From Escherichia phage saus132: a stretch of 64,000 nt of DNA. Below are positions 1 through 64,000 of the stretch, one piece after another (positions within the stretch are counted from its first letter, which is position 1; each line of letters begins with the position of its first letter). The DNA lies in the sequence record NC_047884.1. The stretch is one strand, 5' to 3'. The notes below the pieces were generated by a model. The model searched no databases and was not told the DNA's origin. It saw only the letters and a program-made list of their open reading frames with translations. The position numbers and the translations under genes are program-made.

Positions 1-8
1 TTTAATTG

Positions 9-743
9 TTAGGCAACTTTTAATTTATCAATGAATTGTTGCGGAGTGGTACTATATTCCGCGCGTTCTTCCTCGGTCATACCTTCCCAACACATTTTTA
101 AACGTTCGGCTAGGAATTGATAATCGTTATCATCATCAAGCGATTCATCAATAAAGGTTTCACCGATCAATGTTACGCCGATTGATAGGATATCATTAAC
201 GGCTTGAGCGTCCAGCGTTTTAAATCCAGCACTTGCCGCCGCCGATAATACACCTTTATGATCATCAATCATTGTAAAATCAGCGTTAGGATATAGCTGT
301 TTAAACAGTTCAAAGTAATAAGATTTATATACAGCGTCTTTGCTGTGATATATTTCGCTAACCTTATTTGCATCAAAGTATTTATGTAATGTATCGCGGG
401 AAAATACGCGAATATTACTATTTCCGCGCCCTCGCAAGCCTTGTTTACGCAAATAAAAGTAATCGCTTTTAGACATTAAGCGAGCGGTACAAATAATATT
501 TAAAGTATTTGCATCATTCATGCACTGGCGCATATATTCAACCAACGGCAATAAAGAATCCTGCATAATTAAATCATGTTTACAGGCTTCGCGGAAATAC
601 TTATTTAAATCTAAATTCCCGTTATCATCAAAGCAAGGCGCTACACGGTGGAAAGAATTAATGATAGTTCCGTCTAAGTCCCAAATCATAACGCGGGAAA
701 TATGCGGGAAAGTGCGGGTAATATTCATATTGACTTGATTCAT
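9..743 (-). CDS. dmp: 5'-deoxyribonucleotidase, HAD-family phosphatase (T5 Dmp-like)
   Basis: 244-aa ORF; HAD motif I DLDGT near N-terminus; first gene of the pre-early block. Confidence 0.75.
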   Translation of the reverse strand: MNQVNMNITRTFPHISRVMIWDLDGTIINSFHRVAPCFDDNGNLDLNKYFREACKHDLIMQDSLLPLVEYMRQCMNDANTLNIICTARLMSKSDYFYLRKQGLRGRGNSNIRVFSRDTLHKYFDANKVSEIYHSKDAVYKSYYFELFKQLYPNADFTMIDDHKGVLSAAASAGFKTLDAQAVNDILSIGVTLIGETFIDESLDDDNDYQFLAERLKMCWEGMTEEERAEYSTTPQQFIDKLKVA

Positions 744-830
744 TTGTTACATTCTCCATTTAAGGGATTTAGGTTAATTCAATCTTGCCAGCTAATTATA
801 TTAGATTAGCTGGCAATGTTCAATTAACTA

Positions 831-1223
831 TTAATTAGTGAGGCCATACGCTAGCGCGTCACCGATAAAGGAAAGATCTTCACCATGTACGCTAGAACGG
901 ATACCCGCGCAAGTGTAAACCATCGCGCTAGCTTCTGGATTGCAGACCGGACACGGCTTAACAACTGCAAACGCTAGACCGGATTTAAGCGCATCAATAA
1001 TAATTGTTTGCACTGTCAAAGTATCAGCGTAAACTCCTTTTGCTTTTGTATGGCTTGCCACTTTGCCGGTATCATAAGCAAAGGTAGTAACCTGCAAAGC
1101 GTCGTTATAATTCAGCAAATCGAAATTAACTTGCCCCGCCTCGACGTGATAACGTTCGCCATTAGAATAAACTAGAACGATGGAAGAAGTAGCACGATCA
1201 AAAGGAATGTTTTGGTTTTTCAT
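831..1223 (-). CDS. hypothetical pre-early protein
   Basis: 130-aa ORF co-directional with dmp and A1; no recognisable motif. Confidence 0.5.
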   Translation of the reverse strand: MKNQNIPFDRATSSIVLVYSNGERYHVEAGQVNFDLLNYNDALQVTTFAYDTGKVASHTKAKGVYADTLTVQTIIIDALKSGLAFAVVKPCPVCNPEASAMVYTCAGIRSSVHGEDLSFIGDALAYGLTN

Positions 1224-1255
1224 GTTTATGACTCCAGATTATTTAATTACGGGAT

Positions 1256-1534
1256 TTATTGAAAAAATACATTTAAAGATAAATCAGTTTTACGAAAATA
1301 TGTTTCGTCGCCGTCTTTCCTTTCTTGATTAAGGTAATCGCCTGTCATTACCTGAATAGAATCTTTTCCGAAAAAGATCATATTTTCGCCAATATTACTA
1401 TCCCATACGGCATACATTCCCGCGTACATTCCACGGGTAACTAAATAAACGCAACTATCAAAAGACATTTCAGACCATGCAATATCTTCTAAACAATTGC
1501 TATCAGGGATAGATATATTAATTTTACTAGCCAT
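1256..1534 (-). CDS. hypothetical pre-early protein
   Basis: 92-aa ORF, tight spacing in same operon. Confidence 0.45.
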   Translation of the reverse strand: MASKINISIPDSNCLEDIAWSEMSFDSCVYLVTRGMYAGMYAVWDSNIGENMIFFGKDSIQVMTGDYLNQERKDGDETYFRKTDLSLNVFFQ

Positions 1535-1586
1535 TTAATAAACCTTTTATTAATGGCGGTATATTTCAACCGCCGATTAAATTTAA

Positions 1587-3251
1587 TTATGCAAAGAATT
1601 TTCCATTCTTAAAGTCAATCAAAGTACGCTGCCCGTTTGCGTATGTAATTAAATGGGTTTGCGTCCAGCTACTAGCGCCAACGTTGTAACCCATATCGAG
1701 ACTACCAGCAACGCCAGCGGTATAAACGCCGCCATAAATACTAGCCGTGTGAGTGTGGCCAGTATTGAGGCGTCCCAACTTTTTGAACTGTTTTGGATTG
1801 CCCCGACTGCCATTAATGCCGTTGTGACCATGAACACCGCATTCAATTCCTGCAATCTTGAAAGATTGGTCAGTGGTTAGGAAAATGGCGTTAAATTCGC
1901 AACCTGCAACGTTTCTAAGCGCGTAATCCAATACGTTAAAGGTATCATCTTGTTTTGCAATAGCTGCATAAATCGCGGCGTTTAGGCTGTGATACAGTTC
2001 GGCGTTTGCGGGGTCGTCTTTAATGTTAGCGTTGCGATCATCAAGCCAACGGGATAACGCCAAATCATGATTGGATTCCACGATGATTGTTTGAGAAAAA
2101 TCGCGCTCCATTGACTCCAACACGCGACCGGTATCAATGAGATCGTCAATAACTTTGTCACGTCCGGCGGCGTACTGTTTAGCTAGGAATACACCAGAGG
2201 CACGATTATGATGATTGCGGGATGTAAAATCGTGTACGTCATGGATAAACTGATATTTCGGTTTAAGAATATCAAGCAAGCTATTTTCGCCCACCCATGA
2301 TGCAACGGCGCAATCATCATCTAATTTTTCGGCGTGAATATCGCCATATTGCAAGCCTAAAACATGATCAGATGTTTTGAAACATCCGGTGGGCACAGCG
2401 CAAACGTTCAAATCGTAGAACATCCCGCTTTCGTCCATAGTTTCAAGCTGGCGAACAAAAAATTCTCCGTCGTCGTCAAATTCTACCAGTAAAGCACCGA
2501 AATTATGCAGCGCCTCGGCCTTTTGTCCTGCCTTTTGCTGAATATAGTTTTTAAGTGTAGCCGTTCCGGTGGAGTACATACGGCGCACTACTTCACCTTT
2601 TAACGCTGGCACACTTTCAGCGGTAATTTTTGCGTGACCAATTGCCAGACCTTCGATGTTTAAAGCCGTTGCAGTTTCTGCGAATCCAGAAAGCGGATAA
2701 TCTGCCGTTGGTAATACATTAATTTCAGCCATGAAAGCAAAACGGCGATTATTCAAAAACACGTTTTTCTCACAAATATATTTATCAAATGCGGGATCAT
2801 ATTTGATTTTTTCGCCGCCTTCCCCGTTCTGAAATCCGTTTTTGTTGTAAATGAATTTGCTAACAAGTAATTCAGCGCCGTAATAACTAGCGTACTGCTC
2901 AAGCGCTTTCAAAAAGTTTTTATGCGGGAAAGTATTGTTTTGAATCGACGTTAGAATAAAACGGCGACCGGATTTAACTTCCCACTGTTCAACGGTGCTA
3001 GAAACAATCCCCGCCGCTTCTGGGCGATCATCGTTTTTAATGGCTTTTACTGCCTTCGCTGCCTTCGGTTTCGCTGGCTTATTTGCTTCCAACCAGTCAC
3101 AAATTGCCGTTGAATGTTTCGGCGTATCATAAACAGCTTTTGAAATATCGTCGCAAACTTCCAATTTAGTAGCGCGTAAACGCTTACCGTAGAAGTTAAA
3201 ATCTGCGGCCATTTTCAAAATTTGAGCTTGTTTTTCTGCGGAAATATTCAT
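1587..3251 (-). CDS. A1: A1-like pre-early protein with metallophosphatase-type motifs (putative nuclease/phosphoesterase)
   Basis: 554-aa ORF; GDIHAE, VHGHNG and GHTHTAS motifs resemble calcineurin-like phosphoesterase signatures; size and position fit T5 A1. Confidence 0.7.
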   Translation of the reverse strand: MNISAEKQAQILKMAADFNFYGKRLRATKLEVCDDISKAVYDTPKHSTAICDWLEANKPAKPKAAKAVKAIKNDDRPEAAGIVSSTVEQWEVKSGRRFILTSIQNNTFPHKNFLKALEQYASYYGAELLVSKFIYNKNGFQNGEGGEKIKYDPAFDKYICEKNVFLNNRRFAFMAEINVLPTADYPLSGFAETATALNIEGLAIGHAKITAESVPALKGEVVRRMYSTGTATLKNYIQQKAGQKAEALHNFGALLVEFDDDGEFFVRQLETMDESGMFYDLNVCAVPTGCFKTSDHVLGLQYGDIHAEKLDDDCAVASWVGENSLLDILKPKYQFIHDVHDFTSRNHHNRASGVFLAKQYAAGRDKVIDDLIDTGRVLESMERDFSQTIIVESNHDLALSRWLDDRNANIKDDPANAELYHSLNAAIYAAIAKQDDTFNVLDYALRNVAGCEFNAIFLTTDQSFKIAGIECGVHGHNGINGSRGNPKQFKKLGRLNTGHTHTASIYGGVYTAGVAGSLDMGYNVGASSWTQTHLITYANGQRTLIDFKNGKFFA

Positions 3252-3359
3252 AACTAAATCAACTCCTATAAAGGGATAAATATTAATACTGGCAATATTG
3301 CCAAATATAACGCCTTACCTGAAGTGAGGACAATTTAAAAGGCGTTATAATTTGCAATA

Positions 3360-3605
3360 TTATTCTAGAATTGGCATAAGACTAGAACTAAAACCGCAAC
3401 TAATAGCCAGCGTTAAAAATATAATCGCCAGATATTTTTGTTTATTAGCTTGACGTTTAAACATATCAGCGGCATAAGCTGAATTAATGCCGATAATAGA
3501 AATTATATATTTGCCGTAATTAAATATAAATATAGCGGCAACTATAAATAAACCTAAAATAAACGCTTCACTAGGGAAGAAGATCATTTTAATAACTCCG
3601 GTCAA
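3360..3605 (-). CDS. small membrane protein
   Basis: 81 aa with two hydrophobic segments. Confidence 0.45.
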   Translation of the reverse strand: MTGVIKMIFFPSEAFILGLFIVAAIFIFNYGKYIISIIGINSAYAADMFKRQANKQKYLAIIFLTLAISCGFSSSLMPILE

Positions 3606-3645
3606 AGGGAAATTATAGCGGGGAATAATCCCCGCTAATTAAAAT

Positions 3646-4062
3646 TTATTCACCTGCGGCCTGTTTTACTTCCTCCGCTACGCCTAACAATTGCGCTACG
3701 GCTTCCAGCGTTTCCAGTTTTGCACTTTCCAGACTTGCCAGATCATCAGCGTCTTTGATAACGCCAGCATCAATGGCATGTTTAGCCATAACGCGCACAT
3801 AGTGAGCTTTACGGACACTAGACCCGCCGCCAACTTTACGCGGTTTATCACTTTTCTGGTACGCTTTTGCGCTTGTCAGTTTAGAACGTACAGAAACAGG
3901 GCTTGCAGCGCCAACGGCGGCGGCAATTTCTTTCAGGCCGTCACTGTTAGCAAATTCAATTCCGCTTTTAGCGACCATTTCAGAATACATAGAAACAGCC
4001 TTTTCGGTGTTTTCTTCGTTCCAAGAGAATTTTGCGGTTTTTTCGGTTTTAACGTTAGACAT
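3646..4062 (-). CDS. A2: A2-like pre-early protein (putative DNA-binding)
   Basis: 138-aa ORF immediately upstream of A1 in transcription order, as in T5; Ala-rich. Confidence 0.5.
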   Translation of the reverse strand: MSNVKTEKTAKFSWNEENTEKAVSMYSEMVAKSGIEFANSDGLKEIAAAVGAASPVSVRSKLTSAKAYQKSDKPRKVGGGSSVRKAHYVRVMAKHAIDAGVIKDADDLASLESAKLETLEAVAQLLGVAEEVKQAAGE

Positions 4063-4348
4063 AATTTAATACTCCATTCAATTATTAATTAAGGGATTAT
4101 GATTAACTAAATGTTAATCGCTATATATTCTATTAGCTAGAATATATAACGGAAACATTTTATTTTTATTTCCAGTTTCAAGCGGTTTATTAATTCCCGA
4201 ATATATTTATATTCTCACCTTATCCGGCTTGCCAGAGAATTAATAAGGCAACATTGTATTTATACGCTGTTTATTATTCCGTTCACGCTAGGAATATTTC
4301 GAGTTATCTTTATTGCCTAACTAAGCATGATATGTAAGGCGCATTAAT

Positions 4349-4600
4349 TTATGCGATAGCTTGCCATTTATCATCTTTCTGAATGATTTTTACAACGTCG
4401 CCAGATTTAACACGGACGTTATAAATAGGCTTGCCGTGGTTACTGCGTTCCGTTTCCGCATAGACCGCTTCAATCTTATCAAAGGGATCAAGCGCCGCAC
4501 CTTTAATACGTTCGGCTTTTCCGGTTAATTCATCCGTTTTAGTTACAAAAGGAATGAATACAGATTGACCTACTTTCGGCGCGGTAATAACGTTTTGCAT
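4349..4600 (-). CDS. hypothetical protein
   Basis: 83-aa ORF in pre-early block. Confidence 0.45.
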   Translation of the reverse strand: MQNVITAPKVGQSVFIPFVTKTDELTGKAERIKGAALDPFDKIEAVYAETERSNHGKPIYNVRVKSGDVVKIIQKDDKWQAIA

Positions 4601-4764
4601 TTTTAATACTCCGGTTTATTGGGGATTATTCCACAATAGCGCCTCGATACTTTGAAACGCTATTAGATTATAATCCGCTAGGAGTTAGCCTAAACATTAC
4701 CGTTATCCAAATTGTTAAAGAGCAGTTACTACGGGGAACATCTTAAAACCTATCGGCTAGCGTG

Positions 4765-4974
4765 TCAAGCGTTTTTTAAACTTTTTTCGATTTGATGTGA
4801 GTTATATAAATCAATCATTATATTACGCCACACCATTTCCAGACCTTGCTGCTTACCTTTCTTGTATTGCTTGAATCTGTATTTTACAGATCTTTGCGCT
4901 ACTGTCAACAAATTTTTTGTTCTGCTATCAAGTGACTTGATAGGCTTGCCAGTGATCAAAAGCGTTTGTTTCAT
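4765..4974 (-). CDS. hypothetical basic protein
   Basis: 69-aa ORF. Confidence 0.4.
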   Translation of the reverse strand: MKQTLLITGKPIKSLDSRTKNLLTVAQRSVKYRFKQYKKGKQQGLEMVWRNIMIDLYNSHQIEKSLKNA

Positions 4975-5129
4975 TTGAGATCCTCCAAAGCATATAAACC
5001 ATCCCCATCATTGCAGATTATTACCGCTTCCGAATGATTAGCATAGTATTCATTTGCAGTCTTTACCCATTGTTCGATTTTTTCGATAGTGTCGTGGGTA
5101 GCTGGATGATCGTTAAATATTATTGTCAT
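4971..5129 (-). CDS. hypothetical small protein (52 aa)
   Basis: ATG ORF whose TGA overlaps the ATG of the downstream gene (ATGA); below the track size cutoff. Confidence 0.3.
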   Translation of the reverse strand: MTIIFNDHPATHDTIEKIEQWVKTANEYYANHSEAVIICNDGDGLYALEDLK

Positions 5130-5504
5130 ATCGTCGATTCCTTATAATGTATAAGTTTACCGCCGATAGGCTTTAAGATGTTCCCTAGTTTTTAAAGAGC
5201 ATGGCGGTAAACTTCCCCGCCGTGTAGTTCGTCATTGCCGCCCTACGTGATAAATATTAGGGGAATACCGAAAAGGGCGCAACCATATTTTTGTAAAGAA
5301 ACGTAAAGACAAACGCCACCGCACCACGTCCAGCGGCGCACTAAATTTAATGAAACGGGCGCGCGAATAACACCAAAACAACCATTTTAGCAAGTAATTT
5401 TTTCATTTATATCTGCTCTAGGGTACTTGACAAAATCTAAAATCCTCGTGGTGAGGTTTTCTCGGTGTGCCCCTTATGGTTGCCTATCTTTTCCTTTGAG
5501 GCGC

Positions 5505-5531
5505 TTAGAATGCGTTACAGAGCGTTTTAGA
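5505..5531. repeat. 27-bp perfect direct repeat, copy 1 (TTAGAATGCGTTACAGAGCGTTTTAGA)
   Basis: identical 27-mer recurs at 8081-8107 in the same orientation. Confidence 0.8.
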
Positions 5532-5854
5532 CCCTGTTAATAACTTATACAAAAAGCAAAAATGAAATTTAATGAGTTATCCACTTGATTTTTCAAAAAA
5601 GTATTTTCTGCTATTATTTTTCATTGACAAATAAGTTTAGACGTGCATTGATTGGTTAGCAGACTAACAATCGCTAGGATGATAATCACGCTGGTGGATT
5701 GTAACAGCTGAAACAGTTAGCAGACTATTAATACTCTAAAAACCTATTAGCCAACTAACTATTTCATATTATATAATATACTTATAAATTAAAGAGAAAT
5801 AATAACTATAAGAAACTATCGGCTAAGTGAGAACCACTATCATTTAGGTTATTC

Positions 5855-5960
5855 ACAAAGTTATCCACAGCACAAAATAACTTGACGCAATAGGCGACGT
5901 TTTGGCGACTTATCCACAGACTTATATACAGGTTATCCTACTGTATAAATATACAGGGTA
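5855..5960. promoter_or_regulatory. left arm of ~105-bp inverted repeat carrying two DnaA boxes and a LexA-type box
   Basis: TTATCCACA at 5861-5869 and 5910-5918; TACTGTATAAATATACAGGG at 5939-5958 (CTGT-N8-ACAG); reverse complement of 8135-8250 is about 75-90 percent identical. Confidence 0.6.
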
Positions 5961-6095
5961 GAATGGTAGCAGTAACAACCGCAATCAAATTTAAGCGGCC
6001 TAGAACACGCTATACGGCGTTTTCTCACTGCTACCCTTATTATAATAAAGCCTTGTGTACGCTTACAGAGAACTAGAAATAGAAAACGCGCGGCA

Positions 6096-6209
6096 ATGGA
6101 AGCGGCAATGTTGGAAATGGTACAAAGTTTCAATATTGCTGAAATGATCGATGAAATGGTAAAAGGTATTGACATTTCAACCTTTACCCAAAATGCTGAA
6201 AGCGAGTAA
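6096..6209 (+). CDS. hypothetical small protein (37 aa)
   Basis: ATG ORF followed by hairpin plus T-run; below the track size cutoff. Confidence 0.3.
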   Translation: MEAAMLEMVQSFNIAEMIDEMVKGIDISTFTQNAESE

Positions 6210-6237
6210 TAATTAGTCTAATGTAAAGTTTTGTAAA

Positions 6238-6263
6238 GGTCGCCCTAATCGGCGGCCTTTTTT
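6238..6263 (+). terminator. putative intrinsic terminator
   Basis: GGTCGCC-CTAATC-GGCGGCC hairpin followed by TTTTTT. Confidence 0.5.
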
Positions 6264-6271
6264 GTTATAAT
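6263..6271 (+). promoter_or_regulatory. extended -10 promoter element (TGTTATAAT)
   Basis: TGnTATAAT about 58 nt upstream of the 6329 ATG; -35 weak. Confidence 0.35.
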
Positions 6272-6328
6272 GCCTTTACACCGAAACGGTGGATTGAAAA
6301 TTTTCCCCTGATTTCTAGGAGGCGTTAA

Positions 6329-6556
6329 ATGGTACATTCATCATCTTCTGCAATTTTTAACGGTATGGAATGGGTATCCGTTCCCGCTATTGTCAGCGTT
6401 ATGGTTTCTGAGTTCGGCATAGGTAAAACTTATGTTACCATTCAGGGGCTTTACGACAATGACAAGATTGACCAGCAAACCGCCGGATTTTTGCTGGATG
6501 AATTGAAAGCTAACCATTGCACTAAAAAGCAAGCGGCAAAAATTGTTTTAATGTAA
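6329..6556 (+). CDS. hypothetical protein
   Basis: 75-aa ORF; AGGAGG RBS upstream of ATG; first gene of an opposite-strand cassette. Confidence 0.55.
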   Translation: MVHSSSSAIFNGMEWVSVPAIVSVMVSEFGIGKTYVTIQGLYDNDKIDQQTAGFLLDELKANHCTKKQAAKIVLM

Positions 6557-6602
6557 TTATTAAAGGGGATATATTATCCCCTAATTTCTAGGAGCTAATA
6601 AA

Positions 6603-6752
6603 ATGGTTATTTTTCGATCTATTCTGGCTAGTATCTTGGGCGCTATTTTATCGTTGTTTGCAATAGCTTTCGGTGTTCATGCCGTTATTATCGGAGCAGG
6701 TATCGCGGGGTTTTCTTACTTGTTAGGCTGTATGACTGGTAAAGGGGAATAA
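6603..6752 (+). CDS. small membrane protein (49 aa)
   Basis: AGGAG RBS; hydrophobic; stop 2 nt before next ATG. Confidence 0.4.
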   Translation: MVIFRSILASILGAILSLFAIAFGVHAVIIGAGIAGFSYLLGCMTGKGE

Positions 6753-6754
6753 AA

Positions 6755-6967
6755 ATGTTAAAGAATGTTTCCCTTGCCCGTTCCAAAGGTTTTAAGCTGG
6801 TGGATGTTAACACGTTCGAGCGTCCAGATTGTAAAATTGAATATGTAGCACGCAACAAAAACGCTTTCCGTGTCACTGAAAAGAAATTTGACAAGCGCGG
6901 CAATTTGGTAGCCGAAACGGTTAAACACTTTGCCACTTTTTACGCTGCATTTCGTGGGGTATTATGA
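6755..6967 (+). CDS. hypothetical protein
   Basis: 70-aa ORF in plus-strand cassette. Confidence 0.5.
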   Translation: MLKNVSLARSKGFKLVDVNTFERPDCKIEYVARNKNAFRVTEKKFDKRGNLVAETVKHFATFYAAFRGVL

Positions 6968-7104
6968 AAACTTTATTTTCTATTTTGCTCGGTGCTGCTG
7001 GTGGCTTTATTGCTACCTGCTTTAAAAGTGATCCTGCACTGTTAGGCGTTTATTCGATTTGTTTTGGCTATTTGCTAGGGAGGCTGGCAGATGGTTATTT
7101 ATGA
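6964..7104 (+). CDS. small membrane protein (46 aa)
   Basis: ATGA overlap with upstream stop; hydrophobic. Confidence 0.35.
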   Translation: MKTLFSILLGAAGGFIATCFKSDPALLGVYSICFGYLLGRLADGYL

Positions 7105-7435
7105 GGGCAATCGCTTTGTTACTAATTGCCGTCCGGCATTATTAGCAAACTATTTAAACCAGCTTTCACCAGTTTATAAAGGCGTAATTAATATCTATGA
7201 GGGCAAAGCACATTATAAGATTAATGCCATTGTTGCCCGTGAACTAGCGTTTCAATTTTTAACTTTTGGATCTTGTGACGTTCAGGTTATGGGGGAAGCG
7301 TTAATAGCAGAAAATGAAAATGAATTTATCGACATTTTCCGCAAAGTATGTACAGAGCGCCTGATTATGAAAGGCGCGTATATTCAATCAACCGCTGAAA
7401 GTATAGAAACAGCGTTTCGAAAGGTGGCGCAATGA
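7091..7435 (+). CDS. hypothetical protein
   Basis: 114-aa ORF. Confidence 0.5.
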   Translation: MVIYEGNRFVTNCRPALLANYLNQLSPVYKGVINIYEGKAHYKINAIVARELAFQFLTFGSCDVQVMGEALIAENENEFIDIFRKVCTERLIMKGAYIQSTAESIETAFRKVAQ

Positions 7436-7629
7436 CTAAAGATGAAGCACTAGAAAAAATGAAACAAGGTTTCAAAGTTCGTCAAGAATACTTCACTAGT
7501 GAGGAATTTTTGTACATGAAAAATGGCGTGATCATGTCAGAAGATGGATATACTTTTAATGACTGGTTTTTCAAGATTACCCCTGCTACACGTTGGAAGC
7601 TAGACGGTTGGAGCGTCTACCGTGAATAG
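7432..7629 (+). CDS. hypothetical protein
   Basis: 65-aa ORF, ATGA overlap with upstream gene. Confidence 0.5.
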   Translation: MTKDEALEKMKQGFKVRQEYFTSEEFLYMKNGVIMSEDGYTFNDWFFKITPATRWKLDGWSVYRE

Positions 7630-7752
7630 CTGGTGGCGAAAAACACAAAGCCATAAATCTAATAATACCGCTGGGAAACATTCCCAGCGTTTACGATTTA
7701 GTAGCGGGCTTGTAATGGTAATAATAATCATTCTCATTCTAGGAGCGATGGC

Positions 7753-7992
7753 ATGGCTGTAAGAATTTTACGATATGTGGAACGTAAAGAAACCGATATT
7801 ATGCAACATCATTTAACTGATGCGCAATACGCGCAATTTTTAGAAATGCAGAAAAGCGGAGCTGATACGGCAACGCTAGGAGCGTGGATCAACTCAGTTT
7901 CAACGTGTACGCATTTTGATTCATACGGGTATACGCCAGCCGAAACCGTCCAGATCTTTGATGACTACGAGAAAGAATACATAGCAGACTAA
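7753..7992 (+). CDS. hypothetical protein
   Basis: 79-aa ORF; GGAG RBS. Confidence 0.5.
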   Translation: MAVRILRYVERKETDIMQHHLTDAQYAQFLEMQKSGADTATLGAWINSVSTCTHFDSYGYTPAETVQIFDDYEKEYIAD

Positions 7993-8080
7993 TAATAACG
8001 GGGCGCAACTATCGGCCCCGCTTTTTCTGGCCTTCCTCAAATTTCCCCTTATTAAAATACCTCCTCCAAAAATAAACGCG

Positions 8081-8107
8081 TTAGAATGCGTTACAGAGCG
8101 TTTTAGA
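8081..8107. repeat. 27-bp perfect direct repeat, copy 2
   Basis: identical to 5505-5531. Confidence 0.8.
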
Positions 8108-8134
8108 GCTATATTAGAGTTATTCACTACGCAG

Positions 8135-8250
8135 GAATACTGTATAAATATACAGTAGAATAACCTGTTGATAAGTCTGTGGATAACGCCTCAAAATCGC
8201 TAGGATTTTGTCAAGTCAAATCGTGCTGTTAATAAACCGGTGGATAACTT
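8135..8250. promoter_or_regulatory. right arm of inverted repeat with LexA-type box and DnaA boxes (inverted)
   Basis: TACTGTATAAATATACAGTA at 8137-8156; TGTGGATAA at 8178-8186; GTGGATAA at 8240-8247. Confidence 0.6.
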
Positions 8251-8279
8251 AAATAACAGTGTTTCTCACTTCGCTTTGT

Positions 8280-8424
8280 AAATGCGAGTCACTCTCATTA
8301 TCATTCGCGTTTCCCTTCCTAAATGCAAATCATTCTCATTCGTATTCCGGTAGTCAAATGATAACTATTCTCATTCGCATTCAACTTCTCAAATGCGAAT
8401 CAATCTCATTATCATTTGCATTTC
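8280..8424. repeat. four tandem ~35-bp imperfectly palindromic direct repeats (AAATGCGA..TCTCATT..TCATTCGC-like)
   Basis: units beginning near 8280, 8321, 8356 and 8391. Confidence 0.7.
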
Positions 8425-8459
8425 GGCAGGCAGGGCATTTTCTATTTGCCCTGCGCTTT

Positions 8460-9061
8460 TGTGCAAATCCGACATTTGCCCCCACGGATTACGTGCCAGC
8501 GTGCATGTGCGAATCCGACAATTTTTGGTAGTGTGCAAATCCGATGGCAAATATTTTTTATATGTGCGAATCCGACAATGAATTTTCCTAAAAACTCCAG
8601 CAATCCGCAACTGCGATGCAATCCAGCTGGGTTTACTAGAGTATGTGCAAATTCGACAAGTGTTAAGGTGTGCGAATCCGACAAGATTTTTGTGACTTCG
8701 ATGAGAGGGTGTGTGATTGTGTGGGTTTGGGGAGAAGTGCGAATCCGATGAGATTTTGGGAGGAACTACGGAAGGAGCAGCGGTGATGGTGCTTTAGCAC
8801 CGGTTTGCTGCATTTTTGGGGATAATGCGGGATGTTTTGGATAGAATTGAGATTATGGGAGATAAAGCGAAATTTTATTAGCAAAATGGGGCAAAATAGC
8901 TTGACAGGTGAAAATTCCTGTGGCTCTAAAAACTCAGGCAAATATGGGCCTTCGGCCCGAAATAATGCTGCTATTTTCAGTGTTCCTAAAAACTTTGGAG
9001 ACTCCTATCAATGTGCAAATCCGACCATAAATTTCTAGAAACATAATGTGCAAATCCGACA
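8460..9061. repeat. array of nine same-orientation 15-bp repeats, consensus TGTGCRAATCCGAY
   Basis: copies at about 8460, 8506, 8532, 8563, 8644, 8669, 8737, 9012 and 9047; irregular spacing; no credible ORF. Confidence 0.75.
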
Positions 9062-9547
9062 GTAATTTCCAGACTGACAAGAGTCAATTATTTTTCCTAG
9101 AAATAACCGCCTCCCTATAACCGCCCTGTATAGGAAACCGCCCTAGGATATGTAACGTTGGAGAGAAACTGCCTTAGAATGCGTGAGTTTTCCTAGAAAC
9201 TTAGGAGTCTACTAGAAAGTGGTGTGCCATCCTAGCAGATGAGCGGCAACCGGTGTATCATCTTGAACACAAATATTGCCTTTAAATATTATAAGGTAAA
9301 TAAAAGTTAATATACCCCCATTTCATGAGAGTTAGTCCCTCTAGGCGCGTGCGATTTGATACATCCTCCTGAGTCTCGGGGAGGAAGAACAATTGACGAG
9401 AACCTGCAAGCAGAACCGTCATCAAGTATTTTCCTACGAGGAATGATGTAAATCTACGGCCTAGAGGTAAAAACAAGTTGATGTTTTTAATCTATGAGAT
9501 TATTATAACATGCAGCTCAAATAATGTCAAGAAGATTTTGCTAACGT

Positions 9548-10273
9548 TTATAGATCGTGATTGACTTTGAGTATGACTCCCCTCGATGCCATGAAAAGGA
9601 ATGTTGCTAGGTAAGATGACTCGGAATTTAGCGCAGAATAATCTACACTTCCTCTAGGTCTAGTTTCTTGTTTAGTGTCAAGAATTGTTTCGATATCAAA
9701 CTTAACAGATCTTGCAACTTTTCTAGCTTGTTCAGGATCACGTAAGATTTCAAAGTGAGCAGCATCTAGAATATGGTTAGATGATGTTGATTCGTCAACT
9801 ATACTTAGATGAACCTGCGCAAGTGTAGATACGATTCCTAGCTTTAATTCAGATAGAGAAGAATATGGTGGTTCTACTTTCTTTGTAAGTCTAGGGAGAT
9901 GATCGTATTTACATTGCTTTTGAGGAATCATCAGAATATTAGGATAACATTCTAAACATGACTTTGCATTTCCTTCTTTAAAATGCGGGAGTTCTTTATC
10001 TGCAAAGACGTGGAATGAATCTGCTGAAAATCCTTTAATAGTAGGATCAACAGCTTGAATCAGACGACGTAAACTAATATATGAAGGAGCTAATGTGACT
10101 TCTTCTGCATCTTTATTATATTTAGGTTGCCCACTAGCATTAATATATGCTGGATAAAACTCTGCACAAAATGCTACTGCATGAGCTTCTAACTCATTAA
10201 GTTCGGAAACATTCTTTCCATTACAAGCTCTAGCTAACTTAATAATCTCTGCTAAATTCTTTTTTATACTCAT
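9548..10273 (-). CDS. hypothetical protein
   Basis: 241-aa ORF, first gene after the repeat region. Confidence 0.55.
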   Translation of the reverse strand: MSIKKNLAEIIKLARACNGKNVSELNELEAHAVAFCAEFYPAYINASGQPKYNKDAEEVTLAPSYISLRRLIQAVDPTIKGFSADSFHVFADKELPHFKEGNAKSCLECYPNILMIPQKQCKYDHLPRLTKKVEPPYSSLSELKLGIVSTLAQVHLSIVDESTSSNHILDAAHFEILRDPEQARKVARSVKFDIETILDTKQETRPRGSVDYSALNSESSYLATFLFMASRGVILKVNHDL

Positions 10274-10578
10274 ATATAATCATCCGGTTTTGGTTTAGTT
10301 TTTGTTACTGATTTCACTGAAGGATCTAACTTAATCCACGTAAACCCTAGCTGCTCAGATAAGTGAGATATATTTCTAGGTGTTATTTTTATATTTGGAG
10401 GTAACTTAAATACTAGGTCTTTAAGTAACTTCATATCATCTGAACCAATGAAGAGAATATACTGCATATCTTCTTTTTGTTCATATTCGTTTTCAGATAA
10501 TGTACTAACTCCGACTGTATGTTTATTGAGTGTGGCCACCTTACAGCGGCCTACAGTAAACTGAGTAATTATATCCAT
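10270..10578 (-). CDS. hypothetical protein
   Basis: 102-aa ORF, overlapping stop/start with neighbours. Confidence 0.5.
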   Translation of the reverse strand: MDIITQFTVGRCKVATLNKHTVGVSTLSENEYEQKEDMQYILFIGSDDMKLLKDLVFKLPPNIKITPRNISHLSEQLGFTWIKLDPSVKSVTKTKPKPDDYI

Positions 10579-11189
10579 TAACGACCTCTAGCCTTATCTG
10601 CATCAATAGCTTCGAATACTTTCGTTAACATTTCTTCAAGCTCACCATCTTTGCTAGGATTGCTCAAATGGATAGTATAAGAGTTCCTAGAAACTACGGA
10701 GTCTTCCTGTGCTCCGCGATCTTTTGCAAAGCTCATCATTGTAACGCCAGCTTTATTCCACTCGTCTACACTAGATGCTTCCCCAAACTTATATGATTGC
10801 GTATTACTTATCACACCACCACAAGGAACATTGTGCATATCCGACATTAATCTTTTATCAGAATTATTCAACATTGCGATTGGCCCCGACTGCCACGGAT
10901 CTCGAATAGTCACTGGAGTACTCGGGCGGTTCACCTCAGTCTTCACGAGTTTGTATCCTGCATCGATTAGTGAATTAATCAGATTATCCGCCGGGATGCG
11001 AGCTGTGCCAAAGATCTTACGAGCATTCATGAGCTTAGCCTGAAACTCTTTGCAAGCCTGAAGATCAATGTGCAAAAACGACAGTTGCATAGATTTAAAC
11101 TGTACTGTAGCAGTCAGATCTTTAAAGCTGTAATCCCATGTGTCGAGTTCGTGGTCTGCAACTACTTTAATGGTTTGTTGTGTAAACAT
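10578..11189 (-). CDS. hypothetical protein
   Basis: 203-aa ORF. Confidence 0.55.
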   Translation of the reverse strand: MFTQQTIKVVADHELDTWDYSFKDLTATVQFKSMQLSFLHIDLQACKEFQAKLMNARKIFGTARIPADNLINSLIDAGYKLVKTEVNRPSTPVTIRDPWQSGPIAMLNNSDKRLMSDMHNVPCGGVISNTQSYKFGEASSVDEWNKAGVTMMSFAKDRGAQEDSVVSRNSYTIHLSNPSKDGELEEMLTKVFEAIDADKARGR

Positions 11190-11374
11190 TATCTATTCTC
11201 CAGTTTATCTAACAGCTTACGAGCTGCGATATTATGTTGTTTAATTTCTCTGTTAAGAATCTCGTTCTCACAGTTTAACTCTAGATTCTTAACATTGAGG
11301 CGACTACATACAATTATCAAGCCTAGAATAGTTAAGAGTGAGCCGCCTAGTAGTACAAGAAGTAATGTTTCCAT
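11189..11374 (-). CDS. small membrane protein
   Basis: 61 aa, hydrophobic N-terminus. Confidence 0.4.
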   Translation of the reverse strand: METLLLVLLGGSLLTILGLIIVCSRLNVKNLELNCENEILNREIKQHNIAARKLLDKLENR

Positions 11375-11607
11375 TATTTGATTCCCATGTAACGTTTAAG
11401 ATATACTATGAAGTCTTCTGCTGTATGTTCTAGGCTACCTTGGGCCACGAATAGCTTGAGAGATTCACGTTGTAATTTAAGAGTAGCCACCTCTCCACGT
11501 AACTTTGTTAGATCCTCTGCTAATTCTCTGGCTCTACGCATAATAACGAAAGATACGCGTATTACTATGAATAACATAACTACTAAGACGCTTGCTACAA
11601 TTTCCAT
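11374..11607 (-). CDS. small membrane protein
   Basis: 77 aa, hydrophobic N-terminus then charged helix. Confidence 0.4.
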   Translation of the reverse strand: MEIVASVLVVMLFIVIRVSFVIMRRARELAEDLTKLRGEVATLKLQRESLKLFVAQGSLEHTAEDFIVYLKRYMGIK

Positions 11608-11894
11608 TAGTTACTCCAAATTAACATCCAACTCTTATCAAAATTAGATGCTCTATTAATTAATTCGCCCATAGAAACATTATTGTCGTCTATGGCTTCT
11701 TGTACAAACTCTTTACCAAAATCATCTAATAAGTATTCTGTATCATTTATAATGATCTTATAGAGAGTTGGGACTAAAGGATGCTGATGATTAAGTGGAT
11801 TCTCGTTAACAGTTATCTCATGCCTCCCCCACGTCGTCTTGAATAGTTTGTGGGAGAGTAGAGCTAAGGGGTTTGACCAGACTACGTACTCCAT
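11607..11894 (-). CDS. hypothetical protein
   Basis: 95-aa ORF; N-terminus overlaps upstream ORF by 77 nt in another frame, start uncertain. Confidence 0.35.
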   Translation of the reverse strand: MEYVVWSNPLALLSHKLFKTTWGRHEITVNENPLNHQHPLVPTLYKIIINDTEYLLDDFGKEFVQEAIDDNNVSMGELINRASNFDKSWMLIWSN

Positions 11895-12360
11895 CTTTCT
11901 TTAACTCCTGTTTTAACTTTTGATCTTTATTATACCAAATTATGTGCTCACCGTCAACTACAAATTTGTGGAAAGATGCTGGTACGGTGTACACTCCATA
12001 TTCTGTTAAGCGTGTCACAACTTTATGGGCGCATAATCGGCAACCGTGTCCTTCTAAGTGAGACCGTGCAGTTTGCAAGAAGTAACCACCGTGATCTGGA
12101 CAATAGATTTCAACTTGCTGTTGCATCGTTCTATACTTAACTCTTTCATACCCAAAGAACTTACCATGTGCTTCTACAGCTCTTCTAATAAAGATAAGAT
12201 TAAGTGCATCTTGCTGAAAGTCTGGATGAAGTTGTTTGAGTTTAGTTCTATTAATAGATCCATCTGACTTAGTGAATCTATTTATGGGGAATTGTAGTGC
12301 TTCCTCATACAGTAATTCATTTATTTTATCACGCATAGTATACACGAAAGGCCAGAACAA
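11818..12360 (-). CDS. hypothetical protein with Cys/His zinc-ribbon-like motif
   Basis: 180 aa; CPDHGGYF...HLEGHGCRLC resembles the Zn-ribbon repeats in the 59519 ORF. Confidence 0.5.
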   Translation of the reverse strand: MFWPFVYTMRDKINELLYEEALQFPINRFTKSDGSINRTKLKQLHPDFQQDALNLIFIRRAVEAHGKFFGYERVKYRTMQQQVEIYCPDHGGYFLQTARSHLEGHGCRLCAHKVVTRLTEYGVYTVPASFHKFVVDGEHIIWYNKDQKLKQELKKDGVRSLVKPLSSTLPQTIQDDVGEA

Positions 12361-12381
12361 TTAAGTCCTGGCCTCTAGAAA

Positions 12382-12804
12382 TTAGGTAGCGTCAATGCTC
12401 ACTAAATCCGTTATAAATTCACCTGATTCCATAGGGATAGAGATCGCAGGGTCACATTCACAGGAGGTTATCCATTCGTCCCATTTACTATCAAGTAAAG
12501 AGATAAAGCTATTAGGACTTCCTCTTTCTTTATACCTAGCTAAATATTCTTCTTTTAGCTCTCGTTCTGGATAAAGCAGAATAAAATCTATTCCAGCAGC
12601 ATGAAGAGCATCTCGTACTTCTTTATGGCTAGAAACTAAGATCAGTTTACCCTCTTCTATAGCTTGTGAAATGTGCTCAATATAGTTCGCTGGAAAGTTA
12701 TCCTTCGGGAATTTAGAAGAATCCGAATCTAGTACACGTGGAAAACACTTAGTAAAGTAAGTCTTACCACACCCTGGAAAAGCAGATATAACATTAAATT
12801 GCAT
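12382..12804 (-). CDS. small P-loop NTPase (putative nucleotide kinase)
   Basis: Walker A GCGKT at residues 11-15; 140 aa. Confidence 0.5.
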   Translation of the reverse strand: MQFNVISAFPGCGKTYFTKCFPRVLDSDSSKFPKDNFPANYIEHISQAIEEGKLILVSSHKEVRDALHAAGIDFILLYPERELKEEYLARYKERGSPNSFISLLDSKWDEWITSCECDPAISIPMESGEFITDLVSIDAT

Positions 12805-12814
12805 AATTATTTCC

Positions 12815-13198
12815 TTAGTGAAGTTGCTTGCCGTTTAAGGTCATATCAGCTGTTTCCAGAAGAGATTCGGTAATCTCACGAGAAACTAGATATTCATCTA
12901 TTGAGTGGCGGCGTTTATAGGCATAAGCATTAACAATCAGATCTAGAGCACCAAGAACATCATGAACAGTTACTTCTCCATTATTATCTAGCTCTTCTTG
13001 TGTAATCTCAATTAACTGGCCAACTGCCATTAAAAGCCCAAGAATATCTGCTGTTTCGCCTGCCACCAGCGGATTAGCACATCCTACTGTAAGATCGAAA
13101 GCATGATTGACAATTGACTGCCCATCAACGCTTCCTTCCTCAATCTGCTTCTCCAACTGCTTCATCTGCTCTAGCACTGGATTTTTCTTTTGTGTCAT
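12815..13198 (-). CDS. hypothetical protein
   Basis: start trimmed to in-frame ATG (MTQKKNPV) with AGGAAA RBS; track start at 13264. Confidence 0.45.
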   Translation of the reverse strand: MTQKKNPVLEQMKQLEKQIEEGSVDGQSIVNHAFDLTVGCANPLVAGETADILGLLMAVGQLIEITQEELDNNGEVTVHDVLGALDLIVNAYAYKRRHSIDEYLVSREITESLLETADMTLNGKQLH

Positions 13199-13607
13199 GG
13201 TAAAGATTTCCTGTATCAGTTGGAAGGAATGCCGATTGTGCCTTCGGCGGATGTTGTTTAGCAATCCAGTTGAGGATCAGTACACGGCTAGGAACGATAT
13301 CGGTATTATACCAGAAATCATGAACCCAATGTCGTGCATTTTCAAACTTACCGAACTTATACGCTTTCTTGAACAGCTCAAAACCAAAACAGTCAGGTGC
13401 AAAATCTACATCACGATAAGGAATTACCTTAGATCCGGTGAGATCTTGAATCGCTGCGTTAATCTCTGTATGCGAGAACTTCGTTTCATGGAAAGTATTA
13501 AAGAAGCGGTAATTAAAACGTCCGTTCGTTTCGACAAACAACTGGATGAATAAATCATTAAATTGGCCATCAAACCAGTAATTCTGTAATCTTTGCAGTG
13601 CTGTCAT
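13140..13607 (-). CDS. hypothetical protein
   Basis: 155-aa ORF; 59-nt overlap with downstream gene. Confidence 0.45.
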   Translation of the reverse strand: MTALQRLQNYWFDGQFNDLFIQLFVETNGRFNYRFFNTFHETKFSHTEINAAIQDLTGSKVIPYRDVDFAPDCFGFELFKKAYKFGKFENARHWVHDFWYNTDIVPSRVLILNWIAKQHPPKAQSAFLPTDTGNLYHDTKEKSSARADEAVGEAD

Positions 13608-13804
13608 TTACGAACCCCATTTATTGCTGCGATAACGCCTTCATACATGAAAGGAAGAACTTGTGAAATGTGGAAATCTTGGACTGTCCAACCAGCTTCT
13701 TGATACATAATGTTAATGATTGCACAACTTAACATAAAAGCTGGTAGAATTATAAAGTAATCCCACGTTGCTTTCTGCAAGTTAGGGTTATAAAAATTAA
13801 TCAT
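13604..13804 (-). CDS. small membrane protein
   Basis: 66 aa, hydrophobic. Confidence 0.4.
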   Translation of the reverse strand: MINFYNPNLQKATWDYFIILPAFMLSCAIINIMYQEAGWTVQDFHISQVLPFMYEGVIAAINGVRK

Positions 13805-13904
13805 CTGTTTTTAAGTCTCCGTATTACTTTGGCCTGCTCAACGATTATGAAAACGGCAACCACTAAACCGAAGATTAGGATTGCCGTAACAGTTGTTAAA
13901 TCAA

Positions 13905-14237
13905 TCAAGGCAGACGCCAAATATAATGGGCTGTCCAAAGTGTTTCTGGTTCATCGTCATGATGCATCACTAGGGACTCTGGAGAATAACTATTAGCCAG
14001 TTCTTTACGAACCATCTCACGTTCTTCACCAGTTTCAATATTTTTAACAATCACTTTCATATTAAGAGGAGTTAGCTCAGAAAGTGGTCGCCATAAGTCT
14101 TCCAGATCTGTTTTAGTTTTATTCTGGATGGATTGCAAGACTTCTAGTGTCTGAGGATCTACATTAATAAACCCACGTTCAGTAACAAAACCTAGAAACT
14201 CGTCCAGCAGGGTTAATTCACTAAAATTAAGCTTCAT
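13905..14237 (-). CDS. hypothetical protein
   Basis: 110-aa ORF. Confidence 0.5.
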   Translation of the reverse strand: MKLNFSELTLLDEFLGFVTERGFINVDPQTLEVLQSIQNKTKTDLEDLWRPLSELTPLNMKVIVKNIETGEEREMVRKELANSYSPESLVMHHDDEPETLWTAHYIWRLP

Positions 14238-14472
14238 CTTTCAGAATATCCTCGATCATGTCAGAAGATTGCTGTAGTTCGTCTACAATGCGTTTAACGT
14301 CAGTTTTTGTCACTTTACCGGCCAACATCGTGAACAGCATTGCAACGATGATGATAGGAACTGGCAGAACAAACAGTGCTACTTTACCAACGTTCTTCGG
14401 GGTCCAGGTATGATACTTAGTAACCAGAACACCAACAATAACCAGATAAAAAGCTAAGATAATTAACATCAT
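14227..14472 (-). CDS. small membrane protein
   Basis: 81 aa, two TM-like segments. Confidence 0.45.
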   Translation of the reverse strand: MMLIILAFYLVIVGVLVTKYHTWTPKNVGKVALFVLPVPIIIVAMLFTMLAGKVTKTDVKRIVDELQQSSDMIEDILKDEA

Positions 14473-14750
14473 TTCTTAATCTCCGTGATTACCTGAGCGC
14501 GCAGGACTTTAATAGGAAGTTTAGTGTTACCAACAAGAGTTTCAATATTCATTAGCTTTTCTTTAAGGAGATCTGAACGTCTTTGGGCTAATTCGATATC
14601 TTCTTCCTGTTCGACAAGGCGTTTAACTAGCCCATCATTGGTGAGGCGCATCCTCTCCATATTTTTATTAGTATTAAGAATGCCAATGATTCCACCAATT
14701 GCTGCTAAAGTCGTGAGAACTAGCAATCCAATTAAAATTTCTGTAATCAT
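14469..14750 (-). CDS. small membrane protein
   Basis: 93 aa, N-terminal TM then coiled coil. Confidence 0.45.
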   Translation of the reverse strand: MITEILIGLLVLTTLAAIGGIIGILNTNKNMERMRLTNDGLVKRLVEQEEDIELAQRRSDLLKEKLMNIETLVGNTKLPIKVLRAQVITEIKK

Positions 14751-15163
14751 TAATCCGTTACTCCATTACTACATTTAATGTAGGGGCTTATAGTTTCATA
14801 AAACTTAATTTTTACTAAGGAGGAATCATTCATTTTACAGAATCTTTTACCCTCTTCAATTTGAAGCTTGACTTCAATTGAGTCTTCCATTTTGTAGGCA
14901 TCTACTACTTCAACCCCAGAATATTTCGATAACGCTTCATCTAATTCTGTTTGTTTAAGTGCAACGTTTGCTTCTGCGAGCACTCTATTACGTTCCGCTA
15001 TTGCTTGTACTTCAGGACTAGTATAAACGTATACTTCTTTAGTTACTGGTTTTGGTAAATCTGCATCTCTTTGACTAAGCATATAGCCCGTCGTGCCCAT
15101 CGAAATACAGAGTGAAACTAAGGCACCAAGCCCTAGTGAATAGAAGAATTGGCTGTAAGTCAT
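14750..15163 (-). CDS. hypothetical membrane-anchored protein
   Basis: 137 aa, N-terminal hydrophobic segment. Confidence 0.5.
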   Translation of the reverse strand: MTYSQFFYSLGLGALVSLCISMGTTGYMLSQRDADLPKPVTKEVYVYTSPEVQAIAERNRVLAEANVALKQTELDEALSKYSGVEVVDAYKMEDSIEVKLQIEEGKRFCKMNDSSLVKIKFYETISPYIKCSNGVTD

Positions 15164-15414
15164 TATTTCTTACCTTTTAGTTGCTTAACTTCACGCTCAA
15201 AAGATGCTGCACGACGTTCGGCAGTTGCTTGATGCTCTTTCGCAAAACGTGCTTCCTGTTTTGCGAGGTTGAATGCCATAGCATTCTTGTTCAGAGAATC
15301 GTACATCTTTTTCATTGCCGGAATAGACATCTTCATGAGCTGACCTTCAAACCCTTGCATGTCCAGCAGGATAGCCAATACGTTTGCCATTTCAGTTTTA
15401 GTCATGTTTTCCAT
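15163..15414 (-). CDS. hypothetical protein
   Basis: start set at ATG after GAGAGGAAG RBS in the conserved promoter leader; track start 15432 is inside the leader. Confidence 0.5.
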   Translation of the reverse strand: MENMTKTEMANVLAILLDMQGFEGQLMKMSIPAMKKMYDSLNKNAMAFNLAKQEARFAKEHQATAERRAASFEREVKQLKGKK

Positions 15415-15446
15415 TTGAACTTCCTCTCTCATTAATTTATAAATAT

Positions 15447-15475
15447 ATTATATAAGATTTCTGGACATTTAGCAA
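15447..15475 (-). promoter_or_regulatory. T5-type early promoter (-35 TTGCTA, 17-bp spacer, -10 TATAAT)
   Basis: minus-strand TATAAT at 15447-15452 and TTGCTA at 15470-15475, followed by the conserved AT-rich leader with GAGAGG RBS. Confidence 0.6.
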
Positions 15476-15480
15476 TTAAA

Positions 15481-16011
15481 TTATTTATTTAATTCTTCTA
15501 ATGCTGGAAGCAACCCGCGAAAGACTTCCTTAACTGCTAGCTCTCCGTGAAGCTCTTCTCTTAATGTATTAGCTGCTTCAACAGCTAAATTTAGATCTTG
15601 GTATCTAAAGTAGCCACCATGTACTGGAGTACTTTCAGAATTTCTGGCTTGGACTCTCCATTGCTGGCGATCTTTCTTCCAGCTAACCCCTAGATATCCA
15701 GAATTAGATTGTGCGACTTTATTACGATTATTTTCCTGAGATGTGGCATCCTTTAGATTACACCATCTGTTATCTTTTCTTATATTATTTAAGTGATGAA
15801 CTAAATCTGGAATATAACCTTCCATATACAGGAAGGCTAATCTATGGGCTGCATATCTTTTTCTGTTTATCCCGATAAATATATAGCCATCTTTATCGGG
15901 ACTGCCAGCGATAGTTCCAGCTTTGGCTCTACCCTTACTGACTTTCCTTATAAAGTCTCCTGTATCGGGATTATATTCAAATAGTTCTTTCAGTAGTTCT
16001 TGTGTTATCAT
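15481..16011 (-). CDS. HNH homing endonuclease
   Basis: 176 aa; N-terminal EYNPDTG motif and AHRLAFLYMEGY..HHLNN.R.DNR HNH-like core; one of four paralogs. Confidence 0.65.
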   Translation of the reverse strand: MITQELLKELFEYNPDTGDFIRKVSKGRAKAGTIAGSPDKDGYIFIGINRKRYAAHRLAFLYMEGYIPDLVHHLNNIRKDNRWCNLKDATSQENNRNKVAQSNSGYLGVSWKKDRQQWRVQARNSESTPVHGGYFRYQDLNLAVEAANTLREELHGELAVKEVFRGLLPALEELNK

Positions 16012-16443
16012 TTACCAATCGTTAACGAAACCTGAGAACTCCGAAGCAAATACTAACTCAAATTTCTCAGCAATTTCAGGATAATCCTTACAGATCAGTT
16101 CGATGCACTTCTCAGGTTCCATACCGTCTTCTTCAGGATCACCGTAATACTTATCCCAAAGATCATCAGGAATAACTTGCTCAGCTAGATCTTGGAAGTT
16201 CACTAACTGATAGCGTGGAGTATCCTCATTAATAAAGATCTCATGCAATTCCTCAGATACTTCTCCCTTATAATCGGAAATTAGCAGAGCATTGCAAGCA
16301 AAACATTCCCACATCATCAAACGCTCAGAAATAGGGTTCGATTTGTCTTGAACATAGGACTGAAAGACTGCCTTAAAAGTAGCTTTAACTTGCTCAAACT
16401 TATCAGCTGTTGCGATTAAGAGTGCTTTATCAATCTTTTGCAT
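16012..16443 (-). CDS. hypothetical acidic protein
   Basis: 143-aa ORF with promoter and RBS upstream. Confidence 0.5.
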   Translation of the reverse strand: MQKIDKALLIATADKFEQVKATFKAVFQSYVQDKSNPISERLMMWECFACNALLISDYKGEVSEELHEIFINEDTPRYQLVNFQDLAEQVIPDDLWDKYYGDPEEDGMEPEKCIELICKDYPEIAEKFELVFASEFSGFVNDW

Positions 16444-16473
16444 TTTGATTCCTTCTCATCAATTTATAAAGTA

Positions 16474-16502
16474 ATTATACAGAAAACTAAGCATTTTAGC
16501 AA
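16474..16502 (-). promoter_or_regulatory. T5-type early promoter
   Basis: TATAAT 16474-16479 and TTGCTA 16497-16502 on minus strand, 17-bp spacer. Confidence 0.55.
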
Positions 16503-16510
16503 ATGAAGTT

Positions 16511-16537
16511 TTAAAATAAAAGGCCTAAGCCTAGGCC
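16511..16537 (-). terminator. putative intrinsic terminator
   Basis: GGCCT..AGGCC hairpin with adjacent A/T run, downstream of the 16605 gene. Confidence 0.4.
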
Positions 16538-16604
16538 CGTAAAGAAAGAGATAAGAACTACTATCCCTATTGCTACAAATATCTCACGAGCCATGCCATC
16601 AAAA

Positions 16605-17072
16605 TCAAACATAATTCCACGTTCTTCCTGTCTTTATATTACTGATAGTAGACTGATCTACTTTATAGATTTTGGCAATTTCGGTATTAGATCTGCCTTG
16701 TATAAGCAGACTTCTAATTTCCCATACTTGTTCTACTGTAAGCGCATCTGTAGTTAACCCATTAATTCTAGCATGCCTATTATTTTCCAGTATAGTAGAC
16801 CATTCTACATTAGATTTATGGTTATTCTGCTTATCCCCATCCTTGTGATTAACAGGTAGGTTTTCCCAGTTATCTGGTAAATCTAGATGGTATTGCGCGA
16901 CTAATCTATGGGCTTTTAACTTTTTAGGTTTACCCTTATTATATAGTGTATAAATAACATATCCATCTCTATCTATATGGGGAGTTAAAAGTCTACCCCG
17001 TGATATATTCTTAACTTCCCCATCTTCTGATACAGCATAGTTAGGATATTCTGTAATTTGTATCCATATCAT
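16605..17072 (-). CDS. HNH endonuclease (distinct subfamily)
   Basis: 155 aa; HKDGDKQNNHKSNVEW HNH motif and C-terminal helix-turn-helix-like tail. Confidence 0.6.
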   Translation of the reverse strand: MIWIQITEYPNYAVSEDGEVKNISRGRLLTPHIDRDGYVIYTLYNKGKPKKLKAHRLVAQYHLDLPDNWENLPVNHKDGDKQNNHKSNVEWSTILENNRHARINGLTTDALTVEQVWEIRSLLIQGRSNTEIAKIYKVDQSTISNIKTGRTWNYV

Positions 17073-17587
17073 TCCAACATCCAGCTAGTTTTATCATGAG
17101 AAGTATACTTACCACTCATAATATCTTCTAATCGTACAGGCGACTTTGCATACTCAACACAAACGTTAATGTAACGTGGATCTCCCATTAATTCAAAGTG
17201 AGTATGCCCATGCAAATTCTTTTTACCCCTTAACTCTCCTGGGTGCACTGGGGCATGAGAAAGCCAGAAGTTCTTATATTTAACTAAAGACTGCACATTA
17301 TCTACTACACCTACTAAGTCTGTAAAAGATAAGCCTTCTCGTTCCAAATCGTGGTTTCCCAGAACTAGAGTAGTCCTAACATTGCTAAATAGTTTTTCAA
17401 ACTTCTCCAGACCCTTTCTAGATACAAATGCGTCCCCTAAAATGAAAAATACAGTACGTTTATCCTTCATAGACGTAATAGTATCCATGATAAATTCGTC
17501 GTGCTCTTCCATACTAGAGAACATAGTTCGAAACTTAGGGATATTAACATGCCCTAAGTGTAGGTCGCTCCAAAAATAAACTTTCAT
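17069..17587 (-). CDS. metallophosphoesterase
   Basis: 172 aa; WSDLHLGH, GDAF, GNHD and GHTH motifs. Confidence 0.65.
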   Translation of the reverse strand: MKVYFWSDLHLGHVNIPKFRTMFSSMEEHDEFIMDTITSMKDKRTVFFILGDAFVSRKGLEKFEKLFSNVRTTLVLGNHDLEREGLSFTDLVGVVDNVQSLVKYKNFWLSHAPVHPGELRGKKNLHGHTHFELMGDPRYINVCVEYAKSPVRLEDIMSGKYTSHDKTSWMLE

Positions 17588-17955
17588 TACAGAACTTCCT
17601 CCGCATATTTATTCCAACCTTGACAATAGCTGCTAATACCACGAAGTTTGAATATTTCATCATGAATCTCGTGATGTTCTTTTGCTTCTTGATATCCTTT
17701 GTCAAGTTCTTCCTGTCGTGCTTGCTCAAAATCAACACGATTCTCTAGCATTTTCCAGACTTCTTCATACTCTGGCCAGTCATGCTCTACCACAACGGTT
17801 TTGAGATCCTTTTTTCCACGTTGTGCTCGACTATACCAGAGCTTAGTTAGTATATGTTCCAAAGTGGTAAAGTTACTCTGAGTGATATGCCCTAATTCTA
17901 GGGCTTTCTCAATATCAGACAACTTTATTACTACATAACGTTCTTCACGTTCCAT
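17587..17955 (-). CDS. hypothetical protein
   Basis: 122-aa ORF. Confidence 0.5.
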   Translation of the reverse strand: MEREERYVVIKLSDIEKALELGHITQSNFTTLEHILTKLWYSRAQRGKKDLKTVVVEHDWPEYEEVWKMLENRVDFEQARQEELDKGYQEAKEHHEIHDEIFKLRGISSYCQGWNKYAEEVL

Positions 17956-18818
17956 TATAGAATCCTCTGCTCACCACAGCTATCATTTTTATCTGTGGTA
18001 AATGTCATGATTTTACCGGCTTCATCATTAACTTGCGCAACCGTCAACTGCCCGTTGAAAACACCGCCAGTATCAAGATAAACACGGTTCTTATATAGAA
18101 TCGGGTAAGGAACACCAGTGTGGCCGTGGAATACGAAATCCACACTTTCAACTTCTGGTACTTCCACCGTCAATTCATCTTTAAAGCCTGTATAACGCTG
18201 GAAATAAGGATGTTCTGCACCTTGCTTAGATAGATGAAAACCAATTTCCTGAATTACATCACGATCCCACAAATATGGTTCAATATAATAACTAGGATGG
18301 TCATTAGGATCATTTTCACTTGCAGCGATATGATCAATAATATCATCCCAGTTAGGTGTATGTACATCGAATCCAGCATCTTTATACTGGAACGGTATTC
18401 CACCATGAACAACACCATATTTCTTGCCACGATGGAGTACGGTCATGAATACCGGCATTTTAGCAGCCATATCTTCTGCGATACCTTTAATTGTATCGGT
18501 ATCCAGATCATTCATTGCCCACATTCCACCATTATACATCCAGTTGGCATAGTCACCAGCAATCATAAACTGATCATGGTTGCCACGAACGCTACGGAAG
18601 CGTGGGTTATATAAGAATTTGGCTAGAACCTGTAAGTTCTGCGGGCCACGGTCAATTAGGTCGCCAACACAGACAACATAGTCACGCTTTTCTTTATATC
18701 CTGCTAGTTTAAGAGCATCTTCCAGCATATCATTACAGCCGTGAATATCTCCTACGAAGAACAGGTTAACATCGTCTGGTACTACTAACATTTCGTGCAG
18801 GTTAAATTCTTTTTTCAT
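17955..18818 (-). CDS. serine/threonine protein phosphatase (lambda-PPase-like)
   Basis: 287 aa; GDIHGC, GDLIDRG, GNHD and GHTG motifs. Confidence 0.7.
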   Translation of the reverse strand: MKKEFNLHEMLVVPDDVNLFFVGDIHGCNDMLEDALKLAGYKEKRDYVVCVGDLIDRGPQNLQVLAKFLYNPRFRSVRGNHDQFMIAGDYANWMYNGGMWAMNDLDTDTIKGIAEDMAAKMPVFMTVLHRGKKYGVVHGGIPFQYKDAGFDVHTPNWDDIIDHIAASENDPNDHPSYYIEPYLWDRDVIQEIGFHLSKQGAEHPYFQRYTGFKDELTVEVPEVESVDFVFHGHTGVPYPILYKNRVYLDTGGVFNGQLTVAQVNDEAGKIMTFTTDKNDSCGEQRIL

Positions 18819-18849
18819 TATCTGGTTCCTTTCTCAAGTTTATAGGTAT

Positions 18850-18878
18850 ATTATATCAAAAATTTTAGCAGAAAGCAA
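18850..18878 (-). promoter_or_regulatory. T5-type early promoter
   Basis: TATAAT 18850-18855, TTGCTT 18873-18878, 17-bp spacer. Confidence 0.55.
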
Positions 18879-18885
18879 CTGAATT

Positions 18886-19407
18886 TTAGGGCTGTTCTTC
18901 ATATTTCTCATACAAAGCAAATTCGCCAAATAATTCAAATCTCAATTCATTGGCTGCCTCCACAGCATCTTTCTTATGAATAAAAGTGCCACCATAAATA
19001 GACTTGCCATCTTTTTGTACTGTTACTTGCCATTTCCCCGTACTTTTATCCCAAGAAACATTTTTATAACCAGAAGTATTATCAGACCGTTTAGTAATAT
19101 TGGCTATATTTTGGGATTGTGTACAAGATCTGAGATTGTCATAAATATTGTTATCTCTAACCCTATCTTTGTGGTCTACCCGTTTTGGTAGGTATCCTTC
19201 CATGTATAAGATAGCCAATCTATGAGCTTGTTGGGCTTTACCATTTACTCGTATATAGATATATCCATTCTGCTTACTACCTGCTTTATTACCCGCATTT
19301 TTCTTATTCCACGCTAGGGATGCATCTGCCCTCTCTTTCCATGTGAACTCTCCAGTGAGAGGATTGTAATCAAGTATTGATTTAATATATTCTTGTGTTA
19401 ATTCCAT
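18886..19407 (-). CDS. HNH homing endonuclease
   Basis: 173 aa; paralog of the 15481 and 19750 ORFs. Confidence 0.65.
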   Translation of the reverse strand: MELTQEYIKSILDYNPLTGEFTWKERADASLAWNKKNAGNKAGSKQNGYIYIRVNGKAQQAHRLAILYMEGYLPKRVDHKDRVRDNNIYDNLRSCTQSQNIANITKRSDNTSGYKNVSWDKSTGKWQVTVQKDGKSIYGGTFIHKKDAVEAANELRFELFGEFALYEKYEEQP

Positions 19408-19466
19408 AATTATTACTTGCCTTTATATAATAAAACCCAGATCAGCTAAGATCTGGGTTGGATTTA

Positions 19467-19757
19467 TTAATCTTCTGGATTATCTTCCAGGAAGTTTTTG
19501 ATTGCATCGTGCATAGTTTCTTTACGAAGCTGACGACCAATCAGAATGTGGTTGGCTTCCACACGACCATTAGGGAGACGATCTGCTAGAACTACTACAG
19601 GAACCTGACGAACGCCAAATTTCTGCATAAGTTCTGTGTTATCAGTCTCTTTATGAACTTCTAGACTGTAGTCCTGTACTACTTTATCGAATACAGGCTC
19701 GAACATTTTGCACGGATTGCAGGTAGATCCCTTTAATAGATATACTAATTTACTCAT
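19467..19757 (-). CDS. thioredoxin-like protein
   Basis: CxxC motif STCNPCK; start set to the in-frame ATG that avoids overlap with the upstream HNH gene. Confidence 0.45.
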   Translation of the reverse strand: MSKLVYLLKGSTCNPCKMFEPVFDKVVQDYSLEVHKETDNTELMQKFGVRQVPVVVLADRLPNGRVEANHILIGRQLRKETMHDAIKNFLEDNPED

Positions 19758-20277
19758 GTTTATCTCCTTTAAATGGTTCATATAGGGCAAATTCCCCAAA
19801 TAATTCAAATCTTAACTCATTGGCAGTTTCTACAGCATCTTTGAGGTTTGTGAAGTATCCTCCCGAGTAGGATTTACCATCTTTCATAACCTGTACTTGC
19901 CATTTACATGTTTTCTTTGTCCAATATACGTTCTTATATCCAGAACTATTGTTCGAATACTTTAACGCATTAGCACCATTTTGAGAGACTGTAGCTTCTC
20001 GTAGGTTAAGCCATTTATTATCAGACCTAACTCTGTTTTCGTGGTCTACTCTTGCAGGCATATAGCCTTCCATGTAAAGAAAGGCTAATCTATGTGCCCC
20101 ATGCACTTCAGAATCAACAGTAATATTGATATAACCGTTATTTTGAGGATTGCCAGCAATTTTTCCTGCAAATTGCTTGTTAAAACCACTTCTATCTACC
20201 TTTCGGCTCTTCCATATAAATATCCCTGTATCTGGATTGTACTCTAGAAGTTCCTTCAATCTTTCTTGGGTAATCAC
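19750..20277 (-). CDS. HNH homing endonuclease
   Basis: 175 aa; same N-terminal and HNH motifs. Confidence 0.65.
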   Translation of the reverse strand: MITQERLKELLEYNPDTGIFIWKSRKVDRSGFNKQFAGKIAGNPQNNGYINITVDSEVHGAHRLAFLYMEGYMPARVDHENRVRSDNKWLNLREATVSQNGANALKYSNNSSGYKNVYWTKKTCKWQVQVMKDGKSYSGGYFTNLKDAVETANELRFELFGEFALYEPFKGDKHE

Positions 20278-20681
20278 AATTTATTAACTGCCTCTAAAAA
20301 CGCACGCATCACTTTAACAGTTGCAGTGCTAAGATCTGCGGTAGCACCTAAGCACTCAGATACAGCAGCCTGATAAGGGGCTTTTAGCCTGCCTTCCGGT
20401 ACTTGTACTTTCTTATAGGTTTTCTTTTTGACTTTATCCAGCATCGTTTCAAGAACATTGAGAGGCAACTTCTGACCTTCAATATTCACGCCAAGCTCTT
20501 CCATTAGCATGGTATTTAAGTCAATACGAGTAAGTTTCTTGCCCTTGCTAGACATACGAATTCCCGCCTTTTTCTCAAGTTTTGCACGCTCTGGTGAATC
20601 GAGGTCACGTAATGCGATGTTCAATTCATACGGAGCCATATTGTAATGGTTAGCCATCTGAGTATAGTAACGATCTGACAT
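20274..20681 (-). CDS. hypothetical protein
   Basis: 135-aa ORF; GAGGAG RBS. Confidence 0.5.
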   Translation of the reverse strand: MSDRYYTQMANHYNMAPYELNIALRDLDSPERAKLEKKAGIRMSSKGKKLTRIDLNTMLMEELGVNIEGQKLPLNVLETMLDKVKKKTYKKVQVPEGRLKAPYQAAVSECLGATADLSTATVKVMRAFLEAVNKL

Positions 20682-20714
20682 TTGTGAAACTCCTCTGATT
20701 CAATTTATACAAAT

Positions 20715-20743
20715 ATTATATAAAAATTTCAGCGGAAAGTCAA
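20715..20743 (-). promoter_or_regulatory. T5-type early promoter
   Basis: TATAAT 20715-20720, TTGACT 20738-20743. Confidence 0.5.
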
Positions 20744-20751
20744 TTACTTTT

Positions 20752-21174
20752 TTATATTAGTGTGCTTGATGTGGGGAATCTCTTCCTAACTAAGTACATA
20801 GTTATTGGATATATTGAATACATAAGTATAGGGGAGAAAAGGGTGGAATAAGCCGTGACTCCCCCAGCTAACATTAGTGGTATCAATGCTAGAGTAAGGG
20901 CCATAAGAATCATACCGAATGTGACAGCCAGGGCTACTGTGATGCAGTTTTCTAACTCCATCCAAAGCCAACAATATTTCGTATTTCTCTGGCAGTTGCA
21001 TTTGCAAACGCCGAATGTGCCCATAATTATATACTCTAGCCCATGAACGACTTTCTTTAATGTATCATTTTGGGTAACTAGTGCGACAACAGTGAGAATT
21101 ATCATTAAGATGAAAACTACTAGACTTATTTTCCATACTCCTAGTAATATCATGGTGAATAGTTCTGCAAACAT
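20752..21174 (-). CDS. membrane protein
   Basis: 140 aa, several TM-like segments. Confidence 0.45.
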   Translation of the reverse strand: MFAELFTMILLGVWKISLVVFILMIILTVVALVTQNDTLKKVVHGLEYIIMGTFGVCKCNCQRNTKYCWLWMELENCITVALAVTFGMILMALTLALIPLMLAGGVTAYSTLFSPILMYSIYPITMYLVRKRFPTSSTLI

Positions 21175-21249
21175 GGCTTTCTCCTATCATTAAGTTTTTA
21201 AAGCCCCCTTTGCTTTAAAAGGCGGGAATTACCCCGCCTTGATTTATTA

Positions 21250-21663
21250 TCAGACTAATTCTACGTGACCACCGTCGTAAGTACCACGATCGATCTCATC
21301 ATGATAATCACCAGAACTATTCCAGTCGGCACCAAAACGAAGTTTGATACCAAGTTCCTTACCGGCTTGTTCAAAAGCCTTCTTAACAGCCCAAAATGCT
21401 TCCAGATCTTTCCAATCAATCTTACCATTAATATATGGTGCAAAATCTATAGCGTCTCCAGTTACATGCTTACTTTTGCTAGGGTCTTTCAAGAATGAAG
21501 TACCATTAGCAATATTTTGGGCACTTTGTGCTACTGTACGAATACCTTGTACGATTGTGAAATCGTATGGGGATAGTTCTAAAGCCCTACGAGCTACCTT
21601 TTGTAGCTCGGGCTTAACAGTTGCTAATTGTTTTTCGCTATTTTTACCAAATTTAAAACTCAT
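21250..21663 (-). CDS. lys: endolysin (L-alanyl-D-glutamate peptidase type)
   Basis: 137 aa; matches recalled T5 endolysin; SKHVTGDAIDF and GGHVEL metal-site-like motifs. Confidence 0.65.
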   Translation of the reverse strand: MSFKFGKNSEKQLATVKPELQKVARRALELSPYDFTIVQGIRTVAQSAQNIANGTSFLKDPSKSKHVTGDAIDFAPYINGKIDWKDLEAFWAVKKAFEQAGKELGIKLRFGADWNSSGDYHDEIDRGTYDGGHVELV

Positions 21664-22316
21664 ATAGATCTACCTAATGATCTCCGTTGTGGGGAACAGA
21701 GCTTTGCTAAGTACTCGTTAAATTGTTCCGAATCAGCTGTATCTACGGGTTTATCCTTCCATGCAATACCTATGTATCCAGCATAGATATTATTTAGGTT
21801 GAAATATGGACAAGTGTAGACGTAATTAAAAGTAATGTTCTTAAACGCTGGTATATTTGACCCCGTATATTTATTTACTTTTACACTTAAATCCGCAGCG
21901 TAGTTAAAGCCTTCCAGGTGACGTCTATAAAGTTCAGACGTCTTATTTACTGCTTTATCGGCCAAGTCAGCCCTATCCAATTGCGCATTGCTTTCCCATG
22001 CAATAATGTTTGAATAATCATTTATAGCATCTGGTTTATACTTTACTACAAAAACGGCATCCGCACCAGTCTGGGAGAAAAGAACCATACTCTTTTCTCG
22101 TGCTACATTAGGAAAGTTATCTATCCTTTGGGTTTGAACATCCTGTAAAACCGAAGACGTGGAGAAAGTCTTTAAAAATGACATCACCTCGCTAGTGTTA
22201 CTTACAAACAAGAAAATAATGACAGCAACTAAGATAGTTAGCAGACGTTTTAGTAGTGAAGCTGGATCTTTCGCTTCTTGTAGCAGTATCGTTAATAGTT
22301 GTATAAACTTTTCCAC
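21660..22316 (-). CDS. holin-like membrane protein
   Basis: 218 aa with N-terminal TM segment, immediately upstream of endolysin with overlapping stop/start. Confidence 0.4.
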   Translation of the reverse strand: MEKFIQLLTILLQEAKDPASLLKRLLTILVAVIIFLFVSNTSEVMSFLKTFSTSSVLQDVQTQRIDNFPNVAREKSMVLFSQTGADAVFVVKYKPDAINDYSNIIAWESNAQLDRADLADKAVNKTSELYRRHLEGFNYAADLSVKVNKYTGSNIPAFKNITFNYVYTCPYFNLNNIYAGYIGIAWKDKPVDTADSEQFNEYLAKLCSPQRRSLGRSI

Positions 22317-22430
22317 TTGTAACCTCCTCTAACCACTACCATTATACTAATTCTAGAGTAAAATTACAATGTGTTTTTTAAGATCACTTCTGGAGCACAA
22401 TTTTTTGTCGTTGTCAAGAAGAATTTTAGG

Positions 22431-22461
22431 CAAAAGAAAAGCCAGAGTCGTTAAACTCTGG
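22431..22461 (-). terminator. putative intrinsic terminator
   Basis: 8-bp stem GCCAGAGT..ACTCTGGC with A/T run, downstream of the ClpP-like gene. Confidence 0.5.
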
Positions 22462-22472
22462 CTTAAAACTAC

Positions 22473-23072
22473 TTACACTTCTCCATGTTCTTCTGGATGC
22501 GGGGCTTGAGCTTTACTACACTGCTCTTTACGATAATTCGCCAAAATTTCAATACGCTTATTGATTTCTTTGCTGTTGAGATAGATATTCTTATTCTCTT
22601 TTACCATGTCCTCGATTTCATCGACAGAGAAGAACGGAAAGTAAATATCTAGCATCATATCTTCTACAAACTGGTTGTAGGATTCATAGGCTTTCTTGAT
22701 TTCTTGACCTTTCTCGCAGAATCCGCCAGAGAACGTATGTCCCATAAGCGTAGCATGTGGATGTACAACCCAACCGTGGCAAGATAGGAAGATTGTGCAG
22801 TAAGCAGAAGCACTAGGACCGAGCAGGTGTCCAATAACCGTTCCACGACAGTTAGCGATTAGGTTAGATAGCTGTGCAGCAGTATCAACATAACCACCAG
22901 GCCCATTAATCATCAGATTAATTTCATCATCTTCACCAGCCTGCATCAGTATCATTGATAGATCACGATACTCATCCGGTGAGCCTAACTCTTCGTCAAA
23001 GAAAAAGGTATACTCATTAGATTGGCGAACAGTGTGAAATAGGTTAGTCTTTTCTTCTTTCTTATTAGTCAT
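22473..23072 (-). CDS. ClpP-family serine peptidase
   Basis: 199 aa; INGPGGYV and GPSASAY align with ClpP INxPGG and active-site Ser region. Confidence 0.55.
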   Translation of the reverse strand: MTNKKEEKTNLFHTVRQSNEYTFFFDEELGSPDEYRDLSMILMQAGEDDEINLMINGPGGYVDTAAQLSNLIANCRGTVIGHLLGPSASAYCTIFLSCHGWVVHPHATLMGHTFSGGFCEKGQEIKKAYESYNQFVEDMMLDIYFPFFSVDEIEDMVKENKNIYLNSKEINKRIEILANYRKEQCSKAQAPHPEEHGEV

Positions 23073-23084
23073 AGTGATCCTTAA

Positions 23085-23837
23085 TTATCCAACTAGTGGT
23101 TCTAGCTCTAAGTCACAGAAGTGGTACACATCGGTACGAAGTGCATCAAGTCCGTTGAAGGTATTCTCAAATTTATGAGAAATGTATTTTTCAGGAATAC
23201 CGCTTTCAGACGGATGATCTGTCTCGATGCGATACTTATTAGTAATACCAGATTCAACCTTAATAAGTATGGAATCCATATCTAGAGTATTGGATTCCAT
23301 GATTAGCTCTCCCTCATTTGGAAAACGCACATCGGTAACGATTGCGACGTCTGGGTCGTCTTTATCGATGGATTGCTCCAGAATTATGAGCCAAATGCGT
23401 TCATGCACCAGCTGCCTTCCTAACTCAGTACCTACAAGCTGTAGCATTTTTCTTGGGGAGATAAATACGCTATACAGCGCATCATCAGCTTGCCCAATTA
23501 ACTGCTGAGGATCAAGGTATTTTCCTTCAAAAATAGGCCAAACGTACGAGAAGTCCTCAAACTTATCGATACCATACTTAAACCATACGTCTCTAGCTCG
23601 CTCCAGCTGAGATTGTGTGACCGTAAACCATTGGTCAATCTCCTTTCCCCTGCGCTCTCCCAGAAACTCTGGAGTTACCCCGAGGATTACGGATGCAAGT
23701 TCGTAAACGGGTTTAGCAAAACTGTAACGACGGGATAAACACGTTGGGAACGTGTCATTACACCAGTCAATCATTAATTCTGCAACGGTATCTTTTCCCG
23801 CACCAGCCTCACCATGTAAACCGACTAATACTGACAT
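23085..23837 (-). CDS. dnk: deoxynucleoside monophosphate kinase
   Basis: 250 aa; Walker A GEAGAGKDT near N-terminus. Confidence 0.55.
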   Translation of the reverse strand: MSVLVGLHGEAGAGKDTVAELMIDWCNDTFPTCLSRRYSFAKPVYELASVILGVTPEFLGERRGKEIDQWFTVTQSQLERARDVWFKYGIDKFEDFSYVWPIFEGKYLDPQQLIGQADDALYSVFISPRKMLQLVGTELGRQLVHERIWLIILEQSIDKDDPDVAIVTDVRFPNEGELIMESNTLDMDSILIKVESGITNKYRIETDHPSESGIPEKYISHKFENTFNGLDALRTDVYHFCDLELEPLVG

Positions 23838-24190
23838 TAATCTTTCCTATTTGTAATGGGTGGATAGTAAACTAAGCAACGTTTTTCTTGTAAATCTTGA
23901 CGATAGAAGCAAACCATACCAGTCAGTCGTGAAATGTAAGAGTAAACTGCTTCCTCGCATTTTGCTTTTGCATTCCAATCTTTGTAAGGTACAACAACTA
24001 CTACGCCATCTTCACCATTTGTAGCTAATTTATTTTCGAATTTGAAATCAAAACTACACGGCTGAAGTCCTTTAGGCCAATCTACATGAGCTTGCTTTAA
24101 CTCATGGGATGGCTCCGGTTTTATTTCTTCTGCACAGCCTGTGATTGTGATTGCGGCTGCAAGCAGTACTCCAAGTTTCCAGTTAAACAC
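23837..24190 (-). CDS. lipoprotein (o-spanin-like)
   Basis: signal peptide with lipobox ITGC; 117 aa; 5' end overlaps the 3' end of upstream ORF in another frame. Confidence 0.4.
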   Translation of the reverse strand: MFNWKLGVLLAAAITITGCAEEIKPEPSHELKQAHVDWPKGLQPCSFDFKFENKLATNGEDGVVVVVPYKDWNAKAKCEEAVYSYISRLTGMVCFYRQDLQEKRCLVYYPPITNRKD

Positions 24191-24564
24191 GCTAATCTTT
24201 CCTCGAACTCTTTATTCTGCTTTTTAGCAATTAATGTTACCAATCCAGGCTTTGCAGCGATAATATCTTGACGACTAAGAGCTTTATCTAACTGCTTAAT
24301 CTTTTTGTCTAGATCTGCTTGCGAAATATTATTCATTGTGAAATACTGATTCATTCGAGTCTCACGAAGTTCACTCTCAGCTTTCACCTTATTAAGGGAG
24401 GTTTCTAGAGAAGAGATTTTTTTAGTAGCTACCGCAAGATCTCCCGCTAAAGTCTCCACTTTATCTACTAAGTGATAAGCACCGAATCCGATACCTATCG
24501 CAAGACCAGCTCCCAGGATATACCACTTACCTTGCCATAGAGAACTAATAAAGTTTTTTATCAT
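24121..24564 (-). CDS. membrane-anchored coiled-coil protein (i-spanin-like)
   Basis: 147 aa; N-terminal TM then helical region; overlaps the lipoprotein ORF. Confidence 0.4.
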   Translation of the reverse strand: MIKNFISSLWQGKWYILGAGLAIGIGFGAYHLVDKVETLAGDLAVATKKISSLETSLNKVKAESELRETRMNQYFTMNNISQADLDKKIKQLDKALSRQDIIAAKPGLVTLIAKKQNKEFEERLACLTGNLEYCLQPQSQSQAVQKK

Positions 24565-25241
24565 CTTTTCATATTCCTGAATGACGTAACCGTATCAAAT
24601 CCATGTGCTGCTAGGCGGTCTTTATCAGAAATGGTAATAATATCTGGTTCTCCTGTTCCAAGCACGCCCCAGATATATTGTTCAATTCTCTGGTGTAATC
24701 GATATAGGTTGCTTTCAATTTCCTGCCACGGAATACCTGATAGGTGTAGACGCGGATTAGTTATAACCTTGAAGTATTTATTGTTATCTTTATCATTTGG
24801 AACTAATGAATCTAGAACTGCTAACGGTACTCTTAGCTCAGATAAGGCTTCTTTAGCTTTCGGGGTAACTTCATCTTGCCATGATAAGATAGACTCTTTT
24901 GGCTTCCCTCTATTTATATCTAGTAGAGAAAATCCCGTTGACCATCCATTCTCTTTCAAAACTTCTAATGCTTTGTCTAGGTTGAAAGTTTTTACTTGGG
25001 TATCCAATACATCAATATGGTACATCCAGTAAATCTCTCCTGCTAGGAAAAACGGTAGAATTTTAAAGTAGCCTTTCTTTTCACCAACACGAGCAATCAT
25101 ACGTTCTTGCATAATCATGTAGTTGCCATCATCTGGAGCCTTTATTATTAGCTCTTCAGTTTTACGCTCCCAAGCACGATCGGGGTCAAACAAGCTGTTC
25201 TGCAAATCATATACATCTGCCCATTTACTAATAATTCTCAT
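24561..25241 (-). CDS. hypothetical protein
   Basis: 226-aa ORF with promoter leader and RBS. Confidence 0.5.
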   Translation of the reverse strand: MRIISKWADVYDLQNSLFDPDRAWERKTEELIIKAPDDGNYMIMQERMIARVGEKKGYFKILPFFLAGEIYWMYHIDVLDTQVKTFNLDKALEVLKENGWSTGFSLLDINRGKPKESILSWQDEVTPKAKEALSELRVPLAVLDSLVPNDKDNNKYFKVITNPRLHLSGIPWQEIESNLYRLHQRIEQYIWGVLGTGEPDIITISDKDRLAAHGFDTVTSFRNMKR

Positions 25242-25393
25242 ATTTAATCCTCTTGCCTCAATCTATAAACATATTATATAATACTTGTGGCATCTGAGCA
25301 ACTGAAATTTTATTACAAAAAATAGCCCAGTCGCAAAATTGCAGGCTGGGCTTTGTCATTATTATTCTTGCTAGGAGGTGATTATCATCACTC

Positions 25394-25735
25394 TTATTTA
25401 CTTAATTCTCTAGCACGACGTAGCGATCCAGCGGTTCTCCATAGTTTAATGTCGTCAATAACTTCTTTATAGGGCGCAATAGTAAGACCTAGCGGTCCTG
25501 CTACCAACAGTCCAAAGAAACCAATTACACGCATGTAGAGCAAGCATTCTTTGGGAGTCATTGACTGGACAGCCTGCCTTTCCTCATCACTGTCGAACTC
25601 GTATTCTTGATCGTCTAAACGTAGGTACTTAATAAACCATTCAGCAGAATATTCATCCAGATGACGAATAACTGCAATAGCATAGCCTAAACCAATAATA
25701 AACCATGCTGCTACAATGAATAAAATAAAGCTCAT
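25394..25735 (-). CDS. membrane protein
   Basis: 113 aa, two to three TM segments. Confidence 0.45.
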   Translation of the reverse strand: MSFILFIVAAWFIIGLGYAIAVIRHLDEYSAEWFIKYLRLDDQEYEFDSDEERQAVQSMTPKECLLYMRVIGFFGLLVAGPLGLTIAPYKEVIDDIKLWRTAGSLRRARELSK

Positions 25736-25851
25736 GATATCTCCAGTTAAAGTTTAGGTCCGCGACCAACTCACCACTTACCGCACTAAGGGGCACGACT
25801 CCCTTATCCGTAACAGTTGCAGGTGACGCAACTCGGTCCTACGCGAGTTCT

Positions 25852-26136
25852 TTACTTGCTCTGCATTTCAGCACGGAATTTTTTCATCTTACGAGTTTTA
25901 CGGAAGAAGAAATAAGTAGCTACTGGCCCGAACAAGGTGTCCATAATAAGCATACCTGACATAATGAATTTGAACATCTTTTCATCGTCAAATCCTGCTA
26001 ATTCTGGTGGACGATATTTGTTTATAACATAAAGAATAACATCTTTATTTTTAGAGATATACAGATCATCAATCAGACTGTAAATCGCGACAACTGCACC
26101 AATAACAAACCACAAAGCAAATGGAGAGATAATCAT
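25852..26136 (-). CDS. small membrane protein
   Basis: 94 aa. Confidence 0.45.
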   Translation of the reverse strand: MIISPFALWFVIGAVVAIYSLIDDLYISKNKDVILYVINKYRPPELAGFDDEKMFKFIMSGMLIMDTLFGPVATYFFFRKTRKMKKFRAEMQSK

Positions 26137-26429
26137 TTAAGATCCTTTTCGTCAATTAGAATAGTAACAAACAATGGTATACAACCTGGGCACAAATCTT
26201 TACCAAACTTTTCCATTACATCCCAAAGTGGTAAGGTAATCATACCATTTTTAACTCTAGGATCTATATACTCAGCTATTCGTTTATCCGCGAATGTTAT
26301 TGCACTAGAAGTTTCTTCGTACTGTTCTGCATAGTTAGTCCAGAACTTAATATGTTCCTGTTTGAGGAAGCCTAGTACAGCATCAGTTGCTGGAATCTGT
26401 ACTAGACTGTTGAGATTTAGCTCTTTCAC
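26133..26429 (-). CDS. hypothetical protein
   Basis: 98-aa ORF. Confidence 0.45.
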   Translation of the reverse strand: MKELNLNSLVQIPATDAVLGFLKQEHIKFWTNYAEQYEETSSAITFADKRIAEYIDPRVKNGMITLPLWDVMEKFGKDLCPGCIPLFVTILIDEKDLK

Positions 26430-26802
26430 GTTCTGCTCTCCGACGTTTGCGTTCTTTCATCATGTAAGCTGCTACAACTTCATGATAGTAGTCATTAATG
26501 TTATCTTCTGGCAAGAAATGTTTAATTGTTTCTAGCTGACAGATAACACGGTAAAGATGTTTATTTGGTAGACATAGTTTCATGCCCATAACAAATCCAG
26601 AGAAGCCTGGAACACTGAACATGGGTTGGGCTTCTACGGTACCCTCGGGATTGATACTAAGTTCAATCGAGATACCCATTTTCATGCTATAAAGCTGACA
26701 ACCTTCACCATTACCGAATTTTGACCAAACAGTGAAATCCTCATCGATTTGATCTTGGATTTCTTCGACTGCATGTTTAATTCTAGGGTCTAAATTACTC
26801 AT
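26383..26802 (-). CDS. hypothetical protein
   Basis: start trimmed to in-frame ATG with AAGGTG RBS; track start 26880. Confidence 0.45.
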   Translation of the reverse strand: MSNLDPRIKHAVEEIQDQIDEDFTVWSKFGNGEGCQLYSMKMGISIELSINPEGTVEAQPMFSVPGFSGFVMGMKLCLPNKHLYRVICQLETIKHFLPEDNINDYYHEVVAAYMMKERKRRRAERERAKSQQSSTDSSN

Positions 26803-27094
26803 CTTCACCTTCAAAGCCGCAGTCATAACGGCAAGTAAAAGAATCAGAACTATTAGTACGTTGAGTAGTGATTTCACCACGTTTACTAACAGTAATAGCC
26901 GGAGTAGAGAAGTTTTTATTAGTATATATTTCTACTTTGCCATTACGTTCTTTTACATCACGTACTTTACCATATTCGGTGGTAATGCCATTCTGCTGAA
27001 CTTTAACATTACCATTTTTCATAGAAACTTTGGTAGATGCCAGAGAACCGAAACTAACTGCTGAGATTACTAGAGCAATAATAAACTTATTCAT
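26795..27094 (-). CDS. secreted/periplasmic protein
   Basis: signal-peptide-like N-terminus MNKFIIALVISAVSFGSLAS; start trimmed. Confidence 0.45.
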   Translation of the reverse strand: MNKFIIALVISAVSFGSLASTKVSMKNGNVKVQQNGITTEYGKVRDVKERNGKVEIYTNKNFSTPAITVSKRGEITTQRTNSSDSFTCRYDCGFEGEDE

Positions 27095-27368
27095 CTTCAT
27101 CGTCCTCTTTACAGTCACGGCATACATCATAATCATTGAAAGAATGTTCGTGAGCTTCACACCACCAAGAACAAGAATCGCACAAGAAAATTTCTGTTTT
27201 CTCTATTGCCTGTCCAAGCAGTTCGTCTGCTTCATCTTCGGTGATTTTCAAACTACAAACATCAGCAACACGTTTAACAATCATTTTACCTGCTTCATGA
27301 TAAGACATACAAGTCCCAACAACATCATGCTCAAGTACGTGAACAGCACAGTCTAGGCGAGTTTTCAT
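27087..27368 (-). CDS. small Cys-rich protein
   Basis: 93 aa; CDSCSWWC and CRDC motifs; promoter leader upstream. Confidence 0.45.
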   Translation of the reverse strand: MKTRLDCAVHVLEHDVVGTCMSYHEAGKMIVKRVADVCSLKITEDEADELLGQAIEKTEIFLCDSCSWWCEAHEHSFNDYDVCRDCKEDDEDE

Positions 27369-27398
27369 TTCAAAGCCCTCTCATCAATTTATATAAAT

Positions 27399-27427
27399 AT
27401 TATATCAAAAGGAGAGGGTTTTAGCAA
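27399..27427 (-). promoter_or_regulatory. T5-type early promoter
   Basis: TATAAT 27399-27404, TTGCTA 27422-27427, 17-bp spacer. Confidence 0.55.
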
Positions 27428-27444
27428 ATGAATTATTTACGAAA

Positions 27445-27798
27445 TTAGTCGTAGCACCACCATAACCCACGCTTACGTAGGTCATGATCGCAGTTGTAGT
27501 CGTAATTTTCCGGATCTTGCATAACACGATGCAGTTCCATACGGTTTCCTTGACGAACCATTTTGTTAGAGTGCCACTTGACGGCTTGGCTGATAGAATC
27601 CCAGTTGTAACCATCCTTCTTCTCATATTTAATGATATCGTCTTGTAATTCCTTTTCAACTTCTTCTCTAGTATACGGGACTGCTGGCTCCTTCAAAGCA
27701 AAGAAACGACGATTGTACCCAAGAGTAAAGTTGAATTTAGAACGATGTGCATCACGCCAGTGACGATTTCCCGATTGTTTACGATATGTACGGCTCAT
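27445..27798 (-). CDS. hypothetical protein
   Basis: 117-aa ORF. Confidence 0.5.
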   Translation of the reverse strand: MSRTYRKQSGNRHWRDAHRSKFNFTLGYNRRFFALKEPAVPYTREEVEKELQDDIIKYEKKDGYNWDSISQAVKWHSNKMVRQGNRMELHRVMQDPENYDYNCDHDLRKRGLWWCYD

Positions 27799-27857
27799 AA
27801 TACCTCCATTAAGTCTGTTAAAGTAACTTAATGTGGTCTAACTTCAAAATATAACAT

Positions 27858-28043
27858 TTAGTAGTCTCCGTTATCGTTGTATACTACCCCACTGCTAGGG
27901 AGTTCTTCTGCTGTCACATTCTCGAATTCTATAGAACTTCTATGATTTCTAGCCAGTTCGATTGCTTCTTCCGCAGTTTCCGCAACAACAATAGCTGTAC
28001 CACCTAACCACAGGCCGCTATAGTTCACTTTAAAAATTTTCAT
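27858..28043 (-). CDS. hypothetical small protein
   Basis: 61-aa ORF. Confidence 0.4.
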   Translation of the reverse strand: MKIFKVNYSGLWLGGTAIVVAETAEEAIELARNHRSSIEFENVTAEELPSSGVVYNDNGDY

Positions 28044-28107
28044 TTCGAAAATCCTATATACAAGAAAACCCCAGACTACGTATTCAATAGCTGGGGTTTA
28101 TTATTAA

Positions 28108-28407
28108 TTAGATAATTTCGACAATATCCTGAGTTACAAAACCGTCGAATTCATCAGAGATACCACCTGTAAAGGTGATGCCCATAATCATTGCATCCAT
28201 CTTTTTAATCTCCGAGATTTTCATGCCTGCTTTACTATTCTTATAGTATTTGCGAGGATTCCCACACATCCAACAAGAACAGATGCAAGGAGTGGTAGTG
28301 ATAATGCCTAACCTCTTAGGGCTTTCTTCATGTGGGAAGACTGTCCAATACTTCTTGCGATTGTTTTTCACACGTTGCCGGTGATGGCGTCTTAATGCTC
28401 GATCCAC
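28108..28407 (-). CDS. small radical-SAM-like protein (NrdG-like glycyl-radical activase candidate)
   Basis: CICSCWMC gives C-x3-C-x2-C; GITFTGG resembles the NrdG ISLSGG region; only 99 aa, so tentative. Confidence 0.4.
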   Translation of the reverse strand: MDRALRRHHRQRVKNNRKKYWTVFPHEESPKRLGIITTTPCICSCWMCGNPRKYYKNSKAGMKISEIKKMDAMIMGITFTGGISDEFDGFVTQDIVEII

Positions 28408-28488
28408 ACATTTCTCCTAAAACTTGGGAGATAAATGGAGTTTGCTCGACTACCTTGCGTAGTTGGGAGAAATCGTATCCAAACCCCA

Positions 28489-28857
28489 TTATATCGCCTG
28501 AGTAAATGTACGACTAATAACGTCGTTCTGTTGTTCACGCGTCAATGCGTTAAATCGAACAGCATAGCCAGAGACACGGATGGTCAACTGAGGATATTTT
28601 TCAGGATGTTTCTGTGCATCCAAAAGCTGATCACGGCTTAACACATTGACATTTAGGTGCTGACCACCCTCGACTTGAGGAACCACTTCTACATCTACAA
28701 TGCGGAAGGCCTCAGGGTCAAAATGAGGTGTGATACCCTCTAGATCTTCAACTAGAACCTTTTGTTTAAGTTCACCATCTTTAGAATATAGCTGAATGAT
28801 CTGGTTATCATGAACAAGGTTAATTACGCCAGACTTAAGACTTTGATATGCTTTCAT
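28489..28857 (-). CDS. grcA: autonomous glycyl radical cofactor GrcA/YfiD homolog
   Basis: 122 aa; C-terminal [32 protein letters not shown] matches recalled E. coli GrcA including the RVSGY glycyl-radical motif. Confidence 0.75.
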
Positions 28858-29040
28858 TAGATCTCCCTGATGTTAGAATTTGGCTCAGCTTTTTGTTAAC
28901 CCAGAAGCAAGATAAAAACTGGGAGGCAGGCTGTTTATTAAGTGAATACCCGATAATCGCTCGTAGTCCGGCTTGTGGATTGATAGTCCCATTCAGTTTA
29001 ATAAACACAGAGATCTGGCACAAAGGCCTGATCTTATCTT

Positions 29041-29116
29041 TGGTAGTTAGTAGTGGAGTTGAACCACTGTAGTCGCTCCGTATGAAGGAGGTGCATAACC
29101 ACTCTGCCAACTAACT
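29041..29116 (-). tRNA. tRNA-Met-type (anticodon CAU; could be Met, fMet or Ile2)
   Basis: 76 nt with encoded CCA; acceptor AGTTAGT/ACTAACT; T-arm AGTGG-TTCAACT-CCACT; anticodon loop TTCATAC. Confidence 0.6.
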
Positions 29117-29122
29117 ATAATT

Positions 29123-29198
29123 TGGTACTCCGACTTGGGATCGAACCAAGATTTGACGATTATCGGTCGCCTGTTCTAACCTGTTGAACTATCAGAGC
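29123..29198 (-). tRNA. tRNA-Ile (anticodon GAU), non-canonical C33
   Basis: encoded CCA; T-arm CTTGG-TTCGATC-CCAAG; anticodon loop CCGATAA; acceptor with G-U pairs. Confidence 0.5.
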
Positions 29199-29199
29199 A

Positions 29200-29493
29200 T
29201 TACATCATTTCATCCAAGTAAGAAGTATACTGGTATTTAGCTTCCCCAGTTTTATCTACTTCGACTTCTGTTCTAGGTACTTTTCGTACCAGACCGTGAA
29301 TCATCTTGTACTGAATAGACTTAGATGGTTCGTGATCTTTTGGAAAGACTTGTTTAACCGTTACTACTTTGAAGCCTTCACGAGGTGTTAATACAACAAC
29401 TTGATCACCTTCTTTAATTTTCCAGGACTCAGGAAATTCATAAGTGTAGCGTTGACCACCAGTTTGGAACACGACAGAAAGATAACGTTTCAT
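29200..29493 (-). CDS. hypothetical protein
   Basis: 97-aa ORF; promoter leader with GAGAGGG RBS. Confidence 0.5.
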   Translation of the reverse strand: MKRYLSVVFQTGGQRYTYEFPESWKIKEGDQVVVLTPREGFKVVTVKQVFPKDHEPSKSIQYKMIHGLVRKVPRTEVEVDKTGEAKYQYTSYLDEMM

Positions 29494-29567
29494 TTGGTTT
29501 CCCTCTCATTAATTTATATAAATATTATAACAAGAAATAAGAGAGAAGGCAAATGAATTTTTAAATT

Positions 29568-29642
29568 TGGTGCTCCCACCAGGAGTCGAACCCAGTTCAG
29601 ATGCTTACAAGGCAACTGCATCGCCAGCAATGCTTTAGGAGC
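29568..29642 (-). tRNA. tRNA-Thr (anticodon UGU)
   Basis: encoded CCA; acceptor GCTCCTA/TGGGAGC; anticodon loop CTTGTAA; T-loop TTCGACT. Confidence 0.6.
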
Positions 29643-29652
29643 AATAAACCCG

Positions 29653-29817
29653 TCATTTCAACGGGATTTCTTTTTCAAATACAGGAGACTTATCAGACAT
29701 TACTGTCATCGCCAACTGCTGAAGAAACTCGAAGGATAGTGCTAGGCGTTCGTCACCAAGCTCAATCTCTACACGTTTCTTTTGTTTGTCAACCTTTAGT
29801 TTCAGGTTATCAGCCAT
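29653..29817 (-). CDS. hypothetical small protein (54 aa)
   Basis: ATG ORF between tRNA genes; below track size cutoff. Confidence 0.3.
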   Translation of the reverse strand: MADNLKLKVDKQKKRVEIELGDERLALSFEFLQQLAMTVMSDKSPVFEKEIPLK

Positions 29818-30031
29818 CTTCGGATTCTAGTTGCTCGGCTACTGCTAGCCAGTCTGGTAAAAGAAACTTAGTACGAAACTCTTCATAAGGTTCTTCTGGA
29901 TAAAAGCTAAAATTTGCTTTCTCATCATTCAAGATAACAGAGCCGTCAGTTTGTTCGTATGCTAGGTATGTTTCTCCAATAACAATAACTCGTTTATTGT
30001 TACTTTTATCACGAAACTCAAAAACGTGCAT
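29810..30031 (-). CDS. hypothetical protein
   Basis: 73-aa ORF. Confidence 0.45.
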   Translation of the reverse strand: MHVFEFRDKSNNKRVIVIGETYLAYEQTDGSVILNDEKANFSFYPEEPYEEFRTKFLLPDWLAVAEQLESEDG

Positions 30032-30048
30032 AAATGTTTCCTTAAAGT

Positions 30049-30124
30049 TGGAGCGGCTAGAGGGAATCGAACCCTACTCAGCGGGGCTTGGAAGGCCTGC
30101 GGCACAACCCGTGTGCTTAACCGC
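30049..30124 (-). tRNA. tRNA-like gene, isotype uncertain (possibly Gly UCC); weak anticodon stem
   Basis: 76 nt; good acceptor and T-arm (TTCGATT) with CCA; only a 3-bp anticodon stem around loop CTTCCAA. Confidence 0.35.
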
Positions 30125-30132
30125 TTATTGTT

Positions 30133-30210
30133 TGGCAGGGGATATTGGATTTGAACCAATGATCTCGACTTCAAAGGCCGAAGCTTTAGGCCAAGCTAAG
30201 CTAATCCCCA
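30133..30210 (-). tRNA. tRNA-Gln (anticodon UUG)
   Basis: T-arm ATTGG-TTCAAAT-CCAAT; anticodon arm TCGGC-CTTTGAA-GTCGA; CCA encoded. Confidence 0.55.
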
Positions 30211-30216
30211 ATTGTT

Positions 30217-30292
30217 TGGCTGGAATGTCTAGGATCGAACTAGAAACCTACGGTGTCAGAAACCGTCGCTCTGCCAGTTGAGCTACACTCCA
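30217..30292 (-). tRNA. tRNA-Gln (anticodon CUG)
   Basis: T-arm TCTAG-TTCGATC-CTAGA; anticodon arm ACGGT-TTCTGAC-ACCGT; D-stem GCTC/GAGC. Confidence 0.6.
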
Positions 30293-30300
30293 ATAATTTT

Positions 30301-30501
30301 TTATTCTACAGGAACCGTGGCGATTGGATCAGGCTCTTCTAGACGTTTACCATTATGATCAACACGGATAATGCCACAACCTTCACAGATTACAACAGCA
30401 CCATAGCCTTCTTTAACTTCGGCTTCTGTAATCAGACCAGAAAGATCACCAGTATCTCTTCCCCACATATCAATAGAGCATTCTTTGCAGAAATCAGCCA
30501 T
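30301..30501 (-). CDS. small Cys-containing protein
   Basis: 66-aa ORF; CKEC...CEGC. Confidence 0.45.
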   Translation of the reverse strand: MADFCKECSIDMWGRDTGDLSGLITEAEVKEGYGAVVICEGCGIIRVDHNGKRLEEPDPIATVPVE

Positions 30502-30525
30502 ATTTTATTTCCTGTTTAAGTTAAT

Positions 30526-30600
30526 TGGTGCATCCTCAGGGAATCGAACCCCGATCGTAAAGTTCGTAGCTTTACATTCTTTCCGTTGAAATAAGGACGC
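30526..30600 (-). tRNA. tRNA-Arg (anticodon ACG)
   Basis: T-loop TTCGATT; anticodon arm TAAAG-CTACGAA-CTTTA; CCA encoded. Confidence 0.55.
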
Positions 30601-30606
30601 AATATT

Positions 30607-30683
30607 TGGGGTGGCTAGTGGAATTCGAATCCACATAGGCCTGATTCACAATCAGGATCATTAACCAATTATGATATAGCCAC
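30607..30683 (-). tRNA. tRNA-His (anticodon GUG)
   Basis: perfect acceptor GTGGCTA/TAGCCAC; T-arm GTGGA-TTCGAAT-TCCAC; anticodon loop TTGTGAA; discriminator C. Confidence 0.65.
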
Positions 30684-31063
30684 AATTGAATACTATTAGG
30701 GGATGATCAGTCCTCCATTTGGCCGTCTAAGGTACCAAAGTTAGTCATTCTGCGCACAGGTTTTTCTCCTGATTCTTTCTTGCGAATGCTCTCTAGTAAT
30801 ACTCAATTGTGGCGGCTCTCCGAAACTCTTCTACTCTAGCCTTAGCAGCTTACTCCCGAACGCATGTCGGGAAAGTCTTACTAAGAACATCAAATAGCAC
30901 CGTTACACTTTGAGCCATTGAATATCAAGAAGCAGAAGGACTTGAACCTTCATGAGATAGACCATTTATCTCAGCCTCGTTTTCGGGTATCTTATGAGGA
31001 GTGGATGTTCCCCTTACGCCCTTTAGGAAGCCCCGTCTACCGATTCCGGCATACTTCAAGATT

Positions 31064-31153
31064 TGGCAGAAGATAATGGAGTCGAACCATCACCGTATCA
31101 CTACAGCGGGCCGGTTTTCAAGACCGGTTACGTACCACTACGTCCTATCTTCT
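31064..31153 (-). tRNA. tRNA-Ser (anticodon UGA), long variable arm
   Basis: 90 nt; anticodon arm CCGGT-CTTGAAA-ACCGG; about 19-nt variable arm; perfect acceptor. Confidence 0.65.
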
Positions 31154-31380
31154 AGTATTTGTTCTACTTCTTTTCGAAGATCTTCTGGATTATCATGATA
31201 GGTTGTTTGCCATACATAAATAACTCCAGCATCACATGCTTTATCAAATATTTCTCGCTCAGGAAGTTTCATGCCCATTGCGTACTTGATATGAAACTCT
31301 AAAGCTTGCTTACTAGGGAATGTATGACGCAAGAAAAACTTATCATTAGCTAAATCCAACATCATAATCTTGACTTTCAT
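31138..31380 (-). CDS. hypothetical protein
   Basis: 80-aa ORF; 3' end overlaps tRNA-Ser 5' end. Confidence 0.45.
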   Translation of the reverse strand: MKVKIMMLDLANDKFFLRHTFPSKQALEFHIKYAMGMKLPEREIFDKACDAGVIYVWQTTYHDNPEDLRKEVEQILEDRT

Positions 31381-31401
31381 TTATATTCCCTATTAGTTGT
31401 T

Positions 31402-31477
31402 TGGTGGAAGAAGAGAGATTCGAACTCTCAAGCCTGCTTTAACAAGTCAGCCACTTTCCAAGCGGTTTTCGTCACCT
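31402..31477 (-). tRNA. tRNA-like remnant (canonical 3' half, 5' half does not pair)
   Basis: CCA, acceptor 3' strand and T-arm GAGAG-TTCGAAT-CTCTC present; Asn-like loop TTGTTAA with weak stem; no complementary 5' acceptor strand. Confidence 0.3.
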
Positions 31478-31653
31478 AATCGATTTGCTCTTCCGTAGAT
31501 CTCAGGATTAAATCATAAACTTCATTAGCGGATACTGGAAGTATGAGATTATACATCTTTTGGTCATACCTCTGACCATACTCTATAAACACATACTCTT
31601 TAGTCAATGTATTAACAGCTAACCAGATATCAGTTATAGGAGTTTTCATCATG
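31476..31653 (-). CDS. hypothetical small protein (59 aa)
   Basis: ATG ORF overlapping the 5' side of the tRNA-like element. Confidence 0.3.
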
Positions 31654-31668
31654 AGTTAATCCAATGTT

Positions 31669-31749
31669 TGGTAGGGATGGAGGGACTCGAACCCACACCC
31701 GAAGACTAGAACCTAAATCTAGCGCGTCTGCCAATTTCGCCACATCCCC
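31669..31749 (-). tRNA. tRNA-Leu (anticodon UAG)
   Basis: anticodon arm CTAGA-TTTAGGT-TCTAG; 9-nt variable region; CCA encoded. Confidence 0.5.
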
Positions 31750-31756
31750 ATTTTAT

Positions 31757-31975
31757 TTAGTTAGAAATAAATAGTAACCCTGCAACAATGGAACCTATGC
31801 CACTGAATACCATTATCAGCATAGCTTCTAAGCTGATAAAGCGGACGTTATATGGAGCGCCCCAAGAATAATCAGTAAAGAAAGTTTTCTTTTCTTTAGC
31901 TAAATCTTTAATAGTTCTAAAATAGATAGCTAGTGCTAAAGCTGCAAGAACTACAGAGGCTGCTAAGAATACCAT
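31757..31975 (-). CDS. small membrane protein
   Basis: 72 aa, two TM segments. Confidence 0.45.
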   Translation of the reverse strand: MVFLAASVVLAALALAIYFRTIKDLAKEKKTFFTDYSWGAPYNVRFISLEAMLIMVFSGIGSIVAGLLFISN

Positions 31976-31994
31976 ATTATTTCCTTAATTTGTT

Positions 31995-32070
31995 TGGTGG
32001 AGTCACTCAGAATTGAACTGAGTTCCACTGCTTGCAAGGCAGTAAGTTTAACCAAATAACCTATGACCCC
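31995..32070 (-). tRNA. tRNA-Ala (anticodon UGC)
   Basis: G3-U70 wobble in acceptor (GGGGTCA/TGACTCC); anticodon arm ACTGC-CTTGCAA-GCAGT; CCA encoded. Confidence 0.65.
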
Positions 32071-32075
32071 GAATT

Positions 32076-32154
32076 TGGTGGAGAATAACGGAATCGAACC
32101 GTTCTGATGTCCTCGGTGCAAGCGAGGTGTCCACTCCATGCAGACCCATTCCCC
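32076..32154 (-). tRNA. tRNA-Ala (anticodon UGC), second divergent copy
   Basis: G3-U70 in acceptor (GGGGAAT/ATTCTCC); anticodon arm CCTCG-CTTGCAC-CGAGG; 7-nt variable loop. Confidence 0.55.
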
Positions 32155-32509
32155 AAAATCTTTAAGTTTACTAAGGCTATTAGCTCGGTGTGCGTATTAC
32201 CCTCAGACATTATCCAGTAGAGGATAACCGCTCTTCACAAACCCGATACACTATTCAGTTGCCGCTGAATCTAGTGGACTAATCTAGAACTTCTCCCGAG
32301 TCGTAGGGATCGTGCTTTTTGGCAGCCAGTCCTAGGTCGAGCTAATACCTTAGTGAACTAAATTGATGGATATCAGACTAATTTTGCTACGGCGTTTATC
32401 CTGAGGATCTCTTTTTCGGTAGCTCTGCTAGTGTAGACGTCATACACCTGATATCTAGGCAGCTATTTTCACATCAATTTATATAAATATTATAACAAGA
32501 AATTAAGCA

Positions 32510-32863
32510 TTAAGCAAGTACATTTTTAGCGATTTCTTGTAGTTCCTTAACGTCGCTAACGAAAAGGTAATCAGAGCTTCCAGAGTGCATACTCTGCATA
32601 ACCACACCACCATCCGGTGCATCTTCTTTCAAAGTAATACCTAACCAGAACTTGGCAAAACTAGGTGTTACCTCACCTTGACTTGCCTTGAACACATCGC
32701 CTTCTGTGATCTCTTGACCAGTGGAGAGTCCCATGTATGGTACGTTCAGATCAATATCTTTGTAGAACTCAGCTAGATCTTGCTCGAAATCCCAACCTTT
32801 AGAGATAGCGAACTCCATTGTTACATGACCGAAATAGCCTTGAACCTTGCTTGATAATTGCAT
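32510..32863 (-). CDS. hypothetical protein
   Basis: start moved to ATG after AAGGA RBS (track start is TTG). Confidence 0.5.
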   Translation of the reverse strand: MQLSSKVQGYFGHVTMEFAISKGWDFEQDLAEFYKDIDLNVPYMGLSTGQEITEGDVFKASQGEVTPSFAKFWLGITLKEDAPDGGVVMQSMHSGSSDYLFVSDVKELQEIAKNVLA

Positions 32864-32888
32864 TTGCAATTCCTTATTTTGAGTTAAT

Positions 32889-32962
32889 TGGTACTCGGTG
32901 ATAGAATCGAACTATCGCAACCGCCGTGTAAAGACGGGGTTCTCCCATTAAACTAACCGAGC
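32889..32962 (-). tRNA. tRNA-Val (anticodon UAC)
   Basis: T-arm GATAG-TTCGATT-CTATC; anticodon loop TTTACAC. Confidence 0.55.
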
Positions 32963-33095
32963 AAAAGACGTCCTATAATATAGGCTTCAACTACAAATTC
33001 ACAGAAACCTGCTAAAAACATACCTATTGTAAAATCGGCAGAGAATACATAGGAATCTTTTATTTTCTGCTTCATTAAGTAAAACCAGATAGTCA

Positions 33096-33413
33096 TTAAA
33101 ATCTCTCCATTCTAAAGCCAATGAAGTAAGGTGCATTACATGGAACATGCTTAAGATCTTTAAGAGTAATTTTACGTCCTAAGCGTCGTTCCATACAAGT
33201 GAAACATAGAACAATATCTTTGGGCTGCTCTTTTCTTATCTGATCCCAGACCCAATCTTCAACCATACACATTTCATGGTATTGTTCACAGTCTCGACAA
33301 TAGTGACACTGATGTTCTGGTACTTTTTGATTTTTAATACACAGTTCAGTAAAGCGTTTTCCGGCTCTGCCAGACATTTCTGATATTGTTTCTAGAACTT
33401 TGTTAATATTCAT
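33096..33413 (-). CDS. Cys-rich zinc-finger-like protein
   Basis: 105 aa; HQCHYCRDCEQYHEMC and CFTC motifs. Confidence 0.5.
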   Translation of the reverse strand: MNINKVLETISEMSGRAGKRFTELCIKNQKVPEHQCHYCRDCEQYHEMCMVEDWVWDQIRKEQPKDIVLCFTCMERRLGRKITLKDLKHVPCNAPYFIGFRMERF

Positions 33414-33430
33414 AACAAATTCCTTTAAAT

Positions 33431-33509
33431 TGGTAGACCGCCTGGGACTCGAACCCAGAACCTTCCGGTTAAAAGCCGGGTGCTGCTAAACCAATTGAGC
33501 TAGCGATCT
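33431..33509 (-). tRNA. tRNA-Lys (anticodon UUU)
   Basis: T-arm CTGGG-TTCGAGT-CCCAG; anticodon loop CTTTTAA. Confidence 0.55.
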
Positions 33510-33511
33510 AT

Positions 33512-33676
33512 TTAGTACATATATACTTCTTTAATAGAGTAGACTTTTAAGTAAGGATGATTAATACCAAATTCCGCCATCACTTCGTTTTCATCTTTAC
33601 CGTAATGGGCTAGTGGATACTTCTTACGATCTTTGCTAGAACGTAGATCACTTACTTTTAAGCGAAATAATTTCAT
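33512..33676 (-). CDS. hypothetical small protein (54 aa)
   Basis: ATG ORF between two tRNA genes. Confidence 0.3.
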   Translation of the reverse strand: MKLFRLKVSDLRSSKDRKKYPLAHYGKDENEVMAEFGINHPYLKVYSIKEVYMY

Positions 33677-33697
33677 TTCGAAATCCTTCTATTAAAT

Positions 33698-33775
33698 TGG
33701 AAGCGGGTGTAGGAATCGAACCTACCTCTTTCTAGCTTATGAGACTAGCGATCTCTACCAGAGATCTAACCCGCA
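33698..33775 (-). tRNA. tRNA-Met-type (anticodon CAU), mismatched 1-72 pair
   Basis: anticodon arm CTAGT-CTCATAA-GCTAG; T-loop TTCGATT; U1/U72 mismatch. Confidence 0.55.
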
Positions 33776-33781
33776 ATTGTT

Positions 33782-33859
33782 TGGTCTCCGTGGGAGGATT
33801 TGAACCCCCGACCCTACCGCCCCAAACGGAACGCTCTGGCCAAACTGAGCTACACGGAG
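33782..33859 (-). tRNA. tRNA-Pro (anticodon UGG)
   Basis: perfect acceptor CTCCGTG/CACGGAG; anticodon loop TTTGGGG; D-stem GCTC/GAGC. Confidence 0.6.
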
Positions 33860-34336
33860 AATATTATCTTTTTAACCATAGTAAGGTTATACCTAACATG
33901 GTAAATCCAGTACCCAGCCCAATACTTTTTTCTATGAAATTGAAGGTATCAGTATTGACTGCGGTAATTAGTATAGGTATAGACCATAGTACCATGAATA
34001 CTTGAGCTATCTTATATTTCACTTTGCTTTCCTTCTTAACATTTTATAAGATATATTATACAGAGAATTAAGCAAAGTAGCAAATGAATTTTTAATAAAT
34101 TTACTTATTGCGTAGGCCACCTGGAGGGTTCAAGCCCCACGGCTGACAAAGAAGTTTGCGAGACTTCTCTTAAACGCCAGAATAGACCCGCCGATCTATC
34201 GGAACCTACTCAATAAGTAAACTTTCATTTACTTACACCTACCTGGTCGGGAGGATTTTCAGCGACTAGAACCGGCCGGAAACTCATCGCCTTGTTTATC
34301 TAGGAGTCCGTTCTCTAGGAAGCAGAAACCTAAATT

Positions 34337-34410
34337 TGGTGCGGTCGGAGGGAATCGAACCCTCAACTTCTGGTTGGCAACCAAAAATTATACCTTTTAA
34401 CTACGAACGC
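34337..34410 (-). tRNA. tRNA-Gly (anticodon GCC)
   Basis: T-arm GAGGG-TTCGATT-CCCTC; anticodon arm TTTGG-TTGCCAA-CCAGA. Confidence 0.6.
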
Positions 34411-34608
34411 ATAATAAGTCAATCTAGGCAGGACTTGAACCTGCTATCACTTGTGCGGATTTACGAGAACCATTCTTTCACTCGAATCGAACGAGCTTCT
34501 ACCCTCGGCAAGCTGGTGTCCCCTCTCCACCACGCTAGAATGTTTGATAAAGAGTCCGGTGTAGCAATCCGTAAGGGTGCACCTACTGTAGCCTTTACTC
34601 TTTAAATT

Positions 34609-34684
34609 TGGTACACCCACTAGGACTTGAACCTAGAACCCTCCGCTTAAGAGGCGGTAGCTCTAACCATTGAGCTATGGATGT
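34609..34684 (-). tRNA. tRNA-Lys (anticodon CUU)
   Basis: T-arm CTAGG-TTCAAGT-CCTAG; anticodon loop CTCTTAA; D-stem GCTC/GAGC. Confidence 0.55.
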
Positions 34685-34690
34685 ATTATT

Positions 34691-34767
34691 TGGCGCGACC
34701 GATGGGATTCGAACCCACATTCTCTCCCGTGACAGGGGAGTACCATTACCAAGCCAGCCCCGATCGC
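34691..34767 (-). tRNA. tRNA-Asp (anticodon GUC)
   Basis: anticodon arm CTCCC-CTGTCAC-GGGAG; discriminator G; CCA encoded. Confidence 0.6.
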
Positions 34768-34776
34768 ATAATTTGT

Positions 34777-34962
34777 TTACTCAGCTTTGAGTTTTTCGAT
34801 AGCTTCCTCAACCTCTTTTAGAGCTTCACGACGTGCATTCTGTTGCTGCATATCTTGAATTAATGTCAGTTTTTGGTTTTCAATTTCTTGATCCCAAACC
34901 TTAATATTATTAATCAGACTATCACGATCAGCTTCTAGTCGAGCAATTGCACGAGTTGTCAT
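34777..34962 (-). CDS. hypothetical coiled-coil protein
   Basis: 61-aa ORF. Confidence 0.4.
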   Translation of the reverse strand: MTTRAIARLEADRDSLINNIKVWDQEIENQKLTLIQDMQQQNARREALKEVEEAIEKLKAE

Positions 34963-35065
34963 ATCTATTTCCTCAGTTGTTAATGAAAAATGGTATCTGT
35001 GACTGAATTCGATATCAGCAATGATAGCTGGTTGGCTACCGGTTTACTTAACTCTACACAGAATT

Positions 35066-35143
35066 TGGCGGTTCCTGCTGGATTCGAACCAGCAACCCTC
35101 AACTTAACAAGATGCCGCTCTAACCAATTAGAGCTAAGGAACC
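35066..35143 (-). tRNA. tRNA-Asn (anticodon GUU), weak anticodon stem
   Basis: perfect acceptor GGTTCCT/AGGAACC; T-arm GCTGG-TTCGAAT-CCAGC; loop TTGTTAA; two stem mismatches. Confidence 0.5.
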
Positions 35144-35638
35144 ATATAAGTCAGAACTAGAGTTAATACGTTCTAGATATTTACTAAGATCCCTAGAATT
35201 TATACTAAACCACTCATGTTCTTTTAAGTCTTTGAAATATTGGTGAATTTGTTTTTCACCTTTTCGTTTGTCAAACCAAAACGACCAATGCTCTAGTTTA
35301 TAGTCCCTATAAGGACTATAAGTTTGATACTGAGCTAATCTCTCTTTTGGATTTTGACTCATACCTATTTTATACTGGTTTTTCCATGCAGGATTACTGA
35401 TACAGTATACAAAACCTTCAGAAATAGGAAGCTTATTTTCCTGTTTAAACTTTATAAAGGAAAGTGCGGCAAGTTTCCTCGAATACAGAGTATTTGTATT
35501 CTTTTTGGTATTACCACTGGTTCCTGAAAGATTTATATACTCTTCCATAAATCTTTGGATTAGTTCTGTGGTTATGTAGAAAGGCTCATTAGTAACAATG
35601 CCTTTCTCTACCAAGCTGTCAAAAACTTTTGTATGCAC
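35120..35638 (-). CDS. T5orf172/GIY-YIG-like domain protein
   Basis: 172 aa; GFVYCISNP...YKIGMSQNPKERLAQY resembles the T5orf172 core. Confidence 0.5.
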   Translation of the reverse strand: MHTKVFDSLVEKGIVTNEPFYITTELIQRFMEEYINLSGTSGNTKKNTNTLYSRKLAALSFIKFKQENKLPISEGFVYCISNPAWKNQYKIGMSQNPKERLAQYQTYSPYRDYKLEHWSFWFDKRKGEKQIHQYFKDLKEHEWFSINSRDLSKYLERINSSSDLYGSLALIG

Positions 35639-35659
35639 TACTTCTTTCCTTTAGTAATT

Positions 35660-35734
35660 TGGAGCATCCTGTTGGAATTGAACCAACCTAGACGATTTTG
35701 CAGACCGTCACCTAAGCCACTCGGACAAGGATGC
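35660..35734 (-). tRNA. tRNA-Cys (anticodon GCA)
   Basis: perfect acceptor GCATCCT/AGGATGC; anticodon loop CTGCAAA; T-loop TTCAATT. Confidence 0.65.
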
Positions 35735-35737
35735 AAA

Positions 35738-36010
35738 TTAATCTACTTCACACATATCATCATAGCCACAAGTTGGGCATTCCCAATGACATTCGTCATG
35801 CTCACCGCATTGAGCACATTCATAAATCTTTGGCTTTTCAACTTCTTCTAGATTAATAAATTCTAGATCATCGAAGTTACCAATGGATCTGGCATAGTAA
35901 CCATCGCCTGCGTCATAACCTGATTTACCACACTCACACATCTTAAACTCACGCAGATGTGTGAAGATATGTTCAGAGCCACAACACTTAAATTTAACTA
36001 ACTTTTTCAT
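35738..36010 (-). CDS. zinc-ribbon protein
   Basis: 90 aa; several CxxC pairs. Confidence 0.5.
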   Translation of the reverse strand: MKKLVKFKCCGSEHIFTHLREFKMCECGKSGYDAGDGYYARSIGNFDDLEFINLEEVEKPKIYECAQCGEHDECHWECPTCGYDDMCEVD

Positions 36011-36059
36011 TTGCTTCTCCAGTTCAATTTATGTAATAATTATACAGAACTTTAAGCGG

Positions 36060-36347
36060 TTAAGCAACTACATTTTTCAGAAATATGATGCCTTTCTTTT
36101 TCTTCTTATACTTCCACGTTAACGGGTTCTGTCGATTATGAACGCTTGAGATCTTTGTCTCGTCAAAGTTCTTCAATACCATGTAATCACAGGCCAACTG
36201 TTCTAGTGGAATGTGATCTCCGTCAAAAGCGTAAACGTAAGGCTGTTGACTGGCACGATAATGATAGACTTTGTTAATTCTGCGTTTCAGTGACTTATCC
36301 GCACAGTAAATAAAGAAGTTTTCAGGATGCATCAGCATCTCCTTCAA
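36060..36347 (-). CDS. hypothetical protein
   Basis: 95-aa ORF; track start is TTG, a likelier ATG lies 9 nt in. Confidence 0.45.
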   Translation of the reverse strand: MKEMLMHPENFFIYCADKSLKRRINKVYHYRASQQPYVYAFDGDHIPLEQLACDYMVLKNFDETKISSVHNRQNPLTWKYKKKKKGIIFLKNVVA

Positions 36348-36349
36348 AT

Positions 36350-36424
36350 TGGTGCACCCTGTTCGAATTGAACGAACCTCTCAAGCTCTTCAGGCAAGCG
36401 CTAATCCATCTCAGCTAAAGGTGC
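36350..36424 (-). tRNA. tRNA-Phe (anticodon GAA), anticodon stem with two U-U mismatches
   Basis: T-arm GTTCG-TTCAATT-CGAAC; loop CTGAAGA; CCA encoded. Confidence 0.45.
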
Positions 36425-36430
36425 AAATAT

Positions 36431-36507
36431 TGGCAAACCTACTAGGACTCGAACCTAGACCGTACGGTTTTGGAGACCGACATGCTGTCCAGTAACACTC
36501 TAGGAAT
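36431..36507 (-). tRNA. tRNA-Trp (anticodon CCA)
   Basis: T-arm CTAGG-TTCGAGT-CCTAG; anticodon arm TCGGT-CTCCAAA-ACCGT; two U-U mismatches in acceptor. Confidence 0.5.
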
Positions 36508-36515
36508 GCAGAAAT

Positions 36516-36592
36516 TGGCGTCCTGTGCGGGGATCGAACCCGCAAATCCTACCTTGAAAGGGTAGTGACTTTACCAGTTTGTCTAACAGGAC
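36516..36592 (-). tRNA. tRNA-Glu (anticodon UUC)
   Basis: perfect acceptor; T-arm GCGGG-TTCGATC-CCCGC; anticodon arm CTACC-CTTTCAA-GGTAG. Confidence 0.65.
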
Positions 36593-36599
36593 TTAAATT

Positions 36600-36690
36600 T
36601 GGTGTTGGATGATGGAGTCGAACCACCCGAGACCCTTCCGAGTCGGCAGATTTACAGTCTACTTCGCTACCTCTACGATACTAATCCAAC
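36600..36690 (-). tRNA. tRNA-Tyr (anticodon GUA), long variable arm
   Basis: 91 nt; perfect acceptor GTTGGAT/ATCCAAC; anticodon loop CTGTAAA; about 18-nt variable arm. Confidence 0.6.
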
Positions 36691-36879
36691 ATATTTGAAT
36701 GAAAAGTAAGTCGGTTAAACTCAAGGTGGAATATTTCAGGATTTCCTGACTTTACCCCTAAAAGCAACTCGCTTAATTACTTCTCATTCAGATATGTTTC
36801 CAAATTAGATAAATATTATATCAAGTTTTAAGGCACTGAGCAAGTCAAATTTTAAAGAACTTGCTCAGTGCTGTATCAG

Positions 36880-37173
36880 TTAATCAAATGAAGGAGTGAC
36901 TTTCAAAGTGAATGGAAGTTCGAATACCTCTTCACCTTCATCAGTAACAGTGACTACTCGACCCTCTAGCTTATTCATGCTGATTTCAACATCAGCCGTA
37001 GCATCAGGAGCCATACCAGCCTCAATACATTGAGCTTTGATCTCTGGAAGAAGTTCTACATTGTAGAAATAAAGCCACTCGATCTCACCTTCCCAACCAC
37101 CCCAGGATTTACATACTGAGCTTTCAATACCAGTTGCTGCAAAACGTTTTAACATTCTGATTCCTCTCATCAA
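36880..37173 (-). CDS. hypothetical protein
   Basis: 97-aa ORF. Confidence 0.45.
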   Translation of the reverse strand: MMRGIRMLKRFAATGIESSVCKSWGGWEGEIEWLYFYNVELLPEIKAQCIEAGMAPDATADVEISMNKLEGRVVTVTDEGEEVFELPFTLKVTPSFD

Positions 37174-37244
37174 CTTATATAACTATTATAGCAGAAATCT
37201 TAAGCAAAAAGCAAGTACATTTTTAAAATTTCTGCTTGGAGGAG

Positions 37245-37517
37245 TTAAACTCCTGATTCTTCAGCCAGATCAAGCCCAACCAATGTGATTGCCATAATAG
37301 CCGCGCCATGTTCTTTCTCTCCTAGCTCTTTGGCTTGAGTGAGAATATTGAGGAATTGCTTTTGAAAATCTGCAACTTCTTCTGTCATGCCTGCTTCAGC
37401 AATAATTCCTTTCAGCATAAAGCGTTGTGCCGTAATTTCAGGATTAGCCATTTGTTTTCTCCAGTTATTTAGAATGTAAGCCAAACTTAGGATCATAGCG
37501 ATCGTAAGTAGTACCAT
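37245..37517 (-). CDS. hypothetical protein
   Basis: 90-aa ORF. Confidence 0.45.
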   Translation of the reverse strand: MVLLTIAMILSLAYILNNWRKQMANPEITAQRFMLKGIIAEAGMTEEVADFQKQFLNILTQAKELGEKEHGAAIMAITLVGLDLAEESGV

Positions 37518-37602
37518 TAGTTGAAGCCTTGATGCTATGAAAACGACAATACATAAATTTACGCAGTGCTTTCTTAATAGCTTTCATTTTATTTCCTTAA
37601 TT

Positions 37603-37679
37603 TGGTAGGGGTGGTGGGATTCGAACCCACAAAACCTGAATTTTAAGTCCAGTACCTATGCCAATTCGATTACACCCCC
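37603..37679 (-). tRNA. tRNA-Leu (anticodon UAA), short variable loop
   Basis: T-arm GTGGG-TTCGAAT-CCCAC; anticodon loop CTTAAAA; 77 nt. Confidence 0.45.
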
Positions 37680-37687
37680 ATGTAATC

Positions 37688-38041
37688 TTAGCGAATCTCT
37701 AAACCCTGGAAATATCGAGGGAATGGAGAGCCAACTTCAAAATTGATGCCCCAGTTAAGTTCAACGAGTTCAGATTTATTAAGATCTAGGCCATTACCTT
37801 CAAAGATATAGCCGTAAACCGCAGGGAACATAGCTGCTAGATCTTCCATATCGGAATGAGCATTGTGTTCTTCACGTAACTGCTCAAACTCTTCAAAGAA
37901 CTTTTCTAGGAAGAACTCAGGTACGATGAACGTTACCACATCAGTAGAATCATCAGTACGATACACCGTAGCTTGGAACAAGCCAACACCTAAAAGGTTT
38001 ATTGCCGGAGTAGTAAAAATATCCATCTTAACCTCGCTCAA
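37688..38041 (-). CDS. hypothetical protein
   Basis: 117-aa ORF. Confidence 0.5.
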   Translation of the reverse strand: MSEVKMDIFTTPAINLLGVGLFQATVYRTDDSTDVVTFIVPEFFLEKFFEEFEQLREEHNAHSDMEDLAAMFPAVYGYIFEGNGLDLNKSELVELNWGINFEVGSPFPRYFQGLEIR

Positions 38042-38213
38042 TGTCTAGAGAAATACCACATTCAGGATTAATACCAGAACCATTACAATATGTACAAACG
38101 TATGTATTATACCGTGTATCACCGGGTTCAGCATCGTTCCACTCACCTACTCCGAAGCATTTTGGGCAGGCACACTCTTCTAGCTCTTGCTTGAGTTCTT
38201 GAAATTTGGACAT
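38028..38213 (-). CDS. small zinc-finger protein
   Basis: 61 aa; CPKCFGVGEW and CTYCNGSG motifs. Confidence 0.4.
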   Translation of the reverse strand: MSKFQELKQELEECACPKCFGVGEWNDAEPGDTRYNTYVCTYCNGSGINPECGISLDIERG

Positions 38214-38221
38214 ATAGTCTC

Positions 38222-38410
38222 CTAGTTAATTACTTTTGAGGCTTCTAAAGCATTGACGTAGTAAACGTCTTCTACTTTATACATATAGTCTACTACTTTG
38301 TCCATAGCATGTAGTTCAGATGTAGCCTTTACTAGTCTGTACCCTTGTTTAAACTCGTCCGAATGTTCTCTATCTTGTGCAAATTTAACAGAAACTATGA
38401 ATAATTCCAT
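38222..38410 (-). CDS. hypothetical small protein
   Basis: 62-aa ORF. Confidence 0.4.
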   Translation of the reverse strand: MELFIVSVKFAQDREHSDEFKQGYRLVKATSELHAMDKVVDYMYKVEDVYYVNALEASKVIN

Positions 38411-38429
38411 TAGTTGTCCTTATTTAATT

Positions 38430-38507
38430 TGGTGGCTCCCGGAGGATTCGAACCTACCTACCTTTCGCTTATGAGGCGACGGCTCATACCAAATGAGCTT
38501 GAGAACC
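38430..38507 (-). tRNA. tRNA-Met-type (anticodon CAU), third CAU copy
   Basis: T-loop TTCGAAT; anticodon arm GTCGC-CTCATAA-GCGAA; CCA encoded. Confidence 0.5.
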
Positions 38508-38512
38508 AAATT

Positions 38513-38606
38513 TGGAGGAAGATGCCAGATTCGAACTGGCACACCGTGTCTCCACAGCTACTGGCTGTTTAGCAAACAGCTCCCTTACCTTTAGGGTTAA
38601 TCTTCC
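38513..38606 (-). tRNA. tRNA-Ser (anticodon GCU), long variable arm
   Basis: 94 nt; perfect acceptor GGAAGAT/ATCTTCC; anticodon arm GCTGT-TTGCTAA-ACAGC. Confidence 0.6.
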
Positions 38607-38626
38607 AAATTTATGAATATATTATA

Positions 38627-39028
38627 TTAGAAATTTAGCTTCATGGCAAGAAAATTTTTCAAGTTTTCTGTATTCATTTCATCTAAATCCATGAGGGAAG
38701 TAAACCCATTTAGTTTTTTAGCAAAATTCTCACCAGCAGAATCATTATCGCCTACGGCTACTACTTTAAAAGGTTGTAATTTTAGCTGCTTTAGCAATGC
38801 TTTGCTAGGGGAAGATCCTAGCATTGCTAGTGCGGGATATCCCGCGTTGTGTAGTGCCACAGCTTTAAATACAGATTCTGCAACTAATACTAGGTCTTCA
38901 TTACCTGTAAGAGTTTCTAAACCCCATAGACATTGAGTAGAAGAATGCGTAAAATATTTAGCTTCAGAAGGACATTTTCCATGACCTTTAGCTGCACTAG
39001 GGTTATATGTTTGATATCCACGTAACAT
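38627..39028 (-). CDS. Toprim-like small protein (possibly N-terminally disrupted)
   Basis: 133 aa; VVAVGDNDSAG acidic motif; short out-of-frame ATG ORF directly upstream. Confidence 0.35.
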   Translation of the reverse strand: MLRGYQTYNPSAAKGHGKCPSEAKYFTHSSTQCLWGLETLTGNEDLVLVAESVFKAVALHNAGYPALAMLGSSPSKALLKQLKLQPFKVVAVGDNDSAGENFAKKLNGFTSLMDLDEMNTENLKNFLAMKLNF

Positions 39029-39213
39029 GCCAGAGAAATCATACAGTGGAACTGTTAACCATCCATGTGGAGAGAGCCAACAGTGATACTTATCACTATC
39101 AAAGCCCCTAGATTAAAGATGTTGTTTTAACTCGTCAACAGTCATATATGACTCCTATCTATAATTTATAGAATATATTATATAGAAAATTTCGGCATTA
39201 AGCAAGTGAAATT

Positions 39214-39510
39214 TTACTGAACACTGCACTGATACACTTGTTTGATACGTGTCACTGACTTCTTAGTTGGATTGATAGAAGAACCTTGCCACCAACGTGA
39301 TTCTGAGCTGAGAACAGCACCAGGAACAGCTTGTTCTTTTGGCAGAACAATATCAAAACATTGCTCACCCATATTATCTTTAATGTGTGACCAAATATCC
39401 AAAGTAAATCGTTCTAGCTTATTACAAACTTGAACTTGACAAAGTTCCTGTTGTGGAGCAGCAAATACAGAAGTAGATACTAGAGTCAATGCAAGTACAA
39501 TGCGTTTCAT
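39214..39510 (-). CDS. secreted protein with signal peptide
   Basis: start set at ATG after GAGAGG RBS; MKRIVLALTLVSTSVFAAPQ signal sequence. Confidence 0.5.
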   Translation of the reverse strand: MKRIVLALTLVSTSVFAAPQQELCQVQVCNKLERFTLDIWSHIKDNMGEQCFDIVLPKEQAVPGAVLSSESRWWQGSSINPTKKSVTRIKQVYQCSVQ

Positions 39511-39540
39511 ATTTGATTCCTCTCTCAAATTTATAAATAT

Positions 39541-39569
39541 ATTATACAGAAATTTTCTATATTAAGCAA
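39541..39569 (-). promoter_or_regulatory. T5-type early promoter
   Basis: TATAAT 39541-39546, TTGCTT 39564-39569, 17-bp spacer, conserved leader. Confidence 0.6.
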
Positions 39570-39616
39570 GTGAAAATTTCTGTATAATAGCCCTCTAAGC
39601 GAGGGCTATAACTACT

Positions 39617-40309
39617 TTATTTGTTAACGCGTACAAAGTATCCTTTATAGGCTCCCATAATAGAGTTACCTAAGAATACTAGCCACATTGCTAGGATTGC
39701 ATAAGATGCACCTGTAGATTGAGCAGTTACAAGCCAAATGTATACAGTACCAATGTTAATAGCAATCCAGATCAGCCATTGTTCAGCATATTGTTTGACC
39801 ATAAGCCACATAGCAATCACACTACCAACCGCAGTAAATGCGTCAAGCATTGGGAATGGATCAGCGGTAGTAGCAAGGAAGCTGCCGTAACCTAAAGTAG
39901 CTACTGCTAGAATCCCTAGAGTCAGCAGAGCTTGGGCTTTAGTCAGAACCTTAGTTGGAACATCTGGCAGATTACTTGGCTTATTTTTATGCCATAAGTA
40001 CATTCCATAAAACTGCATAGGAACGTAGTATAGCAGGTTTAGTGCAGCGTTACCATAAAGATCTGCGTTTAAAGCTGTAATACCATATGTAAGAACACCC
40101 ACTAAGCCCCAAATATAGTTGGAAACACGTCCTTTTGCAACCAGAATAACACAAACCACATTGGTTATTGCAGTAGCCCAATCTAGAGCTGTACCATTAT
40201 AGTTTGCTAAACTAATGAAGACAACCGCTATGAACAGCCACAGATATTCCAGAGGTTTCCAGTTTTTAAAGTCATTTACGAGATAGTTAGTCATATTAAA
40301 ACTCTCCAA
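39617..40309 (-). CDS. pnuC: nicotinamide riboside transporter PnuC-like
   Basis: 230 aa polytopic membrane protein; SNYIWGLVGVLTYG and WHKN region resemble PnuC. Confidence 0.6.
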   Translation of the reverse strand: MESFNMTNYLVNDFKNWKPLEYLWLFIAVVFISLANYNGTALDWATAITNVVCVILVAKGRVSNYIWGLVGVLTYGITALNADLYGNAALNLLYYVPMQFYGMYLWHKNKPSNLPDVPTKVLTKAQALLTLGILAVATLGYGSFLATTADPFPMLDAFTAVGSVIAMWLMVKQYAEQWLIWIAINIGTVYIWLVTAQSTGASYAILAMWLVFLGNSIMGAYKGYFVRVNK

Positions 40310-41351
40310 CGTTAAAGTGATGAATCAGCCAGTCTACTGCGTTTACTGCTTCGTCCATACGAACTTTGTAGTCCGGGGAGTCGATGTAAACAGTACGCCC
40401 TTCAGGGAACTGATTTGGAAATTCTTTCTTCATCTGCTCGAACAGTTCAGAAGTAATTGAACGATCGGAGTTAATACGTAAACCATCATCTACCCACTTG
40501 ACAGTAGGCGCTAGAACAATTACTAAATCGTAATGTTCTTCTTTTGCAATTGCTGTAACCACAGGGTTCTTACTATGTTCATAAAGTCTGTGGTAGAACT
40601 CAGTAATAAAAGCATTTGTATCCACAAACATGATCTTATTTGCAGTACGTTCTGCTTCAAACTCTAGCTCTTTGTGTCTGAACGCAATTTTACTATAGTC
40701 TTCGCTGGTAAGCAGATTTTCGTTACCAACTAGATCAACTTCACAATACGTTCGGCCATATTCTTCTACCCACGAAGTGTTGTATAGCTTCGCAAGGTAT
40801 TTTGTTAAAGTAGTCTTTCCTGAGCTTTCAGTCCCAATGATTACAACCTTACGCACGTAATCTTTACGAACTACGCTAGGAAGAAACTCCCAATACTTCA
40901 TAAGATCATTACGAATCATTGTAGCTGAGATTGGAACACGAGTCCGATCAGAATCTACAATATAATGACCAAACTTCGGCAGATATTTCTTATATTCTGC
41001 ATCATAGTCTAGTTCGCTAGAGAAAATGGTGATCTCAGGCAAATGTCCGTAATTTTCATTAAGGATTCTAGCATATTCCGGCCAACCATTCGGATATTCA
41101 GGAATATCATCTTCAATAGTGTACTCTACCGAAATGTGCTCAATATCCGCGTAAGTTTGTTCTAACCAACGAAGTCGATTCTTTAACTGTAATACTTCCT
41201 GATCACGTGTGTTCTGCTTATCCAACCAACGATTATCATGACTAACTACAACAATAACTCGTTCACACATAGTTGCTGCTGTGTTTATTAGGTTAATATG
41301 ACCACGCGTTAATGGTGCGAACTTACCAATTACTAGACCAGTCTTAATCAT
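40296..41351 (-). CDS. nadR: NadR-like bifunctional NMN adenylyltransferase / ribosylnicotinamide kinase
   Basis: nucleotidyltransferase motif GKFAPLTRGH; Walker A GTESSGKTTL in C-terminal half; start set at ATG after GAGAGG RBS. Confidence 0.65.
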   Translation of the reverse strand: MIKTGLVIGKFAPLTRGHINLINTAATMCERVIVVVSHDNRWLDKQNTRDQEVLQLKNRLRWLEQTYADIEHISVEYTIEDDIPEYPNGWPEYARILNENYGHLPEITIFSSELDYDAEYKKYLPKFGHYIVDSDRTRVPISATMIRNDLMKYWEFLPSVVRKDYVRKVVIIGTESSGKTTLTKYLAKLYNTSWVEEYGRTYCEVDLVGNENLLTSEDYSKIAFRHKELEFEAERTANKIMFVDTNAFITEFYHRLYEHSKNPVVTAIAKEEHYDLVIVLAPTVKWVDDGLRINSDRSITSELFEQMKKEFPNQFPEGRTVYIDSPDYKVRMDEAVNAVDWLIHHFNVGEF

Positions 41352-41381
41352 ATTTGATTCCTCTCTCAAATTTATAAATAT

Positions 41382-41410
41382 ATTATACAGAGAATTTAGC
41401 ATTCAAGCAA
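41382..41410 (-). promoter_or_regulatory. T5-type early promoter
   Basis: TATAAT 41382-41387, TTGCTT 41405-41410, 17-bp spacer. Confidence 0.6.
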
Positions 41411-41623
41411 TCGAATTTTTTAACTTTTTAGTGGAAAAAATCTCAAGGCATTTAGTGGTAGCACGTTGTTGCTACAATAATAGTATATGATTCTAAAGAA
41501 TTAAAGAATTAAATACTAAAGACCTTAGTTGAATAACTTATGGGCTTTTCTTTTGCCTTAAATACAGAAAAGCCCGCGCTCTCGGAGGAAACGCGGGCTT
41601 ATTTCGAAGATTACGTGTAACTA

Positions 41624-42568
41624 TTACTTATTACGCATATCCATAATCATCTGGCCATCATAACCAGTACCTACAACAGTCTGAGGAACGCCACCCTGAT
41701 ATTTTTCAGCGCGTTTCATATCAACTTCCAGCTGTTTCCAGCGAATCATCTCTGGAGTGATGGTACGCTGCAGAGCGGTGTTAGCTTCAGCTTCTTTCTT
41801 AGCCGCATACAGTTTAGCATCTGCGTCACGTTCGTTAGCTACTGCCATATTTTCACGAGCAGAACGATCAGCCTCAGCTTGCTTAACTTTCTGCTGTGCT
41901 TCTTGTTCAACACGAGCTAGTTCAGCTTTTGCAGCGTTAACTTGTTCTTCACGAACTTTGGTGTTTTGTACCTGTTCCATGATTACCGGTGGCAGAGTAA
42001 TATCCTGAAGGAATACTTGCTTAACGGTGTAGCCATAAGGACGCGCATACTCTTCTACTTCTTGCTGAATAGCGGTTTGCAGTTGAGCCTGAATCTTAGC
42101 GTCGAACAGATCTTGTGCTTTTGGTACAGACTTACCAAACTCACGAATCGTAGACAGCATCTTCTCTTCAACGTACTTGTTCAGAGCTTGATCCTGAGTA
42201 CCTGCGTTAACACGGTTCATAGGAGCTTTAGCACCATCAAACTGCAACATAACGGTAATGTCAACTGTAGACTTAAACTTATCCTGGCTAGGAACCTGAA
42301 GTTTATCCAGTTTCATAGAAATATCTTTCGTACTAAAAGTATCAAAAGAGGCGAATGGGTTGACAATATGGAACCCCGGCAATACAGGATTAGGACTAAC
42401 TTTACCCAGGAAAGTCTGAGTTTTAACCGTACCGTCCTGAACAACTGTATAGGAATTGAGAGCCAGAATAAGAGCGCCAAGACCAACTACAGCACCAACA
42501 CCCCAACGTTTAATAGTACGAATTACTTTTTGATCGGAAGTCAGTTCTTTAGTGTTTTTAGTAAACAT
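41624..42568 (-). CDS. SPFH/band-7 (prohibitin/HflC-like) membrane protein
   Basis: 314 aa; N-terminal TM; FLQDITLPPVIMEQV motif and long coiled coil. Confidence 0.55.
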   Translation of the reverse strand: MFTKNTKELTSDQKVIRTIKRWGVGAVVGLGALILALNSYTVVQDGTVKTQTFLGKVSPNPVLPGFHIVNPFASFDTFSTKDISMKLDKLQVPSQDKFKSTVDITVMLQFDGAKAPMNRVNAGTQDQALNKYVEEKMLSTIREFGKSVPKAQDLFDAKIQAQLQTAIQQEVEEYARPYGYTVKQVFLQDITLPPVIMEQVQNTKVREEQVNAAKAELARVEQEAQQKVKQAEADRSARENMAVANERDADAKLYAAKKEAEANTALQRTITPEMIRWKQLEVDMKRAEKYQGGVPQTVVGTGYDGQMIMDMRNK

Positions 42569-42579
42569 ATATTTCCTTA

Positions 42580-42780
42580 TTATTTAGAAGAGTTAGCTAC
42601 TACAGTTACTTTAGTTGCAGAAATAAACAGGCTAGCATCCACAGCAAATTCAGGAGCTTTGATATCTCCGTTATGAAATATGACTATACCGGAGACTACT
42701 TCAAATGCTAGCGCTGTAACATCGGTGGTATTTACTTGTGAATGTTCACCTACTACTTTTACTATATATCGTGTTTTCAC
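42580..42780 (-). CDS. hypothetical small protein
   Basis: 66 aa, GTG start with AGGAAA RBS, downstream of SPFH gene. Confidence 0.4.
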   Translation of the reverse strand: MKTRYIVKVVGEHSQVNTTDVTALAFEVVSGIVIFHNGDIKAPEFAVDASLFISATKVTVVANSSK

Positions 42781-42806
42781 TTTATTTTCCTAGCAGTTAA
42801 TAAAAT

Positions 42807-42881
42807 TGGCCGAGGTGACAGGATTCGAACCTGCATAAAGGAATTTAGAAGACTCCTGCCTATCCCTTAGACTACACCCCG
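42807..42881 (-). tRNA. tRNA-Arg (anticodon UCU)
   Basis: T-arm GCAGG-TTCGAAT-CCTGT; anticodon arm GGAGT-CTTCTAA-ATTCC; CCA encoded. Confidence 0.6.
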
Positions 42882-43777
42882 TTTAGGTATTTTTAAGAAC
42901 TCTTATAAAAGCTCTTAAAGATACCCGACGGTAGGTAGGGTCAGCCCCCTCAGATTAAGCTCTGCAGCCCTTCCGTCAGACAATATCTTCCAGTTTAAGT
43001 CAGGGTGACTTTGTGGTTATGTTCTCCGTATGTGAAGAACTCGGTTAGGCTTAGGTCATGACTCCCAGCCTACTGCTGCCGCTCAACAGGAATTATCGCG
43101 AATTACCTGTACTATTGGGCACCATTAGTGACATCTCTCATGTCAGCGTTTCCCACTCTCATATTCACGCGGTCTGTTAGAATCGCACCTCCGATTTTCG
43201 ATGCGAAGCTGGATGCCTAGTCTCAGGTTAAACGGGGCACACACTAGGCAGTGATCCCGAGTTCCGAGTTTGGTTGAGGCCGTCAGGTTTCCTCGTGGTT
43301 TAGCTGTTTCGATTCTAACCTAATACTGATCAGGTGGCGTACCTCCTGAACTGTCATAGTATGTACTCCAGCAGCGAATGCTTATCCGGTATAAGCCCGA
43401 GTTATCTGATTCTTTCCGACCGCAGGATTCGAACCTGCATCTTCCACCAGTTACGGTTTGATATTACCGTTTATACTAGGACGGCAGTGTTATCACATAA
43501 GTCAGTTCGACACCCCACTAACATAAACTAGAGAAGAGTTTACGAGATTTCGGGACAGCTCCCGAGTTTTCCGCAGATTTTCAGTTCCCTATCAATAGCA
43601 ATAAGCGTTAGCTCGTAGCCTCTCTCAGAGTACTTACTAGTCTCCAACTCACCGACTCTATTCAGTGGAATAGCTATCCTAGTAGGAATCACTAAACTCA
43701 CTCAGCGTAATCGGCTCGCTGTTCTCTAATTTATGAATCTATTATACAGAATTTTGAGGCGTTTAGCAAATCAATTT

Positions 43778-44221
43778 TTAATTAAATTCGCCAGCAACCT
43801 GAGCAGCAATGCCACCGTCGTAACGACCAGGAAACTCTTCCTTAATCGCTTTCATCAGCATACCTTTTGTAATCCCAGGGTTCAACTTAACTAATTCTGC
43901 AAAGTATTTGCGAATCTCAGAATCAGATAACTGAGGCGGCAGATACTGTTGTAGCCATTTGTTCAGTATATACTCATACTGAGCAGACTGCAAGCTATAA
44001 TTATCAAGGTCTTGACCGTGAAGTTTAGCTTTCGTCTGATTAATGCTTTTCAGTTGAGCTTTTAGATAAGATACAAACTGTTCAGAAGTAATGAAGTCTT
44101 TATCAACACGCTGAAGATCTCCGATTATGGTCTGGTAGCTTTTAGCTACTTCTTTATCAGAACCATCAACCTTAGATTCCTGCAAAGCCCTACGCAAAAC
44201 ATCTAGAATATTCTCTTCCAT
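43778..44221 (-). CDS. GatB/YqeY-domain-like protein
   Basis: 147 aa; C-terminal MKAIKEEFPGRYDGGIAAQV resembles YqeY tail. Confidence 0.4.
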   Translation of the reverse strand: MEENILDVLRRALQESKVDGSDKEVAKSYQTIIGDLQRVDKDFITSEQFVSYLKAQLKSINQTKAKLHGQDLDNYSLQSAQYEYILNKWLQQYLPPQLSDSEIRKYFAELVKLNPGITKGMLMKAIKEEFPGRYDGGIAAQVAGEFN

Positions 44222-44391
44222 TATTTAATTCCCAGTGCTTGGTTAAAAGATTGTTCTGTCATAACTGCCGAGACTTTAGCGAAATCAAACTTCTTAGGGT
44301 TTGTAGTAATTTCAGCAACGTTAGTAGTTTTAACTGTTTTCGTAGTACGGATACCACGAGTATTAACACCAATAATTACAACTGATTTCAT
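44221..44391 (-). CDS. hypothetical small protein (56 aa)
   Basis: ATG ORF; TAATG overlap with downstream gene. Confidence 0.3.
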   Translation of the reverse strand: MKSVVIIGVNTRGIRTTKTVKTTNVAEITTNPKKFDFAKVSAVMTEQSFNQALGIK

Positions 44392-44459
44392 ATTTCGCTT
44401 CCTCTCATTAATTTATGAAAGTATTATACAGAAATTTAAGGCTTTAAGCAATCGAATTT

Positions 44460-44909
44460 TTAAGTTTTCTTAACCACAGGCTTGTAGAATGTATGGCCTT
44501 GAATCTTCGTTGTTTTCTTAAACTTCTTTGTCCAGTACGGTTTATCTTTACCACTATGGAAGTATAACGCTCCATGTGTTGGATCTTGTGGTAAATCAAC
44601 GTAGTATATCACTCTAGCTAAATTCTTAGCAACTTGCCAAGCCTCATCGGTTTTATCAACTTTTGGTCTCCTGGCCACCCAAGAGAACTGGTTAGACTGA
44701 TATACTACTTTACAGTAAGAATCAGGAAAAGTACCAGAGTTAACACGGTTTTTAGTAACCTGTGCAACTGCGATCATTCCTTTAGTGCCCTCACCTCGTG
44801 CTTCGAAGTAGATATTTTTTGCAATGCAATCAATCTGCTTTGAGTCGTAGGTCGCATGACTATTGAAGCTATAGGTTAGGGCAGCTATTAAAAGCAAAGC
44901 TGCCTTCAT
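44460..44909 (-). CDS. cell-wall hydrolase (SleB/Hydrolase_2-like) with signal peptide
   Basis: NIYFEARGE...GMIAVAQVTKNRV motif; start set to ATG after GGAG RBS. Confidence 0.5.
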   Translation of the reverse strand: MKAALLLIAALTYSFNSHATYDSKQIDCIAKNIYFEARGEGTKGMIAVAQVTKNRVNSGTFPDSYCKVVYQSNQFSWVARRPKVDKTDEAWQVAKNLARVIYYVDLPQDPTHGALYFHSGKDKPYWTKKFKKTTKIQGHTFYKPVVKKT

Positions 44910-44914
44910 TTTAT

Positions 44915-45232
44915 TTACTCCGGCCAATCGTACTCAATACGATTAGGGCTTTCTTGATACCCTTCGTCTAAGAGATCATTACGCATGGTCTCTTTAGCTA
45001 CTGGGTTCGAGGTTACTAGTACCACTTTCTTGGGTCTCTGACCAAATTCTAGGAGTAAACGAAGAATTTGATAACCTTCCATACCATCTACAGCCAGATC
45101 GTTATCCATATAAACGAAATGACCTGTGGTATCGGTTTTATTCAGAAACTCAACAGCGGCTTCGGGGGTTCGAATGATAATGTCCATTCCATGAAGGTTA
45201 CGCACATCATCAATCAGAATATGAAAAATCAT
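44915..45232 (-). CDS. hypothetical protein
   Basis: 105-aa ORF. Confidence 0.45.
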   Translation of the reverse strand: MIFHILIDDVRNLHGMDIIIRTPEAAVEFLNKTDTTGHFVYMDNDLAVDGMEGYQILRLLLEFGQRPKKVVLVTSNPVAKETMRNDLLDEGYQESPNRIEYDWPE

Positions 45233-45675
45233 AATAGCCTCGTCTCATCAATTTAAAAATATATTATACAGAAAACTAAACTAATTAGCAAATACATTTT
45301 TAAATTGAGAGACTAGTAAACCGATAAACAGCCTAGAGGCGCCACAGGCCATATCTTATGAGCCATGTACCTTTGATCTAGGGTTTGAATCATCAACGAA
45401 TACTTTGCATCTTTTAGCTTTAGAAGGTTAGAAGTTTGAGTGCTTTTAACTTTTCAGCTTTCATACTTGAGCGTTGATCTTTGAAGTTGTGTTGGTACTA
45501 CCAACGACCTTTTGTTTTTACGTGTCAGATTAAATGTCTGATGTAATAAACATAATCTCCAATAGATTATACTTTATAGTATGGTCAGCGGTCTTATTTA
45601 ACCTCGTATTTCAACCGCTGCTGCGAGGTAAGATGCTTGGGCTTTCGTCTACCGATTTACTAGTCTTTTAAATTA

Positions 45676-46314
45676 TTACTCTACTTCGATAAAAGTAGAG
45701 GCGTTGGACTCAGACAGAACAAAGTCAACGTTAGTTGCAAAGTCCTGGTATTCTTCGTCGTGTTGCTTGATCAGCTTTTCCAGCTCCAGCGGATCGATCA
45801 GGAACGGAGTGTTCTTGAGTTCCAGCAGGTTAAGCTGCATCTTAACTTCATCCTCGGAAGTCTTCTTGTCGCGGGTAGCCATGGTATCCTGCAAACGCTC
45901 ATACTTGGCATCAAACTGAGCCTTCTGAGTGTTAAACTTAACAGTAGCAGCATGGAACTGCTTACGCATGTTAGCCAGCAACTGAGCCTTGAGTTCCATA
46001 GAACGCTTAGCTTCGATTGCTTCCGCAACAGTCATAGAGCGAGAGCCGATCTCTACAACAGTTTCAGCATTGCTCTTGATCAGCGCAGCTTTCAGACGAT
46101 CACGCTGGGACATCATATCCAGCAGAGACTGGAAATCAGTCTTAATACGAGTAGACAGAGCATCTACTTCGATTGCAGCGCCAACTACAACTTGGTTCTT
46201 GTCCTTACCTTCACCAACAGCAATCAAAAGCTGTTGTTCAGTAGCTTTACGGATTTTAGCTTCCAGAGACTTGATAGTTGCCAGAGCACGAGTTTTAGAG
46301 ATACGAGTAGTCAT
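45676..46314 (-). CDS. coiled-coil protein, GC-rich gene
   Basis: 212 aa; AAGGAAG RBS; codon usage markedly more GC-rich than neighbours. Confidence 0.5.
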   Translation of the reverse strand: MTTRISKTRALATIKSLEAKIRKATEQQLLIAVGEGKDKNQVVVGAAIEVDALSTRIKTDFQSLLDMMSQRDRLKAALIKSNAETVVEIGSRSMTVAEAIEAKRSMELKAQLLANMRKQFHAATVKFNTQKAQFDAKYERLQDTMATRDKKTSEDEVKMQLNLLELKNTPFLIDPLELEKLIKQHDEEYQDFATNVDFVLSESNASTFIEVE

Positions 46315-46367
46315 TATTTGCTTCCTTATATGAAGTTTGAGATTTGAATTTGTTTTAAAATGGTCTA

Positions 46368-46550
46368 TTACAGACCGATTGCCAGCAGAGTGCGCAGAAC
46401 AGTATCAGAACTGTTATCAATATTCGGATTAGCGCGATTCAGCACGTTAAAGATTTTCTGGATGCCGGACTGACGCTCAGCCATACGACGCAGACCCAGG
46501 TTACGTTTTGCTACTTTACCATTTTTACGGACGTTTTTAGATACTGGCAT
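46368..46550 (-). CDS. hypothetical small basic protein
   Basis: 60-aa ORF. Confidence 0.35.
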   Translation of the reverse strand: MPVSKNVRKNGKVAKRNLGLRRMAERQSGIQKIFNVLNRANPNIDNSSDTVLRTLLAIGL

Positions 46551-46620
46551 AATTATTTTCCTTTTGTTGTTCTCTCAAATTTATGAATATATTATACAGA
46601 ATTTTGGAGCTGAAAGCAAA

Positions 46621-47322
46621 TCAAATTTTGATTTTTTCGATCATGATGGCTACACAATAACTTTCAACTAAAGCATCGAATGCTGGATCATGCTTCACGG
46701 GATAGATTCCATAACGAATGGTGTCCATCTTTTCCATTTTAGCTTTTGCCCAGCTAGCACCTTCGGCTTCTAGATCTTTATAACTATAACCAGCTTGCAT
46801 CCACTGATTACGGAAAGATCGAACGTTACCTAAGTTCCAGAATTTCCACGGAACTATTTCTTCATGGGTTCCGGCATGGAACGTATTTGCAGAGTAGATA
46901 GTCATATCAAACTCTGGGCCATTGCCGTAATACAGAGCATTATCTCCTAGAGACAATTCCATAATGTTCTGAGCCATAGAGAAGGCAGCGTAATTAGAAC
47001 CTACATCATTAGTGCAGTGATGCTTACCATCACGGAAGGCAATCAGTTTCGGATTGCGATTAGTCAATGCTTCTACTATATGGCAAGCTGAAGTACTCAG
47101 TCTAGCTTGTTCCATCCAGAATGCAATAGTAGAGGCAGTTACCTTAGCACCCGCATTAAGCTGATCCTGAACGTCTAGAGTAACGAAAACCAGATCAGGA
47201 TCTTTATCAATTCCGTGCATCGCTACAAAAGCGAAAGAAGGCATTGCGATATGAGTAGTACCGCAATTTCCTGGAGTACCTAGAGATTCAATGTCCAGCA
47301 TACCAAAGGGCTTGAATTTCAT
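46621..47322 (-). CDS. exonuclease (DexA-like)
   Basis: 233 aa; LDIESLG and KFWNLGNVR motifs resemble T4 DexA. Confidence 0.4.
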   Translation of the reverse strand: MKFKPFGMLDIESLGTPGNCGTTHIAMPSFAFVAMHGIDKDPDLVFVTLDVQDQLNAGAKVTASTIAFWMEQARLSTSACHIVEALTNRNPKLIAFRDGKHHCTNDVGSNYAAFSMAQNIMELSLGDNALYYGNGPEFDMTIYSANTFHAGTHEEIVPWKFWNLGNVRSFRNQWMQAGYSYKDLEAEGASWAKAKMEKMDTIRYGIYPVKHDPAFDALVESYCVAIMIEKIKI

Positions 47323-47352
47323 AATTATGTCCTTTATTGTTGTAGAAAACTA

Positions 47353-47565
47353 TTAAAGAGCTGTCTCTTTAATAGACTCCCACTGTTTGGGGTCTTTCAG
47401 AGGAATTTCCTCTTCTTCAAACAGGTCTGTTCCATTTTCGTTAACATCCCAGTTTTCTTCCATGATTTCTTCTAGAAGCTCATGTTTAGAAAGACGAGTG
47501 TAGTCTCTAGCAGACTTATGAGTGCTAGCACGGTTAAAATCATTCTTTGCAACGAAGTTACGCAT
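47353..47565 (-). CDS. hypothetical acidic protein
   Basis: 70-aa ORF. Confidence 0.4.
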   Translation of the reverse strand: MRNFVAKNDFNRASTHKSARDYTRLSKHELLEEIMEENWDVNENGTDLFEEEEIPLKDPKQWESIKETAL

Positions 47566-47570
47566 AGTTT

Positions 47571-47596
47571 CTCCAAATAAGAGGGGCTTTCGCCCC
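47571..47596 (-). terminator. putative intrinsic terminator (GGGGCTTTCGCCCC hairpin)
   Basis: hairpin recurs near 47861 and 53728. Confidence 0.45.
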
Positions 47597-47606
47597 CTGA
47601 TTTAAA

Positions 47607-47822
47607 TTACTTGCCCAGTAGTTTAAGGATATTTTCCTTAATAGTTTGAGCAGATTTTTCACTCTTATTGGTTTCAGCCAGTTTCAGAGCGAGTTCTTCC
47701 TGCTGTTTCTGAATATCAGCAGCAGTTTTCTGGTCAGCTTCAATACGAGCTTGAAGTTCATCAGTAATAGTGGTAAAGGAAGCAACGATTTCAGTAACGG
47801 AACGTGGTTTCTTAGAGAACAT
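47607..47822 (-). CDS. hypothetical coiled-coil protein
   Basis: 71-aa ORF. Confidence 0.4.
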   Translation of the reverse strand: MFSKKPRSVTEIVASFTTITDELQARIEADQKTAADIQKQQEELALKLAETNKSEKSAQTIKENILKLLGK

Positions 47823-47860
47823 AAAAATATCCTTAATTAGTCAGAGAAAGAGTTAATATA

Positions 47861-47876
47861 TGGGGCTTTCGCCCCA
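47861..47876 (-). terminator. putative intrinsic terminator (GGGGCTTTCGCCCC hairpin)
   Basis: same hairpin core. Confidence 0.45.
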
Positions 47877-47883
47877 TCAATCA

Positions 47884-48399
47884 TTACTTCGCTTTACGCT
47901 TACGAGCAGGTTTAGCGGATTTACGATCAGAAGCACCAGTAAACTTAATACCGATACCATAGCACAGAGCGCGAACGTTGTCACGGCTGTACTCTACACC
48001 GAAGATATTCGGTTTAACGGAGCCAAACTGTCCACGCGATTCACGCATTACGTCAGCCATTGGCTTACGCTTCTGATTGACTGCTTTTTCGTAGTCTTTC
48101 AGAGCCATACCGTTGCGGGCGAACATTTCAGCACCGCCGTTAAAGCTCAGAGTTACCGGTACAGACTTATGACCTTCACCCTTGATGAACACAACCTGCT
48201 TAGCAGTTGCGCGAGTAGAGTTCTTGGCCTTCGGCTTCTGGCGAACCGGAGCCGGAGACTTCAGGGCAGTCTGAGCCTGAGCATCAGTAGGATGCTTACG
48301 CAGATGACGTTCCAGACGAGCCTTACGATTGGCTTCGGTCTGAGCGAAAGTTTTAACTGCCGGAGCTGCCTGAGTTTTTGCGTTTTTCTGCTTAGCCAT
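47884..48399 (-). CDS. basic Lys/Ala-rich protein (putative nucleic-acid binding), GC-rich gene
   Basis: 171 aa with K/R/A-rich termini; elevated GC. Confidence 0.5.
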   Translation of the reverse strand: MAKQKNAKTQAAPAVKTFAQTEANRKARLERHLRKHPTDAQAQTALKSPAPVRQKPKAKNSTRATAKQVVFIKGEGHKSVPVTLSFNGGAEMFARNGMALKDYEKAVNQKRKPMADVMRESRGQFGSVKPNIFGVEYSRDNVRALCYGIGIKFTGASDRKSAKPARKRKAK

Positions 48400-48482
48400 T
48401 ATTTGTTTTCCTTTTTGTTGATCAATTTATGAGATATATTATACGAAATTTTGAAGCGTTTAGCAAATGAATTTTTTAAAAA

Positions 48483-48761
48483 TTATCTGCCAATCATCTT
48501 AGCTTGTTCCTCACTGGAAACGTACTGATAACCACCCTTGTTATACGCAGGAGCAGTACACAGTTTCTTGCGCTCAATTTCTTCTTGAGCTTTGCGTTCC
48601 CTTTCGGCTAATTCTTCGTCTAGGTAAACTAGACGTTGCTCCGGAGGTGGTGGAAGCCTAGTTTCTGGCTCACCAATATTTGCCTTTCTGATCTGACGCG
48701 GAGGTTGTGCGCGTTTTCTCAAAGGTTTAAATCCTAATGAATTTGAGTTGTAAATTCGCAT
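48483..48761 (-). CDS. hypothetical protein
   Basis: 92-aa ORF. Confidence 0.4.
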   Translation of the reverse strand: MRIYNSNSLGFKPLRKRAQPPRQIRKANIGEPETRLPPPPEQRLVYLDEELAERERKAQEEIERKKLCTAPAYNKGGYQYVSSEEQAKMIGR

Positions 48762-48837
48762 AAAGCCCTCCTCACTTTCAATACGAATATTATACTAAAT
48801 TCGAGGGCTTTAAGCAAGTGAATTTTTAATTTATTTA

Positions 48838-49326
48838 TTACATCTCAGCAAGTTCTTGCTCAGTAATTACAGTATTGCATAGAGCATCAACTTCTTCGTT
48901 ACCACGAATACCTGAGTGACCTTTAACCTTAACAAAGGTTGGGTTAGTATCATGGAAATTAATATACTGTTGAGTTAGTTTAAACGCTTCTTGCCAGAGT
49001 TCTAGATTAAGAGGAGTTTCACCATCTCCTTTCTTCCATCCTTTCTTCTGCCAAGACCACATCCAGCTTTCCATACCATTTTTGCAGTAAGCAGAATCAG
49101 TGTATATAATTACTGGACGATTATCTTTCTTAGTAGACCAACGAAGAACTTCAACAATTGCAGTGAGTTCCATTTCATTGTTAGTAGTTTTAGGACTGAA
49201 GCCAGATTTAGAGCCAATACGATCATCATTATCATTATAGACAACGAATCCCCACGCACCTAAACCAGGATTGCCTTTACATGCACCATCTGTATATATG
49301 TGGAAAACCGACATTATTTGCTCCAA
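48838..49326 (-). CDS. rnh: ribonuclease H
   Basis: HIYTDGACKGNPG and YTDSAY motifs of RNase HI; real start may be the second ATG. Confidence 0.7.
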   Translation of the reverse strand: MEQIMSVFHIYTDGACKGNPGLGAWGFVVYNDNDDRIGSKSGFSPKTTNNEMELTAIVEVLRWSTKKDNRPVIIYTDSAYCKNGMESWMWSWQKKGWKKGDGETPLNLELWQEAFKLTQQYINFHDTNPTFVKVKGHSGIRGNEEVDALCNTVITEQELAEM

Positions 49327-49583
49327 TCAATTTCAAGCCAAAAACCTTCACGCTGTTCATACTTAGCTTCCACAACATAACCTAGTTTGCTAAGTTTTTG
49401 CATAACGCTATTTCTAGCGTTTTCTGAGTATTCAGTCAATCCCTGGATGTGACAGTTAAATTCTTTATCTTTGATAGCTTTGTCAATCTCTACGGCAATA
49501 AGTGATTCTAAATCAAGTACTTCCTTTTTAATACTAGCAATAGTATTTTGTTTTGCTTCTAAAGCAGATAAAAGAATAGACAT
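49314..49583 (-). CDS. hypothetical protein
   Basis: 89-aa ORF. Confidence 0.4.
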   Translation of the reverse strand: MSILLSALEAKQNTIASIKKEVLDLESLIAVEIDKAIKDKEFNCHIQGLTEYSENARNSVMQKLSKLGYVVEAKYEQREGFWLEIDWSK

Positions 49584-49585
49584 AT

Positions 49586-50164
49586 TTATTCTCCAATTAC
49601 TAAAACATCATGTTGAGAAGATACACCACACATATAATCTGCACAATGCGTAAAAGCCAGATCAATGATTTCAAATATATCATCTACATCTAAATCTGTG
49701 GCTCGACAATCCGCAATAGCTAAACCTGTACGAATACTGGAAAGTACATCTTCTCCTCCACAGCCTACACCGGCATATTCAACTTCTAGGATAGAAGCAT
49801 TAGATTGGAAAATAAAGATTCTTCCTTTGTAGAGCATAATAAATTGTCCCAGATTAGGTTCAGCATATTTTTCATTTTTCTTTTCGCCAAAATCTTTCTG
49901 GTTAAACATATCACGTAATTTAGGTACTATTTCCGTATATAAATATTTATCATCGGAAATATCTGCTAAACGTGGTGGTATAGTAAAGCTATGCTCTAGT
50001 AATTGTCCCATGTAGAAGGAACTAGTGTATCCGAAGTACAAATCATCGGAGATTTTGAATACTTTCGGATTTTTAACCAGCAGTTTCGTATAGCCATTAG
50101 AACCCATACGATCACCAGCTAAGTATACTTTATCTTTATATTTAAATGCTACTATGGCTGTCAT
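49586..50164 (-). CDS. HslV/proteasome-like Ntn-hydrolase
   Basis: N-terminal MTAIVAFKYKDKVYLAGD resembles HslV MTTIVSVRRNGHVVIAGD; GVGCGGED. Confidence 0.4.
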   Translation of the reverse strand: MTAIVAFKYKDKVYLAGDRMGSNGYTKLLVKNPKVFKISDDLYFGYTSSFYMGQLLEHSFTIPPRLADISDDKYLYTEIVPKLRDMFNQKDFGEKKNEKYAEPNLGQFIMLYKGRIFIFQSNASILEVEYAGVGCGGEDVLSSIRTGLAIADCRATDLDVDDIFEIIDLAFTHCADYMCGVSSQHDVLVIGE

Positions 50165-50262
50165 TATTAAATCCTTCTGTCAAATTAGAAGTATATTATA
50201 TTTGAATTTCACTAAGTAAGCAAATGAAATTTAAATATAATAGCCCCGAAGGGCTATTTGAA

Positions 50263-50616
50263 TTAGATTATAATCAAGATTATTAGGGCGTATGTCAGAT
50301 AATGCAGTAACTGATCAAATCCTAAAGCTATCCAAAACTTAGCATCGCTTATAGCATATTTACAGCGTTGTGCTTTCCAATAATCTATAATAAAGTGTAG
50401 AATTAATTCCATAATAGCTAAAGCTATAGACATTCCTGGTGATGTGAATAGGATTAGAATTGCAAATGTTAACCCAGCATGTACTAGCGAATGGGTTAAT
50501 AATGGAAGTTTCCACCCTATTTTATGCGTCTTTCTTAGCATATATGGTGTTTGGAGTGGATAATCGGCCATAAAATGTTTTAGAAAGAATATGACAAATA
50601 ATAGTATAATTAACAT
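50263..50616 (-). CDS. membrane protein
   Basis: 117 aa, three to four TM segments. Confidence 0.4.
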   Translation of the reverse strand: MLIILLFVIFFLKHFMADYPLQTPYMLRKTHKIGWKLPLLTHSLVHAGLTFAILILFTSPGMSIALAIMELILHFIIDYWKAQRCKYAISDAKFWIALGFDQLLHYLTYALIILIII

Positions 50617-50619
50617 ATG

Positions 50620-51474
50620 TTACACCGTAAATGGATATGCAATAGCAGGATGGTGTTCATAGCCATGAACAGTAAAATCATCCTTACTTACCCACGTTAA
50701 TACATCATCCAAAGTTCTAATATTTGGATTGATTTCTAAAGTAGGAGGTGCAAAAGGTTCACGATCGAATTGCTTGTGCTCCATCAGAACATTATACTGA
50801 TCTTCATAGATATGAAGATTGATAATCTTTTGACGAGCAATACCTGGCTTAAGACCTGTAATCTGTGCCATAATAGCTAGAAGTGCATAGCATTGTACCA
50901 TATTAAATACTTGGCCCAGCAAGAAATCATTAGACCTCTGGAAAGAGTTTAGGTATAGTGTATCACCTAAAATAGAGAATTGATGGGTATGCATACACGG
51001 ACGTAGGCATCCTTTACGAAATTCCCCAGGGTTCCAAAAAGTTAAAATTTCTCCACGATCGTCAATCCCTCTTTTCAAATTATGATAGACTTTGGCTAAC
51101 TGATCAAATACCATACCATCAGAATTAGTCCAATGACGTCCTTGAACACCATAGACTCGTCCCATATCATCCTCGCCTTTACGGAATGGATTACCTAGCC
51201 AGGCAATATTTTCATTTGCATTAGCATTCCATGTATTAACACCAATAGCGCGGAATTGTGCTGCTGAGTCGTACCCACGGAGATATCCGATCATTTCCAT
51301 TATTGCTTGTTTAGCAAATGCTTTACGAGTAGTTACTAGCGGCAGTTCTCCTGCTCCTACGTTAAAGGTAAAGTCTGCATCAATAATGGTTAGGCAACGA
51401 ACCCCTGTTCTAGGATTCGTTACCCATACACCCTCTTCAATAATACGTTTTCCAGTTTCAATATATTGGCGCAT
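50620..51474 (-). CDS. thyA: thymidylate synthase
   Basis: 284 aa; [10 protein letters not shown] and [22 protein letters not shown] align with ThyA catalytic Cys and folate-binding regions. Confidence 0.75.
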
Positions 51475-52001
51475 TAATAAGTCACCAGTTCTTGTACAAA
51501 AGATAAACTTTTGTCTGCATTATGCCCTACTGCATAGTCCATCCTAGTTGCTGTTGAATTAGTCATAGTAATATGATGGTGAAGATGTACATCAGCAGAT
51601 AATGGTGTAACTGAATTAATAGTAGATACATACGCCATATCTAGATGATTATTGACGTACATTTCAAGAAGCAGAGTTGCTCCTCCTAATACTACAGTTA
51701 CTTCTTCCTTGAGGAAATCAGGCAGACTGTACCCAATATTACTTATGCGTGTGGCTGATCCTACAGAGTTCGGTAGTGGTCTATTTGCATAAATAAATAG
51801 GTCAGAATCCCCTAGTATTCTTTTTTGCAGAGTCTCAGGGAATGCTAACCAAGTTCCTGCTCCTACAATAATATTGTCAGGTGCTAGAGAATCCAAAGTA
51901 GCATAGAAGATATCTAGTTCTTCTTTGAAAGAACCCCAAGGGAGTTTACCATTGAGGCCGAACTCCCCATTCGGCCCAGTTGCATAGATTGCTGCTATCA
52001 T
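51474..52001 (-). CDS. frd: dihydrofolate reductase
   Basis: 175 aa; N-terminal [22 protein letters not shown]; ATGA-coupled to thyA. Confidence 0.7.
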
Positions 52002-53146
52002 TAGAACATACCCTCAAATTCGTTGCCAAGATCTTTCAGAGTATCCATAGATGTTTCTGTGACTTGACCTACACGATATGCTGCGCCAATCTGAATCTCT
52101 TGCGGAGCAGGTTGTAAAGATGTAGTATCCAACCAGTTCATGATCCACGGAATAGGGTTCTTAGTAATTACAGGTAAGTGGCTTGGCCATTCTACACCAA
52201 TGTGCATAAATGCGTTACGTCCTACAAAGTAAAGGTATTCTTCAAGCAGTTCTGCGTTCAAACCAATCAGACTACGGCCTTTAAAGATAAAGTGACCCCA
52301 TTCAATCTCAGTTTTCAGAGTTTTTAGGAGTTGTGTTGGTGCTTTAGCTAATGCTTCATCTACCAGATCTTTATCAAATTGCTGAAACATAATCTGGATG
52401 ATAGCTTTAGACATTTGAGTATGTAGAGCTTCATCTTTAGCGATTAATTGCAGGTTCTTAGCAATACCTTGCAGAATATCGTTCTCTGCTAGAGCAAAGG
52501 TACATGCAAAGGATGCGTAGAACTGCATTGCTTCCAGACCGTAGATTGCAAAGTAAGCATCTAACAGCTTAGCCTGAGTTTCACGTTTAACTTCAGGGAA
52601 CTCAGTTTCTGGATAAGTATTATCACCACGATGATCACGTACTGCAAGGAAATACTGACCTAACAGATACAATTCATCAAACAGTTCAACAGAATCTGCG
52701 ATACGTGCAAATGCTTCTTGGTTTTTAGTTACAGAATCAATAAATTCTGCTGGATCAGTCAGAACGTTACGAATAATATTACTATACGCACGGCTGTGCA
52801 GATCTTCGAAGTAGCTCCACTGCTTGAGCATACCCTCCAATTCAGGACGGCTTACAAGCGGCATAATAGCTGCTTCAGGAGCACGGCTAATGAAAGAATC
52901 TGTTTGGGTCTGCCATGCTAAGTTCAGGAGAGTAATTTCCTGAATATCACGCGGAAGGTTTGGCCATTGTTTCTTATCGGCTTCCAGACTGATTTCAGTT
53001 TCAGTCCAAAATTGAGAACGTTGCAGAAGTGCTAGACGCTCAAGTTCAGGATGTGCTACACGAACGTAATCTGCGATACCAAGAGAATCGCCCAGGAAAA
53101 GGTCAGCGTTAGTATGATCCCAATTCAGGTTTAGTAAAGTAGTCAT
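52001..53146 (-). CDS. nrdB: ribonucleotide reductase small subunit
   Basis: 381 aa; di-iron helix motifs; overlapping stop/start with frd. Confidence 0.8.
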   Translation of the reverse strand: MTTLLNLNWDHTNADLFLGDSLGIADYVRVAHPELERLALLQRSQFWTETEISLEADKKQWPNLPRDIQEITLLNLAWQTQTDSFISRAPEAAIMPLVSRPELEGMLKQWSYFEDLHSRAYSNIIRNVLTDPAEFIDSVTKNQEAFARIADSVELFDELYLLGQYFLAVRDHRGDNTYPETEFPEVKRETQAKLLDAYFAIYGLEAMQFYASFACTFALAENDILQGIAKNLQLIAKDEALHTQMSKAIIQIMFQQFDKDLVDEALAKAPTQLLKTLKTEIEWGHFIFKGRSLIGLNAELLEEYLYFVGRNAFMHIGVEWPSHLPVITKNPIPWIMNWLDTTSLQPAPQEIQIGAAYRVGQVTETSMDTLKDLGNEFEGMF

Positions 53147-53212
53147 TGATTTTCCTCTTTCTCACTATTTCAGGAATATTATAGCAAATCTGGTAGCGAT
53201 TAGCAAGTAAAA

Positions 53213-53695
53213 TTATAAACTATCAAGCTCCAATAGTTTAGCATCGCGCCATTCTATAGCATCCTCTAATTCTTTAAATGTTTTAGTATGTTTTACACCT
53301 TTCCTAGCTATTTGGACTTGATAAGATCCACTTGCTTTTTGGTGTATATTTTTAATACCTAACTTATTGTCCTTATGTGCTCCAACGTTCTTTCCATTAC
53401 TAAATCTGTTAGAGGCTAGTAAATTAATTGCTCTATTATCATGACGTATTCTATTATCATGATCTACTTCTTTTGGGATGTACCCATGCGTAATATAGAA
53501 TGCTAGGATATGTGCGTAGTATTTTGTACCTCTTACCTGCATTACTATGTATCCTGAGCATTTTTCCAAAGAGCCTGCCTCTTTGCCTGCAAACTTAGTA
53601 TTAAATGATTTATCTTCTCTAGGTTTGTGGGTAAAGATTCCGGTTTCTGGATTATAGTCAAATAACTCAGCTATTTCTTTGTATTTTTCTTCCAT
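53213..53695 (-). CDS. HNH homing endonuclease between nrdA and nrdB
   Basis: 160 aa; EYNPETG and AHILAFYITHGY..DHDNRIRHDNR motifs. Confidence 0.6.
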   Translation of the reverse strand: MEEKYKEIAELFDYNPETGIFTHKPREDKSFNTKFAGKEAGSLEKCSGYIVMQVRGTKYYAHILAFYITHGYIPKEVDHDNRIRHDNRAINLLASNRFSNGKNVGAHKDNKLGIKNIHQKASGSYQVQIARKGVKHTKTFKELEDAIEWRDAKLLELDSL

Positions 53696-53727
53696 AATCT
53701 AAAATTACAGCCATTATAGGCCTAATA

Positions 53728-53745
53728 AAGGGGCTTTCGCCCCTT
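53728..53745 (-). terminator. putative intrinsic terminator (GGGGCTTTCGCCCC hairpin)
   Basis: third copy of the hairpin, downstream of nrdA. Confidence 0.45.
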
Positions 53746-53750
53746 ATTTA

Positions 53751-56084
53751 TTATAATTGACAACCACCAGATGCGCATCCAGCAGCAGCTTCCTCTCCTG
53801 CACCTCCACCATTTTCAGTGTTGAAGTTTGCATAATAAAAGGTTTTCCAACCGTACTTAACAGCAGTCATAAAGTCACGAACTACTACTGGGCCGGGAAT
53901 GATTTCATTCTCGAACTTGGTGTAGTCATAGTACATATTCGTACTGATAGACTGGCTGAAGAATTTCTGCATGGTTGCTACCCATTTGATCCACTCGATA
54001 CGATCTACATCATAAGCCAGTTTATAGCTCATTAATGTATCCCAATCAGTTGCACCTGGAGCAATTGCAATTACTTTATTCACTGCACTACCCTTGATAG
54101 ATACGATCTTACGGGGCGGTTCGATAGAGTTAGTAACACCTAGCAGTACAGAGGAACTTTCACCTGGCATCTGAGCAGTCAGAACAGAGTTGCGCATACC
54201 ATATTTCAGAATATCTGCACGCAGAGATTCCCAATCCATTTCTAGACCTACAGTTACCAGTTCATCAACAGTTTTCTTGTACGTGTCGATTACCAGAGTT
54301 CCTTGCGAAGGCTTAGTACGATTAAACCAGTCACATGCACCTTGTTCTTTAGCCAGACGTACAGAGGCTTTATGTAGGAAGTAGGACAGCTTTTCAGCTT
54401 CACGGTGAATCCAGTTACGTGCTTCAACACCTTCGTAAGCCAAACCTTCTGCTGCCATTGCACCTGCTGCGTTCATCAGACCAATACCAACGTTACGACG
54501 TTTCTTAGCCGTGTATTCCATAGTTGGGAATGGATAATCCTGAATCTCGATGATTGTATCAACGAATTTCAGAAGGATGTAGCAAGTTTTCTCCCATTCA
54601 GCCAGAGATTCCATGCGGCCTAGTACAACACCACCTAAGTTACACAGAGATACTTCACCAATATCTTCTGGACGCATATCGTCTAACTGATCTTGGGTTT
54701 TATACAGTTCCGTAACGTGATGGAATGGACGGGTTGGCTGAGTAATTTCAACACAAAGGTTGGTCATACGAATCGGGTCAAGGAAGTTACCATGACGGTT
54801 AGATTCACCAATGTGATGAGCATACATACGCCCTGTTTCCATACGGATACGTAACCAAGTATCTAGGATTTCTTTTGCAGAGATTCTAGGAGCTGCTGGA
54901 ATTGTTTTTCCTTCGTGGTCGATCTTTGTAAGAGATGCCACACGTTTCTCCGCTGCCACGTAGATTTCTTCAAACTTAGCCTCATCTTCACCATAAAACG
55001 CTTCATGAACTTCTGGTGCGTAGAAGTAGGACATTAGCGTAATATCTTCGTTTTTCAGGTAACGTTTTAACAGAAGGTTGTTAAAGCTCAGAGAATAATC
55101 CATCTTATCGATTTTATTCTCGTCTGTAGCACGTTGCTGCTTAACCTGCATCAACTGAATGATTTCAGGATCGAAGTATGGATAAGACACAGTAGCAGAA
55201 CCGCCACGGGTTTGCTGAGTGTTAGCTTTTACTGAACGGTCAATGTGTCGATAATATGGCAGTTTTCCGGAATGCGGGAATGCCCCATTTCGCACCGGAT
55301 CAGCAATTGATCGGCTTTCAAGATGATACCCGATTCCCGCTCTGGCTGCGACCATTTTGAAGACGATATGCTCGGCTGTGTCGATTGAATCCAGCGTGTC
55401 AGTGGAATCCACGAGGCAACAACTAGCAAATCCACGGTCACTAGAGCGCAGGCCAACCAGTGGCGGCGTAGGAACGTTGATTTTGTGGAGCGACATTGCA
55501 TTGTAGAGGTCGATTGCATCTAGAATTGTCCAGTTAGGTTGAGATAACATCGCCATTGCCATACCCATGTAGGCAAACTGCGGGGTTTCATAAATTTCAC
55601 CAGTTGCAATATTACGACGAGAATACTTGTCGAAGAACTGTTTCAGTCCACCACTGGTGAATAAACGATCGCGATCATGATCAATAACTTGGTTCAGAGC
55701 GTCAAACTGATCATCGCTAATCCATGCACTCATGTCTTCCCAAGCGCCAACACGAACCATATGATCGTGGAAGAAACGCAGAGAAGGTGGTTCGAAGGAA
55801 TCATATAGGCGTTTACGCATCTGCGCAAGACGTAATTCCTTTGCTGGCACATCGTATGCTGGGTTATCTTTGATAAGACCTTCAGCGGCTTTAATTAACG
55901 CATCCATTAGGGTATCGGAATCTACAACACCTTTAGGTAGAGTTTTTTGAGCAGACATAGTGATGGCTGACCAGCTCACATCAACTGTTTTGCAGCCATA
56001 TACTGCCCAACCATTGAGTTTTTCAGGAGCAAAGTCTTCTACAGTACCGTCACGTTTAATTACTTTTGTAATTCTAAAGTCCAT
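53751..56084 (-). CDS. nrdA: ribonucleotide reductase large subunit
   Basis: ATP-cone VIKRDG near N-terminus and class I RNR catalytic core; start set at ATG after AAGGAA RBS (track start 56144). Confidence 0.8.
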   Translation of the reverse strand: MDFRITKVIKRDGTVEDFAPEKLNGWAVYGCKTVDVSWSAITMSAQKTLPKGVVDSDTLMDALIKAAEGLIKDNPAYDVPAKELRLAQMRKRLYDSFEPPSLRFFHDHMVRVGAWEDMSAWISDDQFDALNQVIDHDRDRLFTSGGLKQFFDKYSRRNIATGEIYETPQFAYMGMAMAMLSQPNWTILDAIDLYNAMSLHKINVPTPPLVGLRSSDRGFASCCLVDSTDTLDSIDTAEHIVFKMVAARAGIGYHLESRSIADPVRNGAFPHSGKLPYYRHIDRSVKANTQQTRGGSATVSYPYFDPEIIQLMQVKQQRATDENKIDKMDYSLSFNNLLLKRYLKNEDITLMSYFYAPEVHEAFYGEDEAKFEEIYVAAEKRVASLTKIDHEGKTIPAAPRISAKEILDTWLRIRMETGRMYAHHIGESNRHGNFLDPIRMTNLCVEITQPTRPFHHVTELYKTQDQLDDMRPEDIGEVSLCNLGGVVLGRMESLAEWEKTCYILLKFVDTIIEIQDYPFPTMEYTAKKRRNVGIGLMNAAGAMAAEGLAYEGVEARNWIHREAEKLSYFLHKASVRLAKEQGACDWFNRTKPSQGTLVIDTYKKTVDELVTVGLEMDWESLRADILKYGMRNSVLTAQMPGESSSVLLGVTNSIEPPRKIVSIKGSAVNKVIAIAPGATDWDTLMSYKLAYDVDRIEWIKWVATMQKFFSQSISTNMYYDYTKFENEIIPGPVVVRDFMTAVKYGWKTFYYANFNTENGGGAGEEAAAGCASGGCQL

Positions 56085-56207
56085 TGCGGTTTCCTTTTTA
56101 TAGTTCTCAGGATTTAGATAGTATTCTACTTTGTTTTGAGTCATTATGCAAGTACAATTTTTCAGATAAAAAGAGCCCGGATATTTTCATACCCAGGCTC
56201 GTCTGTC

Positions 56208-56450
56208 TTACCATTTAAGTTTATCGGCTTGATCAAGTAACTGCTGTTGTATTTCTCGGTTAAAGAGAATATCTACAGAAGTACTTAGTTCATTATAGTT
56301 GAAAGGCCGATTTGGATTAGAGGCTACAATTTTCCACGCTAGGGTAGTCTTAGGACTTTCTTCTCCTTCCTTACGTGTAATCATATTAGCAGCACTCAAT
56401 GAAGTACGGTGGATCTTAGTTTTGCGGTGCAGATGTACGACGTTTCCCAT
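56208..56450 (-). CDS. hypothetical protein
   Basis: 80-aa ORF between phoH and nrdA. Confidence 0.4.
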   Translation of the reverse strand: MGNVVHLHRKTKIHRTSLSAANMITRKEGEESPKTTLAWKIVASNPNRPFNYNELSTSVDILFNREIQQQLLDQADKLKW

Positions 56451-56451
56451 A

Positions 56452-57204
56452 TTACACCTTCCCCATATCCTTAAAGATATCGTAGAATGCTTTAGACTCT
56501 GGTGAGCGAACGTTGTCGATCAGTTCGATCATAGAGAAAGGAGAGTTTTCGTACTTCTCATAGACTTCCATAAGAAGTGCTAGACCTGAATCACCCTTGA
56601 TGTCTTTCTGAGCTATATCTCCACAGATAATTAGACGACAATCTTGTCCGACACGAGTCAAGAGACAGATCATTGCTTCAACGGAGATATTCTGAGCTTC
56701 ATCGACAATTACATAGGAGTTGTTGAAAGTTCGGCCACGGGCATGTTCGATAGCCAGGAATTTGATTTTCTGACGTTCGACATATCCTTTGTAGGCGTGA
56801 TCACCGATTGCCCATTTCATGCCATCGGCTATTGGTTCCAACCAAGGCTCTAGCTTTTCTGCTAGATCACCTGGGAGCATACCAAGAGATTTACCTAGAG
56901 GTTCGTTCGGACGCACGAGGATCACTTGCTCAATATCTGAGTGAATGTCTACGAGTTCCTGAGCTGCAAGAACGGACGGAATAAAGGTTTTACCAGTACC
57001 TGGTTCACCGATACCCACAGTCACTGTGTTGTTCTTGATCATATTGATATATGATTTTTGCTCACGGTTTTTACCAACTAGGGATTTAGCAACTGGATTG
57101 GCGTAATCACCAGAGAAATCTGCTTGAATTACGTTACTCTCATACTTGTTGCCACGCTTTCTTGAACCATTGCGGTTCTCTCTTTTTTGACGTGCTTTTC
57201 CCAT
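56452..57204 (-). CDS. phoH: PhoH-like ATPase
   Basis: Walker A GEPGTGKTF; start set at ATG after AGGAG RBS (track start is GTG at 57213). Confidence 0.75.
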   Translation of the reverse strand: MGKARQKRENRNGSRKRGNKYESNVIQADFSGDYANPVAKSLVGKNREQKSYINMIKNNTVTVGIGEPGTGKTFIPSVLAAQELVDIHSDIEQVILVRPNEPLGKSLGMLPGDLAEKLEPWLEPIADGMKWAIGDHAYKGYVERQKIKFLAIEHARGRTFNNSYVIVDEAQNISVEAMICLLTRVGQDCRLIICGDIAQKDIKGDSGLALLMEVYEKYENSPFSMIELIDNVRSPESKAFYDIFKDMGKV

Positions 57205-57277
57205 AAATAACACTCCTATAGTGTACTTCGCTAACAGAGGATCAACAAAAAGATCTTGTTTATCAACTTACAAATAT

Positions 57278-57306
57278 ATTATACCAATATATGCGGGAGA
57301 AAGCAA
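57278..57306 (-). promoter_or_regulatory. T5-type early promoter for phoH
   Basis: TATAAT 57278-57283, TTGCTT 57301-57306, 17-bp spacer. Confidence 0.5.
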
Positions 57307-57498
57307 CTACAATTTTAAATAAGCCTATGATATTGCATTTAAATAAAAAATTTGCTTGCTTTTATTGGGAGATGTATGGTACTAGATAATCATTTTATAT
57401 CGCGTACACGGGCGCGTGATTATACTATTTTTAATAGAGGTTGGCAAATAAAATTTTTTGACTCAGATCATGTTACAGAACTTTATAGTAAAATATTG

Positions 57499-57527
57499 TT
57501 GACATCCGCCTTCGAATGAGTTATAAT
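57499..57527 (+). promoter_or_regulatory. consensus sigma70 promoter for nrdD (TTGACA-17-TATAAT)
   Basis: TTGACA 57499-57504, 17-bp spacer, TATAAT 57522-57527; GAAGGAGGG RBS before ATG 57557. Confidence 0.65.
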
Positions 57528-57556
57528 AGTAGTCTTAGTTAGAGAAGGAGGGTATA

Positions 57557-59431
57557 ATGAATCGCAATGAAGAACTAAAATATAAAGGAATGCAGTCCTT
57601 AATTCGAAACTGCAAAGAAATTATCGAAGGTTCAGCAGATGAAGAGCTGCTGTTTAATAATGCCAATAAGCCCTCAGAACGTTTCCCTACACAAAGGGAT
57701 ATGCTTGCAGGGGAATTGAGTAAATATCTGATTCTGGAAGAAATGCCAATCCAGATTCGAAATGCTCACATGATTGGTGATATTCACTTCCATGATGCTG
57801 ATTACGCTGCGTTAGGTATGACTAACTGTTGCCTGGTTGCTTTGGAAGATATGTTGAAGAATGGTATGAAGGTTGGTAATGCTGAAATCAGTACGCCAAA
57901 CTCCATTACTACTGCGGCTGCTATTACAGCTCAGATTATCACTCAGGTTAGCTCACACCAATATGGTGGTACTTCTGTAGACCGATTAGATGAAGTATTG
58001 GCTCCTTATGTTCGTAAGTCTTACGATAAGAATCATGCGTTTGCAAAACGTTGGACTAAGGATGAAGCCAAAGCATCTGTAATGGCTACGGAAATGACTG
58101 AGAAAGAAGTTTACGATGCCTGTCAAGGTCTAGAGTATGAAATCAATACGATGTTCAACTCTAATGGTCAGAGTCCATTTATTACCTTTGGTTTTGGTCT
58201 AGGAACTTCCTGGGAAGCACGTCTTGTACAGAAAGCAATCTTAGAAGTGCGTATGGATGGTTTGGGTATCAATAAACGTACAGCTATCTTCCCTAAACTG
58301 GTATTTGTTTTGCGTGATGGCGTAAATATGAAACCTGGTGATGTTAACTATGATATCAAGAAGTTAGCTATGAAATGTACTGCTGAACGTATGTATCCTG
58401 ACTACATCAGTTATGATAAGGTTGTAGAAGTTACGGGAGACTACAAAGTCTCTATGGGCTGTCGTTCATTCCTGGCTGCTGCGGAAGATGGTGAAACTTC
58501 TGGTCGTAACAACTTAGGCGTTGTTTCCGTAAACCTTCCTCGAATCGCTATCGAAGCGGAAGGAAATATTGATCTATTCTTCGATCTGCTTGAGCTGCGT
58601 GTGGATACCGCGTTAAAAGCATTGGAGTGGAGGGTTGATCGCTTAAAATACATCCAAGCTAAAGCTGCGCCCATCCTCTATATGTCAGGAGCCTTTGGAT
58701 TACGTCTGGGGCCAGATGAATATGTGTTTGATCATTTCTACAAGCGTGCTTCTGTATCTCTAGGATATATTGGTTGCCACGAAATGTTGCAGCTCATGTT
58801 TGGTAAAGATGTAGATACAATGTCTGAGTCTTGTATCAAGTTCGTTCAACGTGTGCTACAATACATGCGTGATCGTGCTGATCAGAAGAAGGAAGAGACT
58901 CAATTAGGGTATAGTCTGTATGCTACACCATCTGAATCTCTATGTGATCGCTTCTGTCGTCTAGATCGTGAGTATTTCCCAGAGCATGAAGATATTCTGG
59001 CTAAAGGATATTACACTAACTCTCATCACCTTGATGTGGAGCGTAAGGTTGCTCCGAACGTGAAGTTCGATTATGAGTCTAACTTTACCCCAATTGCTTC
59101 TGGTGGGTGCATTTCCTATGTGGAATTGCCTGATATGAAACGATTCCCAGATGCGCTGGAGTGGGTTATTAACTATGCTGCAAGTAAAGTTCATTACTTC
59201 GGTATTAATACTCCAGTAGACTCTTGTGGGGAATGTGGATTCTTGGGTGAAACTATAGCTTCTGAGGATGGTTTCAAATGCCCAATTTGTGGCAACCATG
59301 ATCCTGAGACTCTTGAGGTAACTCGTCGAGTTTGCGGATATCTTGGAAATCCAGGTGCTCGTCCATTTAACCCAGGTAAACAACATGAGGTTATGGGTCG
59401 AGTGAAACATCAGGACATTCGCGCTAAATAA
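57557..59431 (+). CDS. nrdD: anaerobic ribonucleoside-triphosphate reductase (class III RNR)
   Basis: 624 aa; C-terminal CPICG zinc site and TRRVCGYLG glycyl-radical motif. Confidence 0.8.
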   Translation: MNRNEELKYKGMQSLIRNCKEIIEGSADEELLFNNANKPSERFPTQRDMLAGELSKYLILEEMPIQIRNAHMIGDIHFHDADYAALGMTNCCLVALEDMLKNGMKVGNAEISTPNSITTAAAITAQIITQVSSHQYGGTSVDRLDEVLAPYVRKSYDKNHAFAKRWTKDEAKASVMATEMTEKEVYDACQGLEYEINTMFNSNGQSPFITFGFGLGTSWEARLVQKAILEVRMDGLGINKRTAIFPKLVFVLRDGVNMKPGDVNYDIKKLAMKCTAERMYPDYISYDKVVEVTGDYKVSMGCRSFLAAAEDGETSGRNNLGVVSVNLPRIAIEAEGNIDLFFDLLELRVDTALKALEWRVDRLKYIQAKAAPILYMSGAFGLRLGPDEYVFDHFYKRASVSLGYIGCHEMLQLMFGKDVDTMSESCIKFVQRVLQYMRDRADQKKEETQLGYSLYATPSESLCDRFCRLDREYFPEHEDILAKGYYTNSHHLDVERKVAPNVKFDYESNFTPIASGGCISYVELPDMKRFPDALEWVINYAASKVHYFGINTPVDSCGECGFLGETIASEDGFKCPICGNHDPETLEVTRRVCGYLGNPGARPFNPGKQHEVMGRVKHQDIRAK

Positions 59432-59518
59432 TGAATCAGCCAGGTTGCTAGTCGACCTGGCTTTTATTTTATTTGCTTTCGAGCTAAAACTTAGGTATAA
59501 TTGTACAAGGAGGGCTAA

Positions 59519-60205
59519 ATGGTACGAAGGAAGTTAGATAAAGACACTATCAATAAAGATTTAGAGCCTAGAAGAATTAAGCTAATAAGTGAGTATTCTG
59601 GAATCCTTAATAAAGGCACATTCATATGTAGTGTAGGTCATACATGGGAAGCTACTGTTAATAATGTAAGGAATAGCAAATCTGGCTGTCCAATATGCGC
59701 AGGTACTTTTAAACTTACTAAAGATTCGGTAAATGAAGGGTTACGTAGTAGGGGTATTACTCTTATTGGAGAGTATAAAAATAATGCTACTAAAACTCTT
59801 TTTGAATGTGAGCATGGGCATAGGTGGGAAGCCACAGTAGGCAATGTAAAGAATAAAAATTCTGGGTGTCCTGTGTGCGATACTGATTGGAATACCCCTG
59901 GTTTTATATACATTATGTGTAGTAGTATGGGAACTAAAATAGGAATTAGTATCTCTCCTGAAAGACGGTGGAAAGAGATAGTTAAAAGCTCCAATATACT
60001 AGATTTATATATTTTTGGTGTCTATTCAATAGATTCTGGTACCAAATCTAAAAGTAGGTCTATCGAGAAACAGACTCATGAATATTTTTCAGAATATAGA
60101 TTAAAGTATACAGGATTTGCTGGATGTACTGAATTCTTTGATATATCTCCCATAGCCGTAGAAAAGCACTTAATTAATAATGGGTGTATAAAGGTAGAAA
60201 AATAA
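59519..60205 (+). CDS. T5orf172-domain protein with two zinc-ribbon repeats
   Basis: two repeats GH(T/R)WEATV.NV.N..SGCP.C, then GFIYIMCSSMGTKIGISISPERRWKEI core. Confidence 0.55.
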   Translation: MVRRKLDKDTINKDLEPRRIKLISEYSGILNKGTFICSVGHTWEATVNNVRNSKSGCPICAGTFKLTKDSVNEGLRSRGITLIGEYKNNATKTLFECEHGHRWEATVGNVKNKNSGCPVCDTDWNTPGFIYIMCSSMGTKIGISISPERRWKEIVKSSNILDLYIFGVYSIDSGTKSKSRSIEKQTHEYFSEYRLKYTGFAGCTEFFDISPIAVEKHLINNGCIKVEK

Positions 60206-60270
60206 ATAAAGTACTTGCTTATATTACTTTTATTTGATATTATATTATTATAAATTAGAGAGGAGGGTGT

Positions 60271-60630
60271 ATGAAATTAAAACCATTTATTGTTGTATCT
60301 AAACTAGGGCATTATCACGTAGGAGTAGATACAATTCAGGAAGCTATTTTTGCTGCTACAGGTGATTACTCATTACTAGAAGGTATTGGGTATCCTACAT
60401 TACTAGGAGACTTCGTAGAGCAAGAACTAGATATTACTGTCTATAATCCTATATATGAAGAACCTGAAGACTTAAAAGAGACTCTAGAATTTGTATACTG
60501 GAACCACTTACAAGTATTTAATGTTACCTCTAATGGCACAGAGGATTTCTCTTCTGCTATTAAGTATTATATTAAACAAGTTTACTATGATTATTTCTAT
60601 GAGGATATTGGAGCGGAGCTAAAAGTATGA
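60271..60630 (+). CDS. hypothetical acidic protein
   Basis: 119-aa ORF; GAGGAGGG RBS. Confidence 0.5.
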   Translation: MKLKPFIVVSKLGHYHVGVDTIQEAIFAATGDYSLLEGIGYPTLLGDFVEQELDITVYNPIYEEPEDLKETLEFVYWNHLQVFNVTSNGTEDFSSAIKYYIKQVYYDYFYEDIGAELKV

Positions 60631-60830
60631 AAAACGTAAAACATCTTAAGTATCGCTTAATTTACAACGGACGTATGGAAATAGAAGATCTAGCTCAGCT
60701 AGCGATCAATTCAGATGAAGTTACAGTTCGTGCTTTGTCCATCGAGAAGCTGCGTGCTTCTTACGAAAATCGTATTATGGAATTAGAGGAGAAACTTTAT
60801 GGCATTCTCGAGTCAGAAGCTACCAGGTGA
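60627..60830 (+). CDS. hypothetical protein
   Basis: 67-aa ORF, ATGA overlap. Confidence 0.4.
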   Translation: MKNVKHLKYRLIYNGRMEIEDLAQLAINSDEVTVRALSIEKLRASYENRIMELEEKLYGILESEATR

Positions 60831-61044
60831 AAATGTTAGTCTTATTGATCTGAATAAGCTCAATCAAGAGTTTCAGGGAGTTTTAATGAAGCACTGGGAA
60901 ACTGGTTATAAGGATGGTGTTGAATCCTGTGCTACTATGCTAGAAGTTCTTGCTGATAACCTAGTGGAGAAAGGCAATAAAGAATTAGCTGAGCTGTTAG
61001 ACAGTATTGGGCAAAACTTTAGAGAACAGGTGAAAAATGCGTAG
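60799..61044 (+). CDS. hypothetical protein
   Basis: 81-aa ORF; start uncertain. Confidence 0.4.
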   Translation: MAFSSQKLPGENVSLIDLNKLNQEFQGVLMKHWETGYKDGVESCATMLEVLADNLVEKGNKELAELLDSIGQNFREQVKNA

Positions 61045-61888
61045 ACTAATCGTTGTTAGTGGTGCAGGTTTGAGTGTAGATAGTGGTGTTCGTGCTTTCC
61101 GTACTGATACTGCTAGTGGGAAATCCTTGTGGGATGAGTACGATCTAGAGGAAGTATGTAGCTTGCCTAACTTTGAAGCTGGCTTCCGTCGCTTCTGTGG
61201 TGAAGATGATCCTAACTACTTCAGTGCTCGTTTCCCTGGCATTGATGAAGATGGTAACGATCTGTATCTCAAGACTCATGAGTTCTACAACATGCGTCGT
61301 CAGGAATTACAGACTGTTGAGCCTAACATTGCCCATCTGCGAATTGCAGAATGGTTCCAGCGTTATGGTGCGGATAGCGTGAAGAACTTCACTACTAACG
61401 TTGATGACCTTCTGGAGCGCGCTGGTATCCCTCGTGATGAAATCATCCATGCTCACGGATACTTGAAAGAGGTGATCTATCGTCGGGGTCGCAATCAAAT
61501 CATCGAAGATGTTGGATACACTGCAATTGTTCCTGAAGATTACGAATGGGTAAAACCAAACGTGGTGTTCTTTGGTGAAACAGCTCCGTGGTACATGGGT
61601 CAGATCAACCTGTTTGATACGCTTACTAGCAATGATATGGTTATTGTGGTGGGTTGTAGCAACCAAGTTATCAACTTCAACTGGGAATTATTCCCTGCTG
61701 TATGTCGTGGAACTAAGATGATGGTTGTTAACCCTCAAGTTCGTTATGATGAACAGCTTGAGTATGAGAAACGTGGTGTTACTGTATGGCGGGCTGGAGC
61801 TGCCGAAGTTTTTGGTAACAAGAATTTCATTGGTCAAGTAGAAGCCTTTATGGAAGGAACTATTTATGCACCGCAAGAGCATGTGTGA
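61037..61888 (+). CDS. Sir2-family NAD-dependent protein (deacylase/ADP-ribosyltransferase-like)
   Basis: GAGLSVDSGVRAFR NAD-binding motif, TTNVDDL, HAHG catalytic His, FFGE and VVGCS motifs; no CxxC zinc module. Confidence 0.65.
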   Translation: MRRLIVVSGAGLSVDSGVRAFRTDTASGKSLWDEYDLEEVCSLPNFEAGFRRFCGEDDPNYFSARFPGIDEDGNDLYLKTHEFYNMRRQELQTVEPNIAHLRIAEWFQRYGADSVKNFTTNVDDLLERAGIPRDEIIHAHGYLKEVIYRRGRNQIIEDVGYTAIVPEDYEWVKPNVVFFGETAPWYMGQINLFDTLTSNDMVIVVGCSNQVINFNWELFPAVCRGTKMMVVNPQVRYDEQLEYEKRGVTVWRAGAAEVFGNKNFIGQVEAFMEGTIYAPQEHV

Positions 61889-62048
61889 TCTTTTAGTATG
61901 GCCGGACGGTAGTTGGTGCTACCGTTTCGAATTTGCTACCGATGACTTCTCATGGAAGAGTGATGATTTCTGCGTTATCTATGAGGATACAGCAGAATGG
62001 AAAGAGTTCCTTATTAAGGAGGGAGAATATGGTGAAGAAGATTTTTAA
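61866..62048 (+). CDS. hypothetical small protein
   Basis: 60-aa ORF. Confidence 0.35.
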   Translation: MHRKSMCDLLVWPDGSWCYRFEFATDDFSWKSDDFCVIYEDTAEWKEFLIKEGEYGEEDF

Positions 62049-62214
62049 GGGTATCTGGAAGGGTCTAGTATGGTTTGTCAACCTAATTGGTATGATTACC
62101 ATTTATTCTCTGTTCCTATCTGTTATGTGGGGTAAAGGTGAGCTGAAGGTTCCGGTTCCTTTTACTGATGAAGTTAAAGTCTGGACGTGGGATGCTACTG
62201 GTGGAAATAAGTAA
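62029..62214 (+). CDS. small membrane protein
   Basis: start at ATG after AGGAGGGAG RBS; hydrophobic core. Confidence 0.4.
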   Translation: MVKKIFKGIWKGLVWFVNLIGMITIYSLFLSVMWGKGELKVPVPFTDEVKVWTWDATGGNK

Positions 62215-62707
62215 TACTCCTGTGATTTTCCTGGATATTGATGGGGTACTCAATTCGAGCATCTCTCACCATCATGCTCTAGACAGTGAAAAGCTGTTCT
62301 TTGGCAGTGATTGGGTTTATAAGCCATTACTCCAGGTTTTTCAGAACTTTCTTAAACCCTCCCCAATAATGATTGTTGGGGTCTCTTCATGGTTTTCTGT
62401 ACGAAATGAAATGGAGAACGTTCAGATTATGACCGGACTCGGTTTGATCGATCGTTTCCTTGGTACAACAGATTTTACTGGAGGTGGTTTATATCGGGGT
62501 AATTCTGTTTTACGTTTCGTCGAAAAACATAAGCTCAAGCATTGGTGTGTCTTAGACGATGCTGGTGCTATGATGTATCAATTTCCTACTGTTATTGTAA
62601 ATGGCAGGACTGGAGTAAACCTTCAAGATTTAAATGCTATAAGCTATATGCTGGAATTTAGTCCAGATCTTGAAATGTGTAAGGCTCTTCAGAAACTTAA
62701 GGTATAA
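62192..62707 (+). CDS. HAD-like hydrolase (putative phosphatase)
   Basis: FLDIDGVLN HAD motif I near N-terminus; start set to in-frame ATG. Confidence 0.5.
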   Translation: MLLVEISNTPVIFLDIDGVLNSSISHHHALDSEKLFFGSDWVYKPLLQVFQNFLKPSPIMIVGVSSWFSVRNEMENVQIMTGLGLIDRFLGTTDFTGGGLYRGNSVLRFVEKHKLKHWCVLDDAGAMMYQFPTVIVNGRTGVNLQDLNAISYMLEFSPDLEMCKALQKLKV

Positions 62708-62709
62708 GC

Positions 62710-63138
62710 ATGTTCAATAATATTTTCATGAAAGAGGTAAATCCTATGCTCCTCAACTTCTGGCGTTCTCTCCCTAATGGTATGTATAATGAAACCATCA
62801 ATCTGCTTAAGATTTGGTGTGAGAATAATGATATCTTCTTATCCTTTAAAGGCCCACTAGAGGAAGCTCCATGTATTGGAGTTAGTGTGGATTTAGGTGA
62901 GGGAGTAGAAGAGATTGTAGACTGGAAAGAACTCGATGAAATGGGTCTGGTTTTTGCCTTAAATCATAAGCTGTTTATGCCTGCAAATCACCGTCTTATT
63001 GTAAATTATCGCACTGGTGAAGCTCCTGCTTTCCAGGTAAATGAACGTGAGGGCTGGTCATATTCGCCCGAGGAAGTAAATGAGGGGATTCAGAAACTTC
63101 GTCGTTTCGGGTATATGATCCCAGGTTTAACTGCTTAA
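62710..63138 (+). CDS. hypothetical protein, paralog A
   Basis: 142 aa; AAGGAGG-type RBS; similar in sequence to the next ORF. Confidence 0.5.
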   Translation: MFNNIFMKEVNPMLLNFWRSLPNGMYNETINLLKIWCENNDIFLSFKGPLEEAPCIGVSVDLGEGVEEIVDWKELDEMGLVFALNHKLFMPANHRLIVNYRTGEAPAFQVNEREGWSYSPEEVNEGIQKLRRFGYMIPGLTA

Positions 63139-63147
63139 GGAGGCAGA

Positions 63148-63543
63148 ATGGAACAAGTATTTTGGCGTCAGATAGATCCTAGTTTGGTAGAGCGTGCTGA
63201 GGGGCTCCTTGCACGTTGGTTGGGGGTTGACAAGGTTAGTGTAACATTTCCGTTTACTTCTGTAACAGACCCTAGTGTAGGTGTCTTTGTGGACGAAGAT
63301 GAAGATGATGGTTGGGAAGCTGACTGGAATGAATTGTCCAGTATGGGCTTGATTGTTGCCCTCAACTTCTCTATATTCCATCCACGTGGCTTAGCCATTA
63401 CACGTGACCCCGAAACTGGTGAATCCCCTTATCTTTTGCAAGTAGAAGATGATATTTGGGAGTACACCGAAGATATTCTCGAAGAAGCTAAAGGTCAATT
63501 AAATCGCATTGGGATCTATGTTCCAGGCCTAAATGATGATTGA
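63148..63543 (+). CDS. hypothetical protein, paralog B
   Basis: 131 aa; shares WxELxxMGL(V/I)xALN and C-terminal IxVPGLxxx pattern with 62710 ORF. Confidence 0.5.
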   Translation: MEQVFWRQIDPSLVERAEGLLARWLGVDKVSVTFPFTSVTDPSVGVFVDEDEDDGWEADWNELSSMGLIVALNFSIFHPRGLAITRDPETGESPYLLQVEDDIWEYTEDILEEAKGQLNRIGIYVPGLNDD

Positions 63544-63567
63544 TTTTCATTAGTCCAATCCTGATTA

Positions 63568-63596
63568 CCGAGTCATTTTGGCTCGGTTTTCTCTGT
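63568..63596 (+). terminator. putative intrinsic terminator
   Basis: ACCGAGTCATTTTGGCTCGGT hairpin followed by TTTTCTCTG. Confidence 0.5.
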
Positions 63597-63633
63597 GCTC
63601 AAAGACACTGATAGCACCTTCGGAAAAATTTTA

Positions 63634-63662
63634 CTTGCAGGATGCTCAAAATCTTGATATAA
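63634..63662 (+). promoter_or_regulatory. T5-type promoter on the plus strand (TTGCAG-17-TATAAT)
   Basis: same -10 plus leader motif (TATAATATTTATATTGAATTGAGAGAC) as the minus-strand promoters, oriented rightwards. Confidence 0.5.
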
Positions 63663-64000
63663 TATTTATATTGAATTGAGAGACATTAGTAAAAATTGAT
63701 TTTGCTAATTTTTCTTGTTTACAATCCGCAATACGGAACAGTTAGGCTGCCCCATTAAGGGTTGTTTTAACTATTACTAGTGTTTATACTGCATTAGTTA
63801 ATTATCAATTAAGTGATCTGCGTACCCTGAATTCGGAAAGGTAAATCCAAACCGTGCATATTTAGCTCGTTATATAGGCAGAGCTTTATATGGGGGTGCG
63901 AACGAAAAGAGCAGCGAATGGTGACACGTCCAGTAGCCACCTACCAATAGGATAGTGAGGGCAATCAGAATCGGCTTAGCGGCCAATGACCTAGGTTCTG

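What the first reader, a model, noticed from the sequence alone, without database searches (positions are those of the whole stretch)
59519..63543. Plus-strand accessory block after nrdD: T5orf172 protein, Sir2, HAD hydrolase and paralogs
Eleven consecutive plus-strand ORFs follow nrdD and end at a strong terminator. They combine a Zn-ribbon T5orf172 nuclease-like protein, a Sir2-family enzyme, a HAD phosphatase and a duplicated gene pair. This looks like a modular counter-defence or host-takeover island rather than core replication functions.
Basis: inference. Interest (0 to 1): 0.55.

Follow-up and report, generated by a model that had tools for sequence, protein, structure and literature searches.

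The report
T5-phage Sir2–phosphatase operon plus homing endonuclease
This stretch is the known early operon T5.100–T5.107 of a T5-like phage: a sirtuin, a small phosphatase and two paralogous proteins of unknown function, already predicted (not tested) to repair cut RNA, with a selfish homing-endonuclease gene inserted in front of it.

Summary
The window is bases 1-64000 of phage T5-like chee130_1 (MF431736.1, 100% identical). There are ten plus-strand genes, not eleven, and a terminator plus promoter separate them from nrdD.

The block has two parts.
- 59519-60205 is a T5orf172-type homing-endonuclease gene with two CHCC zinc fingers. It sits in a clean ~744-bp insertion in the operon leader. 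About 15 of ~443 T5-like records carry this allele.
- 60271-63543 is the operon homologous to T5.100-T5.107. Its core is a zinc-less CobB-like Sir2, a capless HAD_SAK_2 phosphatase and two DUF7415 paralogues. The core is present in ~98% of Markadamsvirinae records, so it is not an accessory island. Its 5' small genes and the Sir2 allele are mosaic.

All scored T5 homologues were 'Not Fit' in a published knock-down screen on E. coli K-12.

Iyer et al. 2022 already described the Sir2-HAD neighbourhood in T5-like phage SP15. They predicted NAD+-dependent RNA-end repair. That is my best but untested explanation.

DUF7415 gives a confident model with no known fold relative and no conserved polar residues, so it is probably non-catalytic.

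One new lead: a homologous HAD sits in an NAD+-reconstitution (NARP1) operon in a Serratia phage.

Overall this is ordinary and largely already known.

The parts
59438..59462 (+). Intrinsic terminator closing the nrdD transcription unit
   Evidence: 10-bp stem followed by a T run. Folds at -16.1 kcal/mol, z -4.3. Invariant in five T5-like phages. Annotated as a terminator in T5 and HASG4.
59473..59501 (+). Promoter-like site of the operon (TTGCTT, 17 nt, TATAAT). In this phage it now precedes the inserted endonuclease gene.
   Evidence: Coordinates. Conserved in the alignment. T5 annotates a promoter at the homologous place. Its function here is inferred.
59504..60247 (+). Inserted cassette of about 744 bp carrying the homing-endonuclease gene. 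It ends in a second promoter-like copy (TTGCTT at 60215, TATTAT at 60238).
   Evidence: Flanks are contiguous in beppo, OSY-STA, 26175III, JLBYU43 and T5. Homology stops at about 59503 and resumes at about 60248.
59519..60205 (+). T5orf172-type (GIY-YIG clan) homing-endonuclease-like gene, 228 aa, with two CHCC treble-clef zinc fingers in the N-terminal half
   Evidence: Pfam DUF4379 6e-13, CapR 2e-8, MUG113 1e-7, T5orf172 1.5e-5. phrog_681 'endonuclease' 3e-49. Conserved IYIM...KIG...PERR...TEFF motifs. Only 15 records carry an allele of at least 80% identity, while 428 records hold relatives below 60% identity at other genome sites. The architecture matches the T5orf172 homing endonucleases of Barth et al. 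2023.
60271..60630 (+). o2, 119 aa, acidic (pI 4.3), function unknown. Homologue of T5.100. Variable: two alleles about 50% identical, and absent in some relatives.
   Evidence: phrog_11748 1e-64. Presence/absence matrix. About 41% identical homologues lie next to Sir2 in My1, Pantoea phage AAS21 and contig L101. No Pfam or PDB match, and no match to the rV5 gp079 protein.
60627..60830 (+). o3, 67 aa, function unknown. Homologue of T5.101. GenBank uses the later start at 60675.
   Evidence: phrog_5236 2e-45 over the full 67 aa. 86-97% identical in most Markadamsvirinae.
60799..61044 (+). o4, 81 aa, function unknown, variable. No tblastn match in T5.
   Evidence: phrog_5827 1e-29. Matrix.
61037..61888 (+). 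Sir2-family protein, 283 aa, homologue of T5.102. CobB-like class III core. Lacks the four zinc-binding cysteines and carries a 28-aa insertion.
   Evidence: Pfam SIR2 1e-21. Best PDB match is E. coli CobB, 1e-16. Below NCBIfam equivalog cut-offs, and no PADLOC defence-Sir2 hit. Invariant GAGLS, FR, YNxRR, TTNVD, HxHG and FFGE motifs, and no conserved Cys tetrad.
61866..62048 (+). o6, 60 aa, acidic, function unknown. Same PHROG family as T5.103 and T5.104.
   Evidence: phrog_5116 3.5e-29. T5.103 and T5.104 are both assigned to phrog_5116.
62032..62214 (+). o7, 60 aa, GTG start with a strong ribosome-binding site. One predicted membrane helix. Variable.
   Evidence: phrog_11166 1e-43. Maximum 19-residue hydropathy 1.93, pI 9.7. 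RBS AAGGAGG. No tblastn match in T5, HASG4 or ESCO30.
62168..62707 (+). HAD_SAK_2 phosphatase, 171-179 aa, homologue of T5.105. Capless HAD fold with all catalytic motifs intact.
62710..63138 (+). DUF7415 paralogue a, 142 aa, pI 4.7. Homologue of T5.106.
   Evidence: Pfam PF24187 9e-37. 31% identical to the next gene.
63148..63543 (+). DUF7415 paralogue b, 131 aa, pI 4.1. Homologue of T5.107.
63567..63587 (+). Intrinsic terminator closing the operon
   Evidence: 9-bp stem followed by a T run. Folds at -15.4 kcal/mol, z -4.1. T5 and HASG4 annotate a terminator at the same relative position.

Best explanation
The interval holds two independent things.

(1) A selfish T5orf172-type homing-endonuclease gene. 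It has two zinc-finger DNA-binding repeats and a GIY-YIG-like nuclease domain. It is inserted into the leader of the next operon, just after the -10 element, and brings a second promoter-like copy with it.

(2) The conserved early operon T5.100-T5.107. Its core most likely works as an NAD+-consuming phosphate-processing module.
- The zinc-less, CobB-like Sir2 uses NAD+ to attack an anionic phosphate-bearing substrate. The published prediction is the 2'-phosphate of RNA ends left by metal-independent RNases, as KptA/Tpt1 does.
- The capless HAD_SAK_2 phosphatase removes terminal phosphates, either from RNA ends or from the ADP-ribose-phosphate by-product.
- The two acidic DUF7415 paralogues are non-catalytic partners or binders.
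- No phage RNA ligase was found, so sealing would be left to a host ligase.

The benefit would be conditional, for example rescue of tRNA or mRNA cut by host defence nucleases.

Shown: gene content, intact catalytic motifs, the insertion boundaries, near-universal conservation of the core, and no knock-down phenotype on K-12. Inferred: every biochemical step and the counter-defence role.
For: Identity:
- 100% match to MF431736.1.
- One-to-one synteny with T5.100-T5.107, including T5's annotated promoter and terminators.

Homing endonuclease:
- Clean ~744-bp insertion against five empty sites.
- This allele occurs in 15 of ~443 relatives, and distant paralogues lie at many other sites.
- The CapR/zinc-finger plus T5orf172 architecture next to ribonucleotide reductase genes is the pattern described by Barth et al. 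2023, PMC10448857.

Core module:
- HAD in 435 records and DUF7415 in 435 records, against 443 by DNA polymerase.
- Sir2 and HAD remain neighbours although their order is reversed in Pantoea phage AAS21 and contig L101.
- The catalytic motifs of Sir2 and HAD are invariant.
- The capless HAD fold resembles phosphatases that act on macromolecules.
- Sir2 keeps the YxxR pair. From established knowledge of SIRT5 and CobB, this pair binds an anionic group of the substrate.
- The orthologous Sir2 of phage rV5 lies beside an RnlA-type RNA ligase and a MazG-like enzyme.
- HAD_SAK_2 homologues lie about 3 kb from an RNA ligase gene in contigs L021 and L104.
- Iyer et al. 2022, PMC9503650, section 3.7.3, describe exactly this sirtuin plus 'Swiss-army-knife' HAD neighbourhood in T5-like phage SP15 and predict KptA-like RNA repair.
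- T5.100-T5.106 are 'Not Fit' in CRISPRi-ART, which fits a conditional function.
- The phage carries 28 tRNA genes.
Against: - No experiment exists for any gene of the operon.
- No RnlA-type RNA ligase, kinase, 2H or cREC partner was found in chee130_1 over bases 1-113900. The repair pathway would therefore be incomplete and depend on the host.
- The known RNA ligation routes do not obviously need 2'-phosphate removal (my own knowledge).
- Most of the 59 distant HAD loci in viral contigs have neither a ligase nor a Sir2 nearby.
- The closest non-T5 HAD sits in an NAD+-reconstitution operon instead.
- The CRISPRi-ART screen of T5 is insensitive: it called only 17 Fit genes, and nrdA, nrdB and pri were also 'Not Fit'.
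- DUF7415 and o2 have no assigned role.
Confidence: 0.45

Rival explanations
1. NAD+/ADP-ribose metabolite counter-defence rather than RNA repair. The HAD enzyme would dephosphorylate ADP-ribose-1''-phosphate or a related ADPR phosphate, as the Macro-domain Adpp of NARP1-AP does. Sir2 would handle NAD+/ADPR chemistry. Together they would blunt NAD+-depleting or ADPR-signalling host defences.
For: In Serratia phage ChuuTotoro, a HAD_SAK_2 gene 42% identical to this one overlaps by 4 bp the start of an Adps-Namat pair. The Namat matches PDB 9W5X at 1e-115, against 1e-48 for ordinary NAMPT. Osterman et al. 2026 (bioRxiv 10.64898/2026.01.28.702374) show that a phosphatase added to NARP1 overcomes the aRES defence by converting ADPR-1P to ADPR. 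Sir2 enzymes use NAD+. An NAPRTase-like or PRPP-synthetase-like gene lies within 8 kb of distant HAD homologues in three more viral contigs.
Against: Only three phage records carry the ChuuTotoro-type HAD, so the association is rare. The published phosphatase is a Macro domain, not a HAD. Homologues of the ChuuTotoro Adps and Namat genes were not searched for in chee130_1, and nothing annotated in bases 53400-113900 resembles them. A phage enzyme that consumes NAD+ does not obviously help against NAD+ depletion.
Confidence: 0.2
2. Host takeover by protein modification. Sir2 would deacylate or mono-ADP-ribosylate host or phage proteins early in infection, as T4 Alt/Mod enzymes do. The capless HAD would act as a protein phosphatase. 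DUF7415 would target or regulate them.
For: The closest solved relatives are the protein deacylases CobB and SIRT5. The catalytic His and NAD+-binding motifs are intact. The best structural matches of the HAD include the protein phosphatases MDP-1, SCP1 and UBLCP1. The operon lies in the early region with its own promoter.
Against: The structural zinc module of canonical deacylase sirtuins is missing, and the TQNID motif is changed to TTNVD. The score is far below the CobB equivalog cut-offs: 91 bits against 243. In rV5 the orthologue is embedded among RNA ligase and nucleotide enzymes, not regulators.
Confidence: 0.15
3. Nucleotide-pool housekeeping. The genes would simply extend the neighbouring nrdA/nrdB/nrdD/PhoH/thymidylate synthase cluster, with the HAD as a nucleotidase and Sir2 in a CobB-like metabolic role.
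For: The operon sits directly beside the nucleotide-metabolism cluster in every lineage examined. One DUF7415 protein is fused to a thymidylate-kinase-like domain. HAD enzymes include many nucleotidases.
Against: It is a separate transcription unit with its own terminator and promoter. The capless HAD lacks the cap domain usual for small-molecule HAD nucleotidases (inference from established HAD classification). Sir2 has no known role in dNTP synthesis. There is a single fusion among 139 family representatives.
Confidence: 0.1
4. No functional coupling. The block would be a collection of unrelated small early genes kept together only by shared descent within one phage family.
For: The Sir2-HAD-DUF7415 linkage was found only inside Demerecviridae-like phages. 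In T4-like phages HAD and DUF7415 lie far apart. Klebsiella relatives lack HAD, and the AAS21 and L101 lineages lack DUF7415.
Against: Sir2 and HAD stay within one gene of each other although their order is reversed in two divergent lineages. The genes have overlapping or abutting reading frames, which suggests coupled expression.
Confidence: 0.1

Closest known systems
Phage T5 early operon T5.100-T5.107 (AY543070; Wang et al. 2005 annotation)
   Same: Same position between nrdD and the origin-binding helicase gene. Same order: small genes, Sir2, small genes, HAD, two DUF7415 genes. Same terminator-promoter upstream and terminator downstream. HAD and o3 are 89% identical.
   Different: This phage has the inserted T5orf172 gene and the extra small genes o4 and o7. 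Its Sir2 is only 52% identical to T5's and carries a 28-aa insertion. It is closer to the Sir2 of Klebsiella and Phapecoctavirus phages, at 60-65%.
Sirtuin-centred predicted NAD+-dependent RNA-repair neighbourhoods, type 3 (phage SP15 type), Iyer, Burroughs, Anantharaman and Aravind 2022 (PMC9503650)
   Same: A sirtuin of the phage-specific clade is joined to a 'Swiss-army-knife' HAD phosphatase in a T5-like phage. SP15 itself carries the same Sir2, HAD and DUF7415 genes.
   Different: That description is computational only. The passages read mention neither the DUF7415 pair nor the o2 family, both of which co-occur with Sir2 here. No ligase, 2H or cREC partner was found in this phage.
KptA/Tpt1 RNA 2'-phosphotransferase pathway
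   Same: The proposed chemistry: NAD+ is used to remove an RNA 2'-phosphate, giving an ADP-ribose cyclic phosphate that further enzymes process.
   Different: KptA has the unrelated ART fold. No activity of this kind has been shown for any sirtuin. This is an analogy, not homology.
T5orf172 homing endonucleases with CapR-like zinc-finger repeats (Barth, Dunham and Seed 2023, PMC10448857)
   Same: Zinc-finger 'beads on a string' followed by a C-terminal T5orf172 nuclease domain. Free-standing gene beside a ribonucleotide reductase gene. Lies at a boundary of mosaic sequence.
   Different: Neither cleavage nor homing has been shown for this allele. It has two fingers, whereas the paralogue upstream of nrdD in ESCO30 has three.
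NARP1-AP (Adps, the Macro-domain phosphatase Adpp, and Namat; Osterman et al. 2026 preprint)
   Same: A phosphatase gene sits inside an NAD+-reconstitution operon. A HAD_SAK_2 homologue occupies such a position in Serratia phage ChuuTotoro.
   Different: Adpp is a Macro domain, not a HAD. No Adps or Namat gene lies in or beside the chee130_1 operon, and their presence elsewhere in the genome was not tested. The HAD substrate is unknown.

Membership tests
Sir2/sirtuin superfamily (Pfam PF02146) | Rossmann-type NAD+-binding core with GAGxS, FR, (T)QNID and catalytic HG motifs | tested here: met
   Pfam 1e-21. CobB alignment. GAGLS, FR, TTNVD (Q changed to T) and HxHG are invariant in six phage sequences.
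Canonical protein-deacylase sirtuins (CobB equivalog) | Four-cysteine zinc-binding module, and a score above the curated equivalog cut-off | tested here: not met
   There are no cysteines where CobB has its zinc ligands. NCBIfam score is 91.5 bits against a cut-off of 243.
Defence-type Sir2 NADases (ThsA, DSR, Sir2-HerA and similar) | Sequence match to defence-system Sir2 models | tested here: not met
   No PADLOC hit at E 0.01.
HAD superfamily phosphatase, HAD_SAK_2 family (PF18143) | DxDxV motif I, Ser/Thr motif II, basic motif III, DD motif IV, and the HAD Rossmannoid fold | tested here: met
Sirtuin-HAD predicted RNA-repair neighbourhood (Iyer et al. 2022, type 3) | A phage-clade sirtuin gene in a conserved neighbourhood with a SAK-type HAD phosphatase gene | tested here: met
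   The Sir2 and HAD genes lie 280 bp apart in one operon. The linkage is kept in T5, My1, AAS21 and L101.
Sirtuin-HAD predicted RNA-repair neighbourhood (Iyer et al. 2022, type 3) | Actual RNA end-healing activity (2'-phosphate or cyclic-phosphate removal) | not testable with these tools
   This needs biochemistry. No experimental paper was found.
Complete phage RNA-repair system (T4 Pnkp/Rnl type) | A phage-encoded RNA ligase and polynucleotide kinase | tested here: not met
   tblastn with rV5 RnlA and its neighbouring genes finds only Sir2 in chee130_1 bases 1-113900. No such gene is annotated in bases 53400-113900. Only an RnlA-type ligase was searched for.
T5orf172 homing endonucleases (GIY-YIG clan) | T5orf172/MUG113 nuclease domain joined to a DNA-binding module | tested here: met
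   MUG113 1e-7, T5orf172 1.5e-5, DUF4379 6e-13, CapR 2e-8. Conserved motifs.
T5orf172 homing endonucleases (GIY-YIG clan) | Sporadic presence/absence with precise boundaries at an otherwise conserved site | tested here: met
   A ~744-bp insertion against five empty sites. 15 of ~443 records carry it.
T5orf172 homing endonucleases (GIY-YIG clan) | Cleavage of the empty allele and super-Mendelian inheritance | not testable with these tools
   Requires mixed-infection crosses and nuclease assays.
Acb1 anti-CBASS phosphodiesterase (annotation seen on a DUF7415 homologue in Klebsiella phage Roth22) | Sequence or fold similarity to a solved Acb1 structure | tested here: not met

The most novel reading that the evidence does not exclude
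The Sir2, HAD_SAK_2, DUF7415 and o2 genes form an uncharacterised NAD+/ADP-ribose-centred anti-defence module. In this reading HAD_SAK_2 is a non-homologous equivalent of the ADPR-1''-phosphate phosphatase Adpp. The zinc-less sirtuin acts on phosphate-bearing substrates, which no sirtuin has been shown to do. The fold-orphan acidic DUF7415 proteins inhibit or sense a host immune protein. Rapid allele swapping of Sir2 between unrelated phage families would then reflect an arms race.
Probability: 0.2. Interest if true: 0.65.

Novelty: already known. Interest (0 to 1): 0.3.

Why it matters
T5-like phages are widely used model and therapeutic phages. Nearly all of them carry this sirtuin-phosphatase operon, yet no function has been shown for it. 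If the published RNA-repair prediction is right, it would be the first sirtuin acting on nucleic-acid phosphates. It would also add a second layer, beside the phage's own tRNA set, against tRNA-cleaving host defences. If the NAD+/ADP-ribose reading is right, it would extend the current picture of the phage-host contest over NAD+. In either case the present analysis mainly files the finding under what is already described. It adds a few testable leads: the DUF7415 and o2 co-occurrence with Sir2, the HAD gene beside NARP1, and the exact homing-endonuclease insertion site.

Tried and rejected
- o2 as the cREC-like protein that precedes Sir2 in rV5. Rejected: hhalign probability 0.35%. The profile search against PDB gave nothing below E 0.1; a marginal 2H-like hit, PH0099 at E 0.23, was dismissed.
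- Sir2 as a defence-type NADase. Rejected: no PADLOC hit.
- A phage RNA ligase or other rV5-type repair partners in chee130_1. None found.
- Systematic co-occurrence of HAD_SAK_2 with Sir2, DUF7415, an RNA ligase or NARP1 in 78 IMG/VR loci. Only T5-like contigs carry Sir2 and DUF7415. Among the 59 distant loci, 5 have a ligase and 3 have an NAPRTase- or PRPP-synthetase-like gene within 8 kb. This is too weak to decide between explanations.
- Close relatives of the ChuuTotoro HAD. None in IMG/VR, and three records among isolated phages.
- Rfam scan of window 57000-64000. No RNA family.
- Domain fusions of DUF7415. One thymidylate-kinase-like fusion among ten long proteins scanned.
- Literature searches for DUF7415 and for T5.100-T5.107. 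No papers.
- A phage Tn-seq preprint does not cover T5-like phages.

Full report
IDENTITY OF THE WINDOW. A megablast of 59400-63650 matches Bacteriophage T5-like chee130_1 (MF431736.1) and four sister isolates at 100% identity and at the same coordinates. The window is therefore the first 64 kb of that Epseptimavirus genome (Demerecviridae, Markadamsvirinae). It was published by Sváb et al. 2018, PMC5816814. GenBank annotates ten plus-strand CDS between nrdD and the next gene, P1301_0101 to P1301_0110.

CHECK OF THE OBSERVATION. The ORF list gives the same ten non-nested ORFs, not eleven. Every one matches a PHROG family, with E-values from 1e-29 to 1e-108, so all are conserved genes.
- Pfam confirms each named domain. 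The first protein has two DUF4379 treble-clef zinc fingers, a CapR hit, and a T5orf172/MUG113 domain. SIR2 scores 1e-21 and HAD_SAK_2 scores 3e-17. The last two proteins are DUF7415.
- The last two genes are 31% identical (E 2e-16), so they are true paralogues.
- The closing terminator at 63567-63587 folds at -15.4 kcal/mol, z -4.1.
It is followed by a promoter-like TTGCTT-17-TATAAT at 59473-59501.
- T5 annotates a terminator and a promoter at the homologous place. The block is a separate transcription unit.

THE FIRST GENE IS A SEPARATE, SELFISH INSERTION. I aligned the nrdD-o2 spacer with five relatives that lack the gene: beppo, OSY-STA, 26175III, JLBYU43 and T5. Homology runs to about 59503, just after the -10 TATAAT, and resumes at about 60248, just before the ribosome-binding site of o2. 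In those phages the two flanks are contiguous.
- The ~744-bp cassette holds the gene with its own AAGGAGG ribosome-binding site. It ends with a second promoter-like copy, TTGCTT at 60215 and TATTAT at 60238.
- Only 15 phage records carry an allele of at least 80% identity. A further 428 records hold relatives below 60% identity at many other genome positions, including T5 itself.
- The denominator is 443 records with a DNA polymerase at least 80% identical to this phage's.
- The protein keeps the IYIM...KIG...PERR...TEFF motifs. It has two CHCC fingers, while a paralogue placed upstream of nrdD in ESCO30 has three.
- This is the architecture and the genomic habit described for T5orf172 homing endonucleases by Barth et al. 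2023, PMC10448857. They report zinc-finger 'beads on a string', enrichment in T5-like phages, a third of neighbourhoods containing ribonucleotide reductase genes, and positions at boundaries of genetic exchange.
- Cleavage and homing have not been shown for this allele.

THE REST IS THE CONSERVED OPERON T5.100-T5.107. A tblastn matrix against 13 Demerecviridae loci, extended by an HMM search, gives this picture.
- Sir2 is present in all Markadamsvirinae examined, in Pectobacterium phage My1, in Klebsiella Sugarland-like phages, in Pantoea phage AAS21 and in contig L101.
- HAD is present in all of these except the Klebsiella phages.
- DUF7415 is present in Markadamsvirinae, My1 (one copy) and the Klebsiella phages (two copies).
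- Nothing of the operon is found at this locus in the Vibrio Ermolyevavirinae.
- Across the phage collection, HAD at 80% identity or more is in 435 records. DUF7415b at 60% or more is in 435. The block as DNA is in 441. The polymerase count is 443.
- The core is therefore near-universal in the subfamily and keeps its position between nrdD and the origin-binding helicase gene.
- Variation lies at the 5' end. o2 has two alleles about 50% identical or is absent, and o4 and o7 are sporadic.
- The Sir2 allele also varies. Against T5, NrdD, o3 and HAD are 89% identical, but Sir2 is 52% and o2 is 51%.
- The window's Sir2 is closer to those of Klebsiella Sugarland-like phages (63-65%) and Phapecoctavirus (about 60%) than to T5's. 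It shares a 28-aa insertion with the Klebsiella form. T5's Sir2 shares a C-terminal insertion with rV5's.
- The mosaic zone begins right at the endonuclease insertion site. This fits the 'nucleases at exchange boundaries' pattern, but it is only a correlation.

WHAT THE PROTEINS LOOK LIKE.
- Sir2. The best solved relatives are E. coli CobB (1e-16) and SIRT5. GAGLS, FR, the YNxRR pair, TTNVD and HxHG are invariant in six phage sequences. The four zinc-binding cysteines are absent and the canonical Q of TQNID is T. It scores far below the CobB equivalog cut-offs and matches no defence-system Sir2 model. It is an active-looking but atypical sirtuin. The retained YxxR pair is known from SIRT5 and CobB to bind an anionic acyl group (established knowledge). 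A phosphate would also fit; that is my inference.
- The family is small: 139 cluster representatives among 1.84 billion proteins. It consists mostly of 60-200-aa proteins that carry the C-terminal domain alone.
- The conserved columns are W, L, G, A and Y only, and both paralogues are acidic, pI 4.1 and 4.7. I read them as non-catalytic binders or adaptors.
- GenBank labels seen on DUF7415 homologues, 'exonuclease', 'tail tube protein' and 'anti-CBASS acb1', are unsupported.
- Small genes. o7 has one predicted membrane helix. o2, o4 and o6 are small and acidic.

WHAT IS ALREADY KNOWN. Iyer, Burroughs, Anantharaman and Aravind (Viruses 2022, PMC9503650, section 3.7.3) defined a phage-specific sirtuin clade found in three neighbourhood types.
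[quoted passage not shown] SP15 is a T5-like phage.
- They propose that the sirtuin acts like KptA, removing 2'-phosphates from RNA cut by metal-independent nucleases.
- I confirmed their second type. In rV5 the orthologous Sir2 lies next to an RnlA-type RNA ligase and a MazG-like enzyme.
- I found no experimental test of any of this.
- The CRISPRi-ART screen of T5 on E. coli BW25113 (Adler et al. 2025, PMC11879866) scored T5.100 to T5.106 as 'Not Fit'. The screen called only 17 Fit genes and also missed nrdA, nrdB and pri. It therefore shows at most that the operon is not strongly required on a laboratory host.

MECHANISM. My best explanation is the published one, stated a little more broadly: an NAD+-consuming module that processes phosphates on RNA ends or on ADP-ribose by-products, useful only on hosts that damage RNA.
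- For it: the persistent Sir2-HAD adjacency despite reversed order in AAS21 and L101, the ligase contexts of the Sir2 and HAD homologues, and the intact active sites.
- Against it: chee130_1 has no RnlA-type ligase, kinase, 2H or cREC gene in bases 1-113900. In addition, 59 distant HAD loci rarely have a ligase nearby.
- A rival that I could not exclude is an NAD+/ADP-ribose metabolite role. In Serratia phage ChuuTotoro, the closest HAD outside the T5-like group (42% identity) overlaps the start of an Adps-Namat NARP1 pair.
- A 2026 preprint shows that adding an ADPR-1''-phosphate phosphatase to NARP1 defeats the aRES defence. That phosphatase is a Macro domain, not a HAD.
- Only three records carry the ChuuTotoro-type HAD allele, so the weight of this lead is low.
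- Protein modification for host takeover, plain nucleotide housekeeping and 'no coupling' remain possible at lower probability.

VERDICT.
These are non-replicative genes, probably of conditional use.
- The block is not an accessory island. It is a near-universal operon with a mosaic 5' part, plus one unrelated selfish gene.
- The sequence, the operon and the leading functional hypothesis are all already in the literature, so novelty is low.
- The residual interest lies in the untested biochemistry of a zinc-less sirtuin, in the fold-orphan DUF7415 pair, and in the HAD-NARP1 lead.

Noticed in passing
L020:5001-8217 (Serratia phage vB_SmaM-ChuuTotoro, ON287369.1): A HAD_SAK_2 gene 42% identical to the window's overlaps by 4 bp the start of an Adps-like gene, which is followed by a Namat-like gene (a NARP1 NAD+-reconstitution pair; the Namat matches PDB 9W5X at 1e-115). 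This looks like a HAD-based counterpart of the Macro-domain 'NARP1-AP' operon. Only three phage records carry this HAD allele.
   Followed up: partly
L007:1914-4590 and L014:1-2497 (phages ESCO30 and JLBYU43): These Tequintaviruses carry an nrdD allele only 60% identical to the window's. A three-zinc-finger T5orf172 homing-endonuclease gene lies directly upstream and overlaps its start. This is a second endonuclease site at the same gene, linked to an allele replacement.
   Followed up: partly
window 63588-64159: About 570 bp of non-coding sequence lies between the operon terminator and the origin-binding helicase gene (annotated 'DNA primase C', starting at 64160). KKP_3831 and SUT_E1620 hold an extra 453-nt ORF in the equivalent spacer. 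There is no Rfam match up to position 64000.
   Followed up: partly
window 29041-42881, minus strand: ARAGORN finds 28 tRNA genes, although the record's paper reports 20. This near-complete tRNA set is relevant to any tRNA-directed host defence.
   Followed up: no
window 61037-61888; L002:5487-6305; L017:4813-5574; L009:8049-8882: Sir2 alleles are mosaic across unrelated phage families. The window's allele shares a 28-aa insertion with Klebsiella Sugarland-like phages. T5's allele shares a 12-aa C-terminal insertion with rV5. The flanking HAD and NrdD proteins are 89% identical between T5 and this phage.
   Followed up: partly
protein P0113 (515 aa, metagenomic): This is the only informative domain fusion found for DUF7415: the DUF7415 domain at residues 50-93 is followed by a thymidylate-kinase-like P-loop domain at 283-460.
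   Followed up: partly
L015:2977-3234 (Klebsiella phage Roth22): An 85-aa single-domain DUF7415 protein is annotated 'anti-CBASS protein acb1'. DUF7415 shows no sequence or fold similarity to any solved structure, so the label is probably an annotation error.
   Followed up: yes
L014:4418-4957 (JLBYU43); Shivani and SelmaRatti records: The HAD gene is annotated as two CDS in JLBYU43, which suggests an in-frame stop. It matches only partially in Shivani (residues 67-171) and SelmaRatti (residues 120-171). These natural disruptions are consistent with dispensability.
   Followed up: no
window 60271-60630; L008:7923-8213; L019:5512-5868; L101:3832-4188: The o2/T5.100 family (phrog_11748) is acidic and has no detectable homology to anything known. 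It accompanies Sir2 in four divergent T5-like lineages, as persistently as HAD does.
   Followed up: partly

What the first reader, a model, noticed from the sequence alone, without database searches (positions are those of the whole stretch)
61037..61888. Sir2-family protein lacking the zinc module
The ORF has the sirtuin NAD-binding and catalytic-His motifs but no CxxC...CxxC zinc ribbon, which is more typical of ADP-ribosyltransferase or NADase-type Sir2 domains than of deacetylases. Together with the NAD+ salvage pair it suggests the phage manipulates host NAD+ or ADP-ribosylates a host target.
Basis: partly seen in the sequence, partly recalled or inferred. Interest (0 to 1): 0.6.

Follow-up and report, generated by a model that had tools for sequence, protein, structure and literature searches.

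The report
Zinc-less phage sirtuin, T5-like phage
This is a real and already annotated sirtuin gene of a T5-like phage, from a phage-only branch of CobB-type sirtuins that lost its zinc-binding cysteines; nobody has tested its function, and gene neighbours point to RNA-end repair at least as strongly as to protein deacetylation.

Summary
The window is nt 1-64000 of Bacteriophage T5-like chee130_1 (MF431736.1). [quoted passage not shown]

**Observation: confirmed.**
- Pfam SIR2 E 1e-21; PHROG 2162 E 8e-108.
- The NAD+ motifs and catalytic His140 are present.
- There is no cysteine in the small module (residues 141-175), in this protein or in 120 homologs.

**Interpretation: partly supported.**

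**What the clade looks like.** It was found only in phages: 978 phage records, none in 185,579 bacterial and archaeal genomes. It has Thr in place of the canonical Gln in TQNxD and keeps CobB's Tyr/Arg pair.

**Neighbours.**
- In T5-like phages: a HAD_SAK_2 "RNA-repair" phosphatase.
- In Vequintavirus-like myoviruses: RNA ligase 1, cREC, kinase and phosphoesterase.
- In a jumbo phage: Nudix-cREC, a 2H enzyme and NadV/NatV.

This reproduces Iyer et al. 2022, who predicted a Tpt1-like RNA 2'-phosphate reaction.

The "NAD+ salvage pair" is the published NARP3 counter-defence module, 20 kb away. Both the feature and the prediction are already known; the function is unresolved.

The parts
61037..61888 (+). 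Sirtuin (Sir2 family), 283 aa; a zinc-cysteine-less, phage-only branch of CobB-like sirtuins
62168..62707 (+). HAD-superfamily phosphatase of the 'Swiss Army Knife RNA repair' type. GenBank starts it at 62192. It is the conserved downstream partner of the sirtuin in Tequintavirus and Epseptimavirus.
   Evidence: Pfam HAD_SAK_2 PF18143 E 3.1e-17, 63.7 bits against a cutoff of 27.5. The DxDGV and [VI][LI]DD catalytic motifs are kept in 30 of 30 loci. It follows Sir2 in 30 of 33 T5-like loci. It is lost together with Sir2 in phage DT57C.
61866..62214 (+). Two small overlapping ORFs (61866-62048 and 62032-62214, 60 aa each) that separate Sir2 from the HAD gene in this phage; function unknown
   Evidence: ORF list. 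PHROGs 5116 and 11166, unknown function. They are absent from SPC35, where Sir2 and HAD overlap by 20 nt.
62710..63543 (+). Two paralogous DUF7415 proteins (62710-63138 and 63148-63543). They follow Sir2 in every T5-like locus examined; function unknown.
63567..63587 (+). Terminator-like hairpin closing the Sir2-HAD-DUF7415 gene string
   Evidence: 9-bp stem with 5 GC pairs, followed by a T-rich tail.
59438..59462 (+). Terminator-like hairpin after nrdD, upstream boundary of the gene string that holds the sirtuin
   Evidence: 10-bp stem with 6 GC pairs and a TTTATTTT tail. The only 12/12 sigma-70 consensus promoter on this strand lies at 57499-57527, before nrdD.
44915..45232 (-). cREC (cyclic-phosphate processing receiver) domain protein, annotated as hypothetical. 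A possible unlinked partner: the same family sits between RNA ligase 1 and the sirtuin in Vequintavirus.
   Evidence: Pfam cREC_REC PF20274 E 1e-14, 55.4 bits against a cutoff of 27. Vequintavirus homolog: L003 5642-5992, E 2.9e-15. Belonging to the same pathway is inference.
39617..41351 (-). PnuC-like nicotinamide riboside transporter (39617-40294) and NadR-like NMN adenylyltransferase / NR kinase (40296-41351).
   Evidence: Pfam NMN_transporter E 2.9e-43; AAA_28 and CTP_transf_like. GenBank annotation. NARP3 function shown for Bas30_86/87 in PMC13464706. Supplying NAD+ to the sirtuin is inference.

Best explanation
**What is shown.**
- The gene encodes a folded, catalytically equipped sirtuin.
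- It belongs to a branch found only in phages. The branch descends from CobB/Sir2-Af-type (class III/U-like) sirtuins.
- The four zinc cysteines have been lost, but the three-stranded small module remains.
- The branch has fixed Thr in place of the Gln of the TQNxD motif.
- It keeps the nicotinamide-cleavage residues (N121, D123), the general-base His140 and the anion-binding Tyr84/Arg87 pair.

**What is inferred from chemistry.** The enzyme should bind NAD+, expel nicotinamide and transfer ADP-ribose onto an oxygen nucleophile. His140 would then activate the ribose 2'-OH for a second step.

**What is inferred from gene neighbourhoods.**
- The most likely physiological substrate is a phosphate on damaged RNA. 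This would be a Tpt1/KptA-like removal of a 2'-phosphate left after a 2',3'-cyclic end is opened, releasing ADP-ribose 1'',2''-cyclic phosphate.
- The downstream HAD_SAK phosphatase, and possibly the unlinked cREC protein, would heal the terminal phosphates or degrade the ADP-ribose phosphate by-product.
- The role would be to rescue tRNAs or other RNAs cut by host anticodon nucleases early in infection.
- This genome has no RNA ligase 1 or Pnk homolog, so sealing would have to use a host enzyme.
- The phage's PnuC/NadR pair could supply the NAD+.

This is the prediction of Iyer, Burroughs and Aravind (2022). I reproduced its genomic basis. No biochemical test exists.
For: **Identity and intact active site.**

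**A distinct, phage-restricted branch.**
- Among 146 representatives clustered at 50% identity that could be scored, Thr at position 120 goes with fewer than 3 Cys in the module (35 against 7). Gln goes with 3 or more Cys (79 against 9).
- 978 phage records hold a relative.
- None was found in 185,579 bacterial and archaeal genomes with the clade-specific patterns.

**Neighbourhoods linking the clade to predicted RNA-end enzymes.**
1. T5-like phages: Sir2 -> HAD_SAK_2 in 30 of 33 loci, overlapping by 20 nt in five of them. A single deletion in DT57C removes both.
2. Myoviruses of about 140-150 kb, 12 loci: calcineurin-like phosphoesterase, P-loop kinase, T4-type RNA ligase 1 and Sir2, with a cREC gene in 9 of the 12. 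In HdK5 the genes Rnl1-cREC-Sir2-ORF237 are separated by at most 13 nt and end in a terminator.
3. Serratia jumbo phage BF: 2H phosphoesterase, then Sir2, then a Nudix+cREC fusion, next to NadV/NatV.

**Other support.**
- The window phage also encodes a cREC protein.
- No macrodomain was found among the nine flanking ORFs scanned.
- Published prediction: PMC9503650 section 3.7.3; PMC7824862.
- Mechanistic parallel (established knowledge). Both sirtuins and Tpt1 start with an oxygen nucleophile attacking C1'' of NAD+. Both finish with attack by the ADP-ribose 2''-OH, giving a 1'',2''-cyclic species.
Against: - No experiment exists for any member of the clade. Literature searches found only genome annotations and the two computational papers.
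- Every residue that a lysine deacylase needs is kept. The nearest relatives by sequence and fold are bona fide deacylases.
- No sirtuin has ever been shown to act on RNA.
- 16 of 63 loci (Phapecoctavirus-like and others) have no recognisable RNA-repair gene within 8 kb. Klebsiella T5-like phages keep Sir2 without the HAD.
- The T5-like genome has no homolog of RNA ligase 1 or Pnk by tblastn.
- HAD_SAK and cREC are themselves only predicted RNA-end enzymes.
- In phage BF the 2H neighbour scores as Acb1 (anti-CBASS). That allows the neighbourhoods to be read as counter-defence islands instead.
Confidence: 0.4

Rival explanations
1. It is what the annotation says: an NAD+-dependent protein lysine deacylase of CobB type, possibly preferring acidic acyl groups such as succinyl. 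It would strip acyl marks from host or phage proteins during early infection, for example to activate acetyl-CoA synthetase or replication and nucleotide-metabolism enzymes. The zinc is structural only, and other packing in the small module replaces it.
For: - Best sequence match is E. coli CobB (E 1.2e-16).
- GAG, F21-R22, N121, D123, H140, FGE and N232 are all invariant in the clade.
- CobB Tyr92/Arg95 are reported as important for desuccinylation (PMC6636992). They align to the invariant Y84/R87.
- The small module is predicted folded at pLDDT of about 94.
- The same reading was proposed for vibriophage homologs, with salt bridges replacing zinc (PMC5107563).
Against: - All NCBIfam CobB/deacylase models score far below their cutoffs; the best is 91.5 bits against 243.
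- The canonical Gln of TQNxD is invariably Thr.
- The loop that aligns to CobB's GTSGHVYP is a different, clade-invariant block, SNQVINFNW.
- Recurrent operon-level linkage to RNA ligase, kinase, cREC and HAD genes has no obvious rationale for a protein deacylase.
- No target and no activity are known.
Confidence: 0.35
2. It is part of a nucleotide/NAD+ counter-defence or host-takeover island. It would either ADP-ribosylate a host protein or convert NAD+ or ADP-ribose-derived immune signals. Neighbouring Nudix, 2H, cREC and HAD enzymes would clear the products, and phage NAD+ salvage would replenish the pool.
For: - In Serratia phage BF the sirtuin sits between an Acb1-like 2H enzyme (Pfam Acb1, 56.4 bits) and a Nudix-cREC fusion. 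NadV and NatV lie immediately upstream.
- The window phage carries the NARP3 pair.
- The sirtuin gene is far more divergent than its flanks: 53% identity against 87-98% when compared with SPC35. That is the kind of pattern seen in arms-race genes.
- Some classical sirtuins do have ADP-ribosyltransferase activity (PMC8120803).
Against: - No macrodomain partner was found, and the catalytic His is retained, unlike SirTM.
- It resembles defence NADases least of all sirtuin groups.
- Sirtuin chemistry needs the nicotinamide leaving group of NAD+, so it cannot directly degrade cADPR-type signals.
- A free NADase would work against the phage's own NAD+ reconstitution genes.
- No target is known.
Confidence: 0.15
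3. It is a decaying or inactive remnant: without zinc the fold is unstable and the gene is dispensable baggage.
For: - Some T5-like phages lack it or carry a truncated copy: Shivani (PMC4342426) and DT57C.
- Zinc-ligand mutations are known to inactivate classical sirtuins (established knowledge).
Against: - 47 columns are invariant across 69 sequences at a mean column identity of 59%, including all catalytic motifs.
- 911 phage records carry a match covering at least 80% of the query.
- The structure prediction is confident.
- The zinc-less state is shared across phage families as different as T5-like siphoviruses, Vequintavirus-like myoviruses, vibriophages and jumbo phages, which argues for long-term purifying selection.
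Confidence: 0.03

Closest known systems
E. coli CobB / Archaeoglobus Sir2-Af1 / human SIRT5 (class III and related NAD+-dependent protein lysine deacylases)
   Same: - Same NAD+ motifs and catalytic His.
- Same Tyr-x-x-Arg pair (CobB Y92/R95 align to Y84/R87).
   Different: - No zinc cysteines.
- Thr instead of Gln in TQNxD.
- A clade-specific SNQVINFNW block where CobB has GTSGHVYP.
- About 27% identity, and scores far below the NCBIfam CobB cutoffs.
- Found only in phages, and embedded among predicted RNA-end-processing genes.
Phage 'RNA-repair' sirtuin clade of Iyer, Burroughs and Aravind 2022 (neighbourhood type 3, prototype Escherichia phage SP15)
   Same: - Same gene family and same neighbourhood: sirtuin followed by a Swiss-army-knife HAD phosphatase, with no macrodomain.
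- SP15 itself is among my HAD and DUF7415 hits.
   Different: - Nothing essential differs. In this phage two small ORFs are inserted between the sirtuin and the HAD.
- The sirtuin allele is only about 51-53% identical to the T5/SPC35-type allele.
Tpt1/KptA RNA 2'-phosphotransferase
   Same: Proposed to work alike: NAD+-dependent ADP-ribosyl transfer to a 2'-phosphate followed by attack of the ribose 2''-OH. The genomic company (RNA ligase, kinase, 2H/cREC, phosphatases) is comparable.
   Different: It is an unrelated fold. Tpt1 belongs to the ADP-ribosyltransferase superfamily (PMC9503650), whereas this protein is a Sir2-fold sirtuin. The resemblance is a functional analogy only and is untested.
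SirTM (class M, macrodomain-linked protein ADP-ribosylating sirtuins)
   Different: SirTM has Gln for the catalytic His, uses an Asn/Gln/Arg trio, is operon-linked to a macrodomain, and its structure holds Zn2+. The phage protein keeps His140, lacks the zinc ligands and has no macrodomain among the flanking ORFs scanned.
Defence-associated Sir2 NADases (ThsA, DSR1/2, Sir2-HerA, Avs5/SIR2-STAND, pAgo-associated)
   Same: Sir2 fold.
   Different: - No PADLOC hit.
- No fused or partnered sensor domain.
- Encoded by the phage, not the host.
Vibriophage KVP40 / phi-ST2 Sir2/CobB
   Same: Same phage clade (32% identity, E 2e-29). Absence of the zinc ligand was already reported for these proteins in 2016 (PMC5107563).
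   Different: A more distant branch, with TANVSD and GSTLEINP motifs. The neighbours differ: DUF7275 and topoisomerase.

Membership tests
Sir2/sirtuin superfamily (Pfam PF02146) | Profile match above the curated cutoff | tested here: met
   78.2 bits against a cutoff of 24, E 9.9e-22.
Sir2/sirtuin superfamily (Pfam PF02146) | Rossmann-type NAD+ site: GAGxS, S/TxxFR, (T)QNxD, HG, FGE, GxS, N | tested here: met
   All motifs are present and invariant in the clade, except that the Gln is replaced by Thr120.
Sir2/sirtuin superfamily (Pfam PF02146) | Sirtuin fold | tested here: met
   [not shown]
Classical zinc-containing sirtuins | Four Cys (CxxC...CxxC or equivalent) in the small module coordinating Zn2+ | tested here: not met
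   No Cys in residues 141-175 and no CxxC in the protein. The same holds in 120 homologs. The module's beta-sheet is still predicted. Actual metal content cannot be tested here.
CobB / class III protein deacylase | NCBIfam CobB/deacylase models at their curated cutoffs | tested here: not met
   Best scores are 91.5 bits against 243 and 74.6 against 320.
CobB / class III protein deacylase | Tyr-x-x-Arg pair that recognises acidic acyl groups | tested here: met
   Y84 and R87 align to CobB Y92 and R95 and are invariant.
CobB / class III protein deacylase | NAD+-dependent removal of acyl groups from lysine | not testable with these tools
   Needs an enzyme assay. No published assay for any clade member was found.
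SirTM | Catalytic His replaced by Gln (QG), with an Asn/Gln/Arg catalytic trio | tested here: not met
   H140-G141 is invariant in 121 of 121 sequences. SirTM definition from PMC8120803.
SirTM | Operon linkage to a macrodomain hydrolase (and GcvH-L/LplA) | tested here: not met
   None of the nine flanking ORFs has a Macro hit. None is annotated in the genome record.
Defence-associated Sir2 NADases | Match to PADLOC models of ThsA, DSR, Sir2-HerA and related systems | tested here: not met
   0 families at E <= 1.
Defence-associated Sir2 NADases | Closest structural similarity to defence Sir2 domains, with a partner sensor or ATPase | tested here: not met
   [not shown]
Phage RNA-repair-associated sirtuin clade (Iyer et al. 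2022) | Sirtuin adjacent to a HAD_SAK phosphatase (type 3) and related to sirtuins next to Rnl1/cREC/kinase (type 2) and 2H/Nudix/cREC (type 1), with no Macro partner | tested here: met
   - HAD_SAK_2 at 63.7 bits, 280 nt downstream.
- Homologs of 47-61% identity sit in Rnl1-cREC-Pnk operons.
- The BF homolog sits next to Nudix-cREC and a 2H enzyme.
Phage RNA-repair-associated sirtuin clade (Iyer et al. 2022) | Tpt1-like ADP-ribosyl transfer to an RNA 2'-phosphate | not testable with these tools
   This is a prediction only. It needs an RNA substrate assay or yeast tpt1 complementation.

The most novel reading that the evidence does not exclude
This would be the first sirtuin whose natural substrate is nucleic acid. 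It would be a Rossmann-fold analogue of Tpt1/KptA that uses NAD+ to remove, or ADP-ribose-cap, phosphates on cleaved RNA. Together with the HAD_SAK and cREC enzymes it would give T5-like and many large enterobacterial phages an RNA-healing pathway against host anticodon nucleases. In T5-like phages this pathway would lack its own RNA ligase.
Probability: 0.35. Interest if true: 0.8.

Novelty: already known. Interest (0 to 1): 0.35.

Why it matters
Several hundred sequenced T5-like, Vequintavirus-like and Phapecoctavirus-like phages, plus vibriophages and jumbo phages, carry this gene. Many of them are therapy or biocontrol candidates. In databases it is labelled a "protein deacetylase" with no experimental basis.

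- **If the RNA-directed activity is real**, sirtuin chemistry would extend from proteins to RNA, and a second NAD+-dependent branch would be added to phage RNA repair. It would also help explain why such phages invest in NAD+ reconstitution (NARP2, NARP3).
- **If it is a deacylase**, it would be a tool by which phages rewrite the host acylome.

Either answer is reachable with simple assays. As a scan finding it is not new. The gene is annotated, its zinc-less state was noted for vibriophage relatives in 2016, and the RNA-repair prediction dates from 2022.

Tried and rejected
- **PADLOC scan of the sirtuin:** no hit. A defence-type reading is rejected.
- **Search of the complete chee130_1 genome** for homologs of Vequintavirus Rnl1, Pnk, phosphoesterase and ORF237 by tblastn: none. 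Only a weak cREC hit appeared, which Pfam then confirmed.
- **Scan of 185,579 bacterial and archaeal genomes** for clade relatives: none confirmed. The patterns are specific to close relatives, so distant cellular cousins are not excluded.
- **tRNA genes near the sirtuin** in 19 diverse loci: present in only 2, so there is no general linkage.
- **PDB sequence searches** for the HAD, DUF7275, the Phapecoctavirus upstream ORF and Vequintavirus ORF237: nothing significant. NCBIfam gave nothing for the same proteins.
- **Model coordinates** are not exposed. I could not inspect the active-site cleft, the electrostatics, or what replaces the zinc site.
- **Literature searches** for any experimental work on a phage sirtuin found none.
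- **HAD structure prediction:** not run. Pfam already classified the protein, and the last structure job went to the unknown DUF7415.
Full report
**Where the window comes from.** The 4-kb stretch around the finding is 100% identical to Bacteriophage T5-like chee130_1 (MF431736.1; Epseptimavirus, Demerecviridae) at the same coordinates. Window coordinates therefore equal genome coordinates 1-64000. [quoted passage not shown]

**Checking the observation.**

The family assignment is secure:
- Pfam SIR2 E 9.9e-22, 78 bits against a cutoff of 24.
- PHROG 2162 "Sir2" E 7.9e-108.
- E. coli CobB 1s5p E 1.2e-16.

- G9AGLS13, S16-G17, F21-R22.
- T119-T-N-V-D-D124.
- H138-A-H140-G141.
- F178-F-G-E181, G206-C-S208, N232-P233.

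The zinc claim also holds:
- The protein has only four cysteines (41, 54, 207, 223) and no CxxC. None lies in residues 141-175, the segment that aligns with the CobB zinc module. In CobB that segment carries VRC...KCHCC.
- This is a property of the lineage, not a quirk of one sequence. In 120 homologs of 54-98% identity no column of that segment has a conserved Cys, and only C41 and C207 are conserved.
- The module itself is retained. AlphaFold2 on a 69-sequence alignment (pLDDT 88.8, pTM 0.87) predicts three strands at 141-150, 153-158 and 172-176 with pLDDT of about 94. The only disordered stretch, 23-30, lies in the region of the flexible cofactor-binding loop of sirtuins.

**Which kind of sirtuin.** The answer is neither.
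- PADLOC gives no hit at E <= 1.
- All 50 best Foldseek matches in the PDB are classical sirtuins, led by CobB at E 8.6e-17.
  - SirTM 15.0, fungal macro-fused SirTM 14.8, SIRT6 14.7.
  - Defence proteins: PsSIR2 13.8, Sir2-HerA 12.3, ThsA 11.5, Avs5 9.5.
- SirTM is defined by Gln in place of the catalytic His and by a linked macrodomain, and its structure holds a zinc ion (PMC8120803). The phage protein shows the reverse: His kept, zinc ligands lost, no macrodomain among the nine flanking ORFs.

So "no zinc, therefore ADP-ribosyltransferase or NADase type" does not follow.

**A distinct phage branch.** An exhaustive HMMER search of 1.84 billion representatives found 1721 relatives at E <= 0.001, but only 18 at E <= 1e-30. 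I aligned the best 150.
- Two characters travel together among the 146 that could be scored. Thr at position 120, where classical sirtuins have the Gln of TQNxD, goes with fewer than 3 Cys in the module (35 against 7). Gln goes with 3 or more Cys (79 against 9).
- The clade also has an invariant block S208-N-Q-V-I-N-F-N-W216 where CobB has GTSGHVYP. Some zinc-containing relatives also lack the Pro, so I do not lean on that.
- It keeps F83-Y84-N-x-R87-R88. By the CobB alignment, Y84 and R87 correspond to CobB Tyr92 and Arg95, which are reported as important for desuccinylation (PMC6636992).
- A tblastn search finds the protein in 978 phage records, 911 of them covering at least 80% of the query. 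These include T5-like siphoviruses of Salmonella, Escherichia and Klebsiella, Vequintavirus and Phapecoctavirus myoviruses, KVP40-like vibriophages and jumbo phages.
- A pattern scan of one genome for each of 185,579 bacterial and archaeal species confirmed none.

**Surroundings in the window.**
- The sirtuin overlaps its upstream ORF by 8 nt and the next ORF by 23 nt.
- It sits in a + strand gene string bounded by terminator-like hairpins at 59438-59462 and 63567-63587. The only perfect sigma-70 consensus promoter on this strand lies upstream of nrdD, at 57499-57527.
- Downstream come two 60-aa ORFs, then ORF 62168/62192-62707. That ORF is a HAD phosphatase of the Pfam family HAD_SAK_2, "HAD domain in Swiss Army Knife RNA repair proteins" (E 3.1e-17, 63.7 bits against 27.5).
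- Two DUF7415 paralogs follow.
- The HAD has intact DxDGV and [VI][LI]DD motifs in all 30 loci examined.

**Neighbourhood census.** I fetched 59 viral contigs encoding relatives, added annotated phage records, and searched their ORFs with seed proteins.

| Loci (of 63) | Neighbourhood |
|---|---|
| 30 | T5-like: Sir2 -> HAD_SAK -> DUF7415 x2; in five, Sir2 and HAD overlap by 20 nt, as in SPC35 |
| 3 | T5-like (Klebsiella and Pectobacterium phages): Sir2 and DUF7415, no HAD |
| 12 | Myoviruses of about 140-150 kb: Sir2 clustered with a calcineurin-like phosphoesterase, a P-loop kinase and T4-type RNA ligase 1, with a cREC protein in 9 of the 12 |
| 2 | Partial versions of that cluster; one is on a short contig |
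| 16 | None of these neighbours within 8 kb |

- Pfam confirmed each family in the myovirus cluster.
- In Vequintavirus HdK5, Rnl1-cREC-Sir2-ORF237 are separated by at most 13 nt and end in an annotated terminator. Kinase and phosphoesterase lie divergently upstream, and a tRNA cluster is nearby.
- In Serratia jumbo phage BF the order is NatV, NadV, a 2H phosphoesterase, a small zinc-binding protein, Sir2, a Nudix+cREC fusion, PhoH.
- In phage DT57C a single deletion fuses Sir2 residues of about 197-250 to HAD residues 135-171, so the two genes were lost together.
- The window phage has no Rnl1 or Pnk homolog anywhere in its 122 kb. It does encode a cREC protein at 44915-45232 (-), annotated as hypothetical.

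**What the literature already says.**
- The zinc-less state was described in 2016 for the KVP40/phi-ST2 homologs. The authors proposed salt bridges as a substitute and an Acs-activating deacetylase role. They listed T5 and SPC35 as carriers of the gene (PMC5107563).
- Iyer, Burroughs and Aravind (2022) reported that most viral sirtuins form a distinct clade with exactly the three neighbourhood types I recovered. The T5-like type is prototyped by Escherichia phage SP15. They proposed that the sirtuin acts like KptA/Tpt1, transferring ADP-ribose to an RNA 2'-phosphate during repair of nuclease-cut RNA (PMC9503650; background in PMC7824862).
It matches NARP3, shown in 2026 to rebuild NAD+ depleted by Sir2-HerA defence (PMC13464706).
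- I found no experimental study of any phage sirtuin.

**How it most likely works.**

*Shown:*
- A folded sirtuin with a complete NAD+ site, Asn121/Asp123 and His140.
- Phage-restricted, zinc cysteines lost, Gln-to-Thr change.
- Conserved linkage to predicted RNA-end enzymes in several unrelated phage groups.

*Inferred from sirtuin chemistry:* nicotinamide is expelled, an oxygen nucleophile attacks C1'', and the His-activated 2''-OH then attacks the transferred group.

*Inferred from context:* the nucleophile is an RNA phosphate, giving a Tpt1-like reaction. HAD_SAK and cREC would handle the cyclic or terminal phosphates or the ADP-ribose phosphate by-product. The invariant Tyr84/Arg87/Arg88 would suit an anionic substrate in either reading.

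I give this 0.40.

**The main rival (0.35)** is the annotated function, a CobB-like lysine deacylase. The nearest relatives and the retention of every deacylase residue favour it. The recurrent RNA-repair company, the sub-threshold CobB model scores and the clade-specific changes near the active site weaken it.

**A third reading (0.15)** treats these clusters as NAD+/nucleotide counter-defence islands, or the enzyme as a protein ADP-ribosyltransferase.
- The BF 2H neighbour scores as Pfam Acb1, 56 bits.
- The sirtuin is the one sharply divergent gene in its block. Against SPC35: PhoH 98%, NrdD 98%, HAD 87%, DUF7415 76% and 69%, Sir2 53%.
- Alleles from T5-like phages and unrelated myoviruses are all about 50-67% alike, regardless of phage taxonomy.

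**A decayed gene** is very unlikely (0.03), given 47 invariant columns across 69 sequences.

**Verdict.** The gene, its missing zinc ligands and the leading functional hypothesis are all in the literature, so as a discovery it is already known. The open and testable question is whether a sirtuin can act on RNA. That keeps a moderate interest score.

Noticed in passing
window 44915-45232 (-): The CDS annotated as a hypothetical protein is a cREC_REC domain protein (cyclic-phosphate processing receiver; Pfam E 1e-14, 55 bits). The same family lies between RNA ligase 1 and the sirtuin in Vequintavirus.
   Followed up: partly
window 61037-61888 compared with L002 (Salmonella phage SPC35): The sirtuin is a mosaic hot spot. 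The flanking genes are 87-98% identical between the two phages, but Sir2 is only 53% identical. Sir2 alleles are about 50-67% alike across T5-like phages and unrelated myoviruses, which suggests allele exchange or diversifying selection.
   Followed up: partly
[not shown]
   Followed up: yes
window 59519-60205 (+): A 228-aa ORF with two DUF4379 treble-clef zinc fingers, a CapR homology domain and a T5orf172/MUG113 (GIY-YIG-like) domain, so it is probably a homing endonuclease. It sits between nrdD and the sirtuin cluster. No counterpart was found at this site in SPC35.
   Followed up: partly
L002 5797-6309 (SPC35_0095); also PHROG 18062: The HAD_SAK phosphatase gene is mislabelled "Sir2 (NAD-dependent deacetylase)" in several RefSeq phage records, and so is the PHROG family covering its C-terminal half. 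The error is propagating through annotations.
   Followed up: partly
L068 3968-4240 (Escherichia phage DT57C): The 'defective sir2' ORF is a fusion. It joins a Sir2 fragment (residues of about 197-250) to the last 37 residues or so of the HAD. One deletion therefore removed most of both genes.
   Followed up: yes
L066 5281-5727 and 6763-7671 (Serratia phage BF): The 2H phosphoesterase next to the jumbo-phage sirtuin scores as Pfam Acb1 (anti-CBASS, 56 bits). The downstream 'nudix hydrolase' is a Nudt16-like Nudix fused to cREC. NadV and NatV (NARP2-type) lie just upstream.
   Followed up: partly
L004 2799-3740; L067 2251-2865: DUF7275 proteins recur about 2 kb upstream of the sirtuin in nine Phapecoctavirus-like loci and in vibriophage phi-ST2. 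Function is unknown and there is no PDB match by sequence.
   Followed up: partly
window 46621-47322 (-) and 49586-50164 (-): The CDS annotated as a metallopeptidase hits the Rv2179c-like 3'-5' exoribonuclease family (E 2e-7, 31 bits). A 'hypothetical' CDS hits the Proteasome subunit family (E 1.5e-9, 38 bits).
   Followed up: no
window 41624-42568 (-): An SPFH/Band 7 protein (Pfam E 8e-20) lies immediately upstream of the NadR/PnuC (NARP3-type) pair. Whether it is related to that module is unknown.
   Followed up: no
L001 29943-31896 (genome 69942-71895, just outside the window): The phage DNA ligase is of the NAD+-dependent type and is annotated as two CDSs. One holds the adenylation and OB domains; the other holds HhH and BRCT. 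It is a second NAD+ consumer besides the sirtuin.
   Followed up: no

What the first reader, a model, noticed from the sequence alone, without database searches (positions are those of the whole stretch)
62710..63543. Tandem paralogous genes of unknown function
The two adjacent ORFs share a central W-x-EL-x-x-MGL-(V/I)-x-ALN segment and a C-terminal I-x-VPGL tail but differ elsewhere. Recent tandem duplication followed by divergence is typical of evolving host-interaction proteins.
Basis: seen in the sequence. Interest (0 to 1): 0.4.

Follow-up and report, generated by a model that had tools for sequence, protein, structure and literature searches.

The report
Old tandem DUF7415 gene pair
Two neighbouring small genes of a T5-like phage are real but ancient duplicates from a catalogued family of unknown function (DUF7415); both are strongly conserved, and the counterpart of the second one measurably helps phage T5 grow, so they are unexplained but not new.

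Summary
ORFs 62710-63138 (142 aa) and 63148-63543 (131 aa) are homologous: 31% identity over 124 aa, E=1e-20, z=27.7 against shuffles.

The window is phage T5-like chee130_1 (MF431736.1). The ORFs are orthologues of T5.106 and T5.107, and both belong to Pfam DUF7415 and phrog_2502.

"Recent duplication" is wrong. Both copies have separate orthologues, in the same order, in T5, Klebsiella T5-like phages, phage Eos and metagenomic T5-like contigs. "Evolving host-interaction proteins" has no support from selection: dN/dS is 0.08-0.16 and no 20-codon window exceeds 0.54.

The downstream copy keeps the family-wide motif (HPxGLA...RDPxTGxS...DGxWEY). The upstream copy has lost most of it.

A published CRISPRi-ART screen lists T5.107 among only 17 fitness genes of T5, with function unknown. 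Single-repeat relatives sit after replication gene A in P2-like prophages and directly after nrdD in two T4-like genera.

Function remains inferred: small acidic early binding proteins linked to replication or dNTP supply, possibly a heterodimer. Interest is modest.

The parts
62710..63138 (+). ORF1, 142 aa, upstream-type DUF7415 protein (orthologue of T5.106), pI 4.7
   Evidence: ORF list and GenBank CDS P1301_0109. Pfam DUF7415 125.5 bits against a cut-off of 27, two stretches. phrog_2502 E=7e-60. AF2 pLDDT 88.4, pTM 0.82. pI. 73% identical to T5.106.
62752..62904 (+). ORF1 N-terminal DUF7415 repeat (aa 15-65): strand, helix, beta-hairpin
   Evidence: The N half alone scores 73.1 bits on PF24187. 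Model elements E14-16, H25-36, E42-46, E55-63.
62914..63045 (+). ORF1 C-terminal DUF7415 repeat (aa 69-112). It keeps W-x-EL..MGL..ALN but has lost the family motif HPxGLA/RDPxTGxS (it reads FMPANHRLIVNYRTGEAP)
   Evidence: The C half alone scores 56.4 bits. It scores lower than the ORF2 C repeat on a profile made mostly of single-repeat proteins: 60.9 against 86.9 bits. Alignment.
63067..63135 (+). ORF1 C-terminal helix (aa 120-132) and tail RFGYMIPGLTA
   Evidence: H120-132 in the model. The tail motif G-h-x-h-(P/E)-G-L/W recurs in the two-repeat Demerecviridae proteins examined.
63137..63143 (+). Shine-Dalgarno AAGGAGG for ORF2. It overlaps the TAA stop of ORF1 and lies 4 nt before the ATG
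   Evidence: Read directly from the sequence.
63148..63543 (+). ORF2, 131 aa, downstream-type (canonical) DUF7415 protein (orthologue of T5.107), pI 4.05, net charge -20
   Evidence: ORF list and CDS P1301_0110. Pfam DUF7415 98.2 bits, two stretches. phrog_2502 E=2e-58. AF2 pLDDT 90.3, pTM 0.85. pI. T5.107 is called 'Fit' in CRISPRi-ART.
63154..63300 (+). ORF2 N-terminal DUF7415 repeat (aa 3-51). Its hairpin and the following acidic loop are the least constrained part of the protein
   Evidence: The N half alone scores 44.6 bits. Highest pN/pS of 0.54 at columns 21-40, with indels at columns 54-58.
63322..63444 (+). ORF2 C-terminal DUF7415 repeat (aa 59-99) with the family-wide motif DWNELS..GLI..LN...FHPRGLA..RDPETGESP
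   Evidence: Best Pfam stretch 59-99. The C half alone scores 57.8 bits. It aligns to single-repeat proteins of T4-like and P2-like phages at 40-48% identity. Consensus.
63469..63540 (+). ORF2 C-terminal helix (aa 108-121) and tail IGIYVPGLNDD
   Evidence: H108-121 in the model; pLDDT falls to 65 over the last residue (residue 131, the final block).
63567..63587 (+). Intrinsic terminator-like hairpin (9-bp stem followed by TTTCTCTGTG) that ends the operon 24 nt after ORF2
   Evidence: Consensus scan. A rho-independent terminator is annotated at the same place after T5.107 in T5.
61037..62707 (+). Upstream genes of the same early operon: Sir2-like (61037-61888), a phrog_5116 small protein (61866-62048), a phrog_11166 small protein (62032-62214) and a HAD_SAK_2 phosphatase-like protein (62192-62707)
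   Evidence: Pfam and PHROG scans. The order Sir2, phrog_5116, upstream-type, downstream-type is conserved in the Klebsiella phage and in metagenomic contigs L046 and L047. In L043 the pair follows Sir2 directly.

Best explanation
SHOWN. The two ORFs are an ancient, conserved tandem pair of small acidic cytoplasmic proteins. They are the last two genes of an early operon of a T5-like phage. That operon begins after the nrdD terminator and ends at a terminator just upstream of the replication origin-binding protein gene.

Each protein consists of two diverged DUF7415 repeats (beta-alpha-beta-beta), then a C-terminal helix and a short PGL tail. The locus therefore carries four copies of one roughly 50-aa module. 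The fold has no significant relative among solved structures. Both genes are under purifying selection.

The downstream copy (ORF2, T5.107-type) keeps the polar motif shared by the whole family, from Pseudomonas prophages to T4-like phages. The upstream copy (ORF1, T5.106-type) keeps the hydrophobic core but has lost most of that motif.

INFERRED (about 0.3-0.35). DUF7415 is a non-enzymatic binding module that normally works as a homodimer. The two-repeat T5 proteins are covalent pseudo-dimers. ORF2 carries the ancestral binding site for a conserved ligand or protein of the replication / DNA-precursor machinery. ORF1 is a specialised partner, probably forming a heterodimer with ORF2, that has given up that site. 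Together they help early phage DNA synthesis, which would explain the fitness cost of knocking down T5.107.
For: Paralogy.

Identity of the window and orthology to T5.106/T5.107.

Two repeats per protein:
- Each half alone passes the Pfam cut-off (73.1, 56.4, 44.6 and 57.8 bits against 27).
- An independent HHalign of the N halves against the single-repeat family scores 20.7 (P=5e-4). The column-shuffled null is 8.3 +/- 2.0, maximum 15.5, 0 of 150 reaching the observed value.
- Secondary structure repeats in both AF2 models.

Old duplication. Purifying selection. Acidic throughout, pI 4.0-4.8.

Canonical versus degenerate copy.

Translational coupling: start and stop codons overlap in the Klebsiella phage and metagenomic lineages, and a strong SD lies on the ORF1 stop codon here.

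Fitness: T5.107 is one of 17 'Fit' genes of T5 (p=0.0215) while T5.106 is not (p=0.167), from the PMC11879866 supplements.

Replication or precursor context:
- Immediately upstream of the origin-binding protein gene and in the nrdD operon in all T5-like phages seen.
- Directly after nrdD and before nrdG in Jiaodavirus and Bragavirus.
- Directly after replication gene A in P2-like phages and prophages: GPA in 7 of the 146 neighbour ORFs from 14 bacterial loci scanned.
- Rare fusions to dATP/dGTP pyrophosphohydrolase, thymidylate kinase and ASCH.
Against: No direct evidence shows any binding partner, any dimer or any activity. A complex prediction could not be run.

The Pfam model may have been built partly from these N halves. 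A profile made mostly of single-repeat proteins does not detect the N halves on its own.

The T5.107 fitness call is marginal (p=0.02). The same screen misses presumably important genes such as T5.108, so a polar or chance effect is possible.

Context evidence is weak. Early regions of virulent phages are full of nucleotide-metabolism genes anyway, and nrd regions of T4-like phages are known insertion hotspots (my own knowledge; PMC2988022 surfaced but was not read).

Only about 8 of 137 cluster representatives carry any recognisable fusion partner. Some of those are unrelated to nucleotides: Cox, PGDYG, DUF551 and a ClpX zinc finger.
Confidence: 0.35

Rival explanations
1. Host-takeover or anti-defence inhibitors. 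The pair are small acidic early proteins that bind and block a host protein, for example a DNA-binding defence or repair factor, acting as a decoy or DNA mimic. The two diverged copies would cover two targets.
For: - They are small, early and strongly acidic (net charge -8 and -20).
- The fold is orphan.
- In P2-like prophages the gene sits next to the tin/old accessory region.
- C5 and D12 DNA methylases are frequent neighbours in prophages.
- One GenBank record labels a family member 'anti-CBASS acb1'.
- T5.107 shows a fitness effect on E. coli K-12.
Against: - There is no sign of diversifying selection.
- The polar motif is conserved across phages of Pseudomonas, Shewanella, Vibrio, enterobacteria and a Bacteroidales MAG. 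That argues for a very conserved target rather than variable defence systems.
- The acb1 label has no support: only DUF7415 is found in that 85-aa protein.
- PADLOC gave no hit, though that library holds defence proteins, not anti-defence proteins.
Confidence: 0.25
2. Accessory subunits or regulators of the phage Sir2-like enzyme. The conserved cassette Sir2 / phrog_5116 / upstream-type / downstream-type would work as one unit, with the DUF7415 pair targeting or restraining an NAD-consuming Sir2.
For: Sir2 is followed by the DUF7415 pair in every T5-like lineage examined, usually with a phrog_5116 small protein between them and often with overlapping start and stop codons. These lineages are this window, T5, the Klebsiella phage, Eos, DU_PP_V (one copy) and contigs L043, L046 and L047.
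Against: - Close Sir2 homologues (46-61% identity) occur in about 140-150 kb Escherichia phages (rV5-type names), and more distant ones (31-36%) in Vibrio and jumbo phages. The DUF7415 searches returned far fewer Escherichia records (143-145 against 373). Absence of DUF7415 from those phages was not checked directly.
- DUF7415 is common in T4-like and P2-like phages with no Sir2 nearby.
- Markadamsvirinae have inserted two unrelated genes (phrog_11166 and HAD) inside the cassette.
- T5.102 (Sir2) was 'Not Fit' while T5.107 was 'Fit'.
Confidence: 0.12
3. Two independent, partly redundant paralogues that do not interact. The upstream copy would simply be a drifting duplicate retained by chance.
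For: T5.106 knock-down had no significant effect. The upstream type has lost the family motif. DU_PP_V manages with a single copy.
Against: The upstream copy is the more constrained of the two (dN/dS 0.08-0.09). It has kept length, core residues and tail across very divergent lineages. In every lineage examined it is found only together with a downstream-type gene.
Confidence: 0.1
4. Virion or enzymatic roles as written in some database records: 'tail tube protein', 'exonuclease (ACLAME 70)', 'anti-CBASS Acb1'.
For: Only the labels themselves in GenBank and UniProt records.
Against: - The genes lie in the early operon between Sir2 and the origin-binding protein gene, not in the structural module.
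- Pfam, NCBIfam and PHROGs give no tail, nuclease or 2H-phosphoesterase match.
- No structural similarity to any such protein reaches significance.
Confidence: 0.01

Closest known systems
T5.106 and T5.107 of Escherichia phage T5 (AY543070; AAS77152 and AAS77153)
   Same: Direct orthologues: tblastn identity is 73% for T5.106 and about 69% over ORF2 residues 1-130 for the IMG/VR copy of the T5 genome (L028). Same order, same 9-nt spacing and same reading frame. Same operon from the post-nrdD promoter to a terminator before the origin-binding protein gene. Both are phrog_2502.
   Different: Nothing essential differs. The window phage belongs to Epseptimavirus rather than Tequintavirus, and it carries an extra GIY-YIG-type gene after nrdD. 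The only functional datum is a marginal 'Fit' call for T5.107 in CRISPRi-ART.
Single-repeat DUF7415 proteins (about 60-110 aa) of T4-like phages and P2-like prophages, e.g. the 77-aa gene between nrdD and nrdG of Klebsiella phages KP1/Roth66, and the ASCH-DUF7415 'Orf91-position' protein of P2_2H4
   Same: Same Pfam family and same motif IDWNELSxxGLIxRINxEILHPLGLAxxRDPxTGxSxGxLVxxDGxWEY as the C-terminal repeat of ORF2 (40-48% identity). They are also acidic and also encoded in early, replication or precursor regions.
   Different: They have one repeat only, lack the C-terminal helix and PGL tail, and do not occur as a tandem pair. Some are fused to ASCH, dATP/dGTP pyrophosphohydrolase or thymidylate kinase. 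The two-repeat form and the upstream/downstream pair were found only in T5-like (Demerecviridae-type) contexts, in the roughly 20 cluster representatives seen.
AcrIC4 (PDB 8dfo_M) and ferredoxin-like alpha+beta domains (NUP54, PCDH15 MAD12, eL22)

Membership tests
Pfam DUF7415 (PF24187) | Whole-protein HMM score above the gathering cut-off of 27 bits | tested here: met
   ORF1 scores 125.5 bits and ORF2 98.2 bits.
Pfam DUF7415 (PF24187) | Each half of the protein is a separate copy of the 53-position domain | tested here: met
   The halves scanned alone score 73.1, 56.4, 44.6 and 57.8 bits. HHalign of the N halves against the single-repeat family gives P=5e-4 and beats 150 of 150 column shuffles. 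Caveat: a profile made mostly of single-repeat proteins does not find the N halves.
Pfam DUF7415 (PF24187) | Family-wide polar motif HPxGLA ... RDPxTGxS ... DGxWEY in the repeat | tested here: met
   The ORF2 C repeat reads FHPRGLAITRDPETGESP...DDIWEY. The ORF1 C repeat reads FMPANHRLIVNYRTGEAP...EGWSY, so the motif is largely lost there. Neither N repeat has it.
PHROG phrog_2502 (unknown function) | Full-length profile match | tested here: met
   E=7.2e-60 (residues 11-142) for ORF1 and E=2.3e-58 (residues 1-130) for ORF2. The same PHROG is assigned to T5.106 and T5.107 in the PMC11879866 supplement.
Phage tail tube protein (label in several GenBank/UniProt records) | Homology to a tail tube family and location in the structural (late) module | tested here: not met
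Exonuclease (ACLAME 70 label) | A recognisable nuclease domain or catalytic motif | tested here: not met
   Only DUF7415 is detected. There is no nuclease among significant fold matches.
Acb1 anti-CBASS 2H-phosphodiesterase (label on the 85-aa relative in Klebsiella phage Roth22) | 2H phosphoesterase domain, about 150 aa, with two HxT/S motifs | tested here: not met
   The Roth22 protein is 85 aa and matches only DUF7415. The window ORFs match only DUF7415. Activity was not testable.
Anti-CRISPR AcrIC4-like | Significant structural or sequence similarity to AcrIC4 | tested here: not met
Heteromeric ORF1-ORF2 complex (proposed here) | Predicted or measured physical interaction between the two paralogues | not testable with these tools
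   Structure prediction accepts single chains only. No natural fusion of the two types was seen among the best 150 of 159 cluster representatives.

The most novel reading that the evidence does not exclude
DUF7415 is an orphan-fold binding module that phages of many Gammaproteobacteria use to engage one highly conserved component of host or phage DNA replication or dNTP supply. In T5-like phages it has been elaborated into a hetero-pseudo-tetramer. That complex would pair a canonical ORF2/T5.107 with a degenerate partner ORF1/T5.106 and be needed for efficient phage DNA synthesis. This would be a previously unrecognised class of early replication-coupling or takeover factor.
Probability: 0.15. 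Interest if true: 0.6.

Novelty: already known. Interest (0 to 1): 0.3.

Why it matters
T5 is a classic model phage, yet most of its early genes have no known function. T5.107, the orthologue of ORF2, is one of only six entirely uncharacterised genes that scored as important for T5 growth in a genome-wide knock-down screen.

This work shows four things about the pair:
- Its neighbour is an ancient partner-like paralogue.
- Both proteins are internal duplications of one small module with no known structural relative.
- The module recurs next to replication initiators and the anaerobic ribonucleotide reductase gene in unrelated phage groups.
- It is under strong purifying selection rather than arms-race selection.

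That gives a concrete, testable starting point for assigning a function.

It also flags three misleading database labels ('tail tube protein', 'exonuclease', 'anti-CBASS acb1') that are spreading through phage annotations. The finding itself is a correct but ordinary observation about a catalogued family of unknown function.

Tried and rejected
- **Complex prediction.** The heterodimer idea therefore stays untested.
- **AFDB50 fold search.** The library was not available.
- **Word-indexed homologue searches.** Both single-protein queries and the 67-sequence domain alignment returned only close T5-like proteins. The exhaustive search was needed to see the family.
- **Other libraries.** PADLOC, NCBIfam and PDB sequence searches gave nothing.
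- **Literature.** There are no papers for 'DUF7415' or the T5.10x gene names in main text. The HIDEN-SEQ preprint covers no T5-like phage. The phiR2-01 proteogenomics paper does not mention the orthologues. The PNAS 2026 anthracycline paper concerns only pre-early genes.
- **Giant VCBS/cadherin-repeat proteins** in the exhaustive search were discarded as spurious matches of 'DGxWxY' repeats to the C-terminal part of the profile.
- **Obligate Sir2 partnership.** Down-weighted, because Sir2 homologues are reported from many more Escherichia, Vibrio and jumbo phage records than DUF7415 is, and DUF7415 occurs without Sir2 (and the context calls).
- **NrdG-linked role in T5-like phages.** Not supported. 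No NrdG homologue lies in positions 1-70000 of this phage.
- **Specific nucleotide-metabolism role.** Weakened by the prophage neighbour census, which shows P2-type replication and structural genes and no nucleotide enzymes, and by the rarity and mixed nature of fusion partners.
- **Alternative start of ORF1 at Met13.** Considered because residues 1-10 have pLDDT below 50. Rejected because the N-terminal 12 residues are conserved with pN/pS 0.15.

Full report
**Provenance and check of the observation**

The window is identical to positions 1-64000 of Bacteriophage T5-like chee130_1 (MF431736.1, Demerecviridae, Epseptimavirus). The two ORFs are annotated there as hypothetical proteins P1301_0109 (62710-63138, 142 aa) and P1301_0110 (63148-63543, 131 aa).

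BLASTP between them gives 31% identity over 124 ungapped residues, E=1e-20. The Smith-Waterman score is 169, against 29 +/- 5 for 2000 shuffles (z=27.7). The similarity covers almost the whole length and is not compositional.

The tail is better written hydrophobic-x-(V/I)-PGL.

**Anatomy**

Both proteins match Pfam DUF7415 (125.5 and 98.2 bits, cut-off 27), each with two matched stretches. Both match phrog_2502 over their full length.

Scanned separately, each N half and each C half passes the Pfam cut-off on its own: 73.1, 56.4, 44.6 and 57.8 bits. The Pfam model might have been trained on these very N halves, so I made an independent test. An HHalign comparison of 31 N halves with an alignment consisting mostly of single-repeat family members scores 20.7 (P=5e-4) over 53 in-register columns. 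The null from 150 column shuffles is 8.3 +/- 2.0, maximum 15.5. A plain HMM of that mostly single-repeat alignment does not pick up the N halves. The internal duplication is therefore old and supported, but not overwhelming.

AlphaFold2 models are confident for both: ORF2 pLDDT 90.3 and pTM 0.85, ORF1 pLDDT 88.4 and pTM 0.82. They show the same order of elements, strand-helix-hairpin twice, then a C-terminal helix and a short tail.

Both proteins are acidic (pI 4.7 and 4.05; net charge -8 and -20), as is the whole family.

ORF2 starts 9 nt after the ORF1 stop and is in the same frame. An AAGGAGG Shine-Dalgarno sequence overlaps that stop codon. A terminator-like hairpin follows ORF2 at 63567-63587, where T5 has an annotated terminator.

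**Age of the duplication and selection**

The pair is present in essentially every T5-like record. Of 524 records with a match, 521 cover at least 80% of the query, and nearly every listed record has two places.

In T5 the genes are T5.106 and T5.107. The same upstream/downstream arrangement is found at about 30% identity in several other lineages:
- Klebsiella T5-like phages;
- phage Eos;
- three metagenomic T5-like contigs.

Pectobacterium phage DU_PP_V has only one two-repeat gene.

A neighbour-joining tree of 31 two-repeat proteins splits into two clades. The upstream-type clade holds ORF1, T5.106, Klebsiella gp50 and Eos115. The downstream-type clade holds ORF2, T5.107, Klebsiella gp49, Eos114 and DU_PP_V gp086. 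This is a distance tree without bootstrap. The duplication therefore predates the divergence of these lineages and is not recent.

I ran Nei-Gojobori analysis on 29 distinct T5-like sequences taken from 28 IMG/VR loci plus the window.

| Gene | Median dN/dS | Summed-ratio dN/dS |
|---|---|---|
| ORF1 | 0.079 | 0.092 |
| ORF2 | 0.126 | 0.161 |
| Sir2 | 0.104 | 0.165 |
| HAD | 0.070 | 0.071 |

No 20-codon window exceeds 0.54. The least constrained stretch is the hairpin and acidic loop of the ORF2 N repeat, which also carries indels. There is no signature of an arms race.

**The two copies are not equivalent**

An exhaustive profile search of 1.84 billion cluster representatives finds only 159 proteins at E<=0.001. 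About twenty are two-repeat proteins. A dozen giant VCBS-type proteins are spurious. The rest are single-repeat proteins of roughly 60-110 aa.

Their consensus is IDWNELSxxGLIxRINxEILHPLGLAxxRDPxTGxSxGxLVxxDGxWEY.

The C repeat of ORF2 and of all downstream-type proteins keeps this motif. The C repeat of the upstream type keeps the hydrophobic core (W, G-L, A-L-N, W-x-Y) but has lost most of the polar positions. It also scores lower on the family profile: 24-64 bits against 65-92 bits.

In every lineage examined, the upstream type occurs only together with a downstream-type gene.

**Genomic context across the family**

In T5-like phages the conserved order is nrdD, small ORF, Sir2, a small phrog_5116 protein in most lineages (absent in L043 and unassigned in DU_PP_V), upstream-type, downstream-type, terminator, origin-binding protein. 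Start and stop codons often overlap. Markadamsvirinae have inserted a phrog_11166 gene and a HAD_SAK_2 gene into it.

Elsewhere the single-repeat gene lies in these positions:
- between nrdD and nrdG: directly between them in Klebsiella Jiaodavirus, and directly after nrdD with one further ORF before nrdG in Proteus Bragavirus;
- after rnlA, near td, frd and denA, in Aeromonas phage Ah1;
- two genes after a Nudix gene in Slopekvirus/Pseudotevenvirus;
- directly after replication gene A in P2-like phages.

A census of 146 neighbour ORFs around 14 bacterial-genome loci shows these are P2-type prophages. It found GPA in 7 ORFs, plus terminase, portal, Ogr/Delta and DNA methylases.

Recognisable fusion partners are rare, about 8 of 137 representatives: dATP/dGTP pyrophosphohydrolase (2), ASCH/DUF3850 (2), thymidylate kinase, Cox, PGDYG, DUF551 and a weak ClpX zinc finger.

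Sir2 homologues turn up in many more Escherichia records, and in Vibrio and jumbo phages, than DUF7415 does. That link therefore looks like T5-lineage synteny rather than a family rule.

No NrdG homologue was found in positions 1-70000 of this phage.

**Functional evidence and proposed mechanism**

The only experimental datum I found is the CRISPRi-ART transcriptome-wide screen of T5 (PMC11879866). Its supplement lists T5.107 among 17 'Fit' genes and among the few 'of entirely unknown function' (fitness -2.90, p=0.0215). T5.106 is 'Not Fit' (p=0.167). The call is marginal, and the screen also misses T5.108, so it is suggestive only.

My best reading has a shown part and an inferred part.

Shown: an ancient, constrained, early-expressed pair built from four copies of an orphan-fold module.

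Inferred (about one chance in three): DUF7415 is a non-enzymatic binding module that works as a dimer, and the two-repeat proteins are covalent pseudo-dimers. ORF2 keeps the ancestral binding site for a conserved ligand or protein of the replication / DNA-precursor machinery. ORF1 is a specialised partner that has given up that site.

The main rival, at about one in four, is an acidic inhibitor of a host factor such as a defence or repair protein. The strong purifying selection, and a motif conserved across phages of very different hosts, argue for a conserved target either way.

A dedicated role with phage Sir2, mere redundancy, and the database labels are less likely. The labels 'tail tube protein', 'exonuclease' and 'anti-CBASS acb1' fail every test I could apply.

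**Novelty and verdict**

The genes are known, annotated orthologues of T5.106 and T5.107. They belong to catalogued families (Pfam DUF7415, phrog_2502), so the finding is not new as an object.

This second look adds the following:
- the internal repeat structure;
- the age and asymmetry of the duplication;
- the absence of any known fold relative;
- purifying selection on both copies;
- recurrent placement beside replication initiators and nrdD;
- the link to a published fitness phenotype.

Interest is modest (0.3). It would rise if the pair proved to be a new kind of replication-coupling or takeover factor.

Noticed in passing
window 59519-60205 (+): A 228-aa ORF just after the nrdD terminator carries treble-clef zinc finger (DUF4379), CapR, MUG113/T5orf172 and weak GIY-YIG matches, so it looks like a homing-endonuclease-type gene. 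T5 has no gene of this kind at the equivalent position (T5.100 follows nrdD directly), so it appears to be a lineage-specific insertion.
   Followed up: partly
window 62192-62707 (+) (ORF list gives 62168-62707): The gene just upstream of the pair is a HAD_SAK_2 phosphatase-like protein (Pfam E=3e-17; phrog_1818). It also hits phrog_18062, which PHROGs labels 'Sir2', and some records accordingly annotate two 'Sir2' genes (e.g. NC_048809). This looks like a propagated mislabel. The HAD gene is absent from the cassette in Klebsiella, Eos and metagenomic T5-like phages.
   Followed up: partly
window 61866-62048 (+); also L034:3302-3466, L046:4828-5001, L047:1238-1405: A 55-60-aa protein (phrog_5116, sequence ...LVWPDGSWCYRFE...) overlaps the 3' end of Sir2. 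It is conserved between Sir2 and the DUF7415 pair in divergent T5-like lineages, so it may belong to the same functional cassette.
   Followed up: partly
L038/L039:3986-4219 (Klebsiella phages KP1/Roth66) and L041:3456-3722 (Proteus phage PM2): A single-repeat DUF7415 gene lies between the anaerobic ribonucleotide reductase gene nrdD and its activase nrdG in two T4-like genera. In KP1/Roth66 it overlaps both genes. In PM2 one further ORF separates it from nrdG. In the KP1 record it is not annotated at all.
   Followed up: yes
window 1-64000 plus L001 (MF431736.1 positions 55000-70000): The phage encodes NrdD, but tblastn with two T4-like NrdG proteins finds no activase homologue in positions 1-70000 (best E about 1). 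It may rely on the host NrdG. The late region, 70-122 kb, was not searched.
   Followed up: partly
GenBank/UniProt records of relatives (e.g. DU_PP_V HOS40_gp086, phage JLBYU43, T5_ev219, Klebsiella phage Roth22 XNO93915.1): DUF7415 proteins carry the conflicting labels 'tail tube protein', 'exonuclease (ACLAME 70)' and 'anti-CBASS protein acb1'. None is supported by domain, context or fold evidence.
   Followed up: yes
window 63544-64159: A 616-bp non-coding gap separates ORF2 from the origin-binding / 'primase C' gene. It contains the terminator (63567-63587) and a sigma-70-like site (63696-63725, TTGATT-18-TACAAT). T5 has an annotated terminator and promoter in the equivalent gap. Whether it also holds replication signals was not examined.
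   Followed up: no
window 29041-42881 (-): There is a large tRNA gene cluster, 28 tRNA genes on the minus strand. It includes duplicated tRNA-Ala(UGC), three tRNA-Met(CAU) calls and two tRNA-Gln, as is typical of T5-like phages.
   Followed up: no
L037:3817-4146 (phage P2 Orf91) versus L004:2725-3180 (P2_2H4): P2 Orf91, directly after replication gene A, is an ASCH/DUF3850 protein. In the close relative P2_2H4 the same position encodes ASCH fused to a C-terminal DUF7415 repeat. In another cluster representative the order of the two domains is reversed.
   Followed up: partly
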